Assembly (NCBI GenBank): GCA_041394025.1
Contig: JAWKJA010000002.1
Coordinates: forward strand, 979,178 to 1,043,177
From: Acidimicrobiia bacterium
GTDB lineage: Bacteria; Actinomycetota; Acidimicrobiia; IMCC26256; JAOSJL01
Reading direction: 5' to 3'
DNA: 64,000 nt
Shown: positions 1-64,000 of the stretch, in pieces
Position numbering within the stretch: position 1 is the first letter of the stretch
How the letters are laid out: the number at the start of each line of letters is the position of its first letter
The notes under the pieces: model-generated
What the model saw: only the letters and a program-made list of their open reading frames with translations
The model's database searches: none
Told to the model about the DNA's origin: nothing
Position numbers and translations under genes: made by a program

Positions 1-935
1 TCCGCCGCATCATGCTGACGTCCCTCGCCCCGGCCCGGATCCGCAGCGCGGAGCCCTACATCCGAGATCTGGCGGCGAAGACCGTCGACGCCTTCGCGGG
101 CACCGGGCACGCCGACCTCGTGGAGGACCTGGCAGTCCCTCTCCCCTCCACCGTCATCACGCACATGCTGGGTGTACCGGAGTCCGACCGGGAGCAGTTC
201 CACGCCTGGACGGCCGACATGGTCGAGGACAAGGCGACCTCGGAGGGTGGGCGACGTCAGCGTGCCGAAGTCGAGGAGGCCTTCGACGCGTACATCCAGG
301 ATCAGATCGACCAGCGACGGGCGATGGACGAACCACCCGAGGACATCATCTCGACGATGATGACCGAGGAACTGTCGAACGGGACGTACCTGACGGACCA
401 GGAGATCGTCACACAGGTCCGGTTCGCGTTGATGGCCGGCAACGAGACGACCACCAACCTGACGGCCAATCTCCTCTACGAGCTGATCCGCGAGCCGGAG
501 CGCTACGAGCGCGTCCGCAACGATCGCGATCTGATCCCCATCGCCATCGAGGAGTCACTACGCCACGACTCCCCCGTTCAGCTGATGATGCGGACAGCCA
601 CCGGAGACACGGAGCTCGCCGGGTGTCCGATCTCCGAGAAGGAGCGCGTCATCCTCAGTATGGGCTCGGCGAACCGTGACACCGACGTGTTCGGGCCCGA
701 TGCCGACCAGTTCAACCTCGACCGTGGGCTCGTGAAGAACCACCTGGCATTCGGGTTGGGTGCGCATCTCTGCATCGGGGCGCCACTCGCACGCCTCCAG
801 GTGACGATCGCTCTCGAGGCACTGCTCGACCGCGTCGCGGACCCCCGGATCGCCGACGACTTCGTCTACGAGAAGGTCCGGTTCTTCGGATTCCGGGCGC
901 CACAGCACCTTCCGGTGACCTTCACGCCGAGCTGA
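1..935 (+). CDS. Cytochrome P450, 5'-truncated by the window edge
   Basis: The frame is open to position 1 (track ORF 12..935). It carries the heme-thiolate loop FGLGAHLCIGAPLA, an ESLRHD (EXXR-like) motif and an AGNETT I-helix motif. Confidence 0.9.
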   Translation, partial: RRIMLTSLAPARIRSAEPYIRDLAAKTVDAFAGTGHADLVEDLAVPLPSTVITHMLGVPESDREQFHAWTADMVEDKATSEGGRRQRAEVEEAFDAYIQDQIDQRRAMDEPPEDIISTMMTEELSNGTYLTDQEIVTQVRFALMAGNETTTNLTANLLYELIREPERYERVRNDRDLIPIAIEESLRHDSPVQLMMRTATGDTELAGCPISEKERVILSMGSANRDTDVFGPDADQFNLDRGLVKNHLAFGLGAHLCIGAPLARLQVTIALEALLDRVADPRIADDFVYEKVRFFGFRAPQHLPVTFTPS

Positions 936-938
936 ATG

Positions 939-1154
939 TCAGGCGATCTTCTCGCCGTCCTTCACGACACTGATGGCGAAGTTGGGGCACCGACGCGCCG
1001 CCTCGAGGATCTTGTCCTCGGGCTCACCGTTCACGTCGGTGACGTAGGCGATGCCGTTGTTGTCCTCGTCGTTCGAAAAGACGCCCGGGGCGTAGAACGA
1101 GCACTCGCGCGCGCTCATGCAGGCTGCTTCGTCGATCGTCACTTCCAGAGCCAC
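939..1154 (-). CDS. Small 3Fe-4S-type ferredoxin (71 aa), a likely P450 redox partner
   Basis: C-terminal part of track ORF 939..1397. An in-frame GTG at 1154 is preceded by GAGGAGG. The cysteine pattern is CMSAREC...CP (Cx5C...CP). It is convergent with the P450 at 1..935. Confidence 0.8.
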   Translation of the reverse strand: MALEVTIDEAACMSARECSFYAPGVFSNDEDNNGIAYVTDVNGEPEDKILEAARRCPNFAISVVKDGEKIA

Positions 1155-1185
1155 TGTGTCCTCCTCGGGAGGTTCGGGTACGCGG

Positions 1186-1980
1186 TCAGGGTGTCCACTC
1201 GGGGTCGCGCTTCTCGGCGAAGGCGCGTGGACCCTCCTGGAAGTCGGGATGGCCCCAATGTGCGCGGAGGAGGTCCCAGCCGTGTTGGAGCGCGTCGTCG
1301 AGCGGGCGCTCGTACGAGTCCCACAGGGCCCGGCGGCTGGCGGCGATGGCCGCCGGTGAGCCCGCGGCGAACTTCTTCGCCAGCTCGATCGCAGCATCTC
1401 GCAGTCGACGACGCGGGACGACCTCGGTGACCAGTCCGAGTTCGTACGCGCGGGCGGCGTCGATGCGCTCGTGGCGGCCCGCGAGCACCATTCTCAGCGC
1501 AGCGCCGAGAGGTATCCGACGCGCGAGCATGACCGACTCGAGAGCACTCACCTGGCCGACGCTGACGTGCGGGTCGAGGAAGGTCGCCTCCTCTGCGGCG
1601 ATCGCCACGTCGCAGTCGAGGACGAAATGGAGCCCCCCTCCGGCGCACACACCGTTGACGGCGCAGATCGTGGGCTTCGAGATCCGGTTCTGCAGCGGTG
1701 TCAGGCGGTTGGACCTGGTGACATCGGGATGCTGCTGCGCTTCGGCGAGCTCACCGGCTTCGGCAAGAGCCTTCACGTCGGCTCCCACGCAGAACGCCCG
1801 GTCGCCGGTCGCTGTGACCACCGCGACCCGCTGGTGCGGATCGGCGTCGAAGGCGGGCCAGAACCGCTCGAACTCGGCCATCATCGTGCTGTTGATGGCA
1901 TTCATCCGCTCGGGTCGGTTGATCGTGACGATCGTGACCGGGCCGTCCCGCTCCTCGGTGAACGTCTCCCAATCCGGCAC
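1186..1980 (-). CDS. Enoyl-CoA hydratase/isomerase (crotonase) family protein
   Basis: 264 aa with ITINRPERMNAI and FCVGADVKAL crotonase signatures. GTG start at 1980. Confidence 0.85.
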   Translation of the reverse strand: MPDWETFTEERDGPVTIVTINRPERMNAINSTMMAEFERFWPAFDADPHQRVAVVTATGDRAFCVGADVKALAEAGELAEAQQHPDVTRSNRLTPLQNRISKPTICAVNGVCAGGGLHFVLDCDVAIAAEEATFLDPHVSVGQVSALESVMLARRIPLGAALRMVLAGRHERIDAARAYELGLVTEVVPRRRLRDAAIELAKKFAAGSPAAIAASRRALWDSYERPLDDALQHGWDLLRAHWGHPDFQEGPRAFAEKRDPEWTP

Positions 1981-2104
1981 CTGTCACCCTCTCGACCCTC
2001 GGTACGCGCTCGATCCTGCGAACGCGCGCAAGGCTTTCACAATCCCGCAACCTCATCGGTACACTACCCCGACCACCACCGACCACCGCGGGGACGCCCC
2101 ATCC

Positions 2105-3175
2105 ATGGAATACCAGTTCACGGCCGAGCAGGAGGAGCTGCGCAGCATCGTCCGCTCCCTGCTCGAGGACCGTGGGCGACCGCGCGAGAGCTACGACGGC
2201 GGTCCGGCGCTCGACGCGACCACCTGGTCGGCGCTCGCGGAGCTCGGCCTCTGCGGCCTCGGCGTCGACGAGGACTGGGGAGGAAGCGGTGGAACGCTCC
2301 TCGACCAGCTGATCGTGGTCGAGGAGATCGGCCGCGCCGCCGCCGCACTCCCGTTCACCTCCTCGACGGTCGTCTCCCTGCCGCTCGTGGCCGCGCTCGC
2401 CACGGATGACCAGCTGGCCGGCGTTCTCCCGGCCGCCTCGTCGGGATCGCTGACCCTCTCCACAGTGCTCACGGGCGAGGGAACGGGCAACAGGCACGAC
2501 GTCGTCACACACGTCGGCGGGAAGCTCACGGGGACGCTGTCGCTCGTTCCTGACGGCGCCTCTTGCGGACTGCTCCTCGTCCCGTGCGACGGAGCCGTGT
2601 TCGCCGTACGAATCGATTCCGACGGGGTGATCGTCACCGACGAGCCGACGCTCGACCGAACACGGCGTGCCGCCACGATCGTGCTCGACGGCGCCGCCGG
2701 TGAGCGCCTCGATTCCGGCAACGTCGAGCGGGCGCTGCAGGGCGCTCGACGCCGCGCTCTCGTGTCGCTGGCCGCCGACGCCACCGGCAGCGCCGGCCGC
2801 GCCCTCGAGATGTCAGTTGACTACGCCAAGGAGCGTGAGCAGTTCGGCACGGTCATCGGCACGTTCCAGGCCGTGAAGCACCGTGTCGCCGACATGCTCG
2901 TCGACCTCGAGAATGCCCGGTCCGCGACGATGTTCGGGGCGTGGGCCGTGGCCGGGGACGCCCCCGACGCCGATGTCGCCGCGGCCGTCGCCAAGGCGGC
3001 CGCCACCGAGCGGGCCGTTCACGTCGTCGGATCCGCGATCCAGGTCCACGGTGGTATCGCCATCACCTGGGAGCACGACCTGCATCTCCTGCTCCGGCGG
3101 GTGAAGTCGTGTGAGATCGCCTTCGGCGAGCCGTCCCTGCACCTCGAGAACGTGGCAGCCGAGCTCCTCGGCTGA
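2105..3175 (+). CDS. Acyl-CoA dehydrogenase family protein
   Basis: ATG at 2105 within track ORF 1346..3175. MEYQFTAEQEELR N-terminus, and YAKEREQFG..IGTFQAVKH plus QVHGGIAITWEHDLHL C-terminal ACAD motifs. Confidence 0.8.
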   Translation: MEYQFTAEQEELRSIVRSLLEDRGRPRESYDGGPALDATTWSALAELGLCGLGVDEDWGGSGGTLLDQLIVVEEIGRAAAALPFTSSTVVSLPLVAALATDDQLAGVLPAASSGSLTLSTVLTGEGTGNRHDVVTHVGGKLTGTLSLVPDGASCGLLLVPCDGAVFAVRIDSDGVIVTDEPTLDRTRRAATIVLDGAAGERLDSGNVERALQGARRRALVSLAADATGSAGRALEMSVDYAKEREQFGTVIGTFQAVKHRVADMLVDLENARSATMFGAWAVAGDAPDADVAAAVAKAAATERAVHVVGSAIQVHGGIAITWEHDLHLLLRRVKSCEIAFGEPSLHLENVAAELLG

Positions 3176-3195
3176 CCTCCGGACCCAGCAGACCC

Positions 3196-4200
3196 ATGAG
3201 CCCTGTCCCTGTCGTCTACGACACCGACGGTGGCGTCGACGACTGCTCCGCGCTCTGGTACGGGCTCGTGTCGAGTGAGATCGACATCGTCGGCGTCACG
3301 TCGGTGCACGGTGTCGTGTCGGCCCAGCAGGCCGCGGCCAACGTCGCAAAGGTCCTCGTCGCAGCGGACCGCACCGACATCCCGTACGCCGTGGGCGCCG
3401 AAGAGCCGATCGGTCCCCGACCAGGGTTCCCCGAGGCGGCGCTCATGCACGGCGAGGACGGTCTCGGCAACGCCGGACCGCCCGACGTCGACCTCGCTCC
3501 GACCGAGGAGACAGGCGCCGAGCTGATCGTGCGGCTGGCCAAGGAGCGCCCCGGCGAGTTGACCCTGGTGGCGGTCGGCCCGTTCACCAACGTCGCCCTG
3601 GCGCTTCGACTCGAGCCATCGCTCCCCGACCTCCTGGGCGACCTGGTGATCATGGGCGGCGCCGCGAGGCCACCCGGCAACGCCACTCCGCTGGGCGAGT
3701 TCAACGTCGTGTTCGACCCCGTCGCCTCCAACCAGATGGTTCTCGCCGGATGGCAGAGCCCCCCGCTGATGGTCGGTCTCGACGTCACGATGTCGGCCAC
3801 CATGGGCGACGCCGAGTTCGACGCCATGAACGAGCGGGCGACTCCCCAGGCTCGGTTCATGGCCGACCCGTTCGTTCTCTACCGCCAACTGAGCGCGATC
3901 GAAACCGGCGACGGGACCTGTCCGTCCCACGACACGCTGACGATGATGGCCGTCGAGCAACCCGACGTCGTCTCGGCGACCGAACTGCCGCTCGTGGTCG
4001 ACACGGGCGGCGATGCGGCGTTCGGCATGACGGTGGTCGACTTCCGCGCCGAGTGGCTGGACAAGGGGCTCGTTCCCGAGGAGTTCAGGGACATGGCGAT
4101 CGAGCAGTTCTACGGAGGGAAGGCGAAGTGGCGCATCGCCCTCGATGTCGACGTGGAACAGTTCCGGGCCTCGATCCGGCGCTTCTACTCCGGGGGCTGA
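3196..4200 (+). CDS. Nucleoside hydrolase (inosine/uridine-preferring, IUNH family)
   Basis: 334 aa. N-terminal VVYDTDGGVDDCSAL (DxDxxxDD Ca-binding motif). LVAVGPFTNVALAL and EFNVVFDP motifs. Confidence 0.85.
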   Translation: MSPVPVVYDTDGGVDDCSALWYGLVSSEIDIVGVTSVHGVVSAQQAAANVAKVLVAADRTDIPYAVGAEEPIGPRPGFPEAALMHGEDGLGNAGPPDVDLAPTEETGAELIVRLAKERPGELTLVAVGPFTNVALALRLEPSLPDLLGDLVIMGGAARPPGNATPLGEFNVVFDPVASNQMVLAGWQSPPLMVGLDVTMSATMGDAEFDAMNERATPQARFMADPFVLYRQLSAIETGDGTCPSHDTLTMMAVEQPDVVSATELPLVVDTGGDAAFGMTVVDFRAEWLDKGLVPEEFRDMAIEQFYGGKAKWRIALDVDVEQFRASIRRFYSGG

Positions 4201-4218
4201 CACCGGAGGCTGACGGTC

Positions 4219-4998
4219 CTACTTCGGCGGCATCCTGATGCCGCCGTCGAGGCGGATGGTCTCGGCGTTGAGATAGGGGTTGGTGAGGCACTCCATCACC
4301 GCGAACGCCAGCTCCTCGGCCGTGCCGAGGCGCTTCGGGAACGGGACCGACTCGCCGAGGTGCGCCTTGAACGCCTCGGAAGCCTCGCCTTCCCCGTAGA
4401 TCGGCGTGTCGATCAGGCCGGGGGCGATCGTGTTCACGCGGACACCCACGGCACTGAGGTCCCGCGCGATCGGCAGCGTCATGCCGACGACTCCGCCTTT
4501 GGAGGCGGAGTACGCGGCCTGTCCGATCTGTCCATCGAAGGCGGCAGCGGACGCCATGTTCACGACAGCCCCCCGGGTTCCGTCGGCGTCGACAGGCTCG
4601 GTGGCAGCCATGGCGGCGGCGGCGCGGCTCAGCATGTTGAAGGAGCCGATGAGGTTGATGCGCACGACCCGCGAGAACTCGTCGAGGTCCAGCGGTTGGT
4701 TGTTACGGTCGATCGTGCGGCCCGCGGATCCGATTCCGGCCGAGTTCACGAGCGCCCGCAGCGGGCCCATCTCGGAGGCGGCGTCGACCGCCGCCTGGGC
4801 GTCCTCGGTGGACGACACGTCACAGCGGACGAAGAGCCCTCCCAGCTCTGACGCCACCGCCGAGCCCTTGTCGTCGTCGAGATCGGCGATGACGACGCGT
4901 GATCCGGCGTCGGTGAGCTGGCGTGCGCTCGCCTCCCCGATACCCGACGCCCCGCCGGTGATGACGGCGGAGCTACCTGTCAGATCCATGCGCGGCAT
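4219..4998 (-). CDS. Short-chain dehydrogenase/reductase, 3-hydroxyacyl-CoA dehydrogenase type-2-like
   Basis: ATG at 4998 preceded by GGAGG, within track ORF 4219..5379. ITGGASGIG Rossmann motif and YSASKGGV catalytic YxxxK. Confidence 0.85.
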   Translation of the reverse strand: MPRMDLTGSSAVITGGASGIGEASARQLTDAGSRVVIADLDDDKGSAVASELGGLFVRCDVSSTEDAQAAVDAASEMGPLRALVNSAGIGSAGRTIDRNNQPLDLDEFSRVVRINLIGSFNMLSRAAAAMAATEPVDADGTRGAVVNMASAAAFDGQIGQAAYSASKGGVVGMTLPIARDLSAVGVRVNTIAPGLIDTPIYGEGEASEAFKAHLGESVPFPKRLGTAEELAFAVMECLTNPYLNAETIRLDGGIRMPPK

Positions 4999-5080
4999 TG
5001 GTCCTCCATCCACGACGCGGAGTGTGGATGATACGCATGGACACCGCATCTGACCGTGTCGACGGCCTGAGCGAATCCGA

Positions 5081-5389
5081 TCAGCAGCCGGTCGAGTCCC
5101 TGAGGCGCAGGCAGCTCTCCTCGATTCGTGCCGGACCGAGGACAGAGACGCGCCGGCGAAAGGCGCTCCGCGGAAGTGTGTGGATGTTGTCGAAGTTGAC
5201 GACGCAGTCGGTCGGGACACCGTCGTCCGACGCCGTGAGGACGAGCTCGGACACCAGGTTGCGGCGTGTGCGGGTGAGCGCCGCGACCACGACGAATCCG
5301 ATCGACTCGGCCACGGGATCTCGTGTGAGCACGAAGACCGGTCGGTCACCTCCGGGTGTCGAGGCGAACCACACCTCACCCCTCCGCAT
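5081..5389 (-). CDS. mazF: MazF/PemK-family type II toxin (endoribonuclease)
   Basis: 102 aa. MRRGEVWFASTPGGDRPVFVLTRDP...VVNFDNIHTLPR is typical of actinobacterial MazF toxins. Its start overlaps the upstream antitoxin gene by 14 nt. Confidence 0.85.
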   Translation of the reverse strand: MRRGEVWFASTPGGDRPVFVLTRDPVAESIGFVVVAALTRTRRNLVSELVLTASDDGVPTDCVVNFDNIHTLPRSAFRRRVSVLGPARIEESCLRLRDSTGC

Positions 5390-5627
5390 CGGCCCAGTCC
5401 GACCAGTCGTCTGCCGGACCCCAGCCGGCGACCTCGCTCAACGCCCGTTCATCGTCGGTGACAGGGGACTCGCCGTAGCGACGAGCGTCGGACACCGACT
5501 TCAGTTCCACGAGACGCCGATGCAACGCGTCGCGCAGGAGCTCGGAGCGGTCGATCCCCAGATGGTCGGCCCACCAGCGCATCTCGGCCGCTTCCTCGTC
5601 GTCGACCCGGAAGCTGAGCATTGTCAT
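5376..5627 (-). CDS. Type II antitoxin, ribbon-helix-helix-like N-terminus with an acidic C-terminal tail
   Basis: 83 aa. LSFRVDDEEAAEMRWWADHLGIDRSELLRDAL resembles an RHH fold. It lies immediately upstream of, and overlaps, mazF. Confidence 0.7.
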   Translation of the reverse strand: MTMLSFRVDDEEAAEMRWWADHLGIDRSELLRDALHRRLVELKSVSDARRYGESPVTDDERALSEVAGWGPADDWSDWADAEG

Positions 5628-5650
5628 ACAGAAATGGTATCTCGTATGAC
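5623..5650 (-). promoter_or_regulatory. Inverted repeat GTCATAC-N14-GTATGAC overlapping the antitoxin start codon; candidate autoregulatory operator
   Basis: The arms at 5623-5629 and 5644-5650 are exact reverse complements. The antitoxin ATG (5625-5627) lies inside one arm. Confidence 0.4.
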
Positions 5651-5688
5651 GATCGCCACCCGAGCATTCGGGGCTCGGTGGTCGGGGC

Positions 5689-6465
5689 TCAGAGGTCGTA
5701 CGCCCTGCGGATGGCCTTCCAGGTGAGGTTGGGAGCGTAGCGACGCGCCCGGTACATGGCTGTCGACCCCCGGCCCGGGAAGAAGAAGAGCTTGCCGGCC
5801 TCGAGAGCAGGCTCGATGCCGTCGATCACGTCGGAGGGCTGGAGGGTCGTCTTCATCTCGCGCGTCTTCGGGGGTACGGCGCCTTCCTCGATGAACACGT
5901 CGAGCATGGGGGTGTCGACCTGGGGCGGGCAGACGCAGAGCACGCGGATCCCGTGCGGCTTCATCTCGCGAGCCAGCACCTCGGTGTACGCGACCGCAGC
6001 GAACTTCGAGGCGTTGTAGGAGGCCATCCCGGGCGCGGGAAGCCACCCGGCGAGGGAGGCCAGGTTCACGATCTCACCGCCTCCGCGCTCGACCATCAGC
6101 GGCGCCACGGCCGCACACACGTGCACCATGCCGAAGTAGTTGACGTCCATGACCTTGTGGAACGTCTCGAGCGGAGTATCGAGGATCGGGCCGCCGGAGC
6201 CGATCCCGGCGATGTTGCAGAGACGACCGACCGGACCGTGTTCGGATTCCACGTTCTCGACGACATCGGCAACGGCGCCGGCGTCGGTGATGTCACACTC
6301 GTACGGCGTGACCGACGGTTCCTCGGCCGCCAGGCTCGCCAGACCCTCGGCATCGACGTCGACCGCCGCGATCGAGCGACCCGGACCGGACAGTCGTTGC
6401 GCGGCGAGACGCCCCATGCCGCTGGCCGCTCCTGTGACCAGGGCAACCCGTCCTGTGAATGCCAT
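5689..6465 (-). CDS. Short-chain dehydrogenase/reductase
   Basis: 258 aa. VTGAASGMG Rossmann motif and YNASKFA YxxxK. ATG preceded by GGAGTGAG. Confidence 0.85.
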   Translation of the reverse strand: MAFTGRVALVTGAASGMGRLAAQRLSGPGRSIAAVDVDAEGLASLAAEEPSVTPYECDITDAGAVADVVENVESEHGPVGRLCNIAGIGSGGPILDTPLETFHKVMDVNYFGMVHVCAAVAPLMVERGGGEIVNLASLAGWLPAPGMASYNASKFAAVAYTEVLAREMKPHGIRVLCVCPPQVDTPMLDVFIEEGAVPPKTREMKTTLQPSDVIDGIEPALEAGKLFFFPGRGSTAMYRARRYAPNLTWKAIRRAYDL

Positions 6466-6534
6466 CTCAGCTCACTCCGTTCCTCGGTTCTGCGGTCCTT
6501 CGGGGGTTCTCGCCGGCCGTGACCCCGGCACCGC

Positions 6535-7161
6535 TCAGCGCGTCCCGTAGAGACGATCACCGGCGTCGCCGAGTCCGGGCACGATGTAGCCGTCCTCGTT
6601 GAGCTGCCGATCCAGCGCGGCGGCGACGACGTGGACGTCGCGATGATCGGCAGCGACGCGTTCCACGCCTTCGGGTGCCGCAACGAGACAGATCACGGTG
6701 ATCCGCCCGGCGCCGCCTTCCTTGAGGAGCCCGCATGCCGCGGAGGTGGAACCTCCCGTCGCCAACATCGGGTCGATGAGCAGCACTCGACGTTGCTCGA
6801 GGTCGGCGGGGAACTTGGCGTAGTACTCGACCGGTTCGAGGGTCTCCTCGTCGCGGTACAGGCCCACGAACCCGACCCGTGCGACAGGGATCAGATCGAG
6901 GACGGCGTCGAGCATGCCGAGGCCGGCACGGAACACCGGCACCACGGCCAGCTTCTTGCCGCTGACCTTCCGTTGGGTGGTGCGCGCCAGCGGCGTCTCG
7001 ACCTCGATGGGCTCGGTCCCGAGGTCACGGGTCGCCTCGTACGTGAGGAGCGCTGCCAGTTCGGCGACGAGGTGGCGGAACTCCTTGGTCGTCGTCCTCC
7101 GATCACGCAGGAGCGCGAGCTTGTGGGCGACCAGGGGATGCTCGACGACGGTCAGCGGCAC
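6535..7161 (-). CDS. upp: Uracil phosphoribosyltransferase
   Basis: 208 aa. VVEHPLVAHKLALLRD N-terminus, LLIDPMLATGGS PRPP motif and YIVPGLGDAGDR C-terminus. Confidence 0.9.
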   Translation of the reverse strand: MPLTVVEHPLVAHKLALLRDRRTTTKEFRHLVAELAALLTYEATRDLGTEPIEVETPLARTTQRKVSGKKLAVVPVFRAGLGMLDAVLDLIPVARVGFVGLYRDEETLEPVEYYAKFPADLEQRRVLLIDPMLATGGSTSAACGLLKEGGAGRITVICLVAAPEGVERVAADHRDVHVVAAALDRQLNEDGYIVPGLGDAGDRLYGTR

Positions 7162-7167
7162 AGCTTC

Positions 7168-7647
7168 TCAGTCCTCCCACATGTGGTCGACTCCGATGTC
7201 CTCGTTCCACAACTCGGGGTGCTCGGTGACGAAGTCCGTCATCAGCGCCACACATTCATCGTCCCCGGCGTGGACGATCTCGACGCCGGCCGCGGCCAGG
7301 AGGTGCTCAGGCCCCGCGAAGGTCTCGCGCTCACCGATCACGACTCGTCCGATCCCGTACAGGAGGATGGCGCCCGTACACATGTGGCACGGCGAGAGCG
7401 TCGTGTACATCGTGGACCGCCGGTAGACCGTAGCGGGCCGTCGGCCGGCGTCTTCGAGAGCGTCGGTTTCGCCGTGGCGGATGGCGCTGCCCATCTGGAC
7501 GCGGCGGTTGCGTCCGGACCCCAGCACCTCGCCGTCCGCCACGAGTGCCGCGCCGATGGGCACACCACCCTCGTCGCGGCTGAGGCGCGCCTGGGCGATC
7601 GCCACCTCCAGATGCTCCCGGTCCTCCGCCGTCAATTCGTCATTCAT
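7168..7647 (-). CDS. Cytosine deaminase, CDA-fold (yeast Fcy1-like)
   Basis: 159 aa. HGE...PCHMCTGAI zinc motifs, and a C-terminal EHPELWNEDIG resembling the Fcy1 tail. It lies 6 nt upstream of upp. Confidence 0.8.
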   Translation of the reverse strand: MNDELTAEDREHLEVAIAQARLSRDEGGVPIGAALVADGEVLGSGRNRRVQMGSAIRHGETDALEDAGRRPATVYRRSTMYTTLSPCHMCTGAILLYGIGRVVIGERETFAGPEHLLAAAGVEIVHAGDDECVALMTDFVTEHPELWNEDIGVDHMWED

Positions 7648-8549
7648 GCGCCTGCACCCACGGCAGCGGCGCCGCGACGGAACGGCCGTCCGCCTGGGAC
7701 GCGGGGACTCAAGAAGTCGACGAGGAGCTCGGTGACCCTCGCGGGCTGCTCTTCCATCAGAAAGTGACCCGCCTCGAGGATCTCGACGTCAGCCTGGTGT
7801 AGATCCGCCGTGATGCGCTTCCATCCCTCGTCGCCCAGTGCCCAGTCGCGTGTTCCCCACACCACCAGGGCCGGCATGTCGAGGCGCACGTCGCCCACCT
7901 CGCGTTCTCGTCGTCGCCGGTTGTGCGACAGGAGCCGATAGCCGGCGAGAATCGCCCGGCGGGACTCCGGCGAGCCACATCCCTCGAGGTACGCATCGAT
8001 GTCCGCCTCTTCAAAGGTCTCCGGGTCGACGCTGTTTCCGCGTAGAGCGCGGGCCAACCCGGAGCGGTTCCCCAGCATGGCCTTCATGAACGACCTCCCG
8101 AGGAGCGGCGCCTGGAGTATCGACAGGTAGTACGACGACACCATGTCGTAGCGGTGGAAGCTCGTCGAGAGCGCAGCCAACCGGTCCACCCGGTCTGGAT
8201 TCCGCAGCGCCCACTCGAACATGACGACACCACCCATGTCGTGGCCGACGATCGCCGTCCCGTCGACCTGCTCGGCGGCGAGCACCGCATCGAGGTCGTC
8301 CGCGTATCCCTTCCACGAGTAGTCGGCGCCGGGCGAACGGTCGGAGCCACCCACCCCGCGCAGATCGGGAACGATCACGCGGTGGCCGGCATCCACCAGG
8401 CCCGGAACGACATGCCGCCACGCGCGCCGAGTCTCGGGCCAGCCATGGAGCAGGATGACGGGCGGCCCGTCCCCCGCGACACCGTAGGCGAGCCTGCCCA
8501 GTCTCCAGGTCGCGCGACCGGCGAGCGCACCCTCGGGGTGAGGGGGCAC
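7644..8549 (-). CDS. Alpha/beta hydrolase, epoxide hydrolase/dehalogenase-like with an Asp nucleophile
   Basis: ILLHGWPETRRAWRHV and GHDMGG motifs. The start is taken as the in-frame GTG at 8549, which overlaps the upstream stop (TAGTG). Its stop overlaps the next start (ATGA). The exact start is uncertain. Confidence 0.75.
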   Translation of the reverse strand: MPPHPEGALAGRATWRLGRLAYGVAGDGPPVILLHGWPETRRAWRHVVPGLVDAGHRVIVPDLRGVGGSDRSPGADYSWKGYADDLDAVLAAEQVDGTAIVGHDMGGVVMFEWALRNPDRVDRLAALSTSFHRYDMVSSYYLSILQAPLLGRSFMKAMLGNRSGLARALRGNSVDPETFEEADIDAYLEGCGSPESRRAILAGYRLLSHNRRRREREVGDVRLDMPALVVWGTRDWALGDEGWKRITADLHQADVEILEAGHFLMEEQPARVTELLVDFLSPRVPGGRPFRRGAAAVGAGA

Positions 8550-9346
8550 TACGGCTCCTGGATCTCGGGGATGTACATGCCCGCGTGCTGACCGCCGTCG
8601 ACGACGAGCGCGTGGCCCGTGATGAAGCTGGCCTCGTCGGACGCGAGGTACACGAAGGCATCGGCAATCTCGCGGGGCTCGGCCAGTCGGCCCTCGAACG
8701 GAACGATCGCCTTGATCTTCTCCTCGAACATCTCGACGACCTCGGGACCGAGCATCTCGATGGTGGCCGTCGCCATGGGCGTGCGGGTTCCGCCGGGGCA
8801 GACGCAGTTGACGCGAATCCCGTGACCGGAGTGATCCAGGGCGAGGGACTGCGTCATGTTGACGACGGCGGCCTTGGCGGCGCTGTAGGCGGCCTGGCCG
8901 GTGCAGCCCCACAGGCCGCCGACCGACGCCGTGAAGAGGATCGATCCCCCTCCCGACTCGCGGATGGCGGGAATCGCCGCCTTCGAGCAGAGGAAGCCAC
9001 CCTTCACGTTCACGTCGAAGACGAGGTCCCAGTCCTCCTCGGGCATGGCCACCACGCTGCCCGTTCGCTCCACTCCGGCGTTGTTCACGAGGACGTGGAG
9101 ACCGCCGTGTGCCTCGACGGCCGCGTCCACCATCACCACAGCGTCGTCGGCCACCGATACGTCGCCTGTACACGCAACGGCTGCACCGCCGCCCGACACG
9201 ATCTCGTCGACCGTTGCGAATGCCGCCTCACCGTCGACGTCCGCCACCGTCACCGACGCACCCTCCTCGGCGAAGCGTCGGGCGGTGGCCGCGCCGATTC
9301 CCGATCCCGCACCGGTCACCAACGCCGACCTGCCGGCGAGCCTCAT
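8549..9346 (-). CDS. Short-chain dehydrogenase/reductase (3-oxoacyl-ACP reductase-like)
   Basis: 265 aa. VTGAGSGIG, NNAG and YSAAKAAV motifs. AGGAGG precedes the ATG at 9346. Confidence 0.85.
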   Translation of the reverse strand: MRLAGRSALVTGAGSGIGAATARRFAEEGASVTVADVDGEAAFATVDEIVSGGGAAVACTGDVSVADDAVVMVDAAVEAHGGLHVLVNNAGVERTGSVVAMPEEDWDLVFDVNVKGGFLCSKAAIPAIRESGGGSILFTASVGGLWGCTGQAAYSAAKAAVVNMTQSLALDHSGHGIRVNCVCPGGTRTPMATATIEMLGPEVVEMFEEKIKAIVPFEGRLAEPREIADAFVYLASDEASFITGHALVVDGGQHAGMYIPEIQEP

Positions 9347-9373
9347 GTGTTCCTCCTGTCCTGGCCGCCCGTC

Positions 9374-9400
9374 GAATCCGTTAGATAGGCTGACGGATTC
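9374..9400. promoter_or_regulatory. Inverted repeat GAATCCGT-N11-ACGGATTC in a divergent promoter region
   Basis: Exact 8-bp arms at 9374-9381 and 9393-9400, between the SDR (minus strand) and E1-alpha (plus strand). It contains the 10-mer ATCCGTTAGA, which is also found at 33956-33965. Confidence 0.35.
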
Positions 9401-9441
9401 ATCGTCGGAACGTCAAGTGACGGCCTCGCGGGGAACTCGGC

Positions 9442-10374
9442 ATGACCGATCGGTTGGATCTCTACTCAACGCTCGTGGCGGCCCGCGCGCTCGAGGAGTC
9501 GGTGAGCGAGCACGCGGCGTACTACCACTCCGGCTTCGGCATGGAGGCCGTGGGCGTCGGCGTGGCCTCGGGCCTCCGGCCGACCGACCCGCTCGTCACC
9601 CACTACCGCGGCGTCGCAGCGCCGCTCGCCAAGGGGATGACGGCCCACGACATCCTCCGCAGCTTCCTGCTGAAAGCGACGTCGCCCACACGTGCACGGA
9701 GTTGGCACACCGTCGACACCGACCGGGGGCTCTACGGCCATCAGGGCACATCGGGCAGCGAGTTCGGACGGGCCGCCGGACTGGCACTCGCAGCCCAGCG
9801 GCGCGGCGAGGGCGATGTCGCCGTTGCGATGTTCGGCGACGGCTCGGCGCAGCGCGGCACACTCCACGAAGCGTTTCTCATGGCGTGCTCGTGGGATCTC
9901 CCTGTCGTCTGGGTGTGCGAGAACAACGGATACATGATCTCCACGCGCGCGGATCGGATCTTCCCCGGCGCCATCGCCGATCTGGCGGGTGGCTACGCGA
10001 TGCCGTGCCTGACAGTCGACGGCAACGACGTGTTCGCTGTGTCAGGCGCCATGGACGAGCTCACCGAAGCGGTGCGAAGCGGCGGACCTCCGGCCTTCCT
10101 CGAGGCGCAGACCTTCCGGGTCCGATCCCACACCGAGATCGAGGAGGCTCCGTACCAGGATCCCGAGGAGGTTGAACGGTGGAGGGAACGCGACCCTTTG
10201 GCCGTGGCCCGTGGCCTGCTCATCGACGAAGGAGCCTCACCCGAGGAGATCGACGAGCTCGAGGCAGGCACCCGAGCCGAGATCGATGCAGCGACAGCAG
10301 ATGTCCTGGCGGAGCCCGATCTGGATCCGACCGCCAACCCCTACGAGTACCTCTACGCGACAGAGGCGACCTGA
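9442..10374 (+). CDS. Thiamine-diphosphate-dependent 2-oxoacid/acetoin dehydrogenase E1 component, alpha subunit
   Basis: 310 aa with a GDG...NN-type ThDP motif (FGDGSAQRG...VCENNGY). Confidence 0.85.
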   Translation: MTDRLDLYSTLVAARALEESVSEHAAYYHSGFGMEAVGVGVASGLRPTDPLVTHYRGVAAPLAKGMTAHDILRSFLLKATSPTRARSWHTVDTDRGLYGHQGTSGSEFGRAAGLALAAQRRGEGDVAVAMFGDGSAQRGTLHEAFLMACSWDLPVVWVCENNGYMISTRADRIFPGAIADLAGGYAMPCLTVDGNDVFAVSGAMDELTEAVRSGGPPAFLEAQTFRVRSHTEIEEAPYQDPEEVERWRERDPLAVARGLLIDEGASPEEIDELEAGTRAEIDAATADVLAEPDLDPTANPYEYLYATEAT

Positions 10375-10376
10375 CG

Positions 10377-11348
10377 ATGACCGAGATGGGCTTCTTCCAG
10401 GCCGTCACCGAGGCGATCGCCGACGAGATGGACCAGGACCCCACCGTGATGCTGTGGGGTGAGAACGTCGAAGACCCCTACGGCGGTCTGCTCCAGCAGT
10501 ACGCAGGGCTGTCGACGCGGTTCGGCGACCGCGTGAAGGACTCCCCGTTGGCCGAGACCGCGATCGTCGGAGCCGCCATGGGCGCGGCCATGGGTGGACT
10601 GCGTCCGGTCGTCGACATCCAGATCGCCGACTTCTCGTTCGTGGCCATGGAAGAGATCGTGCGAGCGCCGCGGTGGCGACACACGCATGGTGGAGCCGGC
10701 GACATGCGGATGCCGATCGTCGTCAAGACGCTCGTCGGCGGTTACATGGGCGTGGGTGCCAACCACTCGCAGGTCCCCACCGGATTCTGGTGGCACACAC
10801 CCGGTCTGAAGATCGCGTTTCCCACGACACCGTCGGACGCGTACGGGCTCATGCGCAGCGCCATCCGCGACGACGACGTCGTGATGTTCTGCACGCACAA
10901 GCTCTACGCGTTCGAGGCCGGCCAGGTGGAGAGGAAGCCCGTTCCGTTCGGTCGGGCCGCCGTTCGCCGAGAAGGTGGCGACGCCACCATCGTGGCGCTC
11001 GGATACATGACCACGATCGCCTCTCAGGCCGCCGACATCCTGGCGGCTGAAGGCGTCGACGTGACGATCATCGACCCCCGCACCCTCGAGCCCTTCGACC
11101 TCGACACCGTCATGGGCTCCGTCGAGGAGACGGGTCGGTTGGTCGTCGTCGACGAGGACCATGCGCGCAGTGGGGCCGCCGCAGAGATCTGCATGCAGGT
11201 CCGGGAGGCTGCCGGACCGTCGACGTTGTCAAGCTCGCCCCGGCGCGTCGCCACGGGGAATGCCCCGTTGCCCGACGGTCCCCCTGAACTCCAGCTCCTC
11301 CCGAGCGCGCAGGGCGTCGCCGACGCCGTTCGGGCGACGCTCGCCTGA
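10377..11348 (+). CDS. 2-oxoacid/acetoin dehydrogenase E1 component, beta subunit
   Basis: ATG at 10377, 2 nt after the alpha-subunit stop. FFQAVTEAIADEM..GENV, DSPLAETAIVGAAMGAA and a transketolase-like C-terminal domain. Confidence 0.85.
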   Translation: MTEMGFFQAVTEAIADEMDQDPTVMLWGENVEDPYGGLLQQYAGLSTRFGDRVKDSPLAETAIVGAAMGAAMGGLRPVVDIQIADFSFVAMEEIVRAPRWRHTHGGAGDMRMPIVVKTLVGGYMGVGANHSQVPTGFWWHTPGLKIAFPTTPSDAYGLMRSAIRDDDVVMFCTHKLYAFEAGQVERKPVPFGRAAVRREGGDATIVALGYMTTIASQAADILAAEGVDVTIIDPRTLEPFDLDTVMGSVEETGRLVVVDEDHARSGAAAEICMQVREAAGPSTLSSSPRRVATGNAPLPDGPPELQLLPSAQGVADAVRATLA

Positions 11349-11373
11349 CAGCTCGCAGCCAACGCCTTTCGTG

Positions 11374-11904
11374 TCAGGCGTCGGCTGGGTCGTCGGTTGT
11401 CTCCGTGACCACCGAGAGATCCACGCCCTCCACGGCCGCGCCGAGGTCCTCCATCCAGTCGTCGGGATGGGCAGCGATGAACTGCGTCGTGAGCTCGATG
11501 ACCTCCGGCTCTCCCAGATCGATCACCTCGACGCCGGCCGCCTCGAGGAAGTCGTGGCTGGGCGTGCGGACGCCGTCCACCGATGCCAGGCCCGCCACGA
11601 CTCGGGGGATTCCCAGTTGTACGATGGCGCCTGCGCAGAGGAAGCACGGGATGGCGTTGGTGACGAGCGTCGTCTGCGCCAACTCGGCCAGCGGGACCGT
11701 TCCCGCCGCGCGTAGGCACGTGATCTCGGCGTGGGCGGTGACGTCACCGTCCTGGTAGTGGCGGTTCCGGCCCGTCGACAGCACAACACCGTCGGCGGTC
11801 CGCACGAGCGCAGCGCCGAACGGCGCGCCGTTCTCCGCCAGGCTCGCCCGCGCTTCACGGCTCGCCTCCGCCCACCCGGGTGTGTCTGCAGTTGAACTCT
11901 CCAC
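11374..11904 (-). CDS. CDA-fold nucleoside/nucleobase deaminase, divergent Fcy1-like paralog
   Basis: 176 aa. HAE...PCFLCAGAI zinc motifs, an AHPDDWMEDLG tail and an acidic C-terminal extension. GTG start. Confidence 0.75.
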   Translation of the reverse strand: MESSTADTPGWAEASREARASLAENGAPFGAALVRTADGVVLSTGRNRHYQDGDVTAHAEITCLRAAGTVPLAELAQTTLVTNAIPCFLCAGAIVQLGIPRVVAGLASVDGVRTPSHDFLEAAGVEVIDLGEPEVIELTTQFIAAHPDDWMEDLGAAVEGVDLSVVTETTDDPADA

Positions 11905-11956
11905 AACCGCTCACTTCGTTGGATGATTGAGGTGGGATCAGCCTACGCTCCGCGGC

Positions 11957-12904
11957 GTGACGACGCTGCTGATCGACACCGACCCGGGAGCCGACGACGC
12001 TGTCGCCATCGCCATGGCGTTGCGCACCCCCGATGTAGAGGTGGCCGCCCTCACCACCGTGGCCGGGAACACCGGACTCGACGCGTCGACACGGAACGCT
12101 CTGATCGTCCTGGACCGGGCCGGCCACGACGACATCCCGGTGCATCCCGGCGCCGACCGTCCGCTCGAAGCCGAACCGGCGGCGGCAGGCCACATCCACG
12201 GTGAAGACGGACTCGGGGATCAGGGATTCGCCGCTGTCGGAGCGCCCCACGAGACTCCGGCCGTCGACGCCACGATCGCCCTGCTGCGCGAGCGAGGCCC
12301 GCAGATCACCTGGGTGGCCCTGGGTCCTCTCACGAACATCGCCTCGGCCGTACTCGAGGATCCGGACACCTGTCGCGCGGCCTCCGAACTCGTCGTCATG
12401 GGAGGAACGGGTGACGGCGTCGGCAATGTCACTCCCGCGGCCGAGTTCAACTTCTGGGCCGATCCCGAGGCGGCCCGCATCGTGCTCCGCTCGGGAATGC
12501 GCATCAGGGTCGTCGGATGGGACGTGTCCCGGCGCGACGCTCTGATCTCCGGGGCCGACCGGGATGCTCTTCTCTCATCGAGCGACGACCTGGGAGCCTT
12601 TCTCCATGCGGCGACGAGCACACTGTTCGAGTTCACGTCACGCCGCGAGCCCGTGGACACGATGGATCTCCCGGATCCTGTGGCGGTTGCCGCAGCCATC
12701 GAGCCCGAGTCGGCTGACTGGGTCGACGTCCACGCAGACGTCGAGTGCAGCGGGGAGCTCACCCGGGGTGCGCTCGTGGTCGACCACCTCGGCAATACGG
12801 GCCTGGACCCGAACATCACCCTCTGCACGGCGTTCGATTCCCGGCGTTTCCGCGAGATGTTCCTCGACACGCTGACGTCGGGGGGAAGGGAACGGGTGTC
12901 GTGA
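11957..12904 (+). CDS. Nucleoside hydrolase (IUNH family), second copy
   Basis: LLIDTDPGADDAVAIA motif, WVALGPLTNIA and EFNFWADPEAA. I prefer the GTG at 11957 over the track's TTG at 11927, so the start is uncertain. Confidence 0.8.
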   Translation: MTTLLIDTDPGADDAVAIAMALRTPDVEVAALTTVAGNTGLDASTRNALIVLDRAGHDDIPVHPGADRPLEAEPAAAGHIHGEDGLGDQGFAAVGAPHETPAVDATIALLRERGPQITWVALGPLTNIASAVLEDPDTCRAASELVVMGGTGDGVGNVTPAAEFNFWADPEAARIVLRSGMRIRVVGWDVSRRDALISGADRDALLSSSDDLGAFLHAATSTLFEFTSRREPVDTMDLPDPVAVAAAIEPESADWVDVHADVECSGELTRGALVVDHLGNTGLDPNITLCTAFDSRRFREMFLDTLTSGGRERVS

Positions 12905-14172
12905 CACACGACGTGAATGCCCGCTCGCGGATCGCCGACGCGGCTCTCGCCCATGTCGGTGACGAGCGGATCGCATGGGTGGAGCGCCACTCTCCCGTTC
13001 TCAACGCCCTGGCACGCGAACGACTGTCCGATGGAGCGCTCACCGGCCGACGCGTCGCCGTCGTCGTTCACCTCGAGGCCAAGACGGCGTACCTGGCGCT
13101 GCTCCTCGCCGAGGCCGGAGCCCACGTCGTCGCCGCGGGGAGCAATCCCCGCTCGACGAACGACGCCGTCTGCGCCGCACTCGTGCGCCGAGGAGTCGAG
13201 GTCCACGCGGTGCACGGCGCCGGGCCGGGCGAGTTCGACGCCGACCTCCTGGCCGTCGCCGACACGGCACCCGAGATCGTCGTGGACGACGGCGCCGAGC
13301 TCACGACCCGGATGGCCCAGCACCGCGGTGACCTCCTCGGCGGTCTGCGGGGTGTCACGGAAGAAACCACGACAGGCGTGGCCCGTCTCCGTGCGATGGA
13401 CGCGGCCGGCCGACTCACGTTTCCAGCCGTCGCCGCCAACGACGCCGCCTGCAAACACCTCTTCGACAACCGCTACGGAACGGGCCAGACGACGGTCCAG
13501 GCTGTTCTCGCCCTGACCAATTCGACGTTGTGGGGAACGGCGGTCACCGTTGTCGGCTACGGCTGGGTCGGGCGCGGTGTGGCGCAGTACGCCCGTGGAC
13601 TGGGCGCGCGAGTCACGGTTGTCGAGGTCGACCCTGTCAAGGCGCTCGAGGCGCACATGGAGGGCTACCGCGTCGGATCCCTCTCCGAGGTGCTACCCGA
13701 CTCCCGAGTCGTCGTGACCGCAACCGGTGGCGTGGACGCGATCCCCGCCGATGCGGTGCCCCTGCTCCGCGACGGCGTGATCCTCGCCAACGCCGGCCAC
13801 GACGACCGCGAGATCGACGTCGGCACGCTCCGTGAGGCCGCAGAGTCCGTCGACGAGCCCCGCGCCGGCGTGGAACGGCTCCGGCTCCCAGGGGACCGGG
13901 AGGTCCACCTGCTCGTCGGAGCGGGACTCGTCAACATCGCCGGTGGCGACGGCCACCCGATCGAGATCATGGACCTGAGTTTCGCCGTGCAGGCGCTCTC
14001 GGCCCACTACATCGCCTCGACATCGCTCGCTCCGGGAATCCACCGGTTTCCGGACGATCTCGACCGAGCCATCGCACGTACGAAGCTCGCCACTCTGGGA
14101 ATCACCCTCGACGAGTCGGCTTCGGCGCTCGACGCCATCCGCGGCGAGTGGGCGAGTGGGGAGCACACATGA
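12901..14172 (+). CDS. ahcY: Adenosylhomocysteinase-like hydrolase, short archaeal/bacterial type, with the canonical catalytic residues retained
   Basis: GTG at 12901 overlaps the upstream stop (GTGA). VHLEAKTA, VVDDGAEL, TEETTTGV, KHLFDNRYG, VVGYGWVGRG, NAGHDDREID and GHPIEIMD. Confidence 0.85.
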   Translation: MTHDVNARSRIADAALAHVGDERIAWVERHSPVLNALARERLSDGALTGRRVAVVVHLEAKTAYLALLLAEAGAHVVAAGSNPRSTNDAVCAALVRRGVEVHAVHGAGPGEFDADLLAVADTAPEIVVDDGAELTTRMAQHRGDLLGGLRGVTEETTTGVARLRAMDAAGRLTFPAVAANDAACKHLFDNRYGTGQTTVQAVLALTNSTLWGTAVTVVGYGWVGRGVAQYARGLGARVTVVEVDPVKALEAHMEGYRVGSLSEVLPDSRVVVTATGGVDAIPADAVPLLRDGVILANAGHDDREIDVGTLREAAESVDEPRAGVERLRLPGDREVHLLVGAGLVNIAGGDGHPIEIMDLSFAVQALSAHYIASTSLAPGIHRFPDDLDRAIARTKLATLGITLDESASALDAIRGEWASGEHT

Positions 14173-15389
14173 GCGAGATCGCCGACCCGTCGCTGGCGCC
14201 GACGGGCGAGACGAAGATCGCGTGGGCAGCCGACCGGGCACCCGTGATGGCCACCATGCGGGATCGGCTCCGGACCACAGGCGATGTCGAGGGGCGCCGG
14301 ATCGCCGTCGTTCTCCCCATCGAGCCCAAGACCGCTCTCCTGGCACGGATCCTGGCTGAATCCGGCGCCGAGGTGTCGATCACGTCCCCGCCGAGCATGG
14401 TGCACGACGACGTGGCCGCCGCGCTCTCGGCCGGGGGCGTCGAGGTGCTCGCCCGACGAAACATGAGCACCGACGACGAACAGCGCTACCACGGGATGCT
14501 GCTCGACCGACGTCCCGAGGTGATCGTCGACGACCGGGCCGACCTCATCACGCTGGCGCACACTTCCCGCACCGAGGCGCTCGACGATTTGATCGGAGCG
14601 ACCGAGCAGACGACCTCTGGTATCGAGGTCCTGACCCGACTCGACGCCGAGGGAACTCTCCGCGTTCCCGTGATCGCCGGCAACGACGCTCGTTGCAAGC
14701 ATCTCTTCGACAACCGCTACGGATCCGGCCAGTCGGTGATCGCAGCCGTCCTCGACCGCACGAACCTCCTCATGGCGGGCGCCAACGTCGTGGTCGTCGG
14801 CTACGGCTGGGTGGGTCGAGGTGTCGCCCGGGTGGCCGCCGGGATGGGAGCGAGGGTCACGGTCACGGAGGTCGACCCGGTTGCCGCCCTCGAGGCACAC
14901 CACGACGGCTTCGAGGTGGCGACCGTGCTCGACGCATGTGGCTCCGCCGAGTTCGTGATCACCTGCTCCGGGGTGCACGGGGCGCTGAGCCCCGAGGCGA
15001 TCGACCGCTGCCCGGACGGAGTCGTGCTCGCCAACGCGGCCGGCATCGACGATGAGTTCTCGGTTCCCGATCTCGCCGCCCGCGCGTCGACGCAGCGCAG
15101 GGTGCGACCCGAGGTCGACGAGTACGAGATGCCCGACGGCCGGTCGGTCTTCGTCGTCGGCGGCGGGCACTGCGTGAACCTGTCAGCCGGTGAGGGTCAC
15201 CCCGTGGAGATCATGGATCTCAGCTTCGCGGTGCAGGGCCTGGCCGCTGCCCACCTGGCGCGCCACGGCGGCGAGATGACGCCGGGTCTGCACGCGCTCC
15301 CCACGTCGATCGACGACCAGATCGCCCGCGACAAGCTGGCTGCGCTCGGAATCTCCATCGACGGGCGGGGACGGCAGCGCGAGACGTGA
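14169..15389 (+). CDS. Adenosylhomocysteinase-like paralog with substituted catalytic positions
   Basis: ATG at 14169 overlaps the upstream stop (ATGA). It keeps KHLFDNRYG, VVGYGWVGRG and GHPVEIMD. It has LPIEPKTA, TEQTTSGI and NAAGIDDEFS where paralog 1 has VHLEAKTA, TEETTTGV and NAGHDDREID. Confidence 0.8.
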   Translation: MSEIADPSLAPTGETKIAWAADRAPVMATMRDRLRTTGDVEGRRIAVVLPIEPKTALLARILAESGAEVSITSPPSMVHDDVAAALSAGGVEVLARRNMSTDDEQRYHGMLLDRRPEVIVDDRADLITLAHTSRTEALDDLIGATEQTTSGIEVLTRLDAEGTLRVPVIAGNDARCKHLFDNRYGSGQSVIAAVLDRTNLLMAGANVVVVGYGWVGRGVARVAAGMGARVTVTEVDPVAALEAHHDGFEVATVLDACGSAEFVITCSGVHGALSPEAIDRCPDGVVLANAAGIDDEFSVPDLAARASTQRRVRPEVDEYEMPDGRSVFVVGGGHCVNLSAGEGHPVEIMDLSFAVQGLAAAHLARHGGEMTPGLHALPTSIDDQIARDKLAALGISIDGRGRQRET

Positions 15390-15404
15390 CGAACGGCTCC
15401 CAGG

Positions 15405-15875
15405 TCACGACTCCTGGCGTCCCTGGCCGCGGGCCGCGGCCACACTCAGGCGATCGAGCGTCTCACCCATCCCACGCCGCAGTCGTGCCGGACGACCCAG
15501 CAGGCGCTCGACCGCGAGCATCACCGTGGGCGTCTCCAGCGACTCGTACGACTCGGTGACGCGTGTGCCGCCCTCGACGGGCTCGAGCCGGTAGCTCCAG
15601 CGCGTCAGAGGTCGACCGCCTCGACCCGTTACGTAGACGAGCTCGCGGTCGACCTCGCAGACCTCGAGCTCGCCGCGGGTCGTCCAGCGCAGTAGCCCCC
15701 AGCGGTTGTGGCCGACAAAGGTGCGCCCCGGGCCGAACGGGGCGCCGGGATCGTCCCATGTGCAGCCCGTGCACTCCGGGCTCCACTCCCCCATCCGGGG
15801 CAGGTCCGCGAGCAGCGCCCACACCCGCGCGGGTGGGGCGGGGACGACGACGCTCACCTCGTCGGTCAGCTTCAC
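15405..15875 (-). CDS. SRPBCC (START/polyketide cyclase-like) family protein
   Basis: GTG at 15875 overlaps the TetR stop (GTGA). 156 aa; VVPAPPARVWALLADLPRMGEWSPE is typical of SRPBCC proteins. Confidence 0.7.
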   Translation of the reverse strand: MKLTDEVSVVVPAPPARVWALLADLPRMGEWSPECTGCTWDDPGAPFGPGRTFVGHNRWGLLRWTTRGELEVCEVDRELVYVTGRGGRPLTRWSYRLEPVEGGTRVTESYESLETPTVMLAVERLLGRPARLRRGMGETLDRLSVAAARGQGRQES

Positions 15876-16441
15876 CGCGAAGGATCCGCGAGCAACTCGA
15901 GCAGTCGGTCGAACAGCATCCGGGGTGGCTCCTCGAGCAACCCTGCGGCGTGCAGGAACTGGATCCCGGCGCATGCCGCCGCCAGGAGCTGAGCCGAGAG
16001 CGCGTCGATGCTGCCCTCGCCATCGTCGGTGGCGAGACTCTGCAACGCCTCCACCGCGGGAGCGACCTCGGTGACGAGCTCGGGGTCGGCGCCCGCGGCC
16101 AGGACCCCTTCGAGCACCGCGCGTACTGCACCCACCTCCGTGCGCTCCAGGTATGCAGCCTGGTCCGCCAGGAACGTCGCGGTCCGCTCCGCTCCCGTGG
16201 GAGCACGGCGCGAAGCGTCGGCCACCTCCCGGGCGAACACCTCGACCTGGCGCCGGAGGGTCGCGCGCAGAAGATCGTCGCGGTCGCGGAAGTAGCGGTA
16301 GACGGCGGGCGCGGTCATCCCCGCTGCCGCCGCGACGTCGGCCACCTGGAGGCTGCTCGCACCCCGCTCGATCACCGCGGCGGTGGCGAGCGAGAGGAGC
16401 CGGTCCCGCGTCGCCTCGTGGTGTGTGGCCGGTCGCGCCAT
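15872..16441 (-). CDS. TetR family transcriptional regulator
   Basis: 189 aa. N-terminal HTH: SLQVADVAAAAGMTAPAVYRYFRDRDDLL. Confidence 0.85.
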   Translation of the reverse strand: MARPATHHEATRDRLLSLATAAVIERGASSLQVADVAAAAGMTAPAVYRYFRDRDDLLRATLRRQVEVFAREVADASRRAPTGAERTATFLADQAAYLERTEVGAVRAVLEGVLAAGADPELVTEVAPAVEALQSLATDDGEGSIDALSAQLLAAACAGIQFLHAAGLLEEPPRMLFDRLLELLADPSR

Positions 16442-16497
16442 GACCCGGACCTCCGTTCCACACCGGTCTTGACCGACCGGTGCACCGTCTGTTAAGC

Positions 16498-16513
16498 AGC
16501 GTTACGTAACGCT
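16498..16513. promoter_or_regulatory. Perfect 16-bp palindrome AGCGTTACGTAACGCT; candidate TetR operator
   Basis: It lies in the 96-nt divergent region between the TetR gene (start 16441) and the amidohydrolase (start 16538). A second inverted repeat, CACCGGT-N8-ACCGGTG, is at 16461-16482. Confidence 0.5.
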
Positions 16514-16537
16514 AGTTCACAGAACCCCGGAGGAGCC

Positions 16538-17677
16538 ATGACCGAGCACCCCGTGATCGACGCCGACGGCCACATCCTGGAGGGACCCGGCTTCTTCGTC
16601 GAGTACCTGCCCGCCGACCTGGCGGCCACGGCCTTCGAGCTCCTGCCGGGTTCCGAATTCGACGACGGCATCGAACGCATGAGGTTGGCCGGCCACACCG
16701 TCACGATGGACATCGCCATCGGCGACGGGTGCACACCCGACGGGCTGCTCGCCGGAAACGCCACCGGCCGTGGATTCGAGGACATCCACGCCGGGGCCTT
16801 CGAGGCGCCCGCGAGACTCGACCTCATGGACGACATGGGGATCGACGTGTCGGTCCTCTACCCGTCGTTGCTGCTCATGGCCCAGATGTTCGACGATTCG
16901 ACCCGCGCCACGATCGTCGACGCCTACCAGCGCTGGATGGCCGACTTCTGCGCGGCGGATCCCGTCCGCCTCCGATGGGTGACGCCGGTTCCCCGCGTGT
17001 CGGTCGACGAGGCCGTCACCCACGTCGAGAACGCCGCCGACCGAGGGGCGGTCGGTGCGTTCTTCAGCGCGGCGCCGGCGCCGGGTTCGGGGCGCCTCGT
17101 CGGCGATCCCGCCGAGGACCCGATCCTCGATGCCCTGGTCGCACACGACCTCCCCCTCGCACTCCACGTCACCGACGGTTGGAACTCCACCTTCGACATG
17201 CGTCGACTGCTCCCGAACCGTCTGATGTGGGACATCGCGGCGGGGCCGATCGACATGATGCACGGCCTCACATACGTCCTCACCAGCGGGATGCTGGACC
17301 GGTATCCAACCCTCCGCGTCGCGATCCTCGAGGGGAACGTCGGGTGGATCCCCTACTGGGCGCACAAGATCCACGAGAGCTACGAGCACCTCGGCTCGCT
17401 GTACGACGAGCCGCCCCGCACCGCACTCGAGACGCTGCGGGAACGATGCTGGGTGTCGGGTGAGACCGACGAGCCCGGGCTCGCAGGGGTTGCCGCGCTC
17501 CTCGGGGCCGACCGGTGCCTCTGGGCCACCGACTTCCCGCACTTCGAGGCGAGCTGGAAGCCCGTCGATGAGTTGACCAGCCGTGATGACCTCACCAATG
17601 ACCAGAAGTCGGCGATGCTGTGCGACTCGTCGGTGACGTTCTACGGTCTCGACAGGGCGAGCCTTCCGACCCACTGA
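16538..17677 (+). CDS. Amidohydrolase-2 family protein (ACMSD-like metal-dependent hydrolase/decarboxylase)
   Basis: 379 aa. VIDADGHILE N-terminus and CLWATDFPHFE C-terminal motif. GGAGGAG RBS. Confidence 0.8.
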   Translation: MTEHPVIDADGHILEGPGFFVEYLPADLAATAFELLPGSEFDDGIERMRLAGHTVTMDIAIGDGCTPDGLLAGNATGRGFEDIHAGAFEAPARLDLMDDMGIDVSVLYPSLLLMAQMFDDSTRATIVDAYQRWMADFCAADPVRLRWVTPVPRVSVDEAVTHVENAADRGAVGAFFSAAPAPGSGRLVGDPAEDPILDALVAHDLPLALHVTDGWNSTFDMRRLLPNRLMWDIAAGPIDMMHGLTYVLTSGMLDRYPTLRVAILEGNVGWIPYWAHKIHESYEHLGSLYDEPPRTALETLRERCWVSGETDEPGLAGVAALLGADRCLWATDFPHFEASWKPVDELTSRDDLTNDQKSAMLCDSSVTFYGLDRASLPTH

Positions 17678-17685
17678 CGAGGCCC

Positions 17686-17719
17686 GTCGCGCCGCCCCGC
17701 GAGACACGGGCGCCGCGAC
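17686..17719 (+). terminator. GC-rich stem-loop downstream of the amidohydrolase stop; possible terminator
   Basis: GTCGCGCCGCCC-N10-GGGCGCCGCGAC pairs at 11 of 12 positions. There is no U-tract. Confidence 0.3.
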
Positions 17720-17773
17720 GCGCCAGACTGACCGGCGGGAGCCCGCAGCGGGTTCCCGGAGAGGTGGTTGGTC

Positions 17774-17980
17774 ATGAGTGTCTACAAGGTCATCGAGTTG
17801 GTCGGGACCAGCGGCGACTCCTGGGAGGACGCTGCATCCAGCGCGATCAGTCTCGCCCGCAAGAGCCTGCGCGACATGCGCGTGGCCGAGGTCGTCGAGC
17901 AGGACATCGATCTGAGCGACGACTCCGTCACGTACCGCACGAAGCTCCGCGTGTCCTTCAAGTACGAGGGCGGCGAGTAG
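17774..17980 (+). CDS. Dodecin-family flavin-binding protein
   Basis: 68 aa from the ATG at 17774. SVYKVIELVGTSGDSWEDAA...YRTKLRVSFKYE matches the dodecin pattern. Confidence 0.75.
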   Translation: MSVYKVIELVGTSGDSWEDAASSAISLARKSLRDMRVAEVVEQDIDLSDDSVTYRTKLRVSFKYEGGE

Positions 17981-18041
17981 CCACCTTGCGCGAGTCGGCA
18001 CCGGCGCGCATCTCGGCCTGGTCAGCACCGGCTCGGGCCGA

Positions 18042-19496
18042 TCAGGTGGTGCCGACGAAGACGTTCTTGATGCGGAGGAACGGGTCGAGGCCGGCCCGGC
18101 CGCCTTCGCGCCCGAAGCCGCTGTCCTTCACACCGCCGAAGGGCGCCGTGGGAGGGAGGTTCGGGAAGGCGTTGACGCCCACGTAGCCCGCCTCGAAGCC
18201 TGCGGCGACGCGGTGCGCCCGCCCGAGGTCGTTCGTGTAGACGAACGCTCCGAGGCCGTAGCGGGTGCTGTTGGCCATCCGTAGCGCCTCCTCCTCGCCG
18301 TCGAAGCGCAACACGGACTGCACGGGGCCGAACACCTCGTTCTGCGCCAGGTGGCTGGCGGGATCGACGTCGGCAAACACGGTCGGCTCCACGAAGGCGC
18401 CGTCGGCCAGATCACCGCCTGGGCGGCCCCCGCCGAGCACGAGGTGCCCGGCGTTCTCGTCGACGGCCCGCTCGATCACGCCGATGATCCGGTCTCGGTG
18501 CTGCGCCGACACGACCGGGCCCATCACCGTCTCGGGATCCAGGGGGTCACCGAGCGCGATGCCGGTGGCGACGTCGACGACCTTCGACAGGACCTCGTCG
18601 TAGATCGGGGCCTCCACCATCAGACGGGTCGGCAGGACGCACCCCTGCCCGGCGGCCGTGATGAGACCGACGCGCACAGCAGTGGCGACGACCGTGTCGA
18701 CGTCGGCGTCCGCGAACGCCACGAGAGCCGACTTCCCACCCAGCTCCAGGACGACCGGCGTGAGGCTCTCGGCCGCCGCGGCCATCACGGCACGTCCCGT
18801 CGCGGGACTGCCGGTGAAGCTGACGGTATCGACACCGGGGTGGGCCACGAGCACCCGACCCGTGTCGGCCGCTCCCGGGATGACGTTCACGACACCCGCC
18901 GGGATGCCCGCTTCGAGGCAGAGCACCCCGAAACGCAGCGCGGCAAAGGGCGCCAGCTCGGAGGGCTTCAACACGACGGCGTTCCCCGCCGCCAGGGCGG
19001 GAGCGACCTTCTGGCCGATCGACGTGATCGGTCCGTTCCAGGGGATCAGCACCGCCACGACACCCACGGGCTCCCGGAGTGTGTAGTCGAGACCCTCCTG
19101 GCCCGGGACAGGAAGGGTCTCGCCGTGGAACTTGTCGATCCATCCGGCGTAGTAGCGCAGATACTCGGCGGCGCGACGACCGCCGGACCCCGTGCCGACG
19201 GGCGAGCCGCTCTCCAAGGCGGCCAACCGCGTCAGTTCCGGGCGCGCCGCATCGATGAGATCGGCGAGCCCGAGCAGGACGTTGCGACGCTCCACCGGAT
19301 CCCACGTGGCCCAGCCGGGTGCAGCGTCACGGGCTGTGGCAACGGCGCGGGAGACGTCGTCGGGTCCAGCCATCGCGAACGACGCCTGGACTCGTCCGGT
19401 AGTGGCGTTCACGTGGTCCATGCTGTCGATACCGGTGGGACGTTCGGCACCGATGAGCAGTGAACCGGAGGGGAATCCCTCGTCGTTGTTGCTCAT
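18042..19496 (-). CDS. NAD(P)-dependent aldehyde dehydrogenase
   Basis: ATG at 19496 overlaps the upstream stop (ATGA). VLELGGKS, FTGSPATG and EVFGPV motifs. 484 aa. Confidence 0.9.
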   Translation of the reverse strand: MSNNDEGFPSGSLLIGAERPTGIDSMDHVNATTGRVQASFAMAGPDDVSRAVATARDAAPGWATWDPVERRNVLLGLADLIDAARPELTRLAALESGSPVGTGSGGRRAAEYLRYYAGWIDKFHGETLPVPGQEGLDYTLREPVGVVAVLIPWNGPITSIGQKVAPALAAGNAVVLKPSELAPFAALRFGVLCLEAGIPAGVVNVIPGAADTGRVLVAHPGVDTVSFTGSPATGRAVMAAAAESLTPVVLELGGKSALVAFADADVDTVVATAVRVGLITAAGQGCVLPTRLMVEAPIYDEVLSKVVDVATGIALGDPLDPETVMGPVVSAQHRDRIIGVIERAVDENAGHLVLGGGRPGGDLADGAFVEPTVFADVDPASHLAQNEVFGPVQSVLRFDGEEEALRMANSTRYGLGAFVYTNDLGRAHRVAAGFEAGYVGVNAFPNLPPTAPFGGVKDSGFGREGGRAGLDPFLRIKNVFVGTT

Positions 19497-20281
19497 CCCA
19501 CGAACACCAGTCCCCCGTCGACGACCAGCACCTGGCCGGTCATGAACTTCGCGTCGTCGGAGCACAGGAACATGAGCGGGCCCGTGAGGTCGTCGGCGCC
19601 GCCGGCGCGGGGCAGGCACTGCTGACGGGTCATGGCCTCGAGCCGGTCACCCGACACGACGCTGAGCGTCGCCTCGTTGGCGATCTGACCGGGAGCGATG
19701 GCGTTGACCCGGATGCCCGACGGACCGAGGTCGCGGGCCATGGCCCGCGTCAGAGCGTTCACCGCTCCCTTCGACGTGGCGTAGTGCGTGACGTTCGGTC
19801 CCCCGAGGTAGGCGCCGACCGACGACTGGTTCACGATGGCTCCCCCACCTCGCTCGGTCATGTGGGGCACGACGGCTCGACTCGCGAGCCACACGCCGGT
19901 CACGTTGACGTTCATCACCGCCGTCCACTCCTCGAGCGTGACATCGGTCATGGTGGCGGGACGCAGGCCGGCCCAGATCGCGGCGTTGTTGACGAGGACG
20001 TCGATGCCACCGCACTCCGAGACCGTGAACTCCGCGAGAGCGGTGACGGCGTCTTCATCGGTGACGTCGACGGCGAACGGGTGGGCCACACCGCCGGCTT
20101 CGCCGATCAGGCGCACGGTCTCGGCGGCTCCGTCGAGCTCCCGGTCGGCGACGACGACGCACGCTCCCGCAGCCGCGAGCGCCTGGGCGTACTCGCGCCC
20201 GATCCCGCGAGCGGCACCGGTGACGATCGCGACCCTGCCGTTGATATCAGCCACGGGAGCACTCGGGTTCCTGAGGGACAT
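19493..20281 (-). CDS. Short-chain dehydrogenase/reductase
   Basis: VTGAARGIG, NNAA and YATSKGAV motifs. The ATG at 20281 overlaps the TetR 3' end by 35 nt; an alternative GTG at 20254 would overlap by 8 nt. Confidence 0.85.
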   Translation of the reverse strand: MSLRNPSAPVADINGRVAIVTGAARGIGREYAQALAAAGACVVVADRELDGAAETVRLIGEAGGVAHPFAVDVTDEDAVTALAEFTVSECGGIDVLVNNAAIWAGLRPATMTDVTLEEWTAVMNVNVTGVWLASRAVVPHMTERGGGAIVNQSSVGAYLGGPNVTHYATSKGAVNALTRAMARDLGPSGIRVNAIAPGQIANEATLSVVSGDRLEAMTRQQCLPRAGGADDLTGPLMFLCSDDAKFMTGQVLVVDGGLVFVG

Positions 20282-20921
20282 CGCCGCGGACCCCCGAGAT
20301 CAGGAGGTCGGCCATGCGGCCCGCCGCGATCTCGACGGGCGGATCGTCGCGACCCGTGACGTACTCCTCGGTCACGCGGCGCACAGCGCCGAGCACCGCG
20401 ACCGCTGTGAACTCGGGGGACTCGCAGGTGGCGTCTTCGGCCTGAAGAGCGTCGGCGATCGCTTCGACCAGGAGCGCCCGCTCGGCAGACTCCACCGACC
20501 GAGCGACCGACCGCGACGGTCCGAGCCCGCGAACGTCGCTGAAGTAGAGGCGGGCGACGTCGGAGAACTCCCCGGCGCCGACCGTGATCATCGTCTCGAC
20601 AGTCGCCCGGAAGCGACGCCACGGATCTCCGTCGTCGATCGCTGCGTCGTCGCAGGCCTGTTCCACACCACGCTCGATCTCGTCGATGTAGCGCGGTCCG
20701 AGGTCCTGCATCACGCGGGCGAAGAGCACGTCCTTGTCGGAGAACAGCCGGTAGAAGGTCCCGACCGGAGCGCCCGAGCGCTCGATGATCTCGTTGATCG
20801 AGACGTCGTAGCCCTCCTCGGCGAAGGTCCTCCGGGCGCTGACGAGGATCTCCGCCTCCCACTCGTCGCGTGGTCGCCGGGCCCGGCGCTCCACGCGTTG
20901 TGGGGGACTCGTGGCGCTCAT
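20247..20921 (-). CDS. TetR family transcriptional regulator, operon-internal
   Basis: 224 aa. HTH: VSINEIIERSGAPVGTFYRLFSDKDVLF. Its start overlaps the upstream amidohydrolase stop (ATGA). Confidence 0.85.
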   Translation of the reverse strand: MSATSPPQRVERRARRPRDEWEAEILVSARRTFAEEGYDVSINEIIERSGAPVGTFYRLFSDKDVLFARVMQDLGPRYIDEIERGVEQACDDAAIDDGDPWRRFRATVETMITVGAGEFSDVARLYFSDVRGLGPSRSVARSVESAERALLVEAIADALQAEDATCESPEFTAVAVLGAVRRVTEEYVTGRDDPPVEIAAGRMADLLISGVRGDVPQEPECSRG

Positions 20922-22033
20922 GCGAGGCCGAACAACGCCTCGGCGTTGCCGTGCGTGATCATCGCGATCTCGTCATCGGGTACACCGGCCAGCGTCTTCG
21001 ACAGGCGCTCCTGGCTGTTCGGCCACGAGGTGTCGGAGTGCGGGTAGTCGCACTCCCACATGATGCGCTCGACGCCGACGTCGTGGCGGTTCCGCAGCCC
21101 GAAGTCCTCGTCGATGAAGCAGACCCAGAAGTTGCGGGCGAACGCCTCCGACGGCCGGATGGCATCAGCGGTCTTCGTGTGGAACTTGTGCTTCTCCCAC
21201 ACGTAGTCCGAGTGCTCCAGCGCGAAGGGCACCCAGCCAATGCCACCTTCCGAGAGCGCGATGCGGATGCCGGGGAACTCTTGCGGGACACGACTGAGGA
21301 TGAGGTCCGTGCAGGCCGACTGCGCGTTCATCGGCGACAGCGCCACGGTCACCGAGAAAGGCGCGTCGTCGGCCGTCTTCGGGATCACGCTGGAGGAGCC
21401 GATGTGCAGGCAGACGACGATGCCGGTGTCCTCACACGCCTTCCAGACAGGGTCCCAGTGGGGCGAGTGGAACGACGGTAGACCCAGCTTGGCGGGGTTC
21501 TCCGAGAACGACACGGCCTTGGCGCCCTTCTCCGCGCACCGACGGAGCTCGGCAGCGAAGTCATCGGGATCCCACAGCATTCCGATGACCTGGGGGATGA
21601 AGCGACCCGGCGCCGCCGCACACCACTCATCGAGCACGAAGTCGTTCCAGGCACGCACACACAGCTCAGCGAGCTCCCGGTCGTCGGCTTCGAGGAACGT
21701 CTGGCCACACGTACGGGGGAACGTCGGGAAGCAGAGGCTGGCGCGGATGCCGTCGGCGTCCATGTCGGCCGCGCGCGCCGCCGGGTCGTAGCAGCCCTCC
21801 CGCATGTCGGCGTAGGTGATGGGGTCCATGCTGAAGTCTTCGGCCTTCTTGCCCGCAGTGGCGAACAACCCGACCGTGGCCAGGCGACGGCCCTCGTACA
21901 CCCACTGCTCGGTACCGTCGTCGTTGGTCTCCACGTGGGGCCCCACGTCCCGGAACTTCTCCGGAAGGCGGTCGCGCCACACATTGGGTGGCTCGAGGAT
22001 GTGGTCGTCGACGCTGATGAGATCGAAGGTCAT
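20918..22033 (-). CDS. Amidohydrolase-2 family protein
   Basis: ATG at 22033 overlaps the P450 stop (ATGA). ISVDDHILEPP N-terminus and IMWECDYPHSD C-terminal motif. 371 aa. Confidence 0.8.
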   Translation of the reverse strand: MTFDLISVDDHILEPPNVWRDRLPEKFRDVGPHVETNDDGTEQWVYEGRRLATVGLFATAGKKAEDFSMDPITYADMREGCYDPAARAADMDADGIRASLCFPTFPRTCGQTFLEADDRELAELCVRAWNDFVLDEWCAAAPGRFIPQVIGMLWDPDDFAAELRRCAEKGAKAVSFSENPAKLGLPSFHSPHWDPVWKACEDTGIVVCLHIGSSSVIPKTADDAPFSVTVALSPMNAQSACTDLILSRVPQEFPGIRIALSEGGIGWVPFALEHSDYVWEKHKFHTKTADAIRPSEAFARNFWVCFIDEDFGLRNRHDVGVERIMWECDYPHSDTSWPNSQERLSKTLAGVPDDEIAMITHGNAEALFGLA

Positions 22034-23220
22034 GGCCGGTCCTTTCGTTCGTAGTCGAGGAGGAGCTGCTGCGGGCCTCGGAACACGTAGGCGGGGATCT
22101 GCTCGATCGTCTGGTCTTCGACGACGTGGAGGTCGGTGAGCCGCGCCACGAGTCGTTCGAGGGCGATGCGGATCTCGGCGCGTGCGAGCGGCGCCCCGAT
22201 GCAGAGGTGCGGGCCGTAGCCGAATGCGAAGTGCCCACGCCGAGGCCGGTCGGGCATGTAGCGATCGACCTGGAATCCGTCGGGGTTGTCGAACACGGCA
22301 GGGTCGCGGTTGGCGGCCCCCATGTGGAGAAGGGCGATTCGGCCTTCGTCGATCTCGCTGTCGTCCAGGTGCACGGGGCATGTGGCGCGTCGTGGCAGCG
22401 CCGTCACGGGCGGGTCGAAGCGCAGCGCCTCCTCCACGACCGACGGGATGACGCTCGGAGCCTGCACGACGCGCTCGCGGGCCGCACAGTCGCCGAACAG
22501 GTGACGCGCCGTGTTGCCGAGCGCGTTGGTGGTCGTCTCGTGTCCGGCCACGACGAGGAGCACGAGCGTGGACGCCGCCTCCCACTCGTCGAGCAGGCCA
22601 TCCTCATCTTCGGCCAGTGCCAGGGCGCTGATGAGATCGTCGGCGGGCGCGGCCACGTTGCGTCGCGCCCGCACCTGCTCGAGCGCCCACTGCTTGAACT
22701 CACGTGCCTGTTCGGAGGTCCCACCCCCGAGGCTCTGGCTGAGCTGTTCGTCGGACCACTCCTTGAACCTCTGCCGGTCCAGCTCGGGCACGCCGAGCAG
22801 TTCCGCCAGGACGATCACGGGCAGGTGGAACCCGAAAGCCGACATGAACTCCACCGGGCCGCTCTCGGGGAACGCATCGATCAGCTCGTCGACGACCTCG
22901 GTGATGCGCGGGTGCAGGGCCTCGACACGCTCGGGGGGAAACGTGCGGTTGAGGATCTTGCGCTGTCGCGTGTGCTCCGGGGGATCGCTCGACACGATCG
23001 AGTAATCGCCGTCGGGCTTGACGTTGTAGCGGCTCGACAGTGAATCGGTGTCGAGGAAGGCCTGGCGACACGCCTCGTGGCGCAGGACCACGTCGATGCC
23101 GGGGTCGTCGGCGCCGAGAGGATCGAAATGGGCGACCGCCGCCTCCCGCCGCAGAGCCGCCAACGCGTTCCAGGGGTCGTCGGGAGGCGTGCGGGGGTCG
23201 TAGGCCTCGGAGTCCGACAT
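22030..23220 (-). CDS. Cytochrome P450
   Basis: FGYGPHLCIGAPLA heme loop, EEALRFD and AGHETT motifs. I prefer the ATG at 23220 (MSDSEAYD) over the track's TTG at 23256, because that TTG is part of a -35-like TTGACG. Confidence 0.9.
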   Translation of the reverse strand: MSDSEAYDPRTPPDDPWNALAALRREAAVAHFDPLGADDPGIDVVLRHEACRQAFLDTDSLSSRYNVKPDGDYSIVSSDPPEHTRQRKILNRTFPPERVEALHPRITEVVDELIDAFPESGPVEFMSAFGFHLPVIVLAELLGVPELDRQRFKEWSDEQLSQSLGGGTSEQAREFKQWALEQVRARRNVAAPADDLISALALAEDEDGLLDEWEAASTLVLLVVAGHETTTNALGNTARHLFGDCAARERVVQAPSVIPSVVEEALRFDPPVTALPRRATCPVHLDDSEIDEGRIALLHMGAANRDPAVFDNPDGFQVDRYMPDRPRRGHFAFGYGPHLCIGAPLARAEIRIALERLVARLTDLHVVEDQTIEQIPAYVFRGPQQLLLDYERKDRP

Positions 23221-23256
23221 CGGAATAAATATTCCAAACTCAGCGGCTCCCGTCAA
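23221..23256 (-). promoter_or_regulatory. Putative promoter for a leaderless P450 transcript, with an embedded palindrome
   Basis: The minus strand reads TTGACG-17 nt-AATATT-TATTCCG-ATG. The -10 region contains the inverted repeat GGAATA-NN-TATTCC (23222-23235). Confidence 0.35.
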
Positions 23257-23304
23257 CCCCGGTGCGTCACCGGAGTCCGGACATGACCCCCCATGGACGC
23301 ATCG

Positions 23305-24474
23305 TCACGGCTCCCCGGTGATCCCGGCGTCGGCCAGCGAGGCGCGCTCGTCGTCGCTGAAGCCCGCCTCGGTGAGGACGGCCCCGGTGTGCTCACCGAC
23401 CTCCGGGAGGCGGTCGCACGCCGGGCGGTCGATCCCGACCTCCCGGACGGGCCAGGCGGGGACTCGCAGTGATGCGCCGTCGGGTGCGGTGACCGTCCGC
23501 ACGACGTCACGCGCCTGCGCTTGCGCCGTGTCGGGGATCTCTTCGGGGCTGTAGATGGGTGACGCCGCCACGTCGGCGCGCACGAACACCTCGGTCCACT
23601 CGTCGCGTGTCCGCGACGCGAAGACGGTCTCCAACGCCGCGCGCAACTTCGCATCCTCGACACCGAAATCGAACTCGGAGCCCTTCGGCGGCTCGGCAAG
23701 GAGATCTTCCCGCCCGATGTCGCGGCAGAAGGCCTCGAAGAAACGCGGCTCGATGGCACAGAACGCGACGCGGTGGCCGTCGGCCGTGTCGTACATCGAA
23801 TAACGCGCCTTGGGGTCACCTCCATGCAGAGGAAGAGCGTCGCTCACGTCGTCGTTCCAGTACGGAGCGCCCAGCATCTGCTGCCAGAAGACACCGGCAT
23901 CGGAACACGAGACGTCGAGCTCCGTTCCTGTACCGGAGCGCTCACGTCGGAACAGCGCCGCCGCGATACCACCGGCGGCGAACACCGGCCCGGCGAGAAC
24001 ACTGATGGGCATCCAGCCGTCGGCGACCGTGCCGTTCGGATTCGAGAAGGCCAGGCCGGCGGCCGCATCGAGGTTCAAGCCGTGGGCCGGCAGTGAGGAG
24101 AGAGGTCCGTCTCGCCCGAAGCCCGACACGTGGGCGACGACGATTCCCGAAGCCGCCAGCTCCGAACCATCGAGACCATCCCGCTCCATCACGCCCGGGC
24201 GGCCCGACTCCACGACCACGTCGAACGAGGTGACGAGGCGTCGCAGCACGTCGACCGATCCGGCAGCGGTGCGGTCGACCGCGACGCTTCGCTTGCCGGC
24301 GTCGAGCGTGGCACCGAGGATGCCGTGGCCGCTCACCAGGGGTGGAACTCGCCGGAGGTAGTCGCCCTCGGGCTGCTCGACCTTCACGACGTCGGCCCCC
24401 ATCGCCGCGAGCGCACCCGCCGTGGCGGCCCCCGGGATGAGCTTCGACAGGTCGAGGACACGCACACCCGCCAT
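23305..24474 (-). CDS. Family III CoA-transferase (CaiB/BaiF-like)
   Basis: ATG at 24474. MAGVRVLDLSKLIPGAATAGALAAMGADVVKVEQPEGDYLR is the family III N-terminal signature. 389 aa. Confidence 0.85.
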   Translation of the reverse strand: MAGVRVLDLSKLIPGAATAGALAAMGADVVKVEQPEGDYLRRVPPLVSGHGILGATLDAGKRSVAVDRTAAGSVDVLRRLVTSFDVVVESGRPGVMERDGLDGSELAASGIVVAHVSGFGRDGPLSSLPAHGLNLDAAAGLAFSNPNGTVADGWMPISVLAGPVFAAGGIAAALFRRERSGTGTELDVSCSDAGVFWQQMLGAPYWNDDVSDALPLHGGDPKARYSMYDTADGHRVAFCAIEPRFFEAFCRDIGREDLLAEPPKGSEFDFGVEDAKLRAALETVFASRTRDEWTEVFVRADVAASPIYSPEEIPDTAQAQARDVVRTVTAPDGASLRVPAWPVREVGIDRPACDRLPEVGEHTGAVLTEAGFSDDERASLADAGITGEP

Positions 24475-24497
24475 GAGTCCGCTCTGAGGCGCGGCAC

Positions 24498-25499
24498 TCA
24501 CGGCGCGCCGTCCATCTCGGCAGCCCACCGCGGCAGCGCGAGCCCGCGGTCGTTGTTCCACAGATGGGTCACGGCCCCACGACGCCCCGGATCGACAACG
24601 GATCGTCCGACCTCGGCCAGCGCCGCTCCCGCATCGCCACGCCTCATCGCCCAGCTCCGGAGACGTCGGCTGTACAGCTGGCAGTCGTACTCCTCTGCGA
24701 AGCCGTAGCCGCCCATCACCTGATGGACGTCGGTAGCGACCTTCCGGGCACCGTGGACGGCCCGCTCGCGAGCGATCGACGCGAAGAGGGCGTCGGGTGC
24801 GCCGTCGCCCCCCTGTTCTGCTCGGGCGACCCACGCGGCCTTGCGGACGAGCAGGCCCGCGCCGTCGACGGCGACGAAGGTGTCGGCGAGGCGGTGGGCA
24901 ACGGCCTGGAAGGAACCGACGGGCTGTCCGAACTGACGCCGCTCCCCCACGTAGTCCACCCCGATGGAGAGGAGACCCTCGGAAGCTCCCACCATCCGGG
25001 CGGCATCGAGCAGGGCGCCGAGGCGACGGATCCGATCGACGTCGTCGGCCGGGATCTCGGCGTCTCCGCGCGGTGGCTCCGGCGCCTCACACAGGAGGTC
25101 GCCGGCCGTTGTGCGGCGGGCAGGCGCCGTGACGTCGACGACGTGGCCCGCTCCCGCGGCGTCCGACACCAACGCCGACCCGACCATCGCCGGAACGAGT
25201 CCGTCGCACCCATCGGCGACACCACGCCGACCGGCGACGGCGGCGGTCGCCGCCGTCTCGACGAACGCCACGGGGGCCAGGGCCCGGCCCAGTTCCCACG
25301 CCGCAGCGGTCAAGGTGGCCGGCTCGAGGGGCAGGTCGTCGAGGCCGAAGTCGTGCAGACGCGCTTCGAGTTCCGGGGCACGGCCGTCGGGCGCCCGCTC
25401 GGCAGCACGCACGACCTCCGACGTGCACTCGGCGTCGAGGATCGCACGCAGCCCGGCTGCGAGGTCTGCGTCGTCGGCGTCCCAGCGCTCGTCGAGCAC
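24498..25499 (-). CDS. Acyl-CoA dehydrogenase-like protein, short partner-type subunit
   Basis: GTG at 25499, 1 nt after the upstream ACAD stop. It keeps the C-terminal ACAD motifs YVGERRQFGQPVGSFQAVAH and QVMGGYGFAEEYD, while the N-terminal half is divergent. 333 aa. Confidence 0.7.
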   Translation of the reverse strand: MLDERWDADDADLAAGLRAILDAECTSEVVRAAERAPDGRAPELEARLHDFGLDDLPLEPATLTAAAWELGRALAPVAFVETAATAAVAGRRGVADGCDGLVPAMVGSALVSDAAGAGHVVDVTAPARRTTAGDLLCEAPEPPRGDAEIPADDVDRIRRLGALLDAARMVGASEGLLSIGVDYVGERRQFGQPVGSFQAVAHRLADTFVAVDGAGLLVRKAAWVARAEQGGDGAPDALFASIARERAVHGARKVATDVHQVMGGYGFAEEYDCQLYSRRLRSWAMRRGDAGAALAEVGRSVVDPGRRGAVTHLWNNDRGLALPRWAAEMDGAP

Positions 25500-25500
25500 G

Positions 25501-26664
25501 TCAGCCCCTCGGCAGTCCGAGGCCGTGAGTGGCAAGCATGTTGCGTTGGATCTCGCTCGTGCCGCCGATGACGGTGTATGCGGTCGTCACCCGCAGCATC
25601 TCCTCCATGTCGGCGGCGAACGGATCCGGAGGTGTCGCATCCGAACGCGGGAAGAGCGCGTCGGATCCCAAGAGGTCGGCGAGCCACTGCGCGAGACGTT
25701 GCGCGAGCTCGGAGCCGTAGACCTTGGCAGCGGAGGCGGCGGCCGTTGCCGCCTCCCCGCGCTCGCCCATGGCGGCCACCTTCATGCCGAGCAGGCGTTC
25801 GACCTCGAGCTCGGCGACGAAACGACCCAGCTCCCCGAGCTGCACACCCGACAGCGTGCCCTCACTCCCCGCGAGGCGATGGATGAAACGCGTCAGCCAC
25901 AACCGTCCCTCGCGACCGCCGAAGCTCATCGAGCGCTCCAGGTCGAGCGCCTGCGACAGAACGTCCCAGCCGGCGCCGACGTCGCCGACGACGTTGCCGG
26001 CCGGCGTCGCGACGTCCTCGAAGGTGCAGAGGTTGACCCGCCACCCGCCCATGACGCGGACAGGCTCGATCGTGACGCCGGGGAGGTCGGTGTCGATCAG
26101 CAGGATCGAGAGCCCGTGGTGGCGCGTCGAGTCGGGGTCGGTGCGGACGACGGCGAAGATCGTGTCGGCGATGTGCGCAGCCGACGTCCAGAGCTTGGAG
26201 CCGTTGACGCGCCACACGTCGCCGTCACGCTCAGCGCGCGTCCGCAGTGCCAGGAGGTCGCTGCCGGCTTCGGGTTCGCTGTAGCCACCGGCGTACATCC
26301 GCGATCCCGACACGATCTGTGGGAGGTGCAGCGCCCGGAGTTCCGGGGAGCCGTGCCGAACGAGCATCCATCCGATCGCCTCGTTGATCTCGACTCCGTA
26401 CATCGGCAGCCCGGCGGTGTCGAGCTCCTCGTGCAGCAGCAGTCGTTGCGTCTCGGTGGCGGGACGGCCGTCGGGTTCGGGCCATCCGAGCCCGATCCAG
26501 CCGCGAGCGCAGAGCTCCTCGTAGAACGACGGCGCGTGGCGCTCGACCTCGAGCTCGGCCATCTCCTCGCGGTAGGCGAGTATGTCTGCGGCACCGAGCG
26601 TGTCGACGAACGAGCGGATCTCGTCGCGCCACGCGCGCTCGTCGTCGTCGAAGCCGAAATTCAC
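25501..26664 (-). CDS. Acyl-CoA dehydrogenase
   Basis: GTG at 26664 overlaps the upstream stop (GTGA). YSEPEAGSDL, WTSAAHIAD and IGGTSEIQRN motifs. 387 aa. Confidence 0.85.
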   Translation of the reverse strand: MNFGFDDDERAWRDEIRSFVDTLGAADILAYREEMAELEVERHAPSFYEELCARGWIGLGWPEPDGRPATETQRLLLHEELDTAGLPMYGVEINEAIGWMLVRHGSPELRALHLPQIVSGSRMYAGGYSEPEAGSDLLALRTRAERDGDVWRVNGSKLWTSAAHIADTIFAVVRTDPDSTRHHGLSILLIDTDLPGVTIEPVRVMGGWRVNLCTFEDVATPAGNVVGDVGAGWDVLSQALDLERSMSFGGREGRLWLTRFIHRLAGSEGTLSGVQLGELGRFVAELEVERLLGMKVAAMGERGEAATAAASAAKVYGSELAQRLAQWLADLLGSDALFPRSDATPPDPFAADMEEMLRVTTAYTVIGGTSEIQRNMLATHGLGLPRG

Positions 26665-27500
26665 GCGTCGAGCCCGAACGCGGCCAGCGCGTTGTCGCAC
26701 AGGAACTTCCGGGTCACATCGTCGGAGAGCCCGAGCGCTCCGACCTGGGTCAGACACCGCTCGAAGTCGAGGATCGGCCAGTCGGAGGCCCAGATGCACG
26801 TGTCGGATCCGAACGTCTTCAGGAAGTGCACGAAGCTGTCGGGGAAGTGCTTGGGCAGGTGGGCGCTCGTGTCGATCCACACGTTGGGGTGCTTCCAGGC
26901 GATGGCGAGCATCTCCTCGGTCCACGGCCAACCGATGTGGCCGGCCACGATGTGGAGTTCGGGAAAATCGACGGCGATGCGGTCGATGAGGAGCGGGCGC
27001 CCGGTGTGGGAGCTGTAGGTGGGTGGTCCGGTGTTGCCGACCTGGAACTGCACGGCGACGCCCAGATCGACGCAGGCCGCATACAGCGGGTACCACTGCG
27101 CCTCGGTGGGCTCCCTGTCGAGCAGGAACGGCTCCATCTTGAGCCCGCGAAAGCCCAGCACCTCCACCTGGCGGCGCAGCTCCTCCACCGCGGCCATCAC
27201 GCCGTCGGGTGTGTAGGGGTTGGCGGTCCCGATGCCGACGAGCCGGTCGGGCCAGCGGCGAACAGCCTCGTCCACGGCCTCGACGGGAATCAGGGGTCCC
27301 GCCGAACAGAGGGCCCGGTCCACGCCGGCGGCGTCCATCCCCTCCACGATCGCCTCGAGCGGCAGGCCACTGCGGATGGCGCTGCTGCCCCCGTATCTGT
27401 CGAGAAGAGCGAAGTTCCGCTCAGGCATGCCGCGCACGATCTCCGGCGTCCAGGGCTGGACCCAGGCGTCGATGACGGGGTGGCCGAACGAGCGCGTCAC
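26661..27500 (-). CDS. Amidohydrolase-2 family protein
   Basis: 279 aa. VIDAWVQPW N-terminus, AGHIGWPW and CIWASDWP motifs. Confidence 0.8.
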   Translation of the reverse strand: MTRSFGHPVIDAWVQPWTPEIVRGMPERNFALLDRYGGSSAIRSGLPLEAIVEGMDAAGVDRALCSAGPLIPVEAVDEAVRRWPDRLVGIGTANPYTPDGVMAAVEELRRQVEVLGFRGLKMEPFLLDREPTEAQWYPLYAACVDLGVAVQFQVGNTGPPTYSSHTGRPLLIDRIAVDFPELHIVAGHIGWPWTEEMLAIAWKHPNVWIDTSAHLPKHFPDSFVHFLKTFGSDTCIWASDWPILDFERCLTQVGALGLSDDVTRKFLCDNALAAFGLDA

Positions 27501-27596
27501 GCCAGAGAGGGTGCGTCGTGTGTCATCGTTTCAATAATCTCCCTGATTCGGGGCCCGGTCAAACCTGGGCCCATCCGCCGACTCGAGGACGCCATC

Positions 27597-28013
27597 ATGA
27601 CCCGTCGCAGCCACCACGTCGCCTGCATCACCCACGACCGCGAGAAGGTGATCGAGTTCCTGACAGAGGTCGTCGGCCTGGAGCGGCAGATGGAACTCCA
27701 TGCCCCGCCGGAGTCGTGCACCGCGATTCTCGGGTGGCCCGACGACAACCCCGGCGCTGACGGGACGATGCTCGGAGAGGGCCCGGGTGGGATCGTCGAG
27801 GTGATCCAGATCCCCGAGGCGATCGCCGACAACGTCGAGCCGGGAATCGCACTGGCAAGCTTCGCCAGCAGGAACATCGAGGAACAGCTCGCGGCGTGCG
27901 CTGAACGCGGCATCGCGACCTCGGATCTCATCGAGACCGAGGAGCTCGGGATGGCGGGTGCGGTCGCACACGTGGGCGGCCTCGACTTCGAGCTGGTCCG
28001 CTTCGGGAGCTGA
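27597..28013 (+). CDS. VOC (glyoxalase/bleomycin resistance/dioxygenase) family protein
   Basis: ATG at 27597 within track ORF 26826..28013. 138 aa; HHVACITHDREKVIEFLTEVVGL is typical of a VOC beta-alpha-beta-beta-beta module. Confidence 0.65.
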   Translation: MTRRSHHVACITHDREKVIEFLTEVVGLERQMELHAPPESCTAILGWPDDNPGADGTMLGEGPGGIVEVIQIPEAIADNVEPGIALASFASRNIEEQLAACAERGIATSDLIETEELGMAGAVAHVGGLDFELVRFGS

Positions 28014-28025
28014 CGACGGACTGCC

Positions 28026-29567
28026 TCAGAAGATCGATTCGACCGGGAGCTCCTCCGCCCGAGGTTCCACGAGGCTGTCGCGCAGGTCCGCCACGAGGTC
28101 GCTACGCAACGCCGCCCGCGCGGGGTCGTCCCAGAGGTTGATCCGCTGGAGCGGATCCTCGGACACGTCGTAGAGCTCACCCTCGGTGCCGTCGCAGAAC
28201 TCACTTGGTTCGTAGACCGTGCACAGCAGACCGTCGCGAAAGATCGACCGCATCGGGTAGTCGTAGCCCGGGAGGGTCCAGTCCCACTCGGTGAGCACGC
28301 GCTCGCGGCTCGATCCGGGGACCGCTGGGAGGGGATTTCCCTGCATCCAGTCGGGTACGGGGAGGCCGGCGATCTCGCAGAACGTGGGCGCCAAGTCCAC
28401 CTGACCGACCGGTTCGGGGACCTCGGCCGGGGTCACGGCGGCGACCGGTGCCGGTTGCCAGATGAAGGGAAGCCGCATGAGCGCATCGACGTGGAACGGT
28501 CCCTTGAAGATGAGGCCGAAGTCGCCCTGCATCTCCCCGTGGTCTGTCGTGAAGAAGACGTCGGTGCGGTCGCACCACCCGCGCGCGTCGATCTCGTCGA
28601 GGACCCGACCGCAGGCCCGGTCGATCAGTTCGTTCTCGGCGTGGACGAGCGCATTGATCTCGCGCACCATGTCGTGGCTGAGCTGTCGGGGCTCGTAGGG
28701 CGGCCCGAACTGGTTGCCGACAGCGGCATCAAAGGCCTCCATCCACTGGCGGGGGCGGTTCGCCAGAATCGCCTCGGTGGCCTCGATGGAACCCGGATGT
28801 CCCACCGGTAGCTCGAGTTCCTGCCACGGGATCTCCCGGGCCGCGGACTCGGGTGGGTCCCACGGGCTGTGCGGGTCGGGGAAGCTCATCCACACGAACC
28901 AGTTGTCGTCGACGGCGAAGCCCTGGAGCACATCGATCGTCCGTTGCGCCACCCAATCGGTGTGGTAGGCCTCCACGGGCATCGGGTTGTACCGGGTGTC
29001 GGGCGCGCCCGTGTCACCGAAGGTGGCGTTGCGGTCGTCGATGTCAAAGGCGTAGAAGCCCTCGCTTGCTCCGGGATGGTTCTGGTCGAGCCAGTGGTCG
29101 TAGTGGAACTGGCCCTTCCAGTAGCCGTGGCATGCGGTTTCGAAGTGGTCAAATCCCCGGTACGGACCGGTGGAGCCCTCGCCGGCCATCCGGTTCTCCG
29201 GCCACGCGTAGCTCCCGTCGAAATCGGGTGCCAGCAGCGCCTTGTCGATGTTGGGCTCGAAGTGCGCCTTACCGATCAGTGCCGTGCGGTAGTCCGCCCG
29301 GGCTCGGAGATACCCGGCGACGGTGGGGGCGTCGGGAGGTAGGGCGATGCCGTTCTGGATGACGCCGTGCGTTCGCGGGTACTGCCCCGTCAGGATCGTG
29401 GAGCGCGCCGGCGAGCACACCGTGTTCTGGCAGTGGGCTCGTGTGTAGTTCAGTCCGCGCTCGGCGAGACCGTCGGCAACGGGGGTGCGTGCGACCGCGC
29501 CCCCGTTCACACCGAGGGAGTCGAAGCGCTGCTGATCAGTGGTGATGAGCAGGATGTTGCGCCGCAC
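28026..29567 (-). CDS. Cys-type sulfatase (arylsulfatase family) with no signal peptide
   Basis: 513 aa. NILLITTDQQR starts at residue 4. CSPARSTILTG is the formylglycine motif (CxPxR). GTG start. Confidence 0.9.
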   Translation of the reverse strand: MRRNILLITTDQQRFDSLGVNGGAVARTPVADGLAERGLNYTRAHCQNTVCSPARSTILTGQYPRTHGVIQNGIALPPDAPTVAGYLRARADYRTALIGKAHFEPNIDKALLAPDFDGSYAWPENRMAGEGSTGPYRGFDHFETACHGYWKGQFHYDHWLDQNHPGASEGFYAFDIDDRNATFGDTGAPDTRYNPMPVEAYHTDWVAQRTIDVLQGFAVDDNWFVWMSFPDPHSPWDPPESAAREIPWQELELPVGHPGSIEATEAILANRPRQWMEAFDAAVGNQFGPPYEPRQLSHDMVREINALVHAENELIDRACGRVLDEIDARGWCDRTDVFFTTDHGEMQGDFGLIFKGPFHVDALMRLPFIWQPAPVAAVTPAEVPEPVGQVDLAPTFCEIAGLPVPDWMQGNPLPAVPGSSRERVLTEWDWTLPGYDYPMRSIFRDGLLCTVYEPSEFCDGTEGELYDVSEDPLQRINLWDDPARAALRSDLVADLRDSLVEPRAEELPVESIF

Positions 29568-29587
29568 GTTGGTTCCGGTCGGGCGGA

Positions 29588-30739
29588 TCAGGAGAACTCG
29601 ACGGGAACCGACTCGAAACCGCGCATCACGGGGCCGTGCATATGGCGCCGGCGGGCGCTCCGCGGGTCGACGGTGAACGGGGGGACCCGGGCGAGGAGCT
29701 CCTCCACCGCCACCCTGTGCTCCAGGCGCACGAGCGGTGCTCCGAGGCAGAAGTGCGGCCCCGCGGCAAACGTGAGATGGGGATTCGGGCTGCGGGTGAT
29801 GTCGAACTCATCGGGCGCCGAGACGGCATCGGGATCGCGGTTGGCAGACCCGAGGAGGACGAGCACGACATCGCCCTCCCTCATCGTCTCTCCGTGGAGC
29901 TCTACCTCGCGGCGCAGTGTCCGGATATCACCCTGCACCGGCGCGTCGAATCGGAGAAGCTCTTCCATGGCGTCGGGAATCAACGCGGGATCGTCGCGGA
30001 GCTGTTGCTGGAGATCAGGGCGGGTGCCGAGGTAGTAGGCGATGTTGCTCATGTGGAAGACGGTTGTTTCGATACCGGCGAAGAACAGCAGCAGGATCAT
30101 GCCGATCTGCTCCTCCGTCGCCAGCGTCTCGCCGTCGATCTCGGCCTCGACCATGGCCGTGAGCATGTCGTCACGTGGATCTGCGCGACGCTCCTCGAGC
30201 GCCTCGCCGAAGTACGAATAGCAGGCCATCAGGGCATCGACCGCTTCCTGGGTCCCGGGCTTGCCGAGCATGTCGTCGGCCCAGGCGCGGAACTGCTCAC
30301 GTTCCTCGGCGGGGACTCCGACGATGTCGGAGATCGCACGGACCGGCACGACATCGGCGAACGCCGGCACGAGATCGACTCGGGACTCCCCCGCGAAGTC
30401 GCCGATGAACTCGACGACGCTGTCGCGCAGGCGATCTTCCAGGGCGGCGACACGCCGCGGCGTGAACGCGCGGCTCACGAGGCTCCGCAGGCGCGTGTGC
30501 TCCGGCGGGTCGGACGTCACCATCGTGGGTGGAGCGTCGTCGACGTTCCCACCGAGGATGATGCCGCCCGCGTTCGAAAAGGTCGCGTGGTCCCGCAGCG
30601 CCTCACGCACGTCGGCATCACGTGAGATGGCGAAGAACCGTCCCTCGGGGTCCCGGTAACAGGGGTACTCGTTCCGCATGACCTCGTAGATCGGAAACGG
30701 GTTGTCCTGGACAGTGTGGTCGTACGGGTCGTACAGCAT
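29588..30739 (-). CDS. Cytochrome P450
   Basis: ATG at 30739 preceded by AGGAGG. FAAGPHFCLGAPL heme loop, EELLRFD and AGIETT motifs. 383 aa. Confidence 0.9.
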   Translation of the reverse strand: MLYDPYDHTVQDNPFPIYEVMRNEYPCYRDPEGRFFAISRDADVREALRDHATFSNAGGIILGGNVDDAPPTMVTSDPPEHTRLRSLVSRAFTPRRVAALEDRLRDSVVEFIGDFAGESRVDLVPAFADVVPVRAISDIVGVPAEEREQFRAWADDMLGKPGTQEAVDALMACYSYFGEALEERRADPRDDMLTAMVEAEIDGETLATEEQIGMILLLFFAGIETTVFHMSNIAYYLGTRPDLQQQLRDDPALIPDAMEELLRFDAPVQGDIRTLRREVELHGETMREGDVVLVLLGSANRDPDAVSAPDEFDITRSPNPHLTFAAGPHFCLGAPLVRLEHRVAVEELLARVPPFTVDPRSARRRHMHGPVMRGFESVPVEFS

Positions 30740-30747
30740 GGCGCCTC

Positions 30748-31620
30748 CTAGAGCGGATGGATCCCGAAACCGGCGAGCGCGACCGAGAGGTCCTCGGTGA
30801 ACTGCTTCCCGGTGAAGACGTCGGGTGAGTTGCCGGTGGCCGAACAGTTGACCCACGCGTCGATGTGACACGGGTCGGCTGTGAGGCGCCGGTGGCCGAT
30901 GAAGTCGACGCCGCGGCGGAAGCGCTTGTAGAACGTAAGTGGCGTCACCTGAAGAGGACCGTCCTCGTAGTACGCGACACGGCGGTCGTCGACGAGGAAC
31001 TCGACGTCGCGGTTCGGGAACCACCGGAAGCGAAGGTCGTGCGGCTCCGAGAAGTCCACGTCGGGGAGAACTGCGTTGAAGTTCAGGCCGGTGTTGAAGT
31101 CGATGACCGACGCCACGAAGCGCCGCTGTTTCCACGAGCGGTTGAACAGAGCCGGCACGAAACCGCTGCCGCCCAGGTAGACGATCGACACGCCCATGAA
31201 AGCAGGTCGATTCTCGCGGCTCTCGAGCCCGCGCCAGGACTGGAACGTCGCGCCGGCGGTGACGGTCTCGTCGGCGGCACGGCCGTCGACGAAGTGGGGT
31301 GAGGCAAGGAAGCCCCGGAACGCCGCCTCGCGCCCCGGAACCACGACGCGATCGGAGCCCTCGGCGAGCATCCGGTCGAGATTCGCCTGGTCGAAGCGGG
31401 GACTCGACGCCACCTCGGTCGTGCTGTACCGGTCGTCGGACGTGTGCTCCGGACCGAGAGGCAGGACGAGGCGTGACCCGTCGTGGTGGATCCGGGACGG
31501 CGCTGTCGGAGTCGGCTCCACGTGCCACGACTCGCGCGCAGCGGTGATCTCCACGATGTCGTAGTCGCCACGCGACAGGCCTCCCTTGATGTCGCTGTCG
31601 AATGTCACGTCGTAGGCCAC
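30748..31620 (-). CDS. Hypothetical protein (290 aa), no family recognised
   Basis: GTG at 31620 is preceded by GAGGAG and lies 13 nt after the LLM stop. Its own stop is 8 nt before the P450 start. Codon usage matches its neighbours. The C-terminal part is beta-strand-rich (RFRWFPNRDVEFLVDDRRVAYYEDG). Confidence 0.55.
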   Translation of the reverse strand: MAYDVTFDSDIKGGLSRGDYDIVEITAARESWHVEPTPTAPSRIHHDGSRLVLPLGPEHTSDDRYSTTEVASSPRFDQANLDRMLAEGSDRVVVPGREAAFRGFLASPHFVDGRAADETVTAGATFQSWRGLESRENRPAFMGVSIVYLGGSGFVPALFNRSWKQRRFVASVIDFNTGLNFNAVLPDVDFSEPHDLRFRWFPNRDVEFLVDDRRVAYYEDGPLQVTPLTFYKRFRRGVDFIGHRRLTADPCHIDAWVNCSATGNSPDVFTGKQFTEDLSVALAGFGIHPL

Positions 31621-31633
31621 GGCGCTCCTCGGC

Positions 31634-32701
31634 TCACCCGAGAACGAGCTCGGCCATGGTGGCGAGGTCGTTCTCGTCGGCATGGATCGCGAGCTTGTCG
31701 GGGCCCGTCGGGATCAGCAAGGTCGTGACGCACGTCTCGCGCCAGCGCTCGAGGTCGTCGCGGATCTTCTCGGCCGGGCCGACCAGTGCCACGTCCTCGA
31801 CCATCTCAGCGGGCACCACGGCGAATGCCTCATCGTGCTCTCCGGCCAGATAGTGCTCGCGGATCTTTTCGGCCTCGGCTTCGTAGCCCATGCGGCATGC
31901 AAGCTCGAAGTGGAAGTTCCGCTCGCGAGCCCCCATCCCGCCGATGTACAGCGCGAGGAGTGGGCGCAACGAGTCGACCTGCGCCTCCACATCGTCGCCG
32001 ATGGCCGTGGGGATGCCCAAGACCACCTCGAAGTCGTCCTGGGTCCGGCGGGCGCCGGGTCGGGCGAAGCCCTCGGCGAGGCGCTCGCGGTACCACCCGT
32101 CGAGGCGGGTCGAGAGGAACATGGCGAACCAGCCGTCGGCGATCTCACCGGCAAGCGCCACGTTCTTCGGGCCCTCGGCGCCGAGAAGGATCGGCAGGTC
32201 GGTGCGCCGCGGGTGGATCGTCGACTTCAAGGCCTTCGCGAGGCCCGTGCCGCCGGGGTACGGCAACGGGTAGTGCTTCCCGTCGAAGCACACGGGCTCC
32301 TCACGCGCGACGATCCGCCGGACGATCTCGACGTATTCCCGGGTGCGCCCGAGGGGTGGTTCGAACGGCCGTCCGTACCATCCTTCGACGACCTGCGGTC
32401 CCGACACGCCCAGTCCGAGCACGAACCGACCGTCGCTCAGGTGGTCCATGGTCATCGCAGCCATCGCCGCTGACGTCGGCGGGCGGGCCGCCATCTGCGC
32501 GATCCCGGTCCCCAGGCGCATCCCCGGCACGACCGTGGTGAGCGCGGCCAGGGGCGTCAAGGCGTCGGAGCCGTACACCTCTCCCAGCCAGACCGACTCG
32601 TACCCGAGGTCGCAGGCCCTGCGCACGAGCGTGAACGTGTCGTCGGGTGGGCCGGACCCCCAGTACGTGAGGTGCAGACCGAGTTTCAGCTCGTGACCCA
32701 C
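31634..32701 (-). CDS. LLM-class (luciferase-like) F420-dependent oxidoreductase
   Basis: 355 aa. LGYESVWLGEVYGSDA, RFVLGLGVSGPQVVEGWYG and LGAEGPKNVALAGEIADGW motifs. GTG start 3 nt after the upstream stop. Confidence 0.85.
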   Translation of the reverse strand: MGHELKLGLHLTYWGSGPPDDTFTLVRRACDLGYESVWLGEVYGSDALTPLAALTTVVPGMRLGTGIAQMAARPPTSAAMAAMTMDHLSDGRFVLGLGVSGPQVVEGWYGRPFEPPLGRTREYVEIVRRIVAREEPVCFDGKHYPLPYPGGTGLAKALKSTIHPRRTDLPILLGAEGPKNVALAGEIADGWFAMFLSTRLDGWYRERLAEGFARPGARRTQDDFEVVLGIPTAIGDDVEAQVDSLRPLLALYIGGMGARERNFHFELACRMGYEAEAEKIREHYLAGEHDEAFAVVPAEMVEDVALVGPAEKIRDDLERWRETCVTTLLIPTGPDKLAIHADENDLATMAELVLG

Positions 32702-32704
32702 GGT

Positions 32705-33928
32705 TCAGTGCCGACGATCGCGCGTCAGGTTCGGGATCTCGACGGGCCCCGCATCACGTGACGGGAGGATGACCGTGGCGTCGCCGTGCGCTGTCGTCTC
32801 GTCGCGCTGGTCGACACAGCTCAGCGCCACGTCGGCCACGCGGTGGCCGCTCTCCTCCCGCACGTCCTTCACTCGTCCGCGCACCCAGGTCGTGTCACCG
32901 ATGAAGTTGAAGCGGTCGAGGCGGTTCCAGAAGCGCCAGAGAAAGGCGTCGTCACCCATCCAGTCGGTGACGGCCTGGATCATCCACGCGGTGCGCATGA
33001 AGCCGTAGTCATAGCGGAACGGCGCACCCACCTCGGCTGCCCAGTCGTCCTCCCAGTGCAGGCGTTGCACGACGTCCCAGGCGCCGTGCCGGTTCTTCGT
33101 CCAGAAGTTGGGCATCTTCTGGCGGTGCTTGTAGCCGAGGCGCAGCGGTCCGAAGTTGTAGCCGCCCCAGCCCCACCCGGAGTGCATGGCGATGATGTCG
33201 GTGGTCGTGAGAGGGCCCTTGACCCGTTGGTCGATCTCGTCCCCCGGTTTCACGTCCTCCCACCACCGCGGCTTGTCGCCCCGCGGTTCCTCCCTCGCGT
33301 ACTGGGCGTCGATCTCGGTGAGGTCGTCGTCGGTGTAGTGCGCCTCCTCGTAGTCGTCGAACTTCCCCGTCTGGGCCGCCTTGCGGCGCTCGGCGCGCAC
33401 GAACCACTCGTGCTGGAACACGACGGGGCGCCCGTGCTGATTGGTCCAGTCGAGCTCGTGGTGGGTGATCACGGTCTGGCCGGCGAACTCCGACTCCTTG
33501 ACCTCCACGTCGGCAAGGACGGCGTGGAAGTCGAGGGTGTCGTCGGGACGGATGTGGTCGCCCCACTCGATCTCGGTCCCCGCGTGGAACAGGTGCACGC
33601 CCGACAGCGCCCCACGGCTCGCCTCCTTCACTTCCGGGGGAAGAGGAGGTGACTGATCCTCCCCCATCGTCATGTAGAAGAGCGGCGGCGCCAGGGTCGT
33701 GCCCCACCGCGTCGTGGCGCCGTACCCGGGGTCGCACCACATCGGGTTGTCGTCGCCGCAGCCGTGGGCGAAATGGCGGATGGCGTCCTGTGTGGCCACC
33801 TCGTTCCACTGGTACGTGTAGCCCAGTGCGTAGCCGACCTTGGCGCGGAGCTTGTCGAGCTGCTCGTCGTCGATACGCGCCCCGACACGCTTCTCTCGTT
33901 GCTCGTCGGTCTCAGCCCGATCCGTCAT
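32705..33928 (-). CDS. Double-hotdog (FAS1-like N-terminal plus MaoC-like) acyl dehydratase/hydratase
   Basis: 407 aa. The N-terminal half has IRHFAHGCGDDNPMW. The C-terminal half ends with a hotdog-like FIGDTTWVRGRVKDVRE...VALSCVDQRDETTAHGDATVILP. Confidence 0.75.
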   Translation of the reverse strand: MTDRAETDEQREKRVGARIDDEQLDKLRAKVGYALGYTYQWNEVATQDAIRHFAHGCGDDNPMWCDPGYGATTRWGTTLAPPLFYMTMGEDQSPPLPPEVKEASRGALSGVHLFHAGTEIEWGDHIRPDDTLDFHAVLADVEVKESEFAGQTVITHHELDWTNQHGRPVVFQHEWFVRAERRKAAQTGKFDDYEEAHYTDDDLTEIDAQYAREEPRGDKPRWWEDVKPGDEIDQRVKGPLTTTDIIAMHSGWGWGGYNFGPLRLGYKHRQKMPNFWTKNRHGAWDVVQRLHWEDDWAAEVGAPFRYDYGFMRTAWMIQAVTDWMGDDAFLWRFWNRLDRFNFIGDTTWVRGRVKDVREESGHRVADVALSCVDQRDETTAHGDATVILPSRDAGPVEIPNLTRDRRH

Positions 33929-34020
33929 CGACGCCTCTGCCTCCGCCCGGGTACCATCCGTTAGACAATTTAGCTACTTTCTCTCCAGACCACGAGAGCC
34001 GGAGAACGGACGCGACGGAC

Positions 34021-35202
34021 ATGACCGATACGGCGGGCCCGACCCCCCCTCCCGACGCGGACTACGACCCACTGGCGCCACCCGCGGACCCGTGGCCGGC
34101 CTTGGCCGAGATCGCCGAGGAATGCCCGGTGGCGCACATGCCCTCGGGGCTGGTCCTCGTGACGACACGCGACCGGGTCCGTCGCGTCTTTCGCGACGAC
34201 ACGACCTTCAGCTCCCGGCCCATACGCCCGGTGCCCGAGGACGAGGTCCAGCACATCGTCCATCTGGACGGCGCCGAGCACGTCCGGATCCGCCGACTGA
34301 TCAGCCAGGCGTTCACCGAGAAGTCGGTCGTCGACAGCGAGCCCCGGATCAGGGAGATCACGGGCGAGCTGCTGGACGGCTTCGCGGGGCGCGGTTCTGC
34401 TGACCTGGTCGCCGAGCTCACTGCCCCGATGCCCGCCATCGTCTTCTCCGAGATCCTCGGAATCCCTCCCGAGGACCGTGAGCAGTACCTCGAATGGGCC
34501 GACGACGCCATCGCCAACAACGACAAGGAAGGCGGTGCCACCACCGATGCCGAATTCCGCGAGTACATCCTGTCCCGCATCTCGGAGTACCGGGCACGAC
34601 AGGGTCCAGGACTGATCAGTAGTCTCGTCCACACCGAGGTCGACCAGGACTCGCTCAGCGACCCGGAGCTCGTCGCCATGGTGCGGATCCTCATCATCGC
34701 GGGAACCGAGACCACAGCGAACCTCATGGCCACGATGTTCCACCAGGTGCTGCGCGAGCCCGGCCTGGCAGAGAGAATTCGGGGCGACAGAGACCTTCTT
34801 CCCCGGGTCGTCGAGGAATCGCTGCGTATCGATCCGCCGCTCAACTGGGTCCCTCGCGTCGCCGCCATCGACACGGAGTTCGACGGCGTCGCGATCCCCG
34901 AGGGCGGCGTGGTGGCCGCCTGCGTGGGCCATGCCAACCACGACCGCTCGGAGATCAGCCACCCGGAAACGTTCGACGTCGACCGCCCTGACGAGGAGCT
35001 GCTCCACTTCACGTTCGGTCACGGGGTCCACTTCTGTGTCGGCGCTCCGTTGGCCCGCCTCGAAGCCCGGATCGCCCTCGAGATGACGCTGGACCGCTTC
35101 AGCGACCTGCGGATCGCCGATAGCTACGAGTTCGCGCCCCGAGGGCCGATGATGATGCGCGGCTGCGCCGATCTCCCCGTGGTGTTCACGCCCGAGAACT
35201 GA
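34021..35202 (+). CDS. Cytochrome P450
   Basis: ATG at 34021 within track ORF 33649..35202. FGHGVHFCVGAPLA heme loop, EESLRID and AGTETT motifs. 393 aa. Confidence 0.9.
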   Translation: MTDTAGPTPPPDADYDPLAPPADPWPALAEIAEECPVAHMPSGLVLVTTRDRVRRVFRDDTTFSSRPIRPVPEDEVQHIVHLDGAEHVRIRRLISQAFTEKSVVDSEPRIREITGELLDGFAGRGSADLVAELTAPMPAIVFSEILGIPPEDREQYLEWADDAIANNDKEGGATTDAEFREYILSRISEYRARQGPGLISSLVHTEVDQDSLSDPELVAMVRILIIAGTETTANLMATMFHQVLREPGLAERIRGDRDLLPRVVEESLRIDPPLNWVPRVAAIDTEFDGVAIPEGGVVAACVGHANHDRSEISHPETFDVDRPDEELLHFTFGHGVHFCVGAPLARLEARIALEMTLDRFSDLRIADSYEFAPRGPMMMRGCADLPVVFTPEN

Positions 35203-35214
35203 CGGACGACGACG

Positions 35215-36363
35215 TCAGTCGTCGCTGCCCAGGCGCCAGCGAGGGTCGGCGAGGAGAGCGTCCATCTCGGCGTTCCAGCGTTCTCGGCGATCGTCGTCAT
35301 CGAGCCACGCGGCGTCGAGTGAACGCCGCGCTGTCGCCGCCAGCTCCTCGGGCCCCCAACCCACCGTGCGGGTCGCGGCTCGGTACTCCTGTGCGAGGTC
35401 GGTGAAGAACATCGGGGGGTCGTCGCCGTGGATCGTGACATTGACGCCCGCCTCCACAAGACCACCCAGAGCGTGGCTGTCGAAGTCGGGCGTCAAGCCG
35501 GGCATCTGGAGGATGTTGCTCGTCGGACAGATCGTGAAGGGCACCTGCGAAGCAACGACCCGCTCGAGCAGTGCCGGGTCGTACAGCACGGCGTAGCCGT
35601 GGTCGAGGCGGTCGAGGCCCATGTCGAGCGCCGGAGCCACGTCGTCGGGCAGGTCGACGTGGCCGCACAGCTTCAGACCCGCGTCGCGGGCGACGTCGTA
35701 TCCGGGAGCAAGCGCGGCGAAGGGAACAGCGAGGGGATCGCCGTCGTTGCCGACGCCGACCACCCGCATGCCGCGGCTCCTCGCCTCGCCGGCGATCTCG
35801 GCGATCTCGCGGGCCCTGTCGCCCCCGGATCCGCGGTCGAACTCCACGATGACCCCACCCGTGAGATCCCAGGCCTCCGCTGCTGTCTCGAAGGCCGAGT
35901 CGATCGCCCCGAGGAACTCGTGGGCCTCAGCACCGTGGTCGAGGTAGTAGCCGAGCGTCACCATCATCTCCACGTGGCGGGCCCCACCGTCGACCTCTGC
36001 TCCCAGAACGTCGAGAGCCAGACGCCGGGTCGACTCGGTATCCCGCATGAGGGATGCCGAGCGCCGCATGTCCTGGATGAACTTGACGAAGCCCCGGTAG
36101 TCGTAGAGCGCATCGGGCCCGGCGGCTCCATGGCCGAAGTCGACGCCGCGCTCATGCGCCATCAGCCGCAACGTGGACGGACGGATGGAGCCCGAGAAAT
36201 GGAGGTGGAGCGACGCCTTGGGAAGCCGGCGGGCGAGGATGTCGAGCGCGATCTGCGGTCCGACCGGTGCCGCCTCGATGTCCATCATCCCGTCTTCGGG
36301 CAGGCCGTCCACGACGGCTTCGGCCGAGAGTTCCTCCATCCGCTTACCGACGTCGTCGGTCAT
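35215..36363 (-). CDS. Adenosine/adenine deaminase family (ADA-fold amidohydrolase) protein
   Basis: 382 aa. LPKASLHLHFSGS (HxH metal motif), HGY, TICPTSN and TIHGDDPPMF. The HxHxSGS variant resembles adenine-deaminase/ADAL-type members (by eye). Confidence 0.75.
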   Translation of the reverse strand: MTDDVGKRMEELSAEAVVDGLPEDGMMDIEAAPVGPQIALDILARRLPKASLHLHFSGSIRPSTLRLMAHERGVDFGHGAAGPDALYDYRGFVKFIQDMRRSASLMRDTESTRRLALDVLGAEVDGGARHVEMMVTLGYYLDHGAEAHEFLGAIDSAFETAAEAWDLTGGVIVEFDRGSGGDRAREIAEIAGEARSRGMRVVGVGNDGDPLAVPFAALAPGYDVARDAGLKLCGHVDLPDDVAPALDMGLDRLDHGYAVLYDPALLERVVASQVPFTICPTSNILQMPGLTPDFDSHALGGLVEAGVNVTIHGDDPPMFFTDLAQEYRAATRTVGWGPEELAATARRSLDAAWLDDDDRRERWNAEMDALLADPRWRLGSDD

Positions 36364-36397
36364 TCGCCTCTCCCCGGTCGTTCGTCCTTCAGTTGCG

Positions 36398-37729
36398 TCA
36401 ACATCGGATTCGACTCAGTGTGTCAGCCGCGGCGCGCTGGCCCGTTCGGTACGAAGCGCCCGTCGACGACGCAGCCAGGTAGTCGCCCGCGAATGACACG
36501 TTGTCCATCGGCGTGTGGTGGACGAACGTGTCGAGCGCACGGCAGTACCCGGGCCAGAAGATCGGCAGTGCGTCCTCCCACCGGGTCAGCTTCCGGTCGG
36601 TGACGAGCGGTGGGATCTGCGGGTATCGCAGACCGACCTGTCGCAGCATCTCGTCTGCCCAGTCGTCGTCACTGGTCTCGAGATTCCGGCGTATCGCTGC
36701 GGTGCGCATGCTCACACGGAAGAAGCTGACGTCGGGTGTTGTGCCTGCCCGGTCGTAGCCGAGTGCCAGGAGCTCCGGGTCCTCCCTGCGTGGGAAGAAC
36801 ACGTCCGTCGGCACATCGCCGGGTGGTGGTGACGAGAGCTTGAAGAAGCAGAGCTCGTGTGGGGTGTAGCGCACCCTTTCGAAGAAGTGGCGGCGCGTGT
36901 CGTCGAGGCCCTCGAGCATTCCGAGGACCTTCGTGCCCTGCGTCGCCACGACGACGTGGTCGGCCTCGCGACGCTCCGACTGCCCGTCGACCTCGACGTC
37001 GACCACCACGCGGCCGTCCGTACCGCCGCAGGGGTCGATCCTCCCGACTCGCGCCCCTGTCGTGACGTCGAGCTTCGAGGCCAACGTACGGGTGAGTTGT
37101 CCGAGGCCCTCGGTGAAGGTGAAGATCTCCGTCTCCTGGAACATCGTCGTGAGATAGACGAAGGCGCCCTTTCCGAAGTCGTGCGGCTCGTAGCCGCAGA
37201 ACAGCTCGAAACACGGCTCGACGACGTACTCCAGCAGCTCGGGATCGAGCCGACTCAACCACGTCTCGACCGACTCGTCGTCACACCACGCTGCACGCCA
37301 CGGTTCGAACGGTTCGTCGCCGTTGCGCCTCATCTGCTTCGCCAGCGTCGGGACCAGCTTCGGAAGCCGAAGTTTTCCGAGGATGCCCATTCCACCGAAC
37401 GTGAGGAAGCTGGCCGGCTCCGTGTACGAGAGGTGATGCGCGCGACCGTTGCGCCATATGTGGAACTCGACCTTTCCCGACGGCGTGGGGTACGGCACCT
37501 TGTCATCGCCCATCCCGAGCTCGCGGGCAAGGACGTCGAAGTTGTCGTCGACGCTCGTGATGAACTCGGCGCCCCGGTCGATCCACGCGCCGTGGAACCG
37601 TGTGGACTGCATGCGGCCACCCACGACGTCGCCCGCCTCGAGGACCGACACGTCGACGCCGGCCTTCTGGAGCTCCCAGGCGGCCCCCAGCCCCGAGATT
37701 CCTGCGCCCACCACGATCACACTCGCCAT
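36398..37729 (-). CDS. FAD-dependent oxidoreductase (amine oxidase/protoporphyrinogen oxidase-like), paralog 1
   Basis: ATG at 37729. VIVVGAGISGLGAAWEL...VLEAGDVVGGRM dinucleotide-binding motif and a C-terminal FAGDY motif. 443 aa. Confidence 0.8.
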   Translation of the reverse strand: MASVIVVGAGISGLGAAWELQKAGVDVSVLEAGDVVGGRMQSTRFHGAWIDRGAEFITSVDDNFDVLARELGMGDDKVPYPTPSGKVEFHIWRNGRAHHLSYTEPASFLTFGGMGILGKLRLPKLVPTLAKQMRRNGDEPFEPWRAAWCDDESVETWLSRLDPELLEYVVEPCFELFCGYEPHDFGKGAFVYLTTMFQETEIFTFTEGLGQLTRTLASKLDVTTGARVGRIDPCGGTDGRVVVDVEVDGQSERREADHVVVATQGTKVLGMLEGLDDTRRHFFERVRYTPHELCFFKLSSPPPGDVPTDVFFPRREDPELLALGYDRAGTTPDVSFFRVSMRTAAIRRNLETSDDDWADEMLRQVGLRYPQIPPLVTDRKLTRWEDALPIFWPGYCRALDTFVHHTPMDNVSFAGDYLAASSTGASYRTGQRAAADTLSRIRC

Positions 37730-37758
37730 CGGTTCGCCCCTCTGCGTGGAGACTGCTG

Positions 37759-39081
37759 CTAGGCCGAGCCGAGTCGCACGTCGATCTCCTCGGCCGCCCG
37801 CAACCCCGACTGGTAGGCGGCGCTCGTGGCGCCCGTCACCAGGTAGTCGCCGCAGAACGCCACGCCGCGCTGCGGCGGCAGGCCCACGAAGTCGGCCAAG
37901 CGCCGGATCGAGCCCGGCGGGAAGGCGGGCAGCGCATCGCGCCAGCGGATGACCTTGCTGTCGGTCACGGTGTCGGCGATGTCGGGATAGAGCCGCGACG
38001 CCGACTCGATCATTCTCTCGACCCACAGGTCCGTGGGGGTGTCGAGGTTCCGACGGATCACGTGGGTCTTCATGCTGATGCGCAGGAACGAGACATCGTC
38101 ACTCGTCGTGGAGCGGTCGTAGCCGACGGCGGCCACCTCCGGATCCTCCTTGCGGGGGATGAACACCCCCGGGGTCGGTACGCCCTCTGGCGGGCGGGAC
38201 ACCGTGAAGAACGCCAACTCGTGAGGTACGTACTCGACACGGTCGAAGAAGAGGCGCCGCTGCTCGCCGAGACCGTCGACGATCTCTCCGACCCGGCTGC
38301 CGGGCGTCGCCATGAGGACGAGGTCGGCCTCCTCGGTCTTCTCGTCCGAACCGACGGTATGGGTCACGGTGACGGGATCGGCGGACAGGTCGACTCTCGT
38401 CACGTCGGTACCGGTGGTGACGTCGAGCCTCGATGCCAGCGCCCGCGTGACGGTCCCGAGACCCTCGGGCCACGTGTGGATCTCGGGAAGGCGTGGGATC
38501 AGCATCATCGGGAGGAACGCGCCCTTGGAGAGGTTGTGGGGCTCCCACCCGCAGTAGAGCTCGAAGAACGGCTCGATGGCGTACTCGAGGAACTCGGGGT
38601 TGGTCCGGCCCAACCACGTCTGGACCGACTCGTCGTCGGCCCACGCGCCCCGCCAGATCTCGAAGTGGTTGCGGCCCGTGATCCGTGCCTGCTTGGCGAA
38701 CGCCGGCAGCATCTTCGCGAGCCGCGCACGCGACGCCACGCTCATCCCCCGGTAGCGGAGAACGCCGGTCGGCGACGAGTAGTCGAACTCGTGGGAAACA
38801 CCGTCGCGCAGTATCCGTGGCGCCACCTTGCCTCCCGGATAGGGACGCCGCTGCGCCAGGATCCCGAGCTCTGCCAGGAGGTCGTCGGGGATGCCGGGCG
38901 TCGCGACGAACTCCGCTCCGAGATCGATCCAGGTGCCCTTCCACTCCGTCGAGCTCATGCGACCACCCACGTGGTTCGAGCGTTCGAGGACCGACACGTC
39001 GTAGCCGCGCTTCTGGAGCTCGTACGCCGCGCCGAGTCCCGCGATTCCGGCACCGACGACGAGAACGCGCGGTGCGCTCAA
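37759..39081 (-). CDS. FAD-dependent oxidoreductase, paralog 2
   Basis: TTG at 39081 overlaps the SDR stop (TTGA). VLVVGAGIAGLGAAYEL...VLERSNHVGGRM. It is collinear with paralogs 1 and 3, sharing WADDESVQTWL and FCGDY. The start is uncertain. Confidence 0.8.
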   Translation of the reverse strand: MSAPRVLVVGAGIAGLGAAYELQKRGYDVSVLERSNHVGGRMSSTEWKGTWIDLGAEFVATPGIPDDLLAELGILAQRRPYPGGKVAPRILRDGVSHEFDYSSPTGVLRYRGMSVASRARLAKMLPAFAKQARITGRNHFEIWRGAWADDESVQTWLGRTNPEFLEYAIEPFFELYCGWEPHNLSKGAFLPMMLIPRLPEIHTWPEGLGTVTRALASRLDVTTGTDVTRVDLSADPVTVTHTVGSDEKTEEADLVLMATPGSRVGEIVDGLGEQRRLFFDRVEYVPHELAFFTVSRPPEGVPTPGVFIPRKEDPEVAAVGYDRSTTSDDVSFLRISMKTHVIRRNLDTPTDLWVERMIESASRLYPDIADTVTDSKVIRWRDALPAFPPGSIRRLADFVGLPPQRGVAFCGDYLVTGATSAAYQSGLRAAEEIDVRLGSA

Positions 39082-39890
39082 AACGATGTTCCGCCGTCGA
39101 CGTTCCACCAGGCGCCGTTCACATAGGACGCCTTGTCGGAACACAGGAATGCGATGACGTTCCCGACCTCCTCCGGTTCACCGAACCGGTCCGCCCAGGT
39201 GACGTGGCCGTAGCGCCGGTTGGCGTCCTCCACGTACTCGGCCTCGGTCATCCCCTTCTCCTCCAGCGCCTTGGCCATCCTCTCCCGGATCGGCTCCGAC
39301 GCCGTCATGCCGGGCATCACCGCATTGGCACGGATGCCGTCGTGGGCGAACTCCCGGGCCAGGTTCTTCGTGAAGTGTGCCAGGGCGGCCTTTGCCGACG
39401 AGTAGTGAGCGAGGAGCGGAATCCAGTGGCGGATCGACATCGCCGACGTGTTCACGATCGCCCCAACCCCGGCCTCCTTCATGATCGGCACCGCCGCCCG
39501 ACAGGTACGCACCGCCGACATGAGCAGCGCGTCGTAGGTGCGCGCCCACAGCTCATCGTCCTGGTCGAGGATGCCCTCGGAGCGCTCCGTCGGGCCCACC
39601 GTGTTGACGAGGGCGTCGAGACGCCCGAAGCGCTCGTGGGCGGCCTCGACGACGCGCTCACCCTCACCCTCTGCTGCGAGGTCGGCGGTCCAGGTCTCGG
39701 CATCCACACCCAGCGCCCGGGCGCGGTCCGCCGTCTCGTCGAGGTTGCCGGTGCTGCGCGAAACCAGAGCGAGGTTCGCCCCCTCGCCGGCCATCACGAG
39801 CGCCGCCGCCCTGCCGATCCCGACGCCGGCACCGGTCACGAGAGCCAACCTGCCATCGAGTCCCAGATCCACGGTCGGCTGCGTCTCCAT
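39078..39890 (-). CDS. Short-chain dehydrogenase/reductase
   Basis: 270 aa. VTGAGVGIG and YSSAKAAL motifs. Confidence 0.85.
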   Translation of the reverse strand: METQPTVDLGLDGRLALVTGAGVGIGRAAALVMAGEGANLALVSRSTGNLDETADRARALGVDAETWTADLAAEGEGERVVEAAHERFGRLDALVNTVGPTERSEGILDQDDELWARTYDALLMSAVRTCRAAVPIMKEAGVGAIVNTSAMSIRHWIPLLAHYSSAKAALAHFTKNLAREFAHDGIRANAVMPGMTASEPIRERMAKALEEKGMTEAEYVEDANRRYGHVTWADRFGEPEEVGNVIAFLCSDKASYVNGAWWNVDGGTSF

Positions 39891-39984
39891 CGGTCGGATG
39901 CGAATCAGGTAGCGAAGTTATATCATCACTCCCTACGCCCGGCGACCGGGCCGCGCGTGATCACGCCACCCGGGGGGGAATCCG

Positions 39985-41103
39985 ATGGCTACGACGGCGG
40001 AGCCCGCATCCGACGACACACCGACGCGGCCGTCCGGGCCATCGCGCACCCCGGCCGCCGCTCGCGCGCTCGAAGGCAAGAAGGCCCGGCCGGTCCTGTT
40101 CTGGGCGGCACTCGGCACCTTCTTCGTCTGCCTCCAGTTCTACATCTACACACGGTGGATCGCGTCGAGCGACTTCACCCGTACCGACACGGGTCCCGAC
40201 CCGCTGCCGACGGCCACACAGGTGTGGGTGGTCGGCTTCCAGGTTCTCTCGGTCGTCCTCGCGCTGGTGTTCGTCGTGTGGGTCGTGCGGCAGAGCCTGC
40301 GGGAACGCCGTCTCAGCTTCGACGCCATGCTCGTGATCGCATGGATGTCGCTCTACTGGCAGGACCCGCTGCTCAACTACTTCCGTCAGCAGTTCTTCTA
40401 CAACTCCGGCATGATCAACTTCGGCTCGTGGACCGAGCAGATCCCTGGATGGATCAGCCCACAGGCGTCCCAGCTCCCCGAGCCGGTGCTGTTCGTCGGG
40501 GTCATCTACCTCTGGTTGGGTCCGCTCTCGGCGTTGATGGCATTCGGGATCATGAGGGCCGTCAAGCGTCGCAGACCCGAGACGTCGGTTTTCGCGCTCC
40601 TGGTCTCGGCCTGGGCCGTCCTGTTCTTCTGGGACATCCTGTGCGAGGTCATCTTCATCCGGACCGAGCTCTACGCCTACAACGGAGCCATTCACGGCCT
40701 GTCGATCTTCGGCGGGGAGAGGTACCAGTTCCCCGTGTACGAGGCGTTCTTCTGGCCGATGGTCTGGACGGCCATGGGAGCGATCCGCTTCTTCCGGGAC
40801 GATCGGGGCCGGACCTTCCTCGACCGCGGCCTCGATCGTGTGAGGGCGAGTAGGAGGAACACGACCGGCCTGCGGCTCCTCGCCATCATCGGATTCGCCA
40901 ACCTGGCGATGATCATCTACACGGTGCCGATCTGGTACTCGGGGATGCACGCCGGCCGTACGCCCGAGGGCTATCCGAGCTACCTCACGAACGAGATGTG
41001 CGGCGAGGGCACCGACTACGCCTGCACCGCGCCGGAGATCCCGATCCCGCTCCCCGGGTCGGGCAACGTGGACCCCGACGGTGGGCTCGTTCCGCCGTCG
41101 TGA
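39985..41103 (+). CDS. Polytopic membrane protein, probable AveC (spirocyclase) family
   Basis: 372 aa with several hydrophobic segments. The blocks FWAALGTFFVCLQFYIYTRW, LSFDAMLVIAWMSLYWQDPLLNYF and GERYQFPVYEAFFWP...IRFFRDDRG resemble my recollection of Streptomyces AveC. No alignment was run. Confidence 0.6.
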   Translation: MATTAEPASDDTPTRPSGPSRTPAAARALEGKKARPVLFWAALGTFFVCLQFYIYTRWIASSDFTRTDTGPDPLPTATQVWVVGFQVLSVVLALVFVVWVVRQSLRERRLSFDAMLVIAWMSLYWQDPLLNYFRQQFFYNSGMINFGSWTEQIPGWISPQASQLPEPVLFVGVIYLWLGPLSALMAFGIMRAVKRRRPETSVFALLVSAWAVLFFWDILCEVIFIRTELYAYNGAIHGLSIFGGERYQFPVYEAFFWPMVWTAMGAIRFFRDDRGRTFLDRGLDRVRASRRNTTGLRLLAIIGFANLAMIIYTVPIWYSGMHAGRTPEGYPSYLTNEMCGEGTDYACTAPEIPIPLPGSGNVDPDGGLVPPS

Positions 41104-41176
41104 TAGACCGACGCTCAATCAGTTAGTACAGTCACACGATTCGCGACCGGAGCCCGCGGCCTCGGGGGGAGACGAC

Positions 41177-42415
41177 ATGCACCGTTCGATTCGATTGTTG
41201 GTTGTTGTCGTCGGCCTCGCACTCGCCGCCGCGGCATGCGAGAACGGCTCGTCGTCGGACAGCGGCAACGGTGGCGATTCGGTCGACACCGCCGACCTCA
41301 CGGGCGCGCCCGTCAAGCTGCACGTCATCGTCGACGGCGGCGGCGACACGGGCCTCGAACTCAGCCGTGTGGGCGATGCCGCCCAGGTGGCTGCAGACGC
41401 CGTGAACGCCGATGGAGGCGTCCAGGACAGTCCCGTCGAGATCACGTTGTGCGAGGCCGGTTTCGACCCCAACGCCGCGGCCGGGTGCGCGCGGGATGCC
41501 GTCGACGACGGAGCCACGGCGGTCGTCGGGGCGTTCACGACGTCGGGTGACGCCTATGTCCCGCCACTCGAGGAGGCGGGAATCCCGACGGTCGCCCCCT
41601 TCGCCATCAGCTTCAGCGAGTTCAGCAGCGAGTTCTCGTACCCGATCATCGGCGGCGCCCCTGCCACCACGGCCGGGATGGGCGCGCAACTCGCCGACGG
41701 CGACGCCGAGAGGATCAACGTGAGCTTCCTCGACATCGCCGAGGGCGCTCAGGCGGGAGTACTCCTCCAGGAGGGGCTGACGCCCCGGGGCCTCGAGATC
41801 TTCTCCGAGACCCCCGTGCCCGTGGAGACACCCGACCTGTCGTCGGTCATCGCCGATGCGACCGACGGATCCGACTCGGTGGCCCTCGTCCTGAGCGAGG
41901 ACGACGCTCCGCGCTGGATCCAACAGGCGAGCGAACAGGGTGTCGACCAGACGATCGCGTCGACCTCGGCGGCGATCACCCCGGATGCGGCATCGACGCT
42001 CGGTGCCTCGGCTGAAGGTGTGCTGGTGACGTCGAACTTCATCCCGATCACCGAGAGCGATGACCCCGGCGTGGAGAACTTCCTCGCCGAGGTCGACGAG
42101 TACGACTCCGATCTCGTGATCGACGACGGCTCGATGAACGGCTGGGCCGGCGTCCACGTCATCGCCGATGTCCTCGCTGACGCCACGGGTGACGTCTCCG
42201 ACCCCGCAACGCTCATCTCGGCGCTCGGTACGGCGACGAACGTGGAGACCGGCATCACGCCGCCGCTCGACTTCGCCACACCTCCCGAACCGATCTTCGG
42301 CGGCGCCATCTCGAGGCTGTTCAACCCCGACGTCCTGTACGCCGTGATCGAAGGTGGGGAGATCGTCCTCACGACCGACGAGCCCGAGTTCATCAACCCG
42401 TTCGTGGCCCCGTAG
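41177..42415 (+). CDS. ABC transporter substrate-binding lipoprotein (LivJ/Peripla_BP_6-like), paralog A
   Basis: ATG at 41177. The signal peptide has the lipobox LALAAAAC. AVVGAFTTSGDAYVPPLEEAGIPTV. Confidence 0.8.
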   Translation: MHRSIRLLVVVVGLALAAAACENGSSSDSGNGGDSVDTADLTGAPVKLHVIVDGGGDTGLELSRVGDAAQVAADAVNADGGVQDSPVEITLCEAGFDPNAAAGCARDAVDDGATAVVGAFTTSGDAYVPPLEEAGIPTVAPFAISFSEFSSEFSYPIIGGAPATTAGMGAQLADGDAERINVSFLDIAEGAQAGVLLQEGLTPRGLEIFSETPVPVETPDLSSVIADATDGSDSVALVLSEDDAPRWIQQASEQGVDQTIASTSAAITPDAASTLGASAEGVLVTSNFIPITESDDPGVENFLAEVDEYDSDLVIDDGSMNGWAGVHVIADVLADATGDVSDPATLISALGTATNVETGITPPLDFATPPEPIFGGAISRLFNPDVLYAVIEGGEIVLTTDEPEFINPFVAP

Positions 42416-42490
42416 GGCCGGACGGGGCCTCCCGACCCACGAGCCCCACGCCCTTCCATGACCACACGACAGGAACAGAGGTAGGCACGC

Positions 42491-45187
42491 GTGGAAGAGC
42501 CCCTCAGATTCGCGTTGCTGGGCCTCGGCGCGGGTGCCGTGTACACACTGGCCGCACAGGGCATCGTCCTCGTCTACCGCGGGTCGGGGATCCTCAACTT
42601 CGCCCAGGGCGCCATCGGGATGGTCGGCGCTTTCCTGTTCTTCGAGCTCCGCGACGAACGTGGATGGGAATGGAAGCTCGCGTTCCTCGTGTCCGTTCTG
42701 GCATGCGCCGCGATCGGGGCCGCCATCCAGTTCCTCGTCATGCACAACCTGCGGCGGGCCTCGGCCATCTCCCGCCTCATCGCCACTCTGGGGCTCCTGG
42801 TACTCCTCCAGGCTTTCGTGGTGCGGTACTTCGGCGCCGAGAACCGCCTCGTGTCCGGCATCCTGCCCACCGACACGGTCGAGATCTTCGGGACCACGAT
42901 CTCTCGGGACCGGCTGATCCTTGCCACCGTCGCCATCGTCGTGTCGATCGCACTGTTCCTCATCTACCGGTACACGCGGTTCGGGCTCGCCACGTCCGCG
43001 GTGGCGGAGAACCAGGTCGCGACGGCGGCCCTGGGGCGCTCCCCCAATCTCATCGCTGCCGTGAACTGGACGGCCGCCGGAGTTCTCGCCGGGGTCGCGG
43101 CGATCCTCTTCGCGCCGCTCATCGGCCTCAATCCCGGCCTGTTCACGCTGCTCGTGATCCCAGCCCTGGCGGCCGCGCTGGTCGGCGGCTTCACGTCCTT
43201 CTCGCTCACCGCCGTCGCCGGCTTCGCCATCGGAATCGCCGAGTCGGAGATGGCGCGCTACATCGACACGCCCGGGTGGTCGAAGTCGGTTCCGTTCCTC
43301 GTGATCATCGCCGTGCTCGTGATCCGCGGGCGCGGCCTCCCCCTGCGCAGCGAGCGGGCAGAGAAACCACCTCTTCTCGGTGACGGGCGCGTCAACCCGT
43401 GGTTCGTGAGCGGCGCCGTGGTCGTGGGCCTCGCTCTCGTGATGTTCGTCTTCGACGACGACTGGATCTCGGCGTTCACGACGAGCGGCATCTTCGCGAT
43501 CGTCGCCCTGTCGCTCGTGGTCGTCACCGGCTATGCCGGACAGCTCTCGTTGGCACAGATGGCCCTCGCCGGGATGGGGGCCTGGTTCTCGGGTCGGCTG
43601 ATCGACAACTACGGGATCTCCTTCGAACTGGCAATCCTGGCCGGGATCGCTCTCTGCGTCCCCGTCGGCCTGGCTGTGGCGCTACCCGCCCTTCGCACGC
43701 GCGGCGTCAACCTCGCCGTGGCGACCCTCGGACTGGCGCTGGTGATCGAGCGGCTGATCCTCCTGAATCCCGAGCTCACCGGGAAGTTCGAGGGCACCCA
43801 GATCGGCGATGTGACGCTGCTCGGAATCGACGTCAGCTCCGTTCGGCATCCGGAGCGCTACGCCGTCGTCGTCATGCTCTTCTTCCTGGTGGCAGCGCTC
43901 CTCGTCGCCAACCTGCGCCGCGGCCGCGCCGGACGTCGACTGATCGCCGTGCGCACGAACGAACGTGCCGCGGCAGCACTGGGAATCAGCGTGTTCGGCG
44001 CCAAGCTCGTGGCCTTCGCCATCGCCGCAGCCATCGCCGCCGTCGGCGGCATCCTCATCGCGTTCCGGAATCCGACGGTCGTCTTCACGCCGTTCACGGT
44101 CTTCGCATCCATCGATGCGGTCGTCTTCACGGTCATCGGGGGAATCGGCTTCATCCTCGGGCCGCTGCTGGGCTCCACGCTCTCGCCCGGGGGGATCGGC
44201 GAGCAGGTCTTCGCCTTTCTGGGCGAGGACGTGGAGACGATCTTCCAGCTCTTCGCCGGCGCTCTGCTCATATCCATCCTGCTCCAGGAGCCCAACGGGC
44301 TGGTGCCTCTCAACAAGCGTCAGATGGGTTCCCTCCTGAGGCGGCTCAGGATCATCGGACCACCCCGAGTGCCCGACGCACGGCCGCTGCCGACCACCGG
44401 GCGCGACCCGGTCACCCCCCGAACGCTCGAGGTGCGCGACCTGACCGTCCGTTTCGGCGGGGTCGTGGCCCTCGACGCCGTGTCCCTGGCCGTTCGGCCG
44501 GGTGAGGTCGTGGGGCTCATCGGCCCCAACGGGGCCGGAAAGACGACACTCGTCGACGCCGCCACCGGATTCGTGAAACCTGCCGACGGAAGGGTGACCC
44601 TCGACGGGGAGTCGATCGCACGCTGGACCGCGCGCAAGCGCTCCCGCGCCGGCATCGGTCGCTCCTTCCAATCGCTCGAGCTCTTCGAGGACATGACGGT
44701 TCGCGACAATCTCCGCACGGGTTCCGACCGCAAGGACCCGTGGGCGTACCTGACCGACCTCGTCTGGCCCGGGGACCCGGCCCTCAGCCCGACGGCGGTG
44801 GCGGCGGTACGCGAGTTCGGACTGGAGGACGATCTGGAGCGCAAGCCCGGCGAACTGCCCTACGGACGGCGGCGGCTGGTCGGCATCGCGCGCACTGTCG
44901 CGACAGCGCCGTCGGTGCTCCTGCTCGACGAGCCCGCCGCCGGCCTCGACGAGAACGAGACCGATGAACTGAGCGACCTCATCCGGCGTCTCGCCGACGA
45001 CTGGGGCCTCGCCGTGCTCCTCATCGAGCACGACGTCGGGATGGTCATGCGCACCTGTGACCGCGTCGTCGCACTCGACTTCGGCGAGAAGATAGCGGAG
45101 GGAACACCCGACGAGATCCGCAGCGACGACGCCGTCGTCATTGCCTACCTCGGAGACTTCGACACCGACACGGCGAACGCTCCATGA
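42491..45187 (+). CDS. Fused branched-chain-amino-acid-type ABC transporter: LivH permease, LivM permease and LivG ATPase in one 898-aa polypeptide
   Basis: One uninterrupted ORF from the GTG at 42491. LivH-like region to about aa 295 (GILNFAQGA). LivM-like region about aa 300-625 (GYAGQLSLAQMA). The ATPase follows, with GPNGAGKTT, LLLDEPAAGL and LLIEHDV. Confidence 0.85.
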   Translation: MEEPLRFALLGLGAGAVYTLAAQGIVLVYRGSGILNFAQGAIGMVGAFLFFELRDERGWEWKLAFLVSVLACAAIGAAIQFLVMHNLRRASAISRLIATLGLLVLLQAFVVRYFGAENRLVSGILPTDTVEIFGTTISRDRLILATVAIVVSIALFLIYRYTRFGLATSAVAENQVATAALGRSPNLIAAVNWTAAGVLAGVAAILFAPLIGLNPGLFTLLVIPALAAALVGGFTSFSLTAVAGFAIGIAESEMARYIDTPGWSKSVPFLVIIAVLVIRGRGLPLRSERAEKPPLLGDGRVNPWFVSGAVVVGLALVMFVFDDDWISAFTTSGIFAIVALSLVVVTGYAGQLSLAQMALAGMGAWFSGRLIDNYGISFELAILAGIALCVPVGLAVALPALRTRGVNLAVATLGLALVIERLILLNPELTGKFEGTQIGDVTLLGIDVSSVRHPERYAVVVMLFFLVAALLVANLRRGRAGRRLIAVRTNERAAAALGISVFGAKLVAFAIAAAIAAVGGILIAFRNPTVVFTPFTVFASIDAVVFTVIGGIGFILGPLLGSTLSPGGIGEQVFAFLGEDVETIFQLFAGALLISILLQEPNGLVPLNKRQMGSLLRRLRIIGPPRVPDARPLPTTGRDPVTPRTLEVRDLTVRFGGVVALDAVSLAVRPGEVVGLIGPNGAGKTTLVDAATGFVKPADGRVTLDGESIARWTARKRSRAGIGRSFQSLELFEDMTVRDNLRTGSDRKDPWAYLTDLVWPGDPALSPTAVAAVREFGLEDDLERKPGELPYGRRRLVGIARTVATAPSVLLLDEPAAGLDENETDELSDLIRRLADDWGLAVLLIEHDVGMVMRTCDRVVALDFGEKIAEGTPDEIRSDDAVVIAYLGDFDTDTANAP

Positions 45188-45897
45188 GCACACTGATCGC
45201 GGCGCGGAAGATGTCGGCCGGCTACGGGAGTCTCGCCGCCGTACGCGACCTCGACCTCCACGTCGACGAGGGCGAGGTGGTGGCCCTGCTCGGTCCCAAC
45301 GGCGCCGGCAAGACGACGACGATCATGACGCTCGCCGGTGTGCAGCAGCCCCTGTCGGGCACGGTCGAACTGTACGGCGAGGCGACCCGGAAGCCGCTGC
45401 ACCACCGGGCCCGCCGGGGGCTGGCGCTCGTCCCCGAAGAGCGGTCCGTGTTCATGCAGTTGTCGGCCGGCGGAAACCTCCGACTCGGCCGGGGTGCGGT
45501 CGCCGACGCCCTCGACCTGTTTCCCGAGCTCGAGCCCCTGTTGCGGCGCAAGGCGGGCCTCCTGTCGGGAGGTGAGCAGCAGATCCTGACACTCGCCCGT
45601 GCCCTCGCGTCCGAACCCCGTATCCTCCTGGCCGACGAGCTCTCCCTCGGTCTGGCACCGCTCGTGGTGCGACGCCTCATGGCGGAGGTCCGGGCCGCGG
45701 CCGACCACGGCGTGGGGGTGCTCCTCGTGGAGCAGCATGCCCGGCAGGCTCTCGAAGTTGCCGACCGCGCGTGCGTCATGCGGCGAGGACGGATCGAGCT
45801 CCAGGGATCGGCGCACGAGCTCGCGGAGCAGATCGGCGACATCGAGCAGTCGTACCTCGCCGGCCCCGAGGTCGACGACACCGGCTCGAAGCGCTGA
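45184..45897 (+). CDS. Branched-chain-amino-acid-type ABC transporter ATP-binding protein (LivF-like)
   Basis: 237 aa. GPNGAGKTT, LSGGEQQ and LLADELSLGLAP motifs. Its start overlaps the upstream stop (ATGA). Confidence 0.9.
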   Translation: MSTLIAARKMSAGYGSLAAVRDLDLHVDEGEVVALLGPNGAGKTTTIMTLAGVQQPLSGTVELYGEATRKPLHHRARRGLALVPEERSVFMQLSAGGNLRLGRGAVADALDLFPELEPLLRRKAGLLSGGEQQILTLARALASEPRILLADELSLGLAPLVVRRLMAEVRAAADHGVGVLLVEQHARQALEVADRACVMRRGRIELQGSAHELAEQIGDIEQSYLAGPEVDDTGSKR

Positions 45898-45912
45898 CGC
45901 GAGGCGGTGCGT

Positions 45913-46881
45913 CTAGGGGCCGGGTAGCTCGAGGTCGTAGAGCGCCGGCCCGAACAGGTCCTTCCCGGGTTGCGCGGGATCGATCCCACGTTCCTCTCCC
46001 GCGTCAGCGGTCATCTCGAGCACCGCCGCCAACGCCTGGAGCCCGGCCACGGGCCCCTGGCCGGTGAGGCGCACCCGCCCCCGTGGAATCCGGTCCGGCA
46101 CGAGGTCGACGGTCCGGTCAGCCAACGACCTGTCGATCTCGGACTCGAGCGTCACCATCCCGGTTCGCGCTCCCTGCCTCTCGAGCCAGAGGTAGCGACC
46201 GTGGGCGAGATCGCGGAAGTCGCAGCGTGACACCGTTCCGAGTGCCGCTTCAGTGAAATTCGACTCGAGGCCCGACGCTGCAGCGGAACCTTCGGCGCCG
46301 TGGAGAGCGACGAGGACCTCCCTGCCCCACAACTCCCCCAGCGACGCGATGTCGCCCCGTACGGGTCCTATCAGGTCTTCGTAGCGCCGGGGCAGGTCGG
46401 CACCGACGGCCTTGGCCGTGATGACCGACGGCACGAGTTGCGATGCACACGCAACGAAGCTCTCCTCCCCGTATCGGTCGAGGAGGATCAGCGACTCGCC
46501 GGCGGAGCGTACGGCGTGCGCGAGCTCGCTGTCGGGCTCGCCGCACAGGACGACGACTTCCGTGCCGACCCACGTCGCGACTCGCTCCCAGGCCGCGAGG
46601 ATGTCGGTGTTGGATCCCGCGGCACTGACGAGGACCACGCGGGTCCCGCGCGGTGGCGGCGGGCTCCGGACGACTCCGAGGGGCGAGAGAGGCGCCGTGA
46701 CGGCGCCCGACGCCAGCCGATGGATGTCCGCGATGTAGCGGGCGACGGTGCCCGAGCCCCCGGAGCCGACGGCCAGCAGGGGCCACGGCGCCGGACGGAG
46801 CACACGGTCGTCGACATCGGCCGCGAGAGCCACGGCGTATGCCTCGGAGAGGGTTGCCAGTTCGTCGCGGTACGAACGCAT
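45913..46881 (-). CDS. Tandem SIS-domain protein (GlmS C-terminal/FrlB/AgaS-like sugar-phosphate isomerase or deglycase)
   Basis: 322 aa. LLAVGSGGSGTVARY (SIS GxGxS-like) and a second-half GAEGSAAASGLESNFTEAAL. By-eye assignment only. Confidence 0.5.
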   Translation of the reverse strand: MRSYRDELATLSEAYAVALAADVDDRVLRPAPWPLLAVGSGGSGTVARYIADIHRLASGAVTAPLSPLGVVRSPPPPRGTRVVLVSAAGSNTDILAAWERVATWVGTEVVVLCGEPDSELAHAVRSAGESLILLDRYGEESFVACASQLVPSVITAKAVGADLPRRYEDLIGPVRGDIASLGELWGREVLVALHGAEGSAAASGLESNFTEAALGTVSRCDFRDLAHGRYLWLERQGARTGMVTLESEIDRSLADRTVDLVPDRIPRGRVRLTGQGPVAGLQALAAVLEMTADAGEERGIDPAQPGKDLFGPALYDLELPGP

Positions 46882-46906
46882 CAGTGAACCGGGTGGCTCG
46901 TGAGTG

Positions 46907-48214
46907 TCATCCCATCCGCGCGAGCGCGTCGCGCGCTGCGGTCTGTCCGGTCTCGAAGGCGTATTCCGTCGCCGGGCCGGCCAGGTAGTCGCCGGCGAAG
47001 CTGATACCGGACAGCGGCTTCAGGTGGACGAACTCGCCGAGATCCCTGCAGTAGCCGGTGGGGAACGCGGGAATGCCCTCCCGAAATCCCACCTGCTTCC
47101 ACTCGGTCGTCGTCGATTCGATGTTCGGCCAGTAGCGTTCCAGAGCGTCGATCTTGGCGCGGTACTTGGCGTCGCCGCTCCAGTCGAGCATCTGACGGGC
47201 GAACTGGTACTTGCAGAGGATCGTGAACATCCAGTCGTCGGGGTTCGTCGGGTACTCGTGCCAACCGGCGCGGGCGATGTCGCGGTCTTCCTTGCGCGGG
47301 AAGTACACCATTCCCTCGAGGCCCGCGGGGGGCTCGGGCATCTTCAGCGTGAGCCAGTCGGCAGGCACGTAGGTGACCCTCCGGAAGAACCGACGCCGCG
47401 GCTCGTCGAGACCGTTCACGAAGTCGAGGACCCGGGTACCGGGCACGGCCACGATCACATGGTCGGCGTCGATGGTCTTCGACTCCCCACCCTGCTCGTA
47501 GTTCACGGTCATCGGTGGATCGCCGACATCCAGTCGCGTCGCCGATGCGCCCGTCCGGACGTCCAGGGTTGCTGCCAGAGCACGCGTGACCTGGCCCATC
47601 CCCTCTTCGAAAGTGAGCAGCTCGACCTGCTTGTGACTCGTGAAGAGGTGGAGAAAGAATCCCTTCCCGAGCTGTGACGGATCCCAGCTGGCCTGTCCGG
47701 CGAGCATCGGCTCCGCGGCGAACTCGAGGAACTCGGGAGCGATACGCCCCAACCACGTGTCGATCGACTCCGTGTCGGCCCACGCTGCCAGCCAGGGCTC
47801 ACGCTTGTGGTCGGGGTTGATGCGGGTCTGCTTGAGGAGCGCGGGGATGATCGCCGCCATGCGGGCCCGGCCCATCCAGGAGATGGCGCCGAACTTCAGG
47901 TAGGAGGTGGGGTCCATCGAGTCGACCTCGTAGATCTCGCCCCCCTTGTAGACGCGCGTGGTCATGTGCTCGTTGCCGTGATGGGGGATCTCCTTCACGC
48001 CGAGCTCCCGCGCGGCCGCACGCATCTCCACGGAGTCGCCCGTCGTCTCACCGGCACCCCGGTCGATCCAGGTGTCACCCCACTTGAAGGAGCGCATCCG
48101 GCCGCCCGCTTCCTCCTCTTTCTCCAGAACCACGACGTCGATGCCCTGATTCCGGAGCGCCCACGCCGCCCCCAGACCGGCGATCCCGCCCCCGATGACC
48201 ACCACCCGTGCCAT
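46907..48214 (-). CDS. FAD-dependent oxidoreductase, paralog 3
   Basis: ATG at 48214 preceded by GAGGGG. VVVIGGGIAGLGAAWAL...VLEKEEEAGGRM and FAGDY motifs. It shares WADTESIDTWL with paralogs 1 and 2. 435 aa. Confidence 0.8.
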   Translation of the reverse strand: MARVVVIGGGIAGLGAAWALRNQGIDVVVLEKEEEAGGRMRSFKWGDTWIDRGAGETTGDSVEMRAAARELGVKEIPHHGNEHMTTRVYKGGEIYEVDSMDPTSYLKFGAISWMGRARMAAIIPALLKQTRINPDHKREPWLAAWADTESIDTWLGRIAPEFLEFAAEPMLAGQASWDPSQLGKGFFLHLFTSHKQVELLTFEEGMGQVTRALAATLDVRTGASATRLDVGDPPMTVNYEQGGESKTIDADHVIVAVPGTRVLDFVNGLDEPRRRFFRRVTYVPADWLTLKMPEPPAGLEGMVYFPRKEDRDIARAGWHEYPTNPDDWMFTILCKYQFARQMLDWSGDAKYRAKIDALERYWPNIESTTTEWKQVGFREGIPAFPTGYCRDLGEFVHLKPLSGISFAGDYLAGPATEYAFETGQTAARDALARMG

Positions 48215-48319
48215 GGGGCCCCTCAAACCTCTAGCGAATACGACTGATTGTACGCTATCGTCTCACGGCGGTCGCGTGCAGGTGACACGCGGCGAATCGA
48301 GACCCGGGGAGATGACCCG

Positions 48320-49564
48320 ATGCGACGGTCCACGTTGTTGCGGTGGTTGGGAGTTGCCGTGGTCCTCACGCTTGCGGCTGCGGCGTGCGACAGTGACGGT
48401 GACTCCTCGGAGACGTCCAGCAATGAGCCACCTCCCGAGCTCACCGGCGATCCCATCACGGTCGTCCAGATCGCCACCTACGAGCCACCGGCCGGTTCGA
48501 CCGGTGGGAGCCCCGAGGCCGAGGTGGGCGCCCAGGCCGCGGCGAAGGCCATCAACGACGCCGGCGGCGTGAACGGAAGCCCGATCGAGGTCATCGGCTG
48601 CGACGAGAAGCAGGACCCGAACGAGACGGCGGCATGCGCCCGCATGGCGGCCGACGAGGGTGCCGTGGCGGTGGTGGGTGCCTTCACGACCTTCGACGTG
48701 AACTACATGCCTGTACTCGCCGAGGCGGGCATCCCGTCGGTCGGTAACTTCGCCATCGGCTTCGAGGACTTCGCCAACGAGTACTCCTTCCCGATCACCG
48801 GTGGCGCTCCCTCCGGCATCGCAGGACAGGCGGCGATCCTGGCCGACGAAGCGGGCGCCGAGAAGATCGATGCCGTGTTCCTCGAGATCGAAGCCGGTGA
48901 GATCGCCGTGGACTTCGCCGACGCCGCCCTGGAGCCGCGTGGCCTCGCTGTCGACAACAGGATCCCCTGGCCTCCCGGCACGACCGACCCGGCACCCATC
49001 GTGGCCGCGGCGGAGTCGAACGACCCCGACGGGATCGTCATCGCCCTCGCTCAGGGCGACGCCTCCCGCTACATCGAGGGGTCCTTCCTCGGAGGCTCCG
49101 ACACGGCCCTCGGGATCAACGGCGCCTCACTGACCCAGGACGACATCGAGCAGCTCGGAGATGCGTCGAACGGCCTGTACTTCGCCGGCACGTACCTCCC
49201 GTCCACATCGGACGACCCGGCAGTGCAGGACTTCAACCATGACATGGACGCCATCGACGAGAACGTCGCCAAGAACGACGTGTCGATGAACTCCTATGCC
49301 TCGGTGAAGCTCGTCGCCCAGGTGGCCGAGGGCATCACCGGCCCCGTCACCGCGGCGTCCCTCTTCGGGGCGTTGAACGGCACGGGCGAGGTCGATCTCG
49401 GCCTCGTGGCACCGTTCTCCTACCAGGAACCCGACAACACACTGTTCCCCGGCGTGATCACGCGGATCTTCAACCCCGACGTCATGTACATGCGCGTGGA
49501 GGACGGCGAGATCACACCCATCACGGGCGACTGGGTCAACCCCACCACGCCGCCTTCCGGTTGA
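48320..49564 (+). CDS. ABC transporter substrate-binding lipoprotein, paralog B
   Basis: ATG at 48320. Lipobox LTLAAAAC. AVVGAFTTFDVNYMPVLAEAGIPSV is collinear with paralog A. Confidence 0.8.
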   Translation: MRRSTLLRWLGVAVVLTLAAAACDSDGDSSETSSNEPPPELTGDPITVVQIATYEPPAGSTGGSPEAEVGAQAAAKAINDAGGVNGSPIEVIGCDEKQDPNETAACARMAADEGAVAVVGAFTTFDVNYMPVLAEAGIPSVGNFAIGFEDFANEYSFPITGGAPSGIAGQAAILADEAGAEKIDAVFLEIEAGEIAVDFADAALEPRGLAVDNRIPWPPGTTDPAPIVAAAESNDPDGIVIALAQGDASRYIEGSFLGGSDTALGINGASLTQDDIEQLGDASNGLYFAGTYLPSTSDDPAVQDFNHDMDAIDENVAKNDVSMNSYASVKLVAQVAEGITGPVTAASLFGALNGTGEVDLGLVAPFSYQEPDNTLFPGVITRIFNPDVMYMRVEDGEITPITGDWVNPTTPPSG

Positions 49565-49571
49565 TCACGGG

Positions 49572-50501
49572 GTGACGTCGGCGCCCAGCCTGCGGGACGC
49601 GGGAAAGGTCTACGTCGAGGTCGGTCTCAACGAGGTTGCGTCGAAGGATCGCAACGCCAACATCCCGTACGGCCCCGACGAAGTGGCGGCGGACGCGATC
49701 GCGTGCGCGCAGGCCGGCGCATCCGTGATCCACTTCCACGCCCGCCACGGCGACGGTACGCAGGCGTGGACCGACGACGGTGTCTACCGGCGGGCGATGG
49801 AGCTCATCGCCGAGGAGGCGGACCTCGTCACCTACCCCACCTATCCGCCCCGCGTCGACCGGGAGGAGCGGTACCGCCACCTGTGGGCGCTGGCCGACGA
49901 GCCCTCGACGGCCCCGCTGGAGCTGGCGCCGATCGACATCGGCTCGCGCAACGTGTCGTTGTGGGAGCCAGACAAGCAGCGGTTCGCGCCCCTCGGGATC
50001 CTGCCGGCCGAGAGCCAGGTGGCGCTCAACCCTCCCGACGAGATCGAGTGGGTCATCGCCCGGGCCGCCGAGCGTGGACTGCATCCCACGCTGGGCGTCT
50101 TCGACATGACGTATCTTCGGTACTCGATCCACGCGCTCTGGGCGGGCCTGCTGAAACCTCCTCTGCTCCTCAAGTGGTTCCTGTCGGAACGGTGGGTCGG
50201 CGGCACGTTCCCCACCCCCGCGGGACTCGACGCCTACCTTTCCCAGGTTCCCGACGGCGTGGATCACGAGGGGCTCGTGGTGCCCTACGCGATGTCGAAA
50301 GCCGACGACGTCGAAACCCTGTGGAGGCACGGCCTCGAGCGCGGTCAGAACATCCGCGTCGGTATCGGCGACAACCCGGAGGCCTTTGCCACATCCACGA
50401 ACACCGAGCTCGTGGAACGCGCCGTGGAGCTCATCGCCGGTTACGGCCTGAGACCGGCGACGGCCGACGACGTCAGGAACCGCCTCGGCCTCCGGGTTTG
50501 A
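49572..50501 (+). CDS. Beta-keto acid cleavage enzyme (BKACE/DUF849, 3-keto-5-aminohexanoate cleavage enzyme family)
   Basis: 309 aa. GLNEVASK...PYGPDEVAADAIACAQAGASVIHFHAR is the BKACE N-terminal signature. GTG start 7 nt after the SBP stop. Confidence 0.8.
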   Translation: MTSAPSLRDAGKVYVEVGLNEVASKDRNANIPYGPDEVAADAIACAQAGASVIHFHARHGDGTQAWTDDGVYRRAMELIAEEADLVTYPTYPPRVDREERYRHLWALADEPSTAPLELAPIDIGSRNVSLWEPDKQRFAPLGILPAESQVALNPPDEIEWVIARAAERGLHPTLGVFDMTYLRYSIHALWAGLLKPPLLLKWFLSERWVGGTFPTPAGLDAYLSQVPDGVDHEGLVVPYAMSKADDVETLWRHGLERGQNIRVGIGDNPEAFATSTNTELVERAVELIAGYGLRPATADDVRNRLGLRV

Positions 50502-50505
50502 TGCG

Positions 50506-51294
50506 TCAGTGAACGTCGGTCACGTAGGCGTCGACCATCTCGAGGAGTCCGGTCTCCAGACCGGGATCGTCGGTCAGGGGCCCGGTGACGGCGGCGGTAG
50601 CCGCCTCGCGTGGCGGTACACCGGCCGCGATCAGCCGACCCGCCGCGATGAGCACCCGGGTGGAAGCCACCTCCCGTAGACCGCTGCTCTCGAGCTTCCG
50701 GATGGCCTGCGCCAGTGCCACGAGCTCGGCCGGCCGGGTGCCGTCGAGGCCCGTCTCGTGCGCGACGACCTTCTCCTCCACCTCGGGCGGCGGGAAGCCC
50801 AGCTCGATGGAGATCATGCGCTGGCGTGTCGAGTCCTTGAGATCCTTCAGGACGCTCTGGTAGCCGGGGTTGTAGCTGACCACGAGCCCGAAGCCGTCGG
50901 CCGCACGCAGCGTCTCCCCCCGTCGCTCGAGCGGCAGCTCCCGACGGTGGTCTGCGAGGGGATGCAGCACGACGGTGGTGTCCTGGCGGGCCTCGACGAT
51001 CTCGTCGAGGTAGCAGATCGACCCCGACCGGACGGCGGTCGTGAGTGGGCCGTCGACCCACTCGGTGTCCCCACCCTTGAGCAGGAAACGACCGACCAGG
51101 TCGGCGGCCGTGAGATCCTCGTGGCAGGCGACCGTGATCAACGGGCGACCCACATCATGCGCCATCGCTTCGATGAACCGCGTCTTGCCGCATCCGGTGG
51201 GACCCTTGAGCAGGATGGTCAAACCCTGTTCGTGGGCGGCCACGAAGATGCGCTCCTCGTTTCCCACGGGCTCGTAGTAGGGGCGTCCGGGCAC
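50506..51294 (-). CDS. CbbQ/NirQ/NorQ-type MoxR-class AAA+ ATPase
   Basis: GTG at 51294, 1 nt after the upstream stop. LLKGPTGCGKTRFIEAMA (Walker A), ICYLDEIVEA (Walker B), VVSYNPGYQ and LKDSTRQRM. 262 aa. Confidence 0.85.
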   Translation of the reverse strand: MPGRPYYEPVGNEERIFVAAHEQGLTILLKGPTGCGKTRFIEAMAHDVGRPLITVACHEDLTAADLVGRFLLKGGDTEWVDGPLTTAVRSGSICYLDEIVEARQDTTVVLHPLADHRRELPLERRGETLRAADGFGLVVSYNPGYQSVLKDLKDSTRQRMISIELGFPPPEVEEKVVAHETGLDGTRPAELVALAQAIRKLESSGLREVASTRVLIAAGRLIAAGVPPREAATAAVTGPLTDDPGLETGLLEMVDAYVTDVH

Positions 51295-51295
51295 G

Positions 51296-54013
51296 TCAGG
51301 CGCCTTTCTCGACGACACGGATCGTGCCGGTGTCGCCGTCGACCTCCACAGTCTGGCCGTCGTGCAACACGCGCGTGGCGTTCTCGGTGCCGACAACGCA
51401 CGGCACGCCGAACTCCCGGGCCACGACGGCCGGATGCGACAGAACGCCCCCCACGTCAGTCACGACGGCCCCCGCGAAGGCGAAGAGCGGGGTCCAGCCG
51501 GTGTCGGTGATGTGGGCGACGAGGACGTCGCCCGGGTCGAGATCGTCACTGACGTCGGTGAGAATGCGGACCCGACCTCGCACCGTTCCCGGTGACGCCG
51601 GTATTCCGCTCACGGCGGAGCCCTCAGCCGTGTCGGGATCGTCGGATTCGTCGACCCCGGCCGCGTCGGTGTCCCAGATGCCGGTGAAGTGATTGGGCAT
51701 CCTCAGCGCGGCGAGCCGCTTCCGCTCCTCGCGTCGGCGGGCGATGGTGTCGGCGCCGACCGCCGTGGACGCGAGCAGCTCCCGGTACGACAGGTAGAAG
51801 ACGTCCGATGGGTCGACGAGGGCGCCGAGAGCCACCAGCCTCCGGGCGCGCTCCCGAACAGCACGTCGCAATCCATGGGTGAGTCGGACGATCGGGTCAC
51901 GGGCCTGCTCGCGCTGACGCATGGCGTTGTTCATCATCCGTGCGGCGATCCGTTCCCGTAGTGCGCGCCGAGTCGCGGGCGGCGTGGAGGCAGGGGTCGG
52001 CGCTTTGACAGCCTTGATGACCGAATCGAGGAGGAGAACCGGCCGATCCGAGAACATTTCGTTCTCGAGCTCGGTCTCGCCGGGTCCACGGTGTCCGTAG
52101 CGTTCGACCAGGTCCTCGAACCACGTAGCGAACTCGCTGAGGCCGTCGACGGGTTCGCCGTCGTCTCCTGCACCACCCGTCGGGCGGTCTCCGGGTCGGA
52201 TGGCTGCCAGCACCTCCTCCGGTGAGCGTGTCGTGAGGAACGAGCCGAGCTGCCGACACCGGGCTGCCAGGTCTGCGAGTCGCCTCACACCGACCAGGGC
52301 ACCGGCACTCTGGAGGTCGTCGACCCCGCCGCGCTCGAGGTCGAACGCCTCGACACCCGAGATCTTCTCCGCCGCCGACTGTGCGCCGGCGGCGATCATG
52401 TTGGAGATGCACGCCACGTTCCAGGCCTGGCACAGCTCGTCGTGCAGGAGCTCGATGTGGGCGAGGAGCTCGGCATCCTCTTTGGCGCCCAACTCGTCGG
52501 GCGATGCGGGAAGCGTCGCGGCCTCGCGTTCGGAACGTCCGATCTCCCCTCGGAACCCCAGCAGCTTCGGGCCCGTGTGCGCCAACAGACGCAACGAGTC
52601 GAGTGCCTCCGACAGAGACATCGACGACGCCTCCCGGTTCGCGTGGTGGATACCCAGGAACTGCTCGTCGATGTCCTCGGGCGACATACCCGGCATCGCG
52701 GCGGCCATCTCGCGAACGACCGAGACGTTGGCGTAGATCCTGTGACCGAAGCTTCCGGCGCCCCGACCGCGCTGGGCATGCGCGATCTCGTCTCTCAGGT
52801 CGAGGAAGTCGACCATGCCGTCGCTCGCGGCGAGCATGGCGTCGAGAGAAACCGACAGCGACAGCGGTGTCATCGGGCCCGGAAACGCCTCGGAAAGGTT
52901 GGTGGCCGAGTAGGTGGGATACGTCGGGTCGATCGGGCTGTCGAACTCACCTCTGAGCTCTGCGGGTGCCGCGTCGGCCAGCCCGGCGTCGGTCGACGCA
53001 TCCGATCCATCCGGACCGTCATACGGAGGAAGATCGCGTGGAGGGTTCGTATCGACGTACGCAAGGCGCCAGGGGAGGTCGATGCGGTGAGGACCGATGT
53101 AGACGGTACGCGAGAGCACCCGGGCCAGGTCTTCGAGAGCCTCGCGCCCGGTCCACGCGCACTGGAAATCCCACTCCTCCCGCAGCCGCTTGTCGTCGAG
53201 CACGGGCATCCACCGGTACCCGGCGAGTGACGGAGGGTCCATCTCGATCAGGTTGTACTTCCAACCGATTTCGACCACCCGCTGCATCGCGGACAGCGGA
53301 ATCTCAACGACCTTCTTGCCCAGAATCCCTGCTATCTCGGGAATGGTCATCCCGCCGTCGGGCGGCGCCACGTTCACGACCCCGGTGCGGTCGCTCAAGA
53401 TCGCCTCGGCGTGGAACCGGCCGATGTCCTCGTCGTGCATGAACTGCCAGACCGGCGTTTCTCCTTTCGCCGACATCAGAACGGGAGTGGCGAACATGCG
53501 GAACTCGTAGTTGTCGAGATGTCGACCTGCGGCCGGTGAGCTGCGGGTCACGACGGACGGGACACCTGCGTCGGCGATGAGTCCCTCCACCTCGGCCTTG
53601 TGCGCCGCGTAGTAGATGTCAGGTGCCGGGCGAAGCGGATCCGACTCGGTGAACACGGGCGGGTTGTCGGGATGGGATCCGTAGACCGTGGCCGACGACG
53701 AGAACACGATGCGGGGGCAGCCTGTTGCCTCCATGGCCCGCAGCACGTTGGTGCTCCCACCGATGTTGACGTCGCGGGTCTCCTCCTCGGTGCGAAGCGG
53801 CGTGACAGCCCATGCCAGGTGCACGACCACATCGGCGCCGACCATTGCCTTCTCGACGGCCTCGGTGTCACGGATGTCGGCGCTGACGAACTCCACTCCG
53901 GGGACGGTGACATCGCGTCGCGCCATGGCCACGACGTCCACGCCTTCCCGGACGAGACGCGTGCAGATGTCACGGCCGAAGACGCCGCTGGCACCCGTGA
54001 CGAGGACCCTCAT
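51296..54013 (-). CDS. Tri-partite fusion protein: extended-SDR (NAD-dependent epimerase/dehydratase-like), rifampin-phosphotransferase-like helical region and PEP-utilizer swivel phosphohistidine domain
   Basis: 905 aa. The N-terminus has MRVLVTGASGVFG and YYAAHK (YxxxK). The middle has TNLSEAFPGPMTPLS. The last 103 aa carry GIPASPG...VTDVGGVLSHPAVVAREFGVPCVVG, with the His codon at 51434-51436. Confidence 0.8.
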   Translation of the reverse strand: MRVLVTGASGVFGRDICTRLVREGVDVVAMARRDVTVPGVEFVSADIRDTEAVEKAMVGADVVVHLAWAVTPLRTEEETRDVNIGGSTNVLRAMEATGCPRIVFSSSATVYGSHPDNPPVFTESDPLRPAPDIYYAAHKAEVEGLIADAGVPSVVTRSSPAAGRHLDNYEFRMFATPVLMSAKGETPVWQFMHDEDIGRFHAEAILSDRTGVVNVAPPDGGMTIPEIAGILGKKVVEIPLSAMQRVVEIGWKYNLIEMDPPSLAGYRWMPVLDDKRLREEWDFQCAWTGREALEDLARVLSRTVYIGPHRIDLPWRLAYVDTNPPRDLPPYDGPDGSDASTDAGLADAAPAELRGEFDSPIDPTYPTYSATNLSEAFPGPMTPLSLSVSLDAMLAASDGMVDFLDLRDEIAHAQRGRGAGSFGHRIYANVSVVREMAAAMPGMSPEDIDEQFLGIHHANREASSMSLSEALDSLRLLAHTGPKLLGFRGEIGRSEREAATLPASPDELGAKEDAELLAHIELLHDELCQAWNVACISNMIAAGAQSAAEKISGVEAFDLERGGVDDLQSAGALVGVRRLADLAARCRQLGSFLTTRSPEEVLAAIRPGDRPTGGAGDDGEPVDGLSEFATWFEDLVERYGHRGPGETELENEMFSDRPVLLLDSVIKAVKAPTPASTPPATRRALRERIAARMMNNAMRQREQARDPIVRLTHGLRRAVRERARRLVALGALVDPSDVFYLSYRELLASTAVGADTIARRREERKRLAALRMPNHFTGIWDTDAAGVDESDDPDTAEGSAVSGIPASPGTVRGRVRILTDVSDDLDPGDVLVAHITDTGWTPLFAFAGAVVTDVGGVLSHPAVVAREFGVPCVVGTENATRVLHDGQTVEVDGDTGTIRVVEKGA

Positions 54014-54040
54014 GGACGGATCGGTCCGGTGTCCACGTGG

Positions 54041-55177
54041 CTACTTCTCTCCTGCCGTGTCGGCCAGTGCCTCGAGGCGTTCGACCGTGTCGGCGAACCC
54101 CTCGATGAGTTCCAGCATCACTCGCCGGGCGGGCTTCACGGAATTCATACTGCCCACGACCTGACCCACGAAGTAGTTGGCGAGCTTCTCGGCGCCCGAA
54201 CCCGGTGTCGTCGAGGCACGGGCGATGCGAGCGCGTGCATCGTCGACCAGCATCGGCTGGAGCGGCATCGGTAGAGGGCCGGGCGACTCATCAGACTCCC
54301 ACTCGTCGGTCCACGCGGTGCGCAGCTGCCGGGCCGGCTTGCCGGTGATGGACCGCGAACGCACGGTGTCACCACTCCCGGCTGCGAGGAACTTGTCCTT
54401 GACGACCGGGTGGGTCTCGGCCTCCTCGGTGGTCAGCCAGACCGAGCCGGTCCACACTCCCTCGGCACCCAGTGCCAGGGCCGCAGCAACCTGCCGGCCG
54501 TCGCCGATGCCACCGGCCGCGAGCACCGGGACGGGGGCCACCTCGTCGACGACCTCGGGAACGAGGACCATCGTCGAGATCGTTCCCGTGTGCCCACCGG
54601 CCTCGTATCCCTGGGCGACGATGATGTCGGCACCGACCTGGGCGTTGCGCGCGGCATGCGCCCGGGTCCCGGCAAGTGCGGCGACCGGGATGTCGCGTGC
54701 GTGCGCCTCCTCGATCATCATCGGTGGCGGTGGGCCGAGGGCGTTGGCGATCAGACGGATCGGGTGTGCGAAGGCGATGTCGGCCAGTTGTCCCACCCGC
54801 TCGTGGGCGACAGTCATCTTCGCGAAGCTCTGCTCGACGACACCCTCGGGTATCTCCGGCACCTCGTAGCGCTCGAGGAGATCGCCGAGAAACGCCCGGT
54901 GCTCATCGGGAATCAGCTCCGCGAGGGCCGTCGGGTCGAGGTCGGATTCGTCGCCCACGTAGCTGGCGGGGAAGAGCAGGTCGACGCCGAACGGTCGGCC
55001 CCCGACCTCACCCTCGATCCAGTCGAGCTCCACCTCCAGCTCCTCGGGAGTGAGAGCGGTGGCACCGAGAACGCCCATGCCACCGGCGTTGGTGACCGCC
55101 GCCACCACGTCACGGCAGTGGCTGAACGCCAGGATCGGGAACTCGATACCCAGCATGTCGCGGACTGTCGTGTTCAC
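54041..55177 (-). CDS. Nitronate monooxygenase/FMN-dependent NAD(P)H oxidoreductase (NMO family)
   Basis: 378 aa. LGIEFPILAFSHCRDVVAAVTNAGGMGVLG, and GYEAGGHTG and AAGGIGDGRQ motifs. GTG preceded by GGGAGG. Confidence 0.85.
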   Translation of the reverse strand: MNTTVRDMLGIEFPILAFSHCRDVVAAVTNAGGMGVLGATALTPEELEVELDWIEGEVGGRPFGVDLLFPASYVGDESDLDPTALAELIPDEHRAFLGDLLERYEVPEIPEGVVEQSFAKMTVAHERVGQLADIAFAHPIRLIANALGPPPPMMIEEAHARDIPVAALAGTRAHAARNAQVGADIIVAQGYEAGGHTGTISTMVLVPEVVDEVAPVPVLAAGGIGDGRQVAAALALGAEGVWTGSVWLTTEEAETHPVVKDKFLAAGSGDTVRSRSITGKPARQLRTAWTDEWESDESPGPLPMPLQPMLVDDARARIARASTTPGSGAEKLANYFVGQVVGSMNSVKPARRVMLELIEGFADTVERLEALADTAGEK

Positions 55178-55256
55178 GGTGCCTCCCGGGGGAATCGCGA
55201 TAAGTCTAAATGATTATGCTGCTTCCATCTCAGGCACGAAACGGAGCCGCGACCCC

Positions 55257-56792
55257 ATGACCGACCCCCGCAGCCTCACCCTCGGCGACGTCCTGCGCGA
55301 GCACCGTCGGAGCCGCCCAGGGAAGACAGCCACCGTCGACGGGGATGTGCGGCACACATGGCCCGAGCTCGACGACCGCGTCAACCGGCTCGCCAACGCC
55401 CTGAACGCCGACGGCTTCGCTGCGGGAGACCGGATCCTGTGGCTGGCGCAGAACTCGTCGCGTCTTCTCGAAGCGCTCCTCGCTACCGCGAAGCTCGGCG
55501 GGATCTGCTGTCCGGTCAACTGGCGCCAGTCCCCCGAGGAGCTGACCTTCGTGATCGACGACGTAGAGGCTCACACGGTCCTGTGGCAGGAGGCAGAGAT
55601 CGGCGACTCCGTGCGTGTGGGTCGTGAGCGCGCGTCGTCATCGTCACGCTGGGTACAGCTGGACTCTGCCACCGATCCGAACTCAGACGAGTACGAGGCT
55701 CTCCTGGGCGACGCGTCTCCGACTGACCCGGACCTCGACGTCGACCCAGCCACCCCCGTTCTCGACGTCTACACAGCGGCGTTCGAGGGACGGCCCAACG
55801 GCGCCCTGCTCGACCACACGGCCATCGTGACCCAGAGTGTGCTCATGGCGATGCTCCAGGGCGTCGACCACGAGTACCGGTATCTCAACTGCGGGCCGAT
55901 GTTCCACGTCGGTACGCTCATGCTCACCCTCGCCACCTTCCAGATGGGTGGTGTGAACGTCTTCACCCCGCGTGTCGACGCGGAGGAGCTCTGCCGTCTC
56001 ATCGACTCCGAGCGGTGCACCGGGGCCTTCCTGCGCCCGCCGACGATCGCCCAGATCGTGGAGGTCAACGCCGATCGACGCTACGACCTCTCGTCGCTGC
56101 GGGCCAATCCCGGTCCGGACGCCTGGAACGAGATGGTCACCCTCGACACATCACCGCGCGCCCGCCACCGTGGTGGCTACGGCCAGACCGAGGTCATGGG
56201 GCTCATCACGTTCGGGGCGCTCGGTCCCGGGACCGGCAACGCCGGACGTCCCTCACCCTTCGCTCAGGTCAGGATCGTGGATCCCGAGGGAAACGAGGTC
56301 GCCACCGGGGAGACCGGTGAGATCGTCGTGCGCGGCCTCACCGTCATGGTCGGTTACGACCGCCGGCCCGAGCTCAACGACCGCCGGCAGCGCGGTGGGT
56401 GGCACCACACGAACGACCTCGGTGTCCGCGAGGCCGACGGGACGATCCGCTTCGTCGGACCCATGACCCGGATCGTCAAGTCGGCGGCGGAGAACATCTA
56501 CCCCGCCGAGGTCGAGGCGGCCCTGAAGCGCCACGACGCCGTGGCCGACGCAGCGATCATCGGTGTGCCCGATGAGAAGTGGGAGCAGAGTGTGAAGGCC
56601 ATCATCGTTCTGGAGGATGGCAGGTCGGTCACCGCCGAGGACCTCATCGAACACTGTCGCTCGACGATCGCGTCGTACAAGAAGCCGCGCACGGTGGAGT
56701 TCGTCGACGCACTGCCGAAGCGGGGGAACGAGACCGACTACGACGCCCTCGACGCGCAGTTCGGCGGCGGCGGCTACCCCGGTGGGGACTGA
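55257..56792 (+). CDS. ANL-superfamily acyl-CoA synthetase/AMP-dependent ligase
   Basis: ATG at 55257. GYGQTE, GEIVVRG, WHHTNDLG, ENIYPAEVE and SYKKPRTVEFVDALPK motifs. The P-loop position reads YTAAFEGRPNGA instead of the TSGTTGxPKG type. 511 aa. Confidence 0.85.
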   Translation: MTDPRSLTLGDVLREHRRSRPGKTATVDGDVRHTWPELDDRVNRLANALNADGFAAGDRILWLAQNSSRLLEALLATAKLGGICCPVNWRQSPEELTFVIDDVEAHTVLWQEAEIGDSVRVGRERASSSSRWVQLDSATDPNSDEYEALLGDASPTDPDLDVDPATPVLDVYTAAFEGRPNGALLDHTAIVTQSVLMAMLQGVDHEYRYLNCGPMFHVGTLMLTLATFQMGGVNVFTPRVDAEELCRLIDSERCTGAFLRPPTIAQIVEVNADRRYDLSSLRANPGPDAWNEMVTLDTSPRARHRGGYGQTEVMGLITFGALGPGTGNAGRPSPFAQVRIVDPEGNEVATGETGEIVVRGLTVMVGYDRRPELNDRRQRGGWHHTNDLGVREADGTIRFVGPMTRIVKSAAENIYPAEVEAALKRHDAVADAAIIGVPDEKWEQSVKAIIVLEDGRSVTAEDLIEHCRSTIASYKKPRTVEFVDALPKRGNETDYDALDAQFGGGGYPGGD

Positions 56793-59416
56793 CCGTCGTC
56801 CACCACCCGCACGATCCCCGCATCGCCGTCGACCTCGACGATCTGGCCGTCGGTGAGCCGTCGCGTCGCGTCGGCGGCACCGACGACGCAGGGAATCCCG
56901 TACTCACGGGCGACGATCGCCGGGTGCGACATCAGCCCGCCCACATCCGTGACGACGGCAGATGCCATCGCGAAGAACGGAGTCCAACCGGTGTCCGTCA
57001 CGTGGGTGACGAGGACGTCTCCGGGCTCGAGTTGATCGCCGGAGTCGACGATCCGCGCCGGTCCCTGGGCCCGCCCCGGCGCGGCTGCGATCCCGCGCAC
57101 CTCACCGCACTCGGTTGACTCGTCGGGCTCGGGTGTCGCCGACCCTCCGAGCGCCGCCTCGGACCATGAGCGGGTGAACATCGACGGCATCGAATAGTCA
57201 CGCAACCGTTCCCGCTCGGCGCGGCGACGTACGACACGGTCAGCTGCATCGGAGGGCGGGGTGAACGCCTCGTCGACCGCCAGGTACCAGATGTCGTCGG
57301 GCTCGGGGAGCGTCCCACCGGCTGCCAGGCGACGCCCCTGCTCACGCAGGGCCTTGCGCAACTCGTGTGTGAGGCGCACTGTGGTGTCCCGAATGTCCTC
57401 ACGCATCGACAGGAGCGAGGTTGCCAGACGTTCAACCGCTCCCCGACGACCGGGCGACAGGGTCCCGCTCGATGGAGTGTCCGCCGTCTTCACGATCACG
57501 TCGAGAAGTCGGTCGGGGGTGTCGTCGAAGACATCGTTGGCCAGTTCGAGCTCACCCGGTCCACGGTGACCCACTTGCCGCCGCAACTCGGCGAACTCCC
57601 GGGCGAACCCGGGATCCCGGTCGTCGAGACGCTTCACGCGCTCCTCTGGTGGGGTGTCGTCCAACCAGCCTTTCAACGCGGGCGCTGCGCGGAGATGGTC
57701 GGCCAGCACTTCCACGCCTGCGATCGCGTTGGCACTGGCCAGACCGTCGTCGCCGACATGCAGCGCACCCACGGCCTCGGGGCCGCGGAGTCGCTCGACA
57801 GCGGACACGGCGGCACCGGCGACAGGGTTGGCGATGATGACGGCGGCCCAGCACTGGGCGAGCTCGTCGCGCAGCACGCCGACACGCGCCTCCAGTCCGG
57901 CATCGCTGAGCTCTTCGAGCACATCTGTGCCCACGACCAACGTGTCGACCCGCCCCGCCAACCGCCGTCCCTCACCGCGGAGCCCGATCACGGGCGGTGC
58001 CGTGCGCCCGACGATACGAAGCGCCGTGAGCACCTCGCGGGGAGTCATCGCGGGCCGCTCGAAGTCCTCCGGCACGGGAATTCCGAGGTACTGGCTGTCC
58101 ATGTCCTCGGGCGTGATCCCCGGGAGCCCCTCGGTCGTCTCACGGGCGAGCGACACGTTGAGGTATATGTGGTGCCCGAACACGGACACCATGCGGACCG
58201 TCGCCTCGTGACGAACCTCGCCCGACATTCCCAGGAAGTCGACGAGATAGGTCTGACCCGCCCGTAGCGCGCTGATCGACACGGTCACCGACATCGGTGT
58301 GAGCGGCCCGGGAAACGCCTCCGACAGATTCGTGGCGGTGAAGACGTCGAAGTCGGGGTGAACCGCGTCGTCGAACTCCCCCGCCACCCCCTCGGGAGCC
58401 GCGGGAAGGAGGTCACCGCCGTCGAGACGCGGCCAGTTGCCCGGTGGTGGCTCCACCCACGGCAGACGCCGCCGCCGTGGAACTCGGTAACGACCCACGT
58501 AGGTGCTGCGCGTGAGGGAACGTGCGGCGTCACGGGCGGTCTCGGCGCTGGTCCACGCGCACCGGAAGCCCCATTCTTCGCGCAGACGCGTGGTGTCGAC
58601 GACGGGCATGTACCGGAGCCCGTCGTAGGCAGCCGGATCCATCTCGGTGACACCCAACGCCGCCATCACCCCGACCATCCCGGTGGCGACACATTCGGGG
58701 AGCCGCGGCGTCGGCCGCTCGACAAGTTCGCCGAGCTCCTCGGGGCTCAGGACGTCATCGGCGGCCAGGTTGACCGTGCCGGTCCGGGGGGAGATGGCAG
58801 CCTCGGCGAGAAAGCGGCCGACGTCCTCCTGGTGGACGAGCTGCCAACGGTTCGTGTCACCCCGCACCGCAGGGAACACGGGTCCTGCAAACTGCTGTGT
58901 GACCGCGTTGTCGATTCCGCGCCCCAGTGTCGCCGCCACCCTCGCCACGACGGCGTCGACGTCTGCGGCAGCGATGAGATCCTCTACCTCCATCTTGTGG
59001 TGCGCGTACTCGAAGGCGGGATCAGGTCGCGGTTGGTCGTCTTCCCGGAAGGGCGCGGGATGGTGACGCGCACTCCCGTAGACGGTGACCGAAGAGGCGA
59101 ACACCAGACGCCGGCAACCGGTGCTCTCCATGGCGGCCAGGACGTTCGCGCTCCCACCGACATTGATGTCACGGGTGTCGGCGGTCTCGCCGGCGGCACT
59201 CATCATCCAGGCCAGGTGCACAACGGCGTCGCATCCCAGGAGCGCTGACGCCACACTGGCGGCGTCGGCAACGTCCCCGGCGATGAAGCCGACTCCCGGC
59301 GGGAGGGACACCGGCTCGTGGCGTGCCAGAGCGACCGGATCGGCACCCAGCCGGGTGAGCCGACGGGCAACGGCGCGACCGAACGCCCCCGTTCCACCCG
59401 TTACCAGGACCCGCAT
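56774..59416 (-). CDS. Second SDR / RPH-like / PEP-utilizer swivel fusion protein, paralog of 51296..54013
   Basis: ATG at 59416. MRVLVTGGTGAFG, EYAHHK, TNLSEAFPGPLTPMS and VTDVGGLMSHPAIVAREYGIPCVVG (His codon 56924-56926). 880 aa. Its start lies 16 nt inside the upstream VWA gene. Confidence 0.8.
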   Translation of the reverse strand: MRVLVTGGTGAFGRAVARRLTRLGADPVALARHEPVSLPPGVGFIAGDVADAASVASALLGCDAVVHLAWMMSAAGETADTRDINVGGSANVLAAMESTGCRRLVFASSVTVYGSARHHPAPFREDDQPRPDPAFEYAHHKMEVEDLIAAADVDAVVARVAATLGRGIDNAVTQQFAGPVFPAVRGDTNRWQLVHQEDVGRFLAEAAISPRTGTVNLAADDVLSPEELGELVERPTPRLPECVATGMVGVMAALGVTEMDPAAYDGLRYMPVVDTTRLREEWGFRCAWTSAETARDAARSLTRSTYVGRYRVPRRRRLPWVEPPPGNWPRLDGGDLLPAAPEGVAGEFDDAVHPDFDVFTATNLSEAFPGPLTPMSVTVSISALRAGQTYLVDFLGMSGEVRHEATVRMVSVFGHHIYLNVSLARETTEGLPGITPEDMDSQYLGIPVPEDFERPAMTPREVLTALRIVGRTAPPVIGLRGEGRRLAGRVDTLVVGTDVLEELSDAGLEARVGVLRDELAQCWAAVIIANPVAGAAVSAVERLRGPEAVGALHVGDDGLASANAIAGVEVLADHLRAAPALKGWLDDTPPEERVKRLDDRDPGFAREFAELRRQVGHRGPGELELANDVFDDTPDRLLDVIVKTADTPSSGTLSPGRRGAVERLATSLLSMREDIRDTTVRLTHELRKALREQGRRLAAGGTLPEPDDIWYLAVDEAFTPPSDAADRVVRRRAERERLRDYSMPSMFTRSWSEAALGGSATPEPDESTECGEVRGIAAAPGRAQGPARIVDSGDQLEPGDVLVTHVTDTGWTPFFAMASAVVTDVGGLMSHPAIVAREYGIPCVVGAADATRRLTDGQIVEVDGDAGIVRVVDDGQSPPG

Positions 59417-61158
59417 CTCTTCTCCCGTCGTTGGTCGGCCGACCGTATCGCCTGCCGGAAGAGACGGCCGAGGTCGCCGCGTATCATGTCGACATCGGGC
59501 GCACGGGCGTGCGCCGACGTGCCGAAGACGCGTTGCAGCGCGGCGGCATCGGTCCGACCTCCGATCGACAGGCACAGGCAGCCGATTCCGTTGCGTCGCG
59601 CCTCGGCGAGCGCGCGACGGGCATCCGCCTCCCCGTAGGTTCCCTCGTACCCGTCGTCGTAGGCGAAGCCGTCCGAGAGGACGACGAGGAGGCGTTGCTC
59701 CGTCCCACCGTGTGTCTCGAGGAGGTGGGATCCATGGCGCACGGCGGCACCGAGACGCGTGTACGAACCCGGCTCGAGAACAGCGAGACGGCGGAGCGTC
59801 TCGGCACCGTAGTGGTCGTCGAAGGTCTTGACCCGCACCATGTGGACGGCGGAACGACCCCGGGACCGGAAGCCGTAGGCCGCCACGCGGTCTCCCAGAC
59901 TCGCCAGTGCGTCGAGCAACCTGGCCGCGGCGGCACGCTGGTGGTCGTGGACCGAGCGGCCGGCGGGGCTGCGCTCCGCTCCCGACCCCGAGATGTCGAG
60001 GAGTACCAGGACCGACAGGTCGCGCCGGGTCCGCAGGTTCTCGAGGTACACGTCCTCGTCGATCTCCTGGGGCACGTCGACGTCACGGGCCGCAGCGTGA
60101 CCGACGGCCAACTCCACCTGCCGGTCGACGACCGCGTCGAGATCCAGATCGTCGCCCTGCGGTCGACGCCGGTTTCGCTGCAAGCCGACGCCCAGGCGCG
60201 CCAGGCGCCTGCGCAGCACATCGTCGGACGCCGATCCGAGGTCGCGGGGAGGCCGGTCGTGCGGCGGCTCCACCTCCACGACGGTGCACCAGCCTGGCCT
60301 GTAGCGCCTCTTGTGAGCGTTCCACTCGGGGTACACGGCGTGCCCCGGGACGAGCGGCTGCTCGGCCACCGTGGGATCGACGGGGACGAGCGACACCACG
60401 GCGTGCTTGCCCCGCCGCGCGACCGCGCGGCCCCTGCCCGTGGGCAGTTCGGCACCCGCCGGGCCGGAGCCCTCCTCGCGTCCGAGCCCCAGCACCTTGT
60501 GGAGAAGCCTCGCCACCGGCCCCCGGCCACCGACCGGCGCGCTGAACTTCTCGGCCACCCTTCCCGGGTCCTGAGTCTCCTCGCTCTCGTCGAGATCGGG
60601 CAGGTCGTCGTCGCGTGGACTCCTCCGGAGATCTTGGCGGGTCGGGACCCCACCGTCGTCGCCGCGGTCGCGACGCAGCACACGGCGCGGGCGAATGGTC
60701 CCCCACTCCGGTGGTGGGTCGGGCACCGTCGGGTCGCCCAGCGCGGTCTCGAGTGACTCCTCGGGGCTCCGTGTGACGGGGATGCCCTCGGGCGTCGGGA
60801 TTCGCACACCGGGAGGGAGTCCGCCCCCGGCCGCCAAGCGGCACGACTCGAGCGCCAGGTAGCGGCTCGTGACCCGGGGGTGCCCCGACAGGCGTTTCAG
60901 GATCGGGCGGTCCAGGGAGTGACCTCCCAGCAGTGCCGCCTGTGCCGCGACCTCCGCGCGGGTGCCCGGCCACCCGGCGGCAGGGTCGGGCGACACGAAG
61001 ATCGTCGCTCCGTCGGTGAAGGGTGCCTCCCCCTCCCGATGGGGCGCGACCTCGACCGGGCGGCCGGCGAGCGCCGACGCCAGGAGCCGGTAGCGCTCGC
61101 TCTCGACCCCGGGCCGCGCTCGCTCGGGGATATCGTCGGTGTCGTCGGATACGGGCAC
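59401..61158 (-). CDS. NorD/CbbO-type von Willebrand factor A (VWA) domain protein
   Basis: 585 aa. YPEWNAHKRRYRPGWCTVVE (the NorD/CbbO YxEWD...WC block) and a C-terminal VWA domain with MIDAS LLDISGSG. GTG start. Confidence 0.8.
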   Translation of the reverse strand: MPVSDDTDDIPERARPGVESERYRLLASALAGRPVEVAPHREGEAPFTDGATIFVSPDPAAGWPGTRAEVAAQAALLGGHSLDRPILKRLSGHPRVTSRYLALESCRLAAGGGLPPGVRIPTPEGIPVTRSPEESLETALGDPTVPDPPPEWGTIRPRRVLRRDRGDDGGVPTRQDLRRSPRDDDLPDLDESEETQDPGRVAEKFSAPVGGRGPVARLLHKVLGLGREEGSGPAGAELPTGRGRAVARRGKHAVVSLVPVDPTVAEQPLVPGHAVYPEWNAHKRRYRPGWCTVVEVEPPHDRPPRDLGSASDDVLRRRLARLGVGLQRNRRRPQGDDLDLDAVVDRQVELAVGHAAARDVDVPQEIDEDVYLENLRTRRDLSVLVLLDISGSGAERSPAGRSVHDHQRAAAARLLDALASLGDRVAAYGFRSRGRSAVHMVRVKTFDDHYGAETLRRLAVLEPGSYTRLGAAVRHGSHLLETHGGTEQRLLVVLSDGFAYDDGYEGTYGEADARRALAEARRNGIGCLCLSIGGRTDAAALQRVFGTSAHARAPDVDMIRGDLGRLFRQAIRSADQRREKRCGSW

Positions 61159-61244
61159 ACGATCTCCGGTGGCGCGGGTACGGGACCGATATCGTATATT
61201 CCGTCAGATGATTGGAGTGCCCGGCCGGGCCTCCCGGGGGGCGC

Positions 61245-62039
61245 ATGGCACCACTGCTCGAAACCAGCGATCTCTCGGTGACCTTCGGCGGGCTCCACGC
61301 CCTCGACGACGTCTCGCTCACCGTCGAGGAGGGCTCCTTCGTCGGCCTCATCGGCCCCAACGGCGCCGGCAAGACGACCTTCGTCGACGCCATCACCGGC
61401 TTCGTTCCGTACCGGGGTGAGGTCCGCTTCGCCGAGCGGGCCCTCGTCCGGGCGCGCCCTCACCGGCGAGCCGCCGCCGGGCTCGTGCGCACCTTTCAGT
61501 CCCTCGAGCTCTTCGACGACCTCACCGTGCGCGAGAACCTGCTCGTCAGTCACGAGAAGCCGATGTGGTGGTCGATGTTCGTCGACGCTGTGCGGCCCCG
61601 GTCGGGCCTGTCGGACCCGGACGTGAACGGGGCCCTCGAGTTGCTCGACCTCACCGATGTGGCCGATCGCATGCCCACGGAGCTTCCGCACGGTGTCCGT
61701 AAGTTGGTCGGCGTCGGGCGTGCGCTCGCAGGCGATCCCAGGCTCCTGGTCCTCGACGAGCCTGCCGCCGGCCTCGACTCGGAGGAGAGCATCGAGCTGG
61801 GTGAGCGCCTGAAGACCCTCACGGAGCACGGCATCACGATCCTCATGGTCGACCACGACATGGCCCTCGTTCTCGGGGTGTGCGACCCGATCTGGGTCCT
61901 CGACTTCGGGAAGGTCATCGGATGTGGCCCGCCGAACGCCATCCAGCGCGACCCGGCTGTCGTTGCCGCGTACCTCGGTGAGCAGGGCGGGTCCCCCGCC
62001 GACGACCCTGCCCCCACCACGGGGACGACCCCGGCGTGA
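61245..62039 (+). CDS. LivG-like ABC transporter ATP-binding protein with no adjacent permease
   Basis: ATG at 61245 within the track ORF starting at 61212. GPNGAGKTT, LVLDEPAAGLD and LMVDHDM motifs. Confidence 0.85.
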   Translation: MAPLLETSDLSVTFGGLHALDDVSLTVEEGSFVGLIGPNGAGKTTFVDAITGFVPYRGEVRFAERALVRARPHRRAAAGLVRTFQSLELFDDLTVRENLLVSHEKPMWWSMFVDAVRPRSGLSDPDVNGALELLDLTDVADRMPTELPHGVRKLVGVGRALAGDPRLLVLDEPAAGLDSEESIELGERLKTLTEHGITILMVDHDMALVLGVCDPIWVLDFGKVIGCGPPNAIQRDPAVVAAYLGEQGGSPADDPAPTTGTTPA

Positions 62040-62806
62040 GCCACACCGGCACACCGCCTGGTCCGGGGCCCTCCCGCCCACAACACGAAGGACTCGACGG
62101 GCGCGTCCTGCATGTCGACGGCCTGACAGCCGGCTACGACGGTGTCCCCGTCGTCCGCGACGTTTCGCTTCACGTCGGTGCGGGCGAGGTCGTCGCTCTC
62201 CTGGGCCCCAACGGTGCCGGCAAGACAACGACGCTCCTGTCGATCTCGGGCCTGATCGCCCCGATGGGCGGCACGATCACGGTTGTCGGTGGGCCGGCGT
62301 CGACACGTCGGCCCTACGTGACGGCACGTCGGGGTGTCGCCCACGTCCCGGAGGACCGCTCGCTCTTCTTCGGGCTGAGTGGCCGTGAGAACCTGCGTCT
62401 CGGCACGCGGGGATCCCGGGTCGACATCGATGATGCCCTCGAGTTCTTTCCGGCGCTCGAGCCTCATCTCCGCAAGCGAGCGGGGTTGCTGTCGGGAGGC
62501 GAGCAGCAGATGCTGGCACTCGCGCGTGCGCTCGTGGGACGCCCCAAGCTCCTCATGGTGGACGAGATGAGTCTGGGGCTTGCTCCCATCATCGTGGAAC
62601 ATCTCGTCCCGGTGTTGCGCGACGTCGCCGAGAAGACCGGCACCGGCGTCCTGGTCGTGGAGCAACACGTCCACGTCGCCCTCGAGGTGGCCGACCGCGC
62701 CTACGTCATGAACAAGGGCGGTATCGAGATCGAGGGAACAGCCATGGAGCTGTCGACCGCCACCGACCGGCTCGAGGCCAGCTACCTCGGTCGTAGCGGC
62801 TTCTGA
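62036..62806 (+). CDS. LivF-like ABC transporter ATP-binding protein with no adjacent permease
   Basis: GTG at 62036 overlaps the upstream stop (GTGA). GPNGAGKTT, LSGGEQQ and LMVDEMSLGLAP motifs. Confidence 0.85.
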   Translation: MSHTGTPPGPGPSRPQHEGLDGRVLHVDGLTAGYDGVPVVRDVSLHVGAGEVVALLGPNGAGKTTTLLSISGLIAPMGGTITVVGGPASTRRPYVTARRGVAHVPEDRSLFFGLSGRENLRLGTRGSRVDIDDALEFFPALEPHLRKRAGLLSGGEQQMLALARALVGRPKLLMVDEMSLGLAPIIVEHLVPVLRDVAEKTGTGVLVVEQHVHVALEVADRAYVMNKGGIEIEGTAMELSTATDRLEASYLGRSGF

Positions 62807-62897
62807 GGTGGGTGGGTCCTCCCCCCGGACGGTCGGATCGTTCCCCGGCAACAGCAATCATACAGATTATTGAGCTGATTTTGGCCGGGGCATTACA

Positions 62898-63500
62898 GTG
62901 TCGACCGTGCCGAGCGATCCCGACCTCACCGACGACGCCTGGCGTCTGCTCCACGAGATACGCCTCCGCGGGATGCTCGACGCCGACGGCCAATCCCGCG
63001 CCGACGACCTCGAATCATCAGGGCTGATCGCTCGCAAAGCCTCCTTCCTCGTGCTCACGCCGGCGGGTCGCGAAGCACATGCCGCGTGGGCCCTGCTCCC
63101 CGACGACTCCGAGGAGCGCAACGCTGCGCGCCGAACGTACGAGAACTTCCTCCCGATGAACCGGGAGCTGCTCCAGGTCTGCCACGACTGGCAGGTGACG
63201 AGCGGTGGCGCTCCCAACGACCACAGCGACAAGGCCTACGACTGGGCCGTCATCGACCGTCTCGCTGCACTCGACGAGAGAGCCGGCCCGCTCGTCCGGC
63301 GCCTCGGGAGAAAGGTCAGCCGTTTCGGCGACTACCGGTCCCGGCTCAGGGATGCCCTTCGGCGGGTGCAGGACGGTGAGAACGAGTGGTTCGCGTCCCC
63401 GCGTTGCGACTCGTACCACACGGTGTGGATGCAGTTCCACGAGGACCTCCTCGCAGCCGTCGGGGTCGGGCGCGACGAAGAGGCCGAAGCGGCGTCGTGA
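62898..63500 (+). CDS. Hypothetical protein (200 aa), no family recognised
   Basis: GTG start downstream of an AT-rich island. Codon usage matches its neighbours. The N-terminus could be a winged helix; this is weak. Confidence 0.5.
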   Translation: MSTVPSDPDLTDDAWRLLHEIRLRGMLDADGQSRADDLESSGLIARKASFLVLTPAGREAHAAWALLPDDSEERNAARRTYENFLPMNRELLQVCHDWQVTSGGAPNDHSDKAYDWAVIDRLAALDERAGPLVRRLGRKVSRFGDYRSRLRDALRRVQDGENEWFASPRCDSYHTVWMQFHEDLLAAVGVGRDEEAEAAS

Positions 63501-63509
63501 CGGCGTGTC

Positions 63510-64000
63510 TCAGCCCGCCTGGAGTGCTGCCACGGTCCCGGCGGGAAGGTCGCGGTGGTCGAATCCCGGGGTGTAGAAGCTGATCCGGTCGAGCAGGTCA
63601 CCGTACCTGCCGAGGAGCTCCCGGGCCACGTCGTCGGGTTCGGCGACCACGGCGAATGCGTGGAGGATGTCGTCATCGATGAGGTCACCCATCTCCGCCC
63701 ACCGGTCCTGTTTCGTGAGGGAGCGCAGCTCCGTCTGCAGCTCGCCCCATCCGTGGAGTTCGAGGACCCGCCGGTAGGCGGGTGTCGAGGCGTAGAACGC
63801 GATCTGCTCCCGTGTCGCGGCTGCCACCCGGGCGAGCTCCTCCTCGGAACGGCCGGTCACGGTGAACATCGGGCCCACGACCTCCACGTCGGCCCGTGAC
63901 CGACCCGATGAACGGAGGCCCTTCTCCAGTGCAGGCATCGTGATGTCCCGCAGGGACCTCTCGGTCGCGAAGCCGTGCACCAGGAGGCCGTCGGCCACCT
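63510..64000 (-). CDS. LLM-class F420-dependent oxidoreductase, C-terminal part only; the N-terminus lies beyond the window
   Basis: The frame is open to the window end. ADGLLVHGFATERS...QIAFYASTPAYRRVLELHGW is typical of the LLM/F420 family. Confidence 0.75.
   Translation of the reverse strand, partial: VADGLLVHGFATERSLRDITMPALEKGLRSSGRSRADVEVVGPMFTVTGRSEEELARVAAATREQIAFYASTPAYRRVLELHGWGELQTELRSLTKQDRWAEMGDLIDDDILHAFAVVAEPDDVARELLGRYGDLLDRISFYTPGFDHRDLPAGTVAALQAG

What the first reader, a model, noticed from the sequence alone, without database searches (positions are those of the whole stretch)
11374..15389. Translationally coupled cassette of a nucleoside hydrolase and two SAH-hydrolase paralogs, divergent from a CDA-fold deaminase
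What the sequence shows: three plus-strand genes are chained by 4-nt overlaps (GTGA at 12901-12904 and ATGA at 14169-14172). A zinc deaminase is transcribed divergently, with only about 50 nt between the starts.

A single ahcY is the norm, so a tandem pair fused into an operon with a ribonucleoside N-glycosidase is unusual.

Established precedent: some archaea deaminate SAH to S-inosylhomocysteine and cleave it with a SAH-hydrolase homolog.

Inference: this cassette could be an alternative route for SAH, 5'-thionucleoside or modified-nucleoside disposal, rather than housekeeping methyl-cycle ahcY.
Basis: partly seen in the sequence, partly recalled or inferred. Interest (0 to 1): 0.65.

Follow-up and report, generated by a model that had tools for sequence, protein, structure and literature searches.

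The report
Two-gene SAH-hydrolase pair with nucleosidase
A soil actinobacterium chains a nucleoside-splitting enzyme to two old sister copies of the enzyme that clears the methylation by-product SAH: one copy is complete and the other has lost its key catalytic histidines but is still carefully conserved, so bacteria seem to have a previously undescribed two-part version of this supposedly uniform enzyme.

Summary
The deaminase (11374-11904, minus strand) diverges from an overlapping plus-strand chain of IUNH, P1 and P2, with GTGA at 12901-12904 and ATGA at 14169-14172.

- P1 is a complete archaeal-type SAH hydrolase with the HxExK fingerprint, which has been shown to mark S-inosylhomocysteine-preferring enzymes.
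- P2 is not a recent duplicate. It belongs to an old sister family that keeps the NAD and nucleoside-binding residues. It has lost the thiol-protonating His (now Pro) and the His-Phe gate, and has gained an invariant Arg.
- P1→P2 adjacency, usually with a 4-nt overlap, held in every metagenomic and genomic locus examined. P2 is under purifying selection (dN/dS 0.11).
- In relatives the pair is commonly followed by an MTA/SAH-deaminase-like amidohydrolase and flanked by a nucleoside-binding lipoprotein. Natural fusions exist (P1-type::His-less module; His-less module::amidohydrolase).
- The link to the IUNH and the divergent deaminase occurs only in this Acidimicrobiia subclade (4 loci).
- That deaminase resembles yeast cytosine deaminase, so it is unlikely to be an SAH deaminase.

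Best reading: a heteromeric SIH/SAH hydrolase (catalytic P1, non-hydrolytic P2) whose nucleoside product is removed by the coupled IUNH. I could not test whether the genome has another ahcY. I rate it a new variant of a known kind, interest about 0.6.

The parts
11374..11904 (-). FCY1-type (cytosine-deaminase-like) zinc deaminase with the CDA fold, 176 aa, transcribed divergently from the cassette
   Evidence: It matches PF00383. The best solved relatives are yeast cytosine deaminase entries (1uaq, 1ox7, 8i3o; E 3e-25 to 1e-24), aligned over the full length including the C-terminal DWxEDxG lid. HAE and PCxxC are present, and N51, E64, W152 and D155 are conserved, while I33→F and F114→V (read from the alignment). 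Orthologs lie divergent from the cassette in L209 (81% id), L002 (75%) and L085 (54%).
11905..11956 (.). 52-nt divergent intergenic region, probably holding the promoters; the IUNH-P1-P2 transcript is possibly leaderless
   Evidence: ACTTCGTTGGAYGATTGA and TACGCT blocks are conserved between the window and L209, and TACGCT lies 7 nt before the GTG at 11957. This is read from the sequence only. The sigma-70 consensus scan found nothing, and there is no inverted repeat.
11957..12904 (+). IUNH-family N-ribohydrolase (315 aa; an alternative TTG start lies at 11927) in which the canonical catalytic His is replaced by Pro
   Evidence: PF01156 matches over its full length (E 4e-88). The protein is RihC/RihA-like but scores below the NCBIfam cut-offs. 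The best PDB matches are RihA/YbeK and IU-NH. DTDPGADD, HGEDGL, GPLTN and AAEFN are kept, but LHDP has become LPDP in all four cassette orthologs and in 114 of the 120 nearest homologs. dN/dS is 0.17 against L209.
12901..14172 (+). P1: a catalytically complete archaeal-type SAH/SIH hydrolase (423 aa) with the HxExK fingerprint and a GHD gate
   Evidence: It scores 496 bits on NF004005 (cut-off 275) but falls below the TIGR00936 cut-off. The best PDB matches are 3x2e (T. maritima, E 3e-105) and 7r37 (P. furiosus). The motifs HLEAKTA, DDGAE, EETTTG, K..FDNRYG, NAGHDDRE and GDGHP are present. The P1 clade has 100% bootstrap support. dN/dS is 0.13.
14169..15389 (+). P2: a His-less SAHH-like paralog (406 aa). 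It retains the NAD and nucleoside-binding residues but lacks the catalytic His55 equivalent (Pro) and the His-Phe gate (Ala-Gly-Ile); here Glu156 is Gln, and Gly132 is Arg
   Evidence: It is 46% identical to P1. Its motifs are PIEPKTA, SPPSMVHDD, DDRAD, TEQTTSG, NAAGIDDE, GYGWVGRG and GEGHPVEIMD. All 120 nearest homologs lack the His. The AF2 model has pLDDT 83 and TM 0.75-0.78 to T. maritima and P. furiosus SAHH. dN/dS is 0.11. The protein is 100% identical to an NCBI protein annotated 'MAG: adenosylhomocysteinase [Acidimicrobiia bacterium]'.

Best explanation
The three plus-strand genes form one translationally coupled operon for disposing of S-adenosylhomocysteine through its deaminated form.

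1. P1 is the working hydrolase. It is an archaeal/Thermotoga-type SAHH with the HxExK motif, so it probably prefers S-inosyl-L-homocysteine (SIH → inosine + homocysteine) and can also take SAH.
2. P2 is an ancient sister paralog that always travels with P1. It still binds NAD and a (hypoxanthine-type) nucleoside, but it lacks the histidine that protonates the leaving thiol and the His-Phe gate. It most likely assembles with P1 into a hetero-oligomer, as a non-hydrolytic (structural, regulatory or ligand-binding) subunit.
3. The IUNH-family N-ribohydrolase fused to the front of the pair removes the nucleoside product (inosine or adenosine → base + ribose). This pulls a reaction whose equilibrium favours synthesis and yields ribose and a salvageable base.
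4. The divergently transcribed deaminase is a Fcy1-type free-base deaminase. It belongs to the surrounding nucleoside and base salvage genes and is not the SAH deaminase.

Shown: gene anatomy, residue states, conservation of the pair, its gene neighbours and fusions, and purifying selection.
Inferred: substrates, hetero-oligomer formation, and the product-removal role of the IUNH.
For: Family and fold:
- Both P1 and P2 are SAHH-fold proteins.

P1 looks active:
- P1 keeps every catalytic residue and has HxExK. Koeppl et al. 2024 (PMC10978960) showed experimentally that HxExK enzymes prefer SIH but still turn over SAH.

P2 looks non-hydrolytic:
- P2 has Pro at the position of the His that donates a proton to the Hcy sulfur (the role is given in PMC13406329) and has no gate His-Phe.
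- The same loss is seen in 120 of 120 nearest homologs: 113 have Pro plus DDR, 6 have Ala plus DDM, and 1 could not be placed at the His position but has the P2-type DDR/ASGI motifs.
- K186, D190, N191, H353, M358 and GxGxxG are invariant across P2 homologs.

P2 is maintained and co-inherited with P1:
- dN/dS is 0.11 for P2 and 0.13 for P1.
- P1 and P2 are sister clades, separated from canonical enzymes with 100% bootstrap support, and their internal topologies are congruent.
- P1 lies directly upstream of P2 in all 32 metagenome loci that include upstream sequence, and in L001-L003, L006, L008 and L083-L085.
- The stop and start overlap by 4 nt in 29 of 35 measured pairs.
- An 800-aa natural fusion of a P1-type module to a His-less module has 8 cluster members from ENA, NCBI and Logan.

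Pathway context:
- An MtaD/DadD-like amidohydrolase lies directly downstream of P2 in 10 of 29 eligible loci. Its best PDB match is 4f0r, an MTA/SAH deaminase (E 2e-67).
- The same ahcY-mtaD arrangement occurs in 33 of 73 canonical single-gene loci.
- His-less module::amidohydrolase fusions exist: a Rarobacter incanus protein of 998 aa, and an 889-aa cluster with 10 members.
- A Bmp/PnrA nucleoside-binding lipoprotein is adjacent in 15 loci.

The IUNH link:
- The IUNH-to-P1 4-nt overlap is conserved in the window, L209, L002 and L085.

The deaminase:
- It is Fcy1-like, and a paralog sits beside upp.
Against: - No biochemical data exist for any member of the P1 or P2 clades.
- P1-type genes can occur alone (L208). 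P2-like genes occur without an adjacent P1 in Rubrobacter (L004, L005, L007) and in one Acidobacteriota locus (L009, where the gene sits next to an MtaD-like gene). An obligate heteromer is therefore not proven, and P2-like proteins may work on their own.
- P2's pocket is conserved and has acquired new invariant residues (Arg after DD; [MFY]-V in place of S-T). This looks more like a changed specificity than a dead site.
- No MtaD-like SAH deaminase and no Bmp gene occurs in the 64-kb window, so the source of SIH in this organism is unknown. An adenosine-deaminase-family gene lies 20 kb away.
- The cassette IUNH lacks the canonical leaving-group His, so its substrate cannot be read from known subgroups.
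- LacI regulators and transporters beside the pair in several loci fit uptake and catabolism of an external nucleoside as well as they fit the internal methyl cycle.
- No SAH riboswitch was found.
Confidence: 0.5

Rival explanations
1. P2 is an enzyme in its own right, not a silent partner. On this view it is an NAD-dependent SAHH-fold catalyst with altered acid/base equipment. It would act on a different product of the associated deaminase (for example 5'-methylthioinosine or 5'-deoxyinosine) or carry out a different oxidation-triggered elimination. P1 and P2 would then be consecutive or parallel pathway enzymes.
For: - P2-like genes occur without an adjacent P1, in one case beside an MtaD-like gene (L009) and in Rubrobacter after an ECF transporter.
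- A His-less module is fused to an amidohydrolase with no P1 nearby in Rarobacter.
- The ligand-binding residues and the new Arg and [MFY]-V residues are invariant.
- Purifying selection is strong.
- Dozens of 50%-identity clusters of His-less SAHH-like proteins exist.
Against: - P2 lacks the proton donor for a thiolate leaving group and the gate His that contacts O5'.
- No alternative acid/base residue was identified.
- In the core clade P2 was never found without P1 directly upstream.
- P1::His-less fusions argue for physical association.
Confidence: 0.25
2. One reading: the divergent CDA-fold deaminase converts SAH to SIH, one or both paralogs cleave SIH, and the IUNH degrades the inosine. 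The whole cassette would then be a self-contained alternative SAH route.
For: - The divergent deaminase is conserved with the cassette in 4 loci.
- These loci and the window lack the MtaD-like deaminase that follows the pair elsewhere, so a non-orthologous replacement is conceivable.
- P1 has the SIH-type HxExK motif.
Against: - The deaminase aligns end to end with yeast cytosine deaminase. It keeps the residues that hold a free pyrimidine base (N51, D155, W152) and the C-terminal lid that closes a small pocket.
- No CDA-fold enzyme among its PDB relatives acts on SAH.
- A 44%-identical paralog sits in a classical deaminase-upp pair nearby.
- 0 of 73 canonical loci and none of the core pair loci carry such a deaminase.
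Confidence: 0.1
3. The cassette serves uptake-linked catabolism or salvage of external nucleosides (SAH/SIH or other purine ribosides released from decaying biomass), not the cell's own methyl cycle. A separate housekeeping ahcY would then exist elsewhere in the genome.
For: - The pair is flanked by nucleoside-binding Bmp lipoproteins in 15 loci, by LacI-family regulators in L106, L144, L150, L207 and L211, and by an ABC importer in L211.
- The window surrounds the cassette with salvage genes (a second IUNH, upp, a second deaminase) and catabolic genes.
- A P1-type gene stands alone in a housekeeping setting in a related MAG (L208).
Against: - In L084 and L113 the pair follows the glycine-cleavage genes, which belong to one-carbon metabolism.
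- ahcY-mtaD operons are the ordinary arrangement in bacteria with a single archaeal-type gene.
- Whether another ahcY exists in this genome could not be tested.
Confidence: 0.3
4. The SAHH-like genes belong to a nucleoside natural-product pathway, like the SAHH-homologous dehydratase AgmF of angustmycin biosynthesis (comparison recalled from my own knowledge).
For: - SAHH homologs have been recruited to nucleoside antibiotic pathways (own knowledge).
- An 824-aa double SAHH-like protein occurs in Saccharopolyspora species.
- The window contains P450 and AveC-like genes, but they are distant from the cassette.
Against: - No biosynthetic genes are conserved next to the pair in about 45 loci. The recurrent neighbours are a deaminase, a nucleoside-binding protein and regulators.
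- The pair is widespread in soil Actinomycetota and Acidobacteriota.
Confidence: 0.03

Closest known systems
Archaeal/Thermotoga-type SAH hydrolase acting as S-inosyl-L-homocysteine hydrolase (M. jannaschii SIHH, T. maritima and P. furiosus SAHH) together with the DadD/MtaD (TM0936-type) SAH deaminase
   Same: - P1 has the same fold, the short archaeal-type length and all catalytic residues, including the HxExK nucleobase fingerprint.
- In relatives the pair is followed by an MtaD/DadD-like amidohydrolase, just as single-copy bacterial genes are.
   Different: - Here the hydrolase comes as two co-inherited paralogs, and the second lacks the catalytic and gate histidines.
- P1's gate is His-Asp or His-His instead of the 'universal' His-Phe.
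- In this window the amidohydrolase deaminase is absent, and an IUNH is fused upstream instead.
AHCYL1/AHCYL2 (IRBIT), the catalytically inactive metazoan paralogs of AHCY
   Same: They are SAHH-fold paralogs with substitutions at critical catalytic residues. A heterotetramer with the active enzyme has been postulated (PMC12955632).
   Different: - AHCYL proteins are restricted to animals, carry an N-terminal IRBIT domain, act in Ca2+ and ion-transport signalling, and are not genetically linked to AHCY. Evidence that they bind AHCY is weak.
- P2 is bacterial, has no extra domain and sits in the same operon as P1, with overlapping codons. It derives from the HxExK archaeal-type lineage.
Catalytic subunit plus dead-paralog complexes (trypanosomatid deoxyhypusine synthase; AdoMetDC prozyme)
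   Same: The proposed working principle is the same: an oligomeric enzyme in which an impaired or inactive paralog pairs with the catalytic one (DHS: PMC3663545, listed; AdoMetDC prozyme from my own knowledge).
   Different: These are unrelated protein families in eukaryotic parasites. For P1/P2, neither activation nor complex formation has been shown.
IU-nucleoside hydrolases (E. coli RihA/RihB/RihC, Crithidia IU-NH)
   Same: The cassette IUNH shares the full-length fold and the DxDxxxDD Ca2+/ribose site, plus the HGE.GL, GP.TN and EFN motifs.
   Different: - The leaving-group His (His239 in RihA, His241 in IU-NH) is Pro in the cassette enzyme and in 114 of its 120 nearest homologs.
- Translational coupling to an SAHH gene was not seen at any of the 73 canonical loci.
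Yeast cytosine deaminase Fcy1 with Fur1 (UPRT)
   Same: - The divergent deaminase aligns over its full length with Fcy1 and keeps its zinc and substrate residues.
- The window also has a deaminase-upp pair at 6535-7647.
   Different: - Two pocket residues differ (I33→F, F114→V).
- The cassette copy is paired with an IUNH/SAHH operon instead of UPRT.
- Its substrate is untested.

Membership tests
[quoted passage not shown] | Two-domain SAHH fold with a Rossmann NAD-binding domain (PF05221 + PF00670) | tested here: met
   Pfam E-values are 4e-37 and 2e-35. NF004005 scores 496 bits against a cut-off of 275. PDB entry 3x2e matches at E 3e-105.
[quoted passage not shown] | Catalytic set, in human numbering: His55, Asp131, Glu156, Lys186, Asp190, His301, His353 | tested here: met
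   HLEAKTA, DDGAE, EETTTG, CKHLFDNRYG, NAGHDDRE and GDGHP all align with T. maritima and P. furiosus SAHH.
[quoted passage not shown] | Conserved Gly-His-Phe molecular gate | tested here: not met
   The gate is GHD in the window. It is GHH or GHD in all 120 nearest homologs except one that has GHR and two in which the motif was not located; the Phe is never present. The literature describes GHF as highly conserved.
SIH-preferring subgroup (SIHH-type) | HxExK nucleobase-binding fingerprint instead of HxTxE/Q | tested here: met
   P1 has HLEAK. The rule comes from Koeppl et al. 2024. Substrate preference itself was not measured.
[quoted passage not shown] | SAHH fold and NAD-binding motif | tested here: met
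   Pfam hits. PDB entry 3x2e matches at E 1.5e-100. GYGWVGRG is present. The AF2 model has pLDDT 83 and TM 0.75-0.78 to 3x2e and 7r37.
[quoted passage not shown] | Catalytic His55 (proton donor to the Hcy sulfur), Glu156 and His301-Phe302 gate | tested here: not met
   P2 has PIEPKTA (His→Pro), TEQTTSG (Glu→Gln in this subclade) and NAAGIDDE (no His-Phe). The His is absent in 120 of 120 nearest homologs. P2 therefore should not be filed as an adenosylhomocysteinase, despite the database name.
[quoted passage not shown] | Homotetrameric quaternary structure | not testable with these tools
   Only indirect evidence exists for a hetero-oligomer: invariant adjacency, overlapping codons, congruent trees and natural fusions.
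Archaeal/Thermotoga SAH→SIH→inosine route | A DadD/MtaD-type SAH deaminase encoded with or near the hydrolase | tested here: not met
   tblastn with MtaD-like queries finds no homolog in the 64-kb window. The feature is met in relatives: 10 of 29 eligible pair loci and 33 of 73 canonical loci. The rest of the genome could not be searched.
IU-nucleoside hydrolase family (PF01156) | N-terminal DxDxxxDD motif and ribose/Ca2+-binding residues | tested here: met
   DTDPGADD, AGN, GPLTN, AAEFN and the Asp of LPDP are present.
IU-nucleoside hydrolase family (PF01156) | Catalytic leaving-group His (RihA His239, IU-NH His241) of group I enzymes | tested here: not met
   The position is Pro in the window, L209, L002 and L085 and in 114 of the 120 nearest homologs. 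It is also neither the Trp nor the Cys of the other described groups (group definitions from my own knowledge).
Fcy1-type cytosine deaminase (CDA fold) | H(A/G)E and PCxxC zinc site, plus Asn51, Trp152 and Asp155 substrate contacts and the C-terminal lid | tested here: met
   The alignment to yeast cytosine deaminase covers the full length at E about 1e-24 and conserves these residues. Activity was not tested.
AHCYL/IRBIT inactive paralogs | N-terminal IRBIT domain; metazoan distribution | tested here: not met
   P2 is 406 aa with no N-terminal extension and occurs in bacterial contigs. AHCYL features are taken from PMC12955632.

The most novel reading that the evidence does not exclude
The His-less SAHH-fold proteins (P2 here, plus the larger 'V/I-E-K' group with 100-330-aa N-terminal extensions and amidohydrolase fusions) may form an unrecognised, widespread bacterial enzyme class. 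On this reading they have their own NAD-dependent chemistry on deaminated 5'-substituted purine nucleosides, or they are the organising subunit of a deaminase-hydrolase(-nucleosidase) complex that channels SAH to hypoxanthine, ribose and homocysteine. They would not be mislabelled 'adenosylhomocysteinases'.
Probability: 0.2. Interest if true: 0.8.

Novelty: new variant of a known kind. Interest (0 to 1): 0.6.

Why it matters
SAH hydrolase is treated as a uniform homotetramer with invariant catalytic residues and a universal His-Phe gate. It is a drug target and a tool for SAM-regeneration biocatalysis.

These loci show a large group of soil bacteria in which the enzyme is encoded as two co-inherited paralogs. 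One paralog has systematically replaced the thiol-protonating and gate histidines, yet it remains under strong purifying selection. The His-less module is also found fused to the catalytic subunit or to a deaminase-superfamily amidohydrolase (in the core clade the adjacent, unfused amidohydrolase is MTA/SAH-deaminase-like).

If the heteromer model is right, this would be the first bacterial counterpart of the 'active enzyme plus dead paralog' design in the methyl cycle. It would also extend the SAH→SIH route well beyond archaea and Thermotoga. If instead P2 has its own activity, thousands of database entries named adenosylhomocysteinase hide a new enzyme.

The IUNH coupling offers a simple, testable way of pulling the unfavourable hydrolysis, which could be useful for in vitro SAM-cycle designs.

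Tried and rejected
- **Genome-collection scan with a P2 alignment.** Only 7 of 80 loci were P2-like. The other 73 were reused as a canonical control set.
- **P2-specific DNA pattern on metagenomes.** 87 of the 120 stretches were chance matches in GC-rich DNA. The 33 true loci were used.
- **My crude ORF caller.** It produced antisense shadow ORFs ('family 2'). Neighbour counts were therefore redone by tblastn.
- **SAH or SAM riboswitch upstream of the pair.** No Rfam hit at gathering threshold in the window or 11 related loci.
- **Sigma-70 promoter scan.** Nothing found.
- **Operator-like palindrome in the cassette promoter.** None found. The 36-bp palindrome at 16488-16523 lies between the TetR gene and the Amidohydro_2 gene and occurs once in the window, so the conserved downstream TetR probably does not control the cassette.
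- **Recent tandem duplication.** Rejected: P1 and P2 are 46% identical and form separate old clades.
- **P2 as a decaying pseudogene.** Rejected: the ORF is intact, dN/dS is 0.11, and the ligand site is invariant.
- **Horizontal-transfer island.** No compositional signal: GC is 0.67-0.72 across the window and GC3 matches the neighbouring genes.
- **Literature searches for bacterial heteromeric or pseudo-SAHH.** Nothing found.
- **Another ahcY, mtnN or luxS in the genome.** This could not be determined, because only the 64-kb window and ±10-kb flanks were accessible. Among the window genes whose families were checked (gene calls for ~4.2-25.4 kb and Pfam scans of 20 further ORFs; ORFs beyond ~54 kb and a few shorter ones were not scanned), none was metK, metH, mtnN or luxS.

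Full report
**1. Observation**

- A 176-aa ORF runs on the minus strand at 11374-11904.
- An IUNH ORF ends at 12904.
- P1 (12901-14172) starts with the GTG of GTGA at 12901-12904.
- P2 (14169-15389) starts with the ATG of ATGA at 14169-14172.

An independent gene call on an identical public contig starts the IUNH at GTG 11957, which leaves 52 nt between the divergent starts. Pfam assigns PF00383, PF01156, and PF05221 plus PF00670 (twice). Codon-position GC matches the neighbouring genes. No terminator-like or promoter-like site interrupts the plus-strand chain. P2 is 100% identical to an NCBI protein from an Acidimicrobiia MAG.

**2. The two SAHH-like genes are not equivalent**

They share 46% identity. 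Both are closest to the short archaeal/Thermotoga-type enzymes: T. maritima 3x2e, P. furiosus 7r37 and the M. maripaludis entry 7r3a.

P1 keeps every catalytic residue when aligned to these:
- His of HLEAKTA
- DDG
- EETTTG
- Lys and Asp of K..FDN
- NAGH
- GHP

P1's nucleobase fingerprint is HxExK. Koeppl et al. 2024 showed that this fingerprint marks enzymes preferring S-inosylhomocysteine over SAH, although all of them still convert SAH (PMC10978960).

P2 differs at the following sites:
- PIEPKTA: the His that protonates the leaving homocysteine sulfur (role given in PMC13406329) is Pro.
- SPPSMVHDD replaces SNPLSTQDD.
- DDRAD replaces DDGGD.
- TEQTTSG replaces EETTTG.
- NAAGIDDE replaces the Gly-His-Phe gate.

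P2 does retain the Glu and Lys of the fingerprint, Asp131, Lys186, Asp190, Asn191, His353, Met358 and the GxGxxG NAD motif. An AlphaFold model built from 14 P2-type sequences has mean pLDDT 83 and superposes on T. maritima and P. furiosus SAHH with TM 0.75-0.78.

**3. The pair is an old, conserved unit**

- All 120 nearest database relatives of P2 lack the His: 113 have Pro plus DDR, 6 have Ala plus DDM, and 1 could not be placed at the His position.
- Nearly all 120 nearest relatives of P1 have His plus DDG and a GHH or GHD gate, and none has the Phe described as universal; one sequence could not be scored for any motif.
- In a bootstrapped NJ tree, P1-type and P2-type sequences together separate from canonical single-copy enzymes with 100% support. 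The P1 clade (100%) and the core P2 clade (98%) show the same Acidimicrobiia subclade.
- A P2-specific DNA pattern recovered 33 metagenomic loci. In all 32 that include upstream sequence, a P1-type gene lies directly upstream on the same strand.
- The same holds for L001-L003, L006, L008 and L083-L085.
- The P1 stop and P2 start overlap by 4 nt in 29 of 35 measured pairs.
- Against the 84-89%-identical locus L209, dN/dS is 0.13 for P1 and 0.11 for P2 at dS 0.6-0.8, so P2 is as constrained as P1.

**4. Neighbours and fusions point to SAH/SIH metabolism and nucleoside handling**

- An Amidohydro_1 gene lies directly downstream of P2 in 10 of 29 loci with at least 400 nt of downstream sequence. 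In most of these its coding homology begins upstream of the P2 stop, so the genes apparently overlap.
- That gene's best solved relative is the MTA/SAH deaminase 4f0r (E 2e-67). TM0936 is also among the hits.
- The same ahcY-then-deaminase arrangement occurs in 33 of 73 loci with a single canonical HxExK gene. None of the 73 has an IUNH or an Fcy1-like deaminase.
- A Bmp/PnrA-type nucleoside-binding lipoprotein is adjacent in 15 pair loci.
- LacI-family regulators recur beside the pair.
- In two loci the pair follows the glycine-cleavage genes.

An exhaustive search of 1.84 billion cluster representatives found 502 relatives at E ≤ 1e-30. Among the best 150, about 65 keep the His. About 45 form a second His-less group with V/I-E-K at the fingerprint, the gate His replaced by Gly, and His353 replaced by Asn. 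Most of these carry a 100-330-aa N-terminal extension that resembles a decayed SAHH cofactor domain.

Natural fusions exist:
- An 800-aa protein joins a P1-type module to a His-less module (8 cluster members from ENA, NCBI and Logan).
- 998-aa (Rarobacter incanus) and 889-aa (10 members) proteins join a His-less module to an amidohydrolase.
- An 824-aa double SAHH-like protein occurs in Saccharopolyspora species.

The 800-aa fusion sits in a LacI-controlled operon with an ABC importer and an amidohydrolase.

**5. What is specific to this window**

The IUNH-P1-P2 chain with a divergent deaminase was found only in the window and in L209, L002 and L085. In each, the IUNH stop overlaps the P1 start by 4 nt. 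The window contains no MtaD-like or Bmp homolog.

The IUNH keeps the DxDxxxDD site and the ribose and Ca2+ ligands. However, it has Pro where RihA and IU-NH have the leaving-group His. The same is true in all four cassette orthologs and in 114 of the 120 nearest homologs. A second IUNH in the window (about 3196-4200) keeps the His.

The divergent deaminase aligns end to end with yeast cytosine deaminase (E about 1e-24). It conserves Asn51, Glu64, Trp152, Asp155 and the C-terminal lid. A 44%-identical paralog lies next to upp at 6535-7647. It is therefore best read as a free-base, cytosine-type deaminase within a local salvage cluster.

**6. Mechanism proposed**

Shown:
- P1 is equipped for the full oxidation, elimination, hydration and reduction cycle and has the SIH-type base pocket.
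- P2 cannot protonate a thiolate leaving group in the canonical way and has no gate, yet it is conserved at the NAD and nucleoside sites.
- The two genes are co-inherited, translationally coupled and sometimes fused.
- The clade is linked to an SAH/MTA-deaminase homolog.

Inferred:
- P1 and P2 form a hetero-oligomer in which P1 hydrolyses SIH (or SAH) and P2 is a non-hydrolytic partner.
- In this subclade the IUNH removes the inosine or adenosine product, driving a reaction whose equilibrium favours synthesis and releasing ribose and base.
- The deaminase serves base salvage.

I put this combined model at about 0.5. My estimates for its parts are: P1 as an SIH/SAH hydrolase about 0.75, P2 as a complexed non-hydrolytic subunit about 0.5, the IUNH acting on the product about 0.5, and the deaminase being cytosine-type about 0.6.

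**7. Rivals and open points**

- P2 may be an enzyme in its own right. P2-like genes occur without an adjacent P1 in Rubrobacter (after an ECF transporter with a QueT-like component) and in an Acidobacteriota locus next to an MtaD-like gene. The Rarobacter fusion has no P1 nearby.
- A P1-type gene also stands alone among TCA-cycle and other housekeeping genes in L208, so the partnership is not obligatory for P1.
- The transporters and regulators fit catabolism of external nucleosides as well as they fit the internal methyl cycle.
- Whether this genome has another ahcY or mtnN could not be tested with the data available.

**8. Comparison with what is known**

The closest known system is the archaeal/Thermotoga SAH→SIH route (DadD/MtaD plus an HxExK hydrolase). 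The closest analogue for P2 is the metazoan inactive paralog AHCYL1/2, for which a heterotetramer with AHCY is only postulated (PMC12955632).

I found no report of a bacterial His-less SAHH paralog, a heteromeric SAHH, or an IUNH-SAHH operon. Databases name both genes adenosylhomocysteinase. I therefore rate this a new variant of a known kind, with interest about 0.6.

Noticed in passing
window 3196-4200 (+), 6535-7161 (-), 7168-7647 (-): A second nucleoside and base salvage set lies 4-8 kb upstream of the cassette. It comprises another IUNH that keeps the catalytic His, a bona fide upp (uracil phosphoribosyltransferase, above the NCBIfam cut-off), and a second Fcy1/TadA-like CDA-fold deaminase directly upstream of upp, with about 6 nt between the two genes.
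   Followed up: partly
window 11957-12904; L209, L002, L085; P0241-P0360: The cassette IUNH belongs to a large subgroup in which the canonical leaving-group His (LHDP) is Pro (LPDP). This holds for 114 of 120 nearest homologs, many annotated 'purine nucleosidase'. Their leaving-group activation mechanism and substrate are unclear.
   Followed up: partly
P0385-P0495 (representatives); L210 10001-12997; L211 8001-10403: There is a diverse second family of His-less SAHH-like proteins (V/I-L-E-P-K-T-A, gate GG, GEGNP). They carry 100-330-aa N-terminal extensions that look like a decayed SAHH cofactor domain. Some are fused to an amidohydrolase (Rarobacter incanus WP_211344965.1, 998 aa) or to a P1-type module (800 aa). 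All are annotated adenosylhomocysteinase.
   Followed up: partly
L004 294-4895 (Rubrobacter sp. MAG): A distant P2-like gene (PIEAKTA, DDRAG, NAGG) directly follows ECF-transporter genes: a duplicated ABC ATPase, EcfT/CbiQ and a QueT-like S component. No P1-type gene is in the locus.
   Followed up: partly
window 35215-36414 (-): An adenosine-deaminase-family protein (PF00962; below the NCBIfam adenosine deaminase cut-offs) lies 20 kb from the cassette. It is the only candidate purine-nucleoside deaminase seen in the window.
   Followed up: no
window 16488-16523: An 83%-complementary 36-bp palindrome (TCTGTTAAGCAGCGTTAC|GTAACGCTAGTTCACAGA) lies between the TetR gene (15872-16441, minus strand) and the Amidohydro_2 gene (16538-17677, plus strand). 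It occurs once in the window and is a likely TetR operator for that divergent pair, not for the cassette.
   Followed up: partly
window 15405-16441 (-); L209, L002: An SRPBCC/polyketide-cyclase-like gene and a TetR gene are conserved immediately downstream of P2, convergent with it, in the window, L209 and L002 but not in L085. Their function relative to the cassette is unknown.
   Followed up: no
window 5081-5630 (-): A PemK-family toxin gene and a small upstream partner (a putative toxin-antitoxin pair) sit between two SDR genes inside the salvage region.
   Followed up: no
window 9442-11348 (+); L085 6330-8245: The E1 alpha and beta subunits of a 2-oxoacid (acetoin/pyruvate-type) dehydrogenase, with no adjacent E2 or E3, lie directly upstream of the deaminase. 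Their synteny (SDR, alpha/beta-hydrolase, E1a, E1b, deaminase, IUNH, P1, P2) is shared with L085.
   Followed up: no
L084 4173-11248; L113: In two core-clade loci the P1-P2 pair directly follows the glycine-cleavage genes (gcvT, gcvH, gcvP1, gcvP2) on the same strand. This links the pair to one-carbon metabolism.
   Followed up: no
L001 6763-8001, L006 8754-9992, L008 8742-9980: Some P1-type partners carry their own deviations: GDGNP (His353→Asn) with FDNP[HY]G in L001 and L006, and loss of the gate His (NSGNYAHE) in the Thermoanaerobaculia locus L008. 'Catalytically complete' is therefore not true of every P1.
   Followed up: no
window 39961-41103 (+), 49458-50501 (+): An AveC-like spirocyclase-family protein and a BKACE (beta-keto acid cleavage enzyme) gene lie among amine oxidases and a branched-chain amino-acid-type ABC transporter. 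They appear unrelated to the cassette.
   Followed up: no

What the first reader, a model, noticed from the sequence alone, without database searches (positions are those of the whole stretch)
14169..15389. The second SAH-hydrolase paralog has lost three catalytic positions but keeps the NAD-binding and lysine/aspartate motifs
I aligned both paralogs by eye to human AHCY landmarks.
- Paralog 1 keeps His55 (VHLEAKTA), Glu156 (TEETTTG), Lys186/Asp190 (CKHLFDN), His301 (NAGHDD) and His353 (GHPIEIM).
- Paralog 2 has Pro at the His55 position (LPIEPKTA), Gln at Glu156 (TEQTTSG) and Gly at His301 (NAAGIDD).
- Paralog 2 retains CKHLFDN, GYGWVGRG, TEVDP and GHPVEIM.

This pattern is typical of either a regulatory or scaffolding pseudoenzyme subunit (compare eukaryotic AHCY-like proteins) or a neofunctionalised NAD enzyme. 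Translational coupling to paralog 1 suggests a hetero-oligomer. That last step is inference.
Basis: partly seen in the sequence, partly recalled or inferred. Interest (0 to 1): 0.6.

Follow-up and report, generated by a model that had tools for sequence, protein, structure and literature searches.

The report
Histidine-less partner of SAH hydrolase
The second of two overlapping SAH-hydrolase genes encodes a strongly conserved relative that keeps its NAD and nucleoside pockets but has lost the histidines and homocysteine contacts needed for hydrolysis; the same gene pair recurs in soil bacteria of three phyla, which suggests an undescribed two-subunit form of a textbook enzyme.

Summary
HMM and multiple alignments, with no indels near the key columns, place Pro, Gln and Gly of paralog 2 (14169-15389, NCBI MEZ5170016.1) at human His55, Glu156 and His301. 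The Lys186/Asp190, GxGxxG, TEVDP and GHP motifs are kept.

This is not a one-off decayed copy. Paralog 2 belongs to a "B-type" clade of 139 distinct sequences. In that clade His55->Pro and Gly132->Arg are invariant, and the His301-Phe302 gate and the Ser79/Asn80 homocysteine contacts are always replaced. Base, ribose and NAD contacts stay 98-100% conserved. Glu156->Gln is a weak marker, because it occurs in 11-14% of A-type, B-type and canonical sequences alike.

B is the sister clade of paralog 1's "A-type" clade, which carries HxExK, the fingerprint of S-inosylhomocysteine-preferring enzymes. A and B sit in the order A then B with an NTGA stop/start overlap at 18 loci from Actinomycetota, Acidobacteriota and Dormibacterota. 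They evolve at equal rates (dN/dS 0.1-0.3). In related lineages they are fused to each other or to an MtaD/DadD-like deaminase.

Best reading (confidence 0.5): B is a non-hydrolytic subunit that binds NAD and a nucleoside within a heteromeric archaeal-type SAH/SIH hydrolase. A new enzymatic activity for B is not excluded. I found no description of this in the literature; databases name both genes "adenosylhomocysteinase".

The parts
14169..15389 (+). Paralog 2, the 'B-type' His-less AHCY-like protein (406 aa, MEZ5170016.1)
   Evidence: ORF and identity. Pfam AdoHcyase plus AdoHcyase_NAD. NCBIfam NF004005 scores 479 bits, above its 275 cut-off, but TIGR00936 scores 405, below its 498 cut-off. 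AF2 model pLDDT 87, with TM 0.90-0.92 to T. maritima and P. furiosus SAHH.
12901..14172 (+). Paralog 1, the 'A-type' AHCY (423 aa, MEZ5170015.1). It has a full catalytic set and the HxExK fingerprint.
   Evidence: The fingerprint meaning comes from PMC10978960.
14169..14172 (+). ATGA overlap of the A stop and the B start (translational coupling), with a GGGGAG motif at 14158-14163
   Evidence: The same [A/G/T]TGA junction occurs at 17 other linked loci.
12901..12904 (+). GTGA overlap of the nucleoside-hydrolase stop and the A start
   Evidence: The start is confirmed by the NCBI protein length. The same three-gene operon is found in L084 and L085.
11927..12904 (+). Inosine-uridine-type ribonucleoside hydrolase, first gene of the coupled operon
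   Evidence: Pfam IU_nuc_hydro E=4e-88; RihC/RihA-like.
11374..11904 (-). Divergently transcribed CDA-fold deaminase, closest to yeast-type cytosine deaminase
   Evidence: Conserved next to the operon in L084 and L085.
14313..14336 (+). LPIEPKTA. Pro50 sits at the His55 column; the Glu52/Lys54 base contacts of HxExK are kept.
14382..14408 (+). TSPPSMVHD replaces the GSNPxSTQD loop. The Ser79/Asn80 homocysteine contacts are lost.
14529..14543 (+). DDRAD. Asp131 is kept and Gly132->Arg123, which is invariant in the B clade.
14601..14621 (+). TEQTTSG. Gln147 sits at the Glu156 column.
14694..14714 (+). CKHLFDN. Lys186, Asp190 and Asn191 equivalents are retained.
15033..15053 (+). NAAGIDD. Gly-Ile replaces the His301-Phe302 molecular gate.
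15189..15218 (+). GEGHPVEIMD. His353, Met358 and the hinge are retained.

Best explanation
Paralog 2 is the B subunit of an ancient, conserved two-gene AHCY system. An archaeal-type, HxExK-fingerprint hydrolase for S-adenosyl- or S-inosyl-homocysteine duplicated.

One copy (A, paralog 1) kept the catalytic apparatus. The other copy (B, paralog 2) kept the fold, the NAD site and the purine-nucleoside site. B lost everything that handles the homocysteine end of the substrate: His55, His301-Phe302 and Ser79/Asn80. It also gained an invariant Arg next to Asp131.

A and B are made in fixed proportion from overlapping genes. They most likely assemble into a mixed tetramer of the usual SAHH dimer-of-dimers type. 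In that tetramer A performs hydrolysis, while B is a non-hydrolytic partner that still binds NAD and probably a 6-oxopurine nucleoside. B's role would be structural or allosteric, "prozyme-like".

In this genome the pair is the tail of a nucleoside-hydrolase-A-B operon, so the nucleoside released would be split further.

Shown here: the sequence pattern, its conservation, the gene coupling, the fusions and the genomic context. Inferred: physical association, B's inactivity as a hydrolase, and what B does to A.
For: 1. Active-site pattern.
- Contacts in the P. furiosus SAHH-SIH crystal structure (PMC10978960 Table S5) divide the pocket into base, ribose and homocysteine parts.
- Across 139 B sequences the base contacts (Glu57, Lys59, Thr60, His353, Met358, Phe362), ribose contacts (Thr157, Lys186, Asp190) and NAD contacts are 98-100% conserved.
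- Five of the six homocysteine/5' contacts are uniformly replaced, and Gly132->Arg is 100%.
- Both histidines are essential even in the neofunctionalised family member AgmF: H56A and H299A abolish its activity (PMC8599513).

2. A and B are sister clades with mirrored topology. Pairwise distances correlate at r=0.94 over 15 loci.

3. Selection is equal on both. dN/dS is 0.11-0.32 for B and 0.13-0.31 for A.

4. The order A then B with an NTGA overlap holds at 18 of 18 linked loci. These come from Acidimicrobiia, Thermoleophilia/Gaiellaceae, Thermoanaerobaculia and Ca. Dormiibacter.

5. A Rosetta-stone fusion exists. The 800-aa protein P0122 is an A-like domain followed by a related His-less (VEK-type) domain.

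6. The context is consistently purine nucleoside and SAH salvage:
- MtaD/DadD-type amidohydrolase immediately after B, overlapping it in L086/L087
- Bmp/PnrA nucleoside-binding protein
- adenosine deaminase
- nucleoside phosphorylase or hydrolase
- glycine-cleavage genes

7. The B model folds confidently as SAHH.
Against: - No interaction data exist, and multimer modelling was not available.
- In Rubrobacteraceae, A and B are at separate loci. B is the last gene of an ECF-importer operon with a QueT-family S component. That looks like a function of B's own on an imported compound.
- A related His-less domain is fused to the amidohydrolase, with no A gene within the 6 kb retrieved on either side, in an isolate genome (P0169, L089).
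- Near-perfect conservation of Lys186, Asp190 and the base contacts is more than a scaffold needs.
- The supposed catalytic partner A is itself non-canonical in places: His301->Asn in Thermoanaerobaculia, His353->Asn in most Gaiellaceae-type A, Phe302 rarely Phe, and Asp134->Glu always.
- Whether these genomes also carry a canonical AHCY is unknown.
Confidence: 0.5

Rival explanations
1. B is an enzyme in its own right. It would be an NAD-dependent nucleoside-transforming enzyme with a rebuilt 5' pocket, which is small and hydrophobic and carries an invariant Arg. It would act on a 6-oxopurine nucleoside that is not a homocysteine conjugate. Candidate substrates are 5'-deoxyinosine or 5'-methylthioinosine made by the neighbouring DadD/MtaD-like deaminase, or an imported nucleoside. 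A and B would then be consecutive or parallel enzymes rather than subunits.
For: - Base, ribose and NAD contacts, including the oxidation base Lys186, are conserved at 98-100%. Substitutions at the 5' site are invariant rather than random (Pro55, Arg132).
- B lies next to, or in related clades is fused with, a TRZ/ATZ-MtaD-DadD-type amidohydrolase.
- B sits in an ECF-importer operon without A in Rubrobacteraceae.
- The fused A~B gene lies in a LacI-regulated ABC-uptake operon.
Against: - Every characterised reaction of this fold, including the AgmF dehydratase, needs the two histidines that B lacks.
- I can point to no residue that would replace them as acid/base, apart from the untested Arg.
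- The strict 4-nt coupling to A and the A~B fusion are more typical of subunits.
- L084's B has lost even the Glu/Lys base contacts.
Confidence: 0.25
2. B works with the deaminase rather than with A. It would be a nucleoside-binding or channelling module that hands the deaminase product (the S-inosyl or inosine form) on to A, or that regulates the deaminase.
For: - The amidohydrolase gene starts inside the end of B in L086 and L087 and follows B in L005, L020, L021, L028 and L047.
- P0169 (998 aa) and P0244 (889 aa) are fusions of a His-less AHCY-like domain with Amidohydro_1.
- B keeps the 6-oxopurine (ExK) recognition residues.
Against: - In the window's own lineage no such amidohydrolase is present in the operon or anywhere in the 64 kb, yet B is retained under purifying selection.
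- Canonical single AHCY genes also sit next to such amidohydrolases (L039, L055, L072), so adjacency may simply reflect the SAH-deaminase/SIH-hydrolase pathway.
- The fusions are in the related VEK-type clade, not in B proper.
Confidence: 0.12
3. B is still an ordinary SAH/SIH hydrolase, as the databases annotate it. Other residues or a bound water would compensate for the missing histidines, and the pair would simply be two isozymes.
For: - B scores above the NCBIfam NF004005 cut-off (479 against 275 bits) and is named adenosylhomocysteinase by NCBI and JGI.
- Lys186, Asp190, Asp131 and the NAD site are intact.
Against: - His55 contacts the sulfur, and His55, Asp131 and His301 contact O5' in the crystal structures.
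- The His-Phe gate is described as conserved in SAHHs of all domains of life.
- Ser79, Asn80 and Phe302, which hold the homocysteine moiety, are all replaced.
- B scores below the TIGR00936 cut-off.
- Mutating the equivalent histidines abolishes activity in AgmF.
Confidence: 0.05
4. B is a decaying duplicate on its way to becoming a pseudogene.
For: In the window's sub-lineage B shows extra losses: Glu156->Gln, loss of the C-terminal tail, and loss of the ExK residues in L084.
Against: - The ORF is intact.
- dN/dS is 0.11 against the closest relative.
- The rate equals that of A.
- There are 139 distinct conserved sequences across three phyla.
- The clade predates the split of these lineages.
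Confidence: 0.02

Closest known systems
Archaeal-type SAH/SIH hydrolases with the HxExK fingerprint (P. furiosus 7R37/7R38, M. maripaludis 7R3A, T. maritima 3X2E; PMC10978960)
   Same: - This is the closest solved relative: E=1e-100, 45% identity, TM 0.90-0.92.
- It has the same short architecture without the 40-residue insert.
- Both A and B carry the Glu/Lys base-binding residues.
- The genes are often adjacent to a DadD/MtaD-type deaminase.
   Different: - Those enzymes are homotetramers of one catalytic subunit with His55, Ser79/Asn80 and the His-Phe gate.
- B has none of these and carries Arg at Gly132.
- The system here is two diverged genes, in the order A then B with overlapping stop and start.
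Eukaryotic AHCY-like proteins AHCYL1/IRBIT and AHCYL2 (PDB 3MTG, 3GVP; review PMC12955632)
   Same: - They are catalytically inactive paralogs of AHCY.
- They keep the fold and carry substitutions at catalytic residues.
- A heterotetramer with AHCY has been proposed.
   Different: - Their origin is independent. B is far closer to archaeal-type enzymes (E=1e-100) than to AHCYL (E=1e-43).
- B has no N-terminal IRBIT domain.
- AHCYL function is mainly signalling and ion transport, and the AHCY-AHCYL1 interaction is judged weak.
- Here the two genes are translationally coupled.
AgmF, the SAHH-family NAD-dependent dehydratase of angustmycin biosynthesis (PMC8599513)
   Same: It is a bacterial (actinomycete) SAHH homolog that does not hydrolyse SAH and has tightly bound NAD. 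It shows that the fold can be re-purposed.
   Different: AgmF keeps His56, Asp129, Lys184, Asp188 and His299 and needs all of them. B lacks both histidines. B sits in salvage operons, not in a biosynthetic gene cluster.
'Prozyme'-type dead paralogs that activate their catalytic partner (trypanosomatid AdoMetDC prozyme, deoxyhypusine synthase). Cited from my own knowledge, not checked here.
   Same: A duplicated enzyme in which one copy loses catalytic residues yet is retained under selection as an obligate hetero-oligomer partner.
   Different: Those cases are eukaryotic and shown experimentally. Here, association and any effect on activity are only inferred.

Membership tests
Adenosylhomocysteinase (SAHH/AHCY) as a fold family | Two-domain AdoHcyase fold (PF05221 plus PF00670) | tested here: met
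   Pfam hits. AF2 model pLDDT 87 with TM 0.90-0.92 to 3x2f and 7r37.
Adenosylhomocysteinase as an enzyme | NAD-binding residues: GxGxxG, Glu243, Asn191, Asn346, Thr157-159 | tested here: met
   GYGWVGRG, TEVDP, FDN, VNL and TTS are present. They are 98-100% conserved in the B clade.
Adenosylhomocysteinase as an enzyme | 3'-oxidation and ribose residues: Lys186, Asp190, Thr157, Glu156 | tested here: inconclusive
   Lys, Asp and Thr are kept. Glu156 is Gln in the window's B, but Gln also occurs in 11-14% of A and canonical sequences.
Adenosylhomocysteinase as an enzyme | Acid/base pair His55 and His301 at C5'/sulfur | tested here: not met
   The columns hold Pro50 and Gly292. No B-type sequence has His at either column.
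Adenosylhomocysteinase as an enzyme | His-Phe molecular gate | tested here: not met
   The gate is Gly-Ile here. Across the clade it is G/A followed by I/V/L.
Adenosylhomocysteinase as an enzyme | Homocysteine-binding residues Ser79 and Asn80 | tested here: not met
   GSNP is replaced by SPPS. The clade has Q/P followed by G.
Adenosylhomocysteinase as an enzyme | Curated HMM cut-offs | tested here: inconclusive
   NF004005 scores 479 against a cut-off of 275 (pass). TIGR00936 scores 405 against 498 (fail). NF004010 scores 292 against 512 (fail).
Adenosylhomocysteinase as an enzyme | Reversible hydrolysis of SAH (or SIH) | not testable with these tools
   This needs an enzyme assay.
S-inosyl-L-homocysteine-preferring hydrolases (HxExK fingerprint) | HxExK motif in the substrate domain | tested here: not met
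   B has PIEPK, so Glu and Lys are kept but His is lost. Paralog 1 has HLEAK, so it meets the motif.
AHCYL1/2 (IRBIT family) | N-terminal IRBIT/PEST domain; metazoan lineage | tested here: not met
   B starts 10 residues before the AHCY core. It is much closer to archaeal-type enzymes than to 3mtg or 3gvp.
AgmF-type NAD-dependent dehydratases | Conserved and essential His56, Asp129, Lys184, Asp188 and His299 | tested here: not met
   Both histidines are absent in B.
Dead-paralog ('prozyme'-like) subunit of a hetero-oligomer | Paralog of the catalytic subunit that lacks catalytic residues but is under purifying selection | tested here: met
   Sister clades. dN/dS 0.1-0.3. Column statistics.
Dead-paralog ('prozyme'-like) subunit of a hetero-oligomer | Co-expression with the partner in fixed proportion | tested here: met
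   NTGA overlap at 18 of 18 linked loci. An A-like~VEK-type fusion exists. Exception: the genes are unlinked in Rubrobacteraceae.
Dead-paralog ('prozyme'-like) subunit of a hetero-oligomer | Physical complex with the catalytic paralog, and an effect on its activity | not testable with these tools
   This needs pull-down, native mass spectrometry and kinetics.

The most novel reading that the evidence does not exclude
The B-type proteins, together with the wider set of His55/His301-less AHCY-like domains found here (the AEK and VEK types, including those fused to amidohydrolases), are not dead subunits.

Instead they would be a new class of NAD-dependent nucleoside enzymes or sensors. These would act on the 6-oxopurine nucleosides produced by DadD/MtaD-type deaminases, such as 5'-deoxyinosine or 5'-methylthioinosine from radical-SAM and polyamine by-products, or on an imported nucleoside.

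They would use 3'-oxidation chemistry together with an invariant Arg in place of the histidine pair. That would define an unrecognised salvage route in abundant soil Actinomycetota, Acidobacteriota and Dormibacterota.
Probability: 0.2. Interest if true: 0.85.

Novelty: new variant of a known kind. Interest (0 to 1): 0.66.

Why it matters
SAH hydrolase is treated as a uniform homotetramer. Its His-Phe gate and catalytic histidines are described as conserved in all domains of life.

This work shows a large, ancient bacterial clade that lacks those residues. Hundreds of 90%-identity clusters from soil metagenomes belong to it, and all are annotated simply as "adenosylhomocysteinase". The clade is nevertheless under strong selection and is genetically locked to an intact paralog.

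If the pair forms a heteromer, three things follow:
- It would be the first prokaryotic AHCY pseudoenzyme-subunit system.
- It would be a clean, operon-encoded model for how dead paralogs are retained.
- It would be a bacterial counterpart for the disputed AHCY-AHCYL1 interaction.

If B is instead catalytic, it would reveal new chemistry on a well-studied fold.

Either way, automatic annotation of methyl-cycle capacity in these phyla currently double-counts AHCY.

Tried and rejected
- Alignment artefact: rejected. Three independent alignments agree and show no gaps near the motifs.
- One-off degenerate copy or pseudogene: rejected on conservation and dN/dS.
- AgmF-like dehydratase: rejected, because AgmF requires both histidines.
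- Orthology with eukaryotic AHCYL: rejected.
- The divergent CDA-fold gene as an SAH deaminase: rejected. It is closest to yeast-type cytosine deaminase.
- MtaD-like amidohydrolase or a third AHCY in the window: none found. Only an adenosine-deaminase-family gene at 35215-36363 turned up.
- Literature searches for bacterial heteromeric, paralogous or pseudoenzyme AHCY returned nothing relevant. Two recent reviews do not mention such proteins.
- The Foldseek afdb50 library was unavailable, so I could not list UniProt organisms.
- A search with the Rubrobacter B-type returned only MAG and metagenome sources among the best 120 hits, with no cultured strain named.
- My first mirror-tree calculation mishandled alignment columns and is void. 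One search replaces it.
- Active-site geometry could not be inspected, because the structure tool returns no coordinates.
- Whether genomes with A/B also carry a canonical HxTxE AHCY could not be determined. The single genome scan keeps only 80 loci.
Full report
**What is in the window**

The window is high-GC (about 68-70%). It is identical over these genes to a 1.6-Mb contig of an Acidimicrobiia MAG. Three genes on the + strand are chained by 4-nt stop/start overlaps:
- an inosine-uridine-type ribonucleoside hydrolase (11927-12904);
- paralog 1, here called A (12901-14172, GTGA overlap, 423 aa, MEZ5170015.1);
- paralog 2, here called B (14169-15389, ATGA overlap, 406 aa, MEZ5170016.1).

B is preceded by a GGGGAG motif at 14158-14163. 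A yeast-type cytosine-deaminase-like gene is transcribed divergently (11374-11904).

Further upstream lie a second nucleoside hydrolase, upp and another CDA-fold deaminase, so the neighbourhood is nucleoside and nucleobase salvage. A and B are 46% identical to each other. Both pass the NCBIfam model NF004005 and are named "adenosylhomocysteinase" in the databases, but both fail the stricter TIGR00936 cut-off.

**Checking the observation**

The phmmer alignment of B to T. maritima SAHH (3x2e, E=1.5e-100) is gap-free around every motif:
- LPIEPKTA lies under IHLEAKTA.
- TEQTTSG lies under SEETTTG.
- ANAAGIDDE lies under ANAGHFNVE.

MAFFT and profile alignments that include human AHCY give the same columns. 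They are His55->Pro50, Glu156->Gln147 and His301->Gly292. Lys186, Asp190, Asn191, GxGxxG, TEVDP and GHP are retained. Paralog 1 keeps all five landmark residues.

B has only four close relatives (69-89% identity). After those comes a very large set at 58-63% identity from Thermoleophilia, Gaiellaceae and other Actinomycetota, and these share the same substitutions.

A scan of one genome per species added further members from Rubrobacteraceae, Thermoanaerobaculia/Acidobacteriota and Candidatus Dormiibacter. Classifying every AHCY homolog at these loci by its catalytic columns gave four groups:
- canonical HxTxE enzymes;
- canonical HxExK enzymes;
- an "A-type" (HLEAK, DDGAE, GH[H/Y/D]);
- a "B-type" (P[IVL]E[PA]K, DDRA, G[G/A][V/I/L]).

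In a neighbour-joining tree, A and B are sister clades nested among the archaeal-type sequences. Their internal topologies mirror each other. Pairwise distances of A and B from the same loci correlate at r=0.94 over 15 loci, with similar mean divergence of 0.37 and 0.41 (one search is void). dN/dS is 0.11-0.32 for B and 0.13-0.31 for A in the same genome pairs.

B is therefore an old, co-inherited gene that is as constrained as A. It is not a decaying copy.

**Anatomy of the B active site**

Table S5 of the archaeal SAHH structure paper lists the contacts in the P. furiosus enzyme bound to S-inosylhomocysteine:
- hypoxanthine: Glu57, Lys59 and His350;
- ribose: Glu153, Thr154, Lys183 and Asp187;
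- the homocysteine moiety: His55 (to sulfur), Ser79, Asn80, Asp128 and Phe299, with His298 and Gly297 in van der Waals contact.

I compared 139 distinct B-type, 34 A-type and 21 canonical HxExK sequences.
- The base contacts and Thr157, Lys186 and Asp190 are 98-100% conserved in B, and the NAD contacts are largely so. This is at least as strict as in A.
- Every homocysteine-side residue except Asp131 is replaced uniformly: His55->Pro (100%), Ser79->Gln/Pro, Asn80->Gly, His301->Gly/Ala and Phe302->Ile/Val/Leu.
- Gly132->Arg is invariant.
- Glu156->Gln occurs in 11-14% of all three groups, so it is not a mark of inactivation.

The His-Phe pair is the "molecular gate", described as highly conserved in SAHHs of all domains of life. 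His55 is stated to be important for catalysis. In AgmF, the only neofunctionalised bacterial family member I could find, H56A and H299A abolish activity.

B therefore keeps a nucleoside-plus-NAD site with the 6-oxopurine (ExK) signature, but it has lost the machinery and the binding site for the homocysteine end. An AlphaFold2 model of B is confident (pLDDT 87). It superposes on T. maritima and P. furiosus SAHH at TM 0.90-0.92.

**Genetic linkage**

At all 18 loci where A and B are adjacent, A precedes B and the A stop overlaps the B start as ATGA, GTGA or TTGA. These loci are the window, L001-L005, L010, L014, L017, L020, L028, L047 and L084-L087.

A search of 1.8 billion cluster representatives with a B profile turned up further His-less AHCY-like lineages:
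- an AEK/DDMAE/GGP type;
- a large VEK/DDG[SA]H/GGV/N type.

It also turned up informative fusions:
- P0122 (800 aa) is an A-like domain followed by a His-less VEK-type domain. It sits in a LacI-regulated operon with an ABC importer and an amidohydrolase (L088).
- P0169 (998 aa, from an isolate genome, L089) and P0244 (889 aa) are a His-less domain fused to an Amidohydro_1 domain.

**Context**

- In Thermoleophilia-type loci, B is followed by an amidohydrolase of the TRZ/ATZ-MtaD-DadD group, and in L086/L087 it is overlapped by it. This group includes the 5'-deoxyadenosine, MTA and SAH deaminases. The hits are below the equivalog cut-offs, so substrate is not assigned.
- These loci are also flanked by a Bmp/PnrA nucleoside-binding lipoprotein.
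- One locus lies directly after gcvT-H-P.
- Ca. Dormiibacter adds adenosine deaminase and a nucleoside phosphorylase.
- The window's sub-lineage has instead the nucleoside hydrolase and cytosine-deaminase-like genes.
- Canonical single AHCYs of the same branch also sit beside such amidohydrolases (L039, L055, L072).

This fits the published SAH -> S-inosylhomocysteine -> inosine + homocysteine route and the HxExK preference for the inosyl substrate.

The exception is Rubrobacteraceae. There A sits alone near gap-pgk-tpi. B is the last gene of an ECF-importer operon (fused EcfA, EcfT and a 274-aa QueT-family S component) in seven of ten B-type loci from Rubrobacter-type genomes. One genome demonstrably has both genes (L016, L018).

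**Interpretation**

The best-supported reading (confidence 0.5) is that A and B are the two subunits of a heteromeric archaeal-type SAH/SIH hydrolase. A would be catalytic. B would be a non-hydrolytic partner that still binds NAD and a nucleoside, in the manner of a "prozyme" or an AHCYL-type protein. Shown: the sequence pattern, its age and constraint, the coupling, the fusions and the salvage context. Inferred: physical association, B's lack of hydrolase activity, and any effect on A.

The main rival (0.25) is that B is an enzyme in its own right with a remodelled 5' pocket. Three things favour it:
- the extreme conservation of the ribose and base residues and of Lys186;
- the invariant Arg;
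- the ECF and amidohydrolase associations.

A third possibility (0.12) ties B functionally to the deaminase. Ordinary hydrolase (0.05) and pseudogene (0.02) are unlikely.

Some facts remain unexplained:
- A-type proteins are themselves non-canonical in places: His301->Asn in Thermoanaerobaculia, His353->Asn in most Gaiellaceae-type A, Glu156->Gln in Ca. Dormiibacter, Asp134->Glu always, and Phe302 rarely Phe.
- L084's B has lost the Glu/Lys base contacts.

**Comparison with what is known, and novelty**

By fold and descent, B is a member of the AdoHcyase family, archaeal-type branch. It fails the defining catalytic features of the enzyme: His55, His301, the gate and the homocysteine contacts. 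It should not be annotated as adenosylhomocysteinase.
- It is analogous to AHCYL1/2 but not homologous in origin. It has no IRBIT domain and is much closer to the archaeal-type enzymes.
- It is unlike AgmF.

Full-text searches and two 2026 reviews gave no mention of bacterial AHCY heteromers, paralog pairs or pseudoenzymes. This is absence of evidence within the searched library only. I rate it a new variant of a known kind, with interest 0.66.

Noticed in passing
window 3196-4200 (+), 6535-7161 (-), 7168-7647 (-), 35215-36363 (-): A second IU-type nucleoside hydrolase, uracil phosphoribosyltransferase, another CDA-fold deaminase and an adenosine-deaminase-family gene lie here. The region around the AHCY pair is therefore a nucleoside and nucleobase salvage neighbourhood.
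   Followed up: partly
P0123 (827 aa), P0140 (824 aa); no locus fetched: These proteins consist of two tandem, heavily degenerate AHCY-like domains. Glu156 is Lys (Arg in P0140's second domain), the His301 column is Arg, Ser or retained His, and His353 is Asn or Ala. This looks like another uncharacterised internal-heterodimer architecture of the fold.
   Followed up: no
L089 6001-8997 (P0169, isolate GCA_006715765.1); P0244; L088 4045-6447 (P0122): A separate 'VEK/DDG[SA]H/GGV/N' clade of His-less AHCY-like domains exists. Many members carry 90-260 aa N-terminal extensions of unknown nature, which could be start-codon miscalls. The domain is fused to an Amidohydro_1 domain (998 and 889 aa proteins) or placed behind an A-like domain (800 aa, in a LacI/ABC-importer/amidohydrolase operon).
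   Followed up: partly
L008 294-4892; also L006, L007, L009, L012, L013, L016: In Rubrobacteraceae the B-type gene is the last gene of an ECF-transporter operon: fused EcfA, EcfT and a 274-aa QueT-family S component. The A-type gene sits elsewhere, in L018/L019 a few genes downstream of gap-pgk-tpi. This B-type is very abundant in soil metagenomes.
   Followed up: partly
L014, L017, L020, L028 (A genes); L001-L004, L010, L086, L087 (A genes); L047 4721-5980: The 'intact' A-type partner carries its own substitutions. His301 is Asn in Thermoanaerobaculia, His353 is Asn in most Gaiellaceae-type sequences, and Glu156 is Gln in Ca. Dormiibacter, whose B keeps Glu. Asp134->Glu is universal in A.
   Followed up: partly
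L010 2658-3467: A DUF62-type (R)-S-adenosyl-L-methionine hydrolase-like gene lies about 1 kb upstream of the Bmp-A-B cluster.
   Followed up: no
L087 2173-10561: The A-B-amidohydrolase cluster sits directly downstream of the glycine-cleavage genes gcvT, gcvH and gcvP1/P2. This links the pair to one-carbon metabolism at that locus.
   Followed up: no
L084 7217-8437: This close relative of the window's B (69% identity) has PLTPD in place of PIEPK. It has therefore lost even the Glu/Lys nucleobase contacts that 98% of B-types keep.
   Followed up: no
window 15405-16441 (-): A SRPBCC/polyketide-cyclase-like gene and a TetR regulator lie immediately downstream on the opposite strand. Both are conserved in the same position in L084 and L085.
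   Followed up: no
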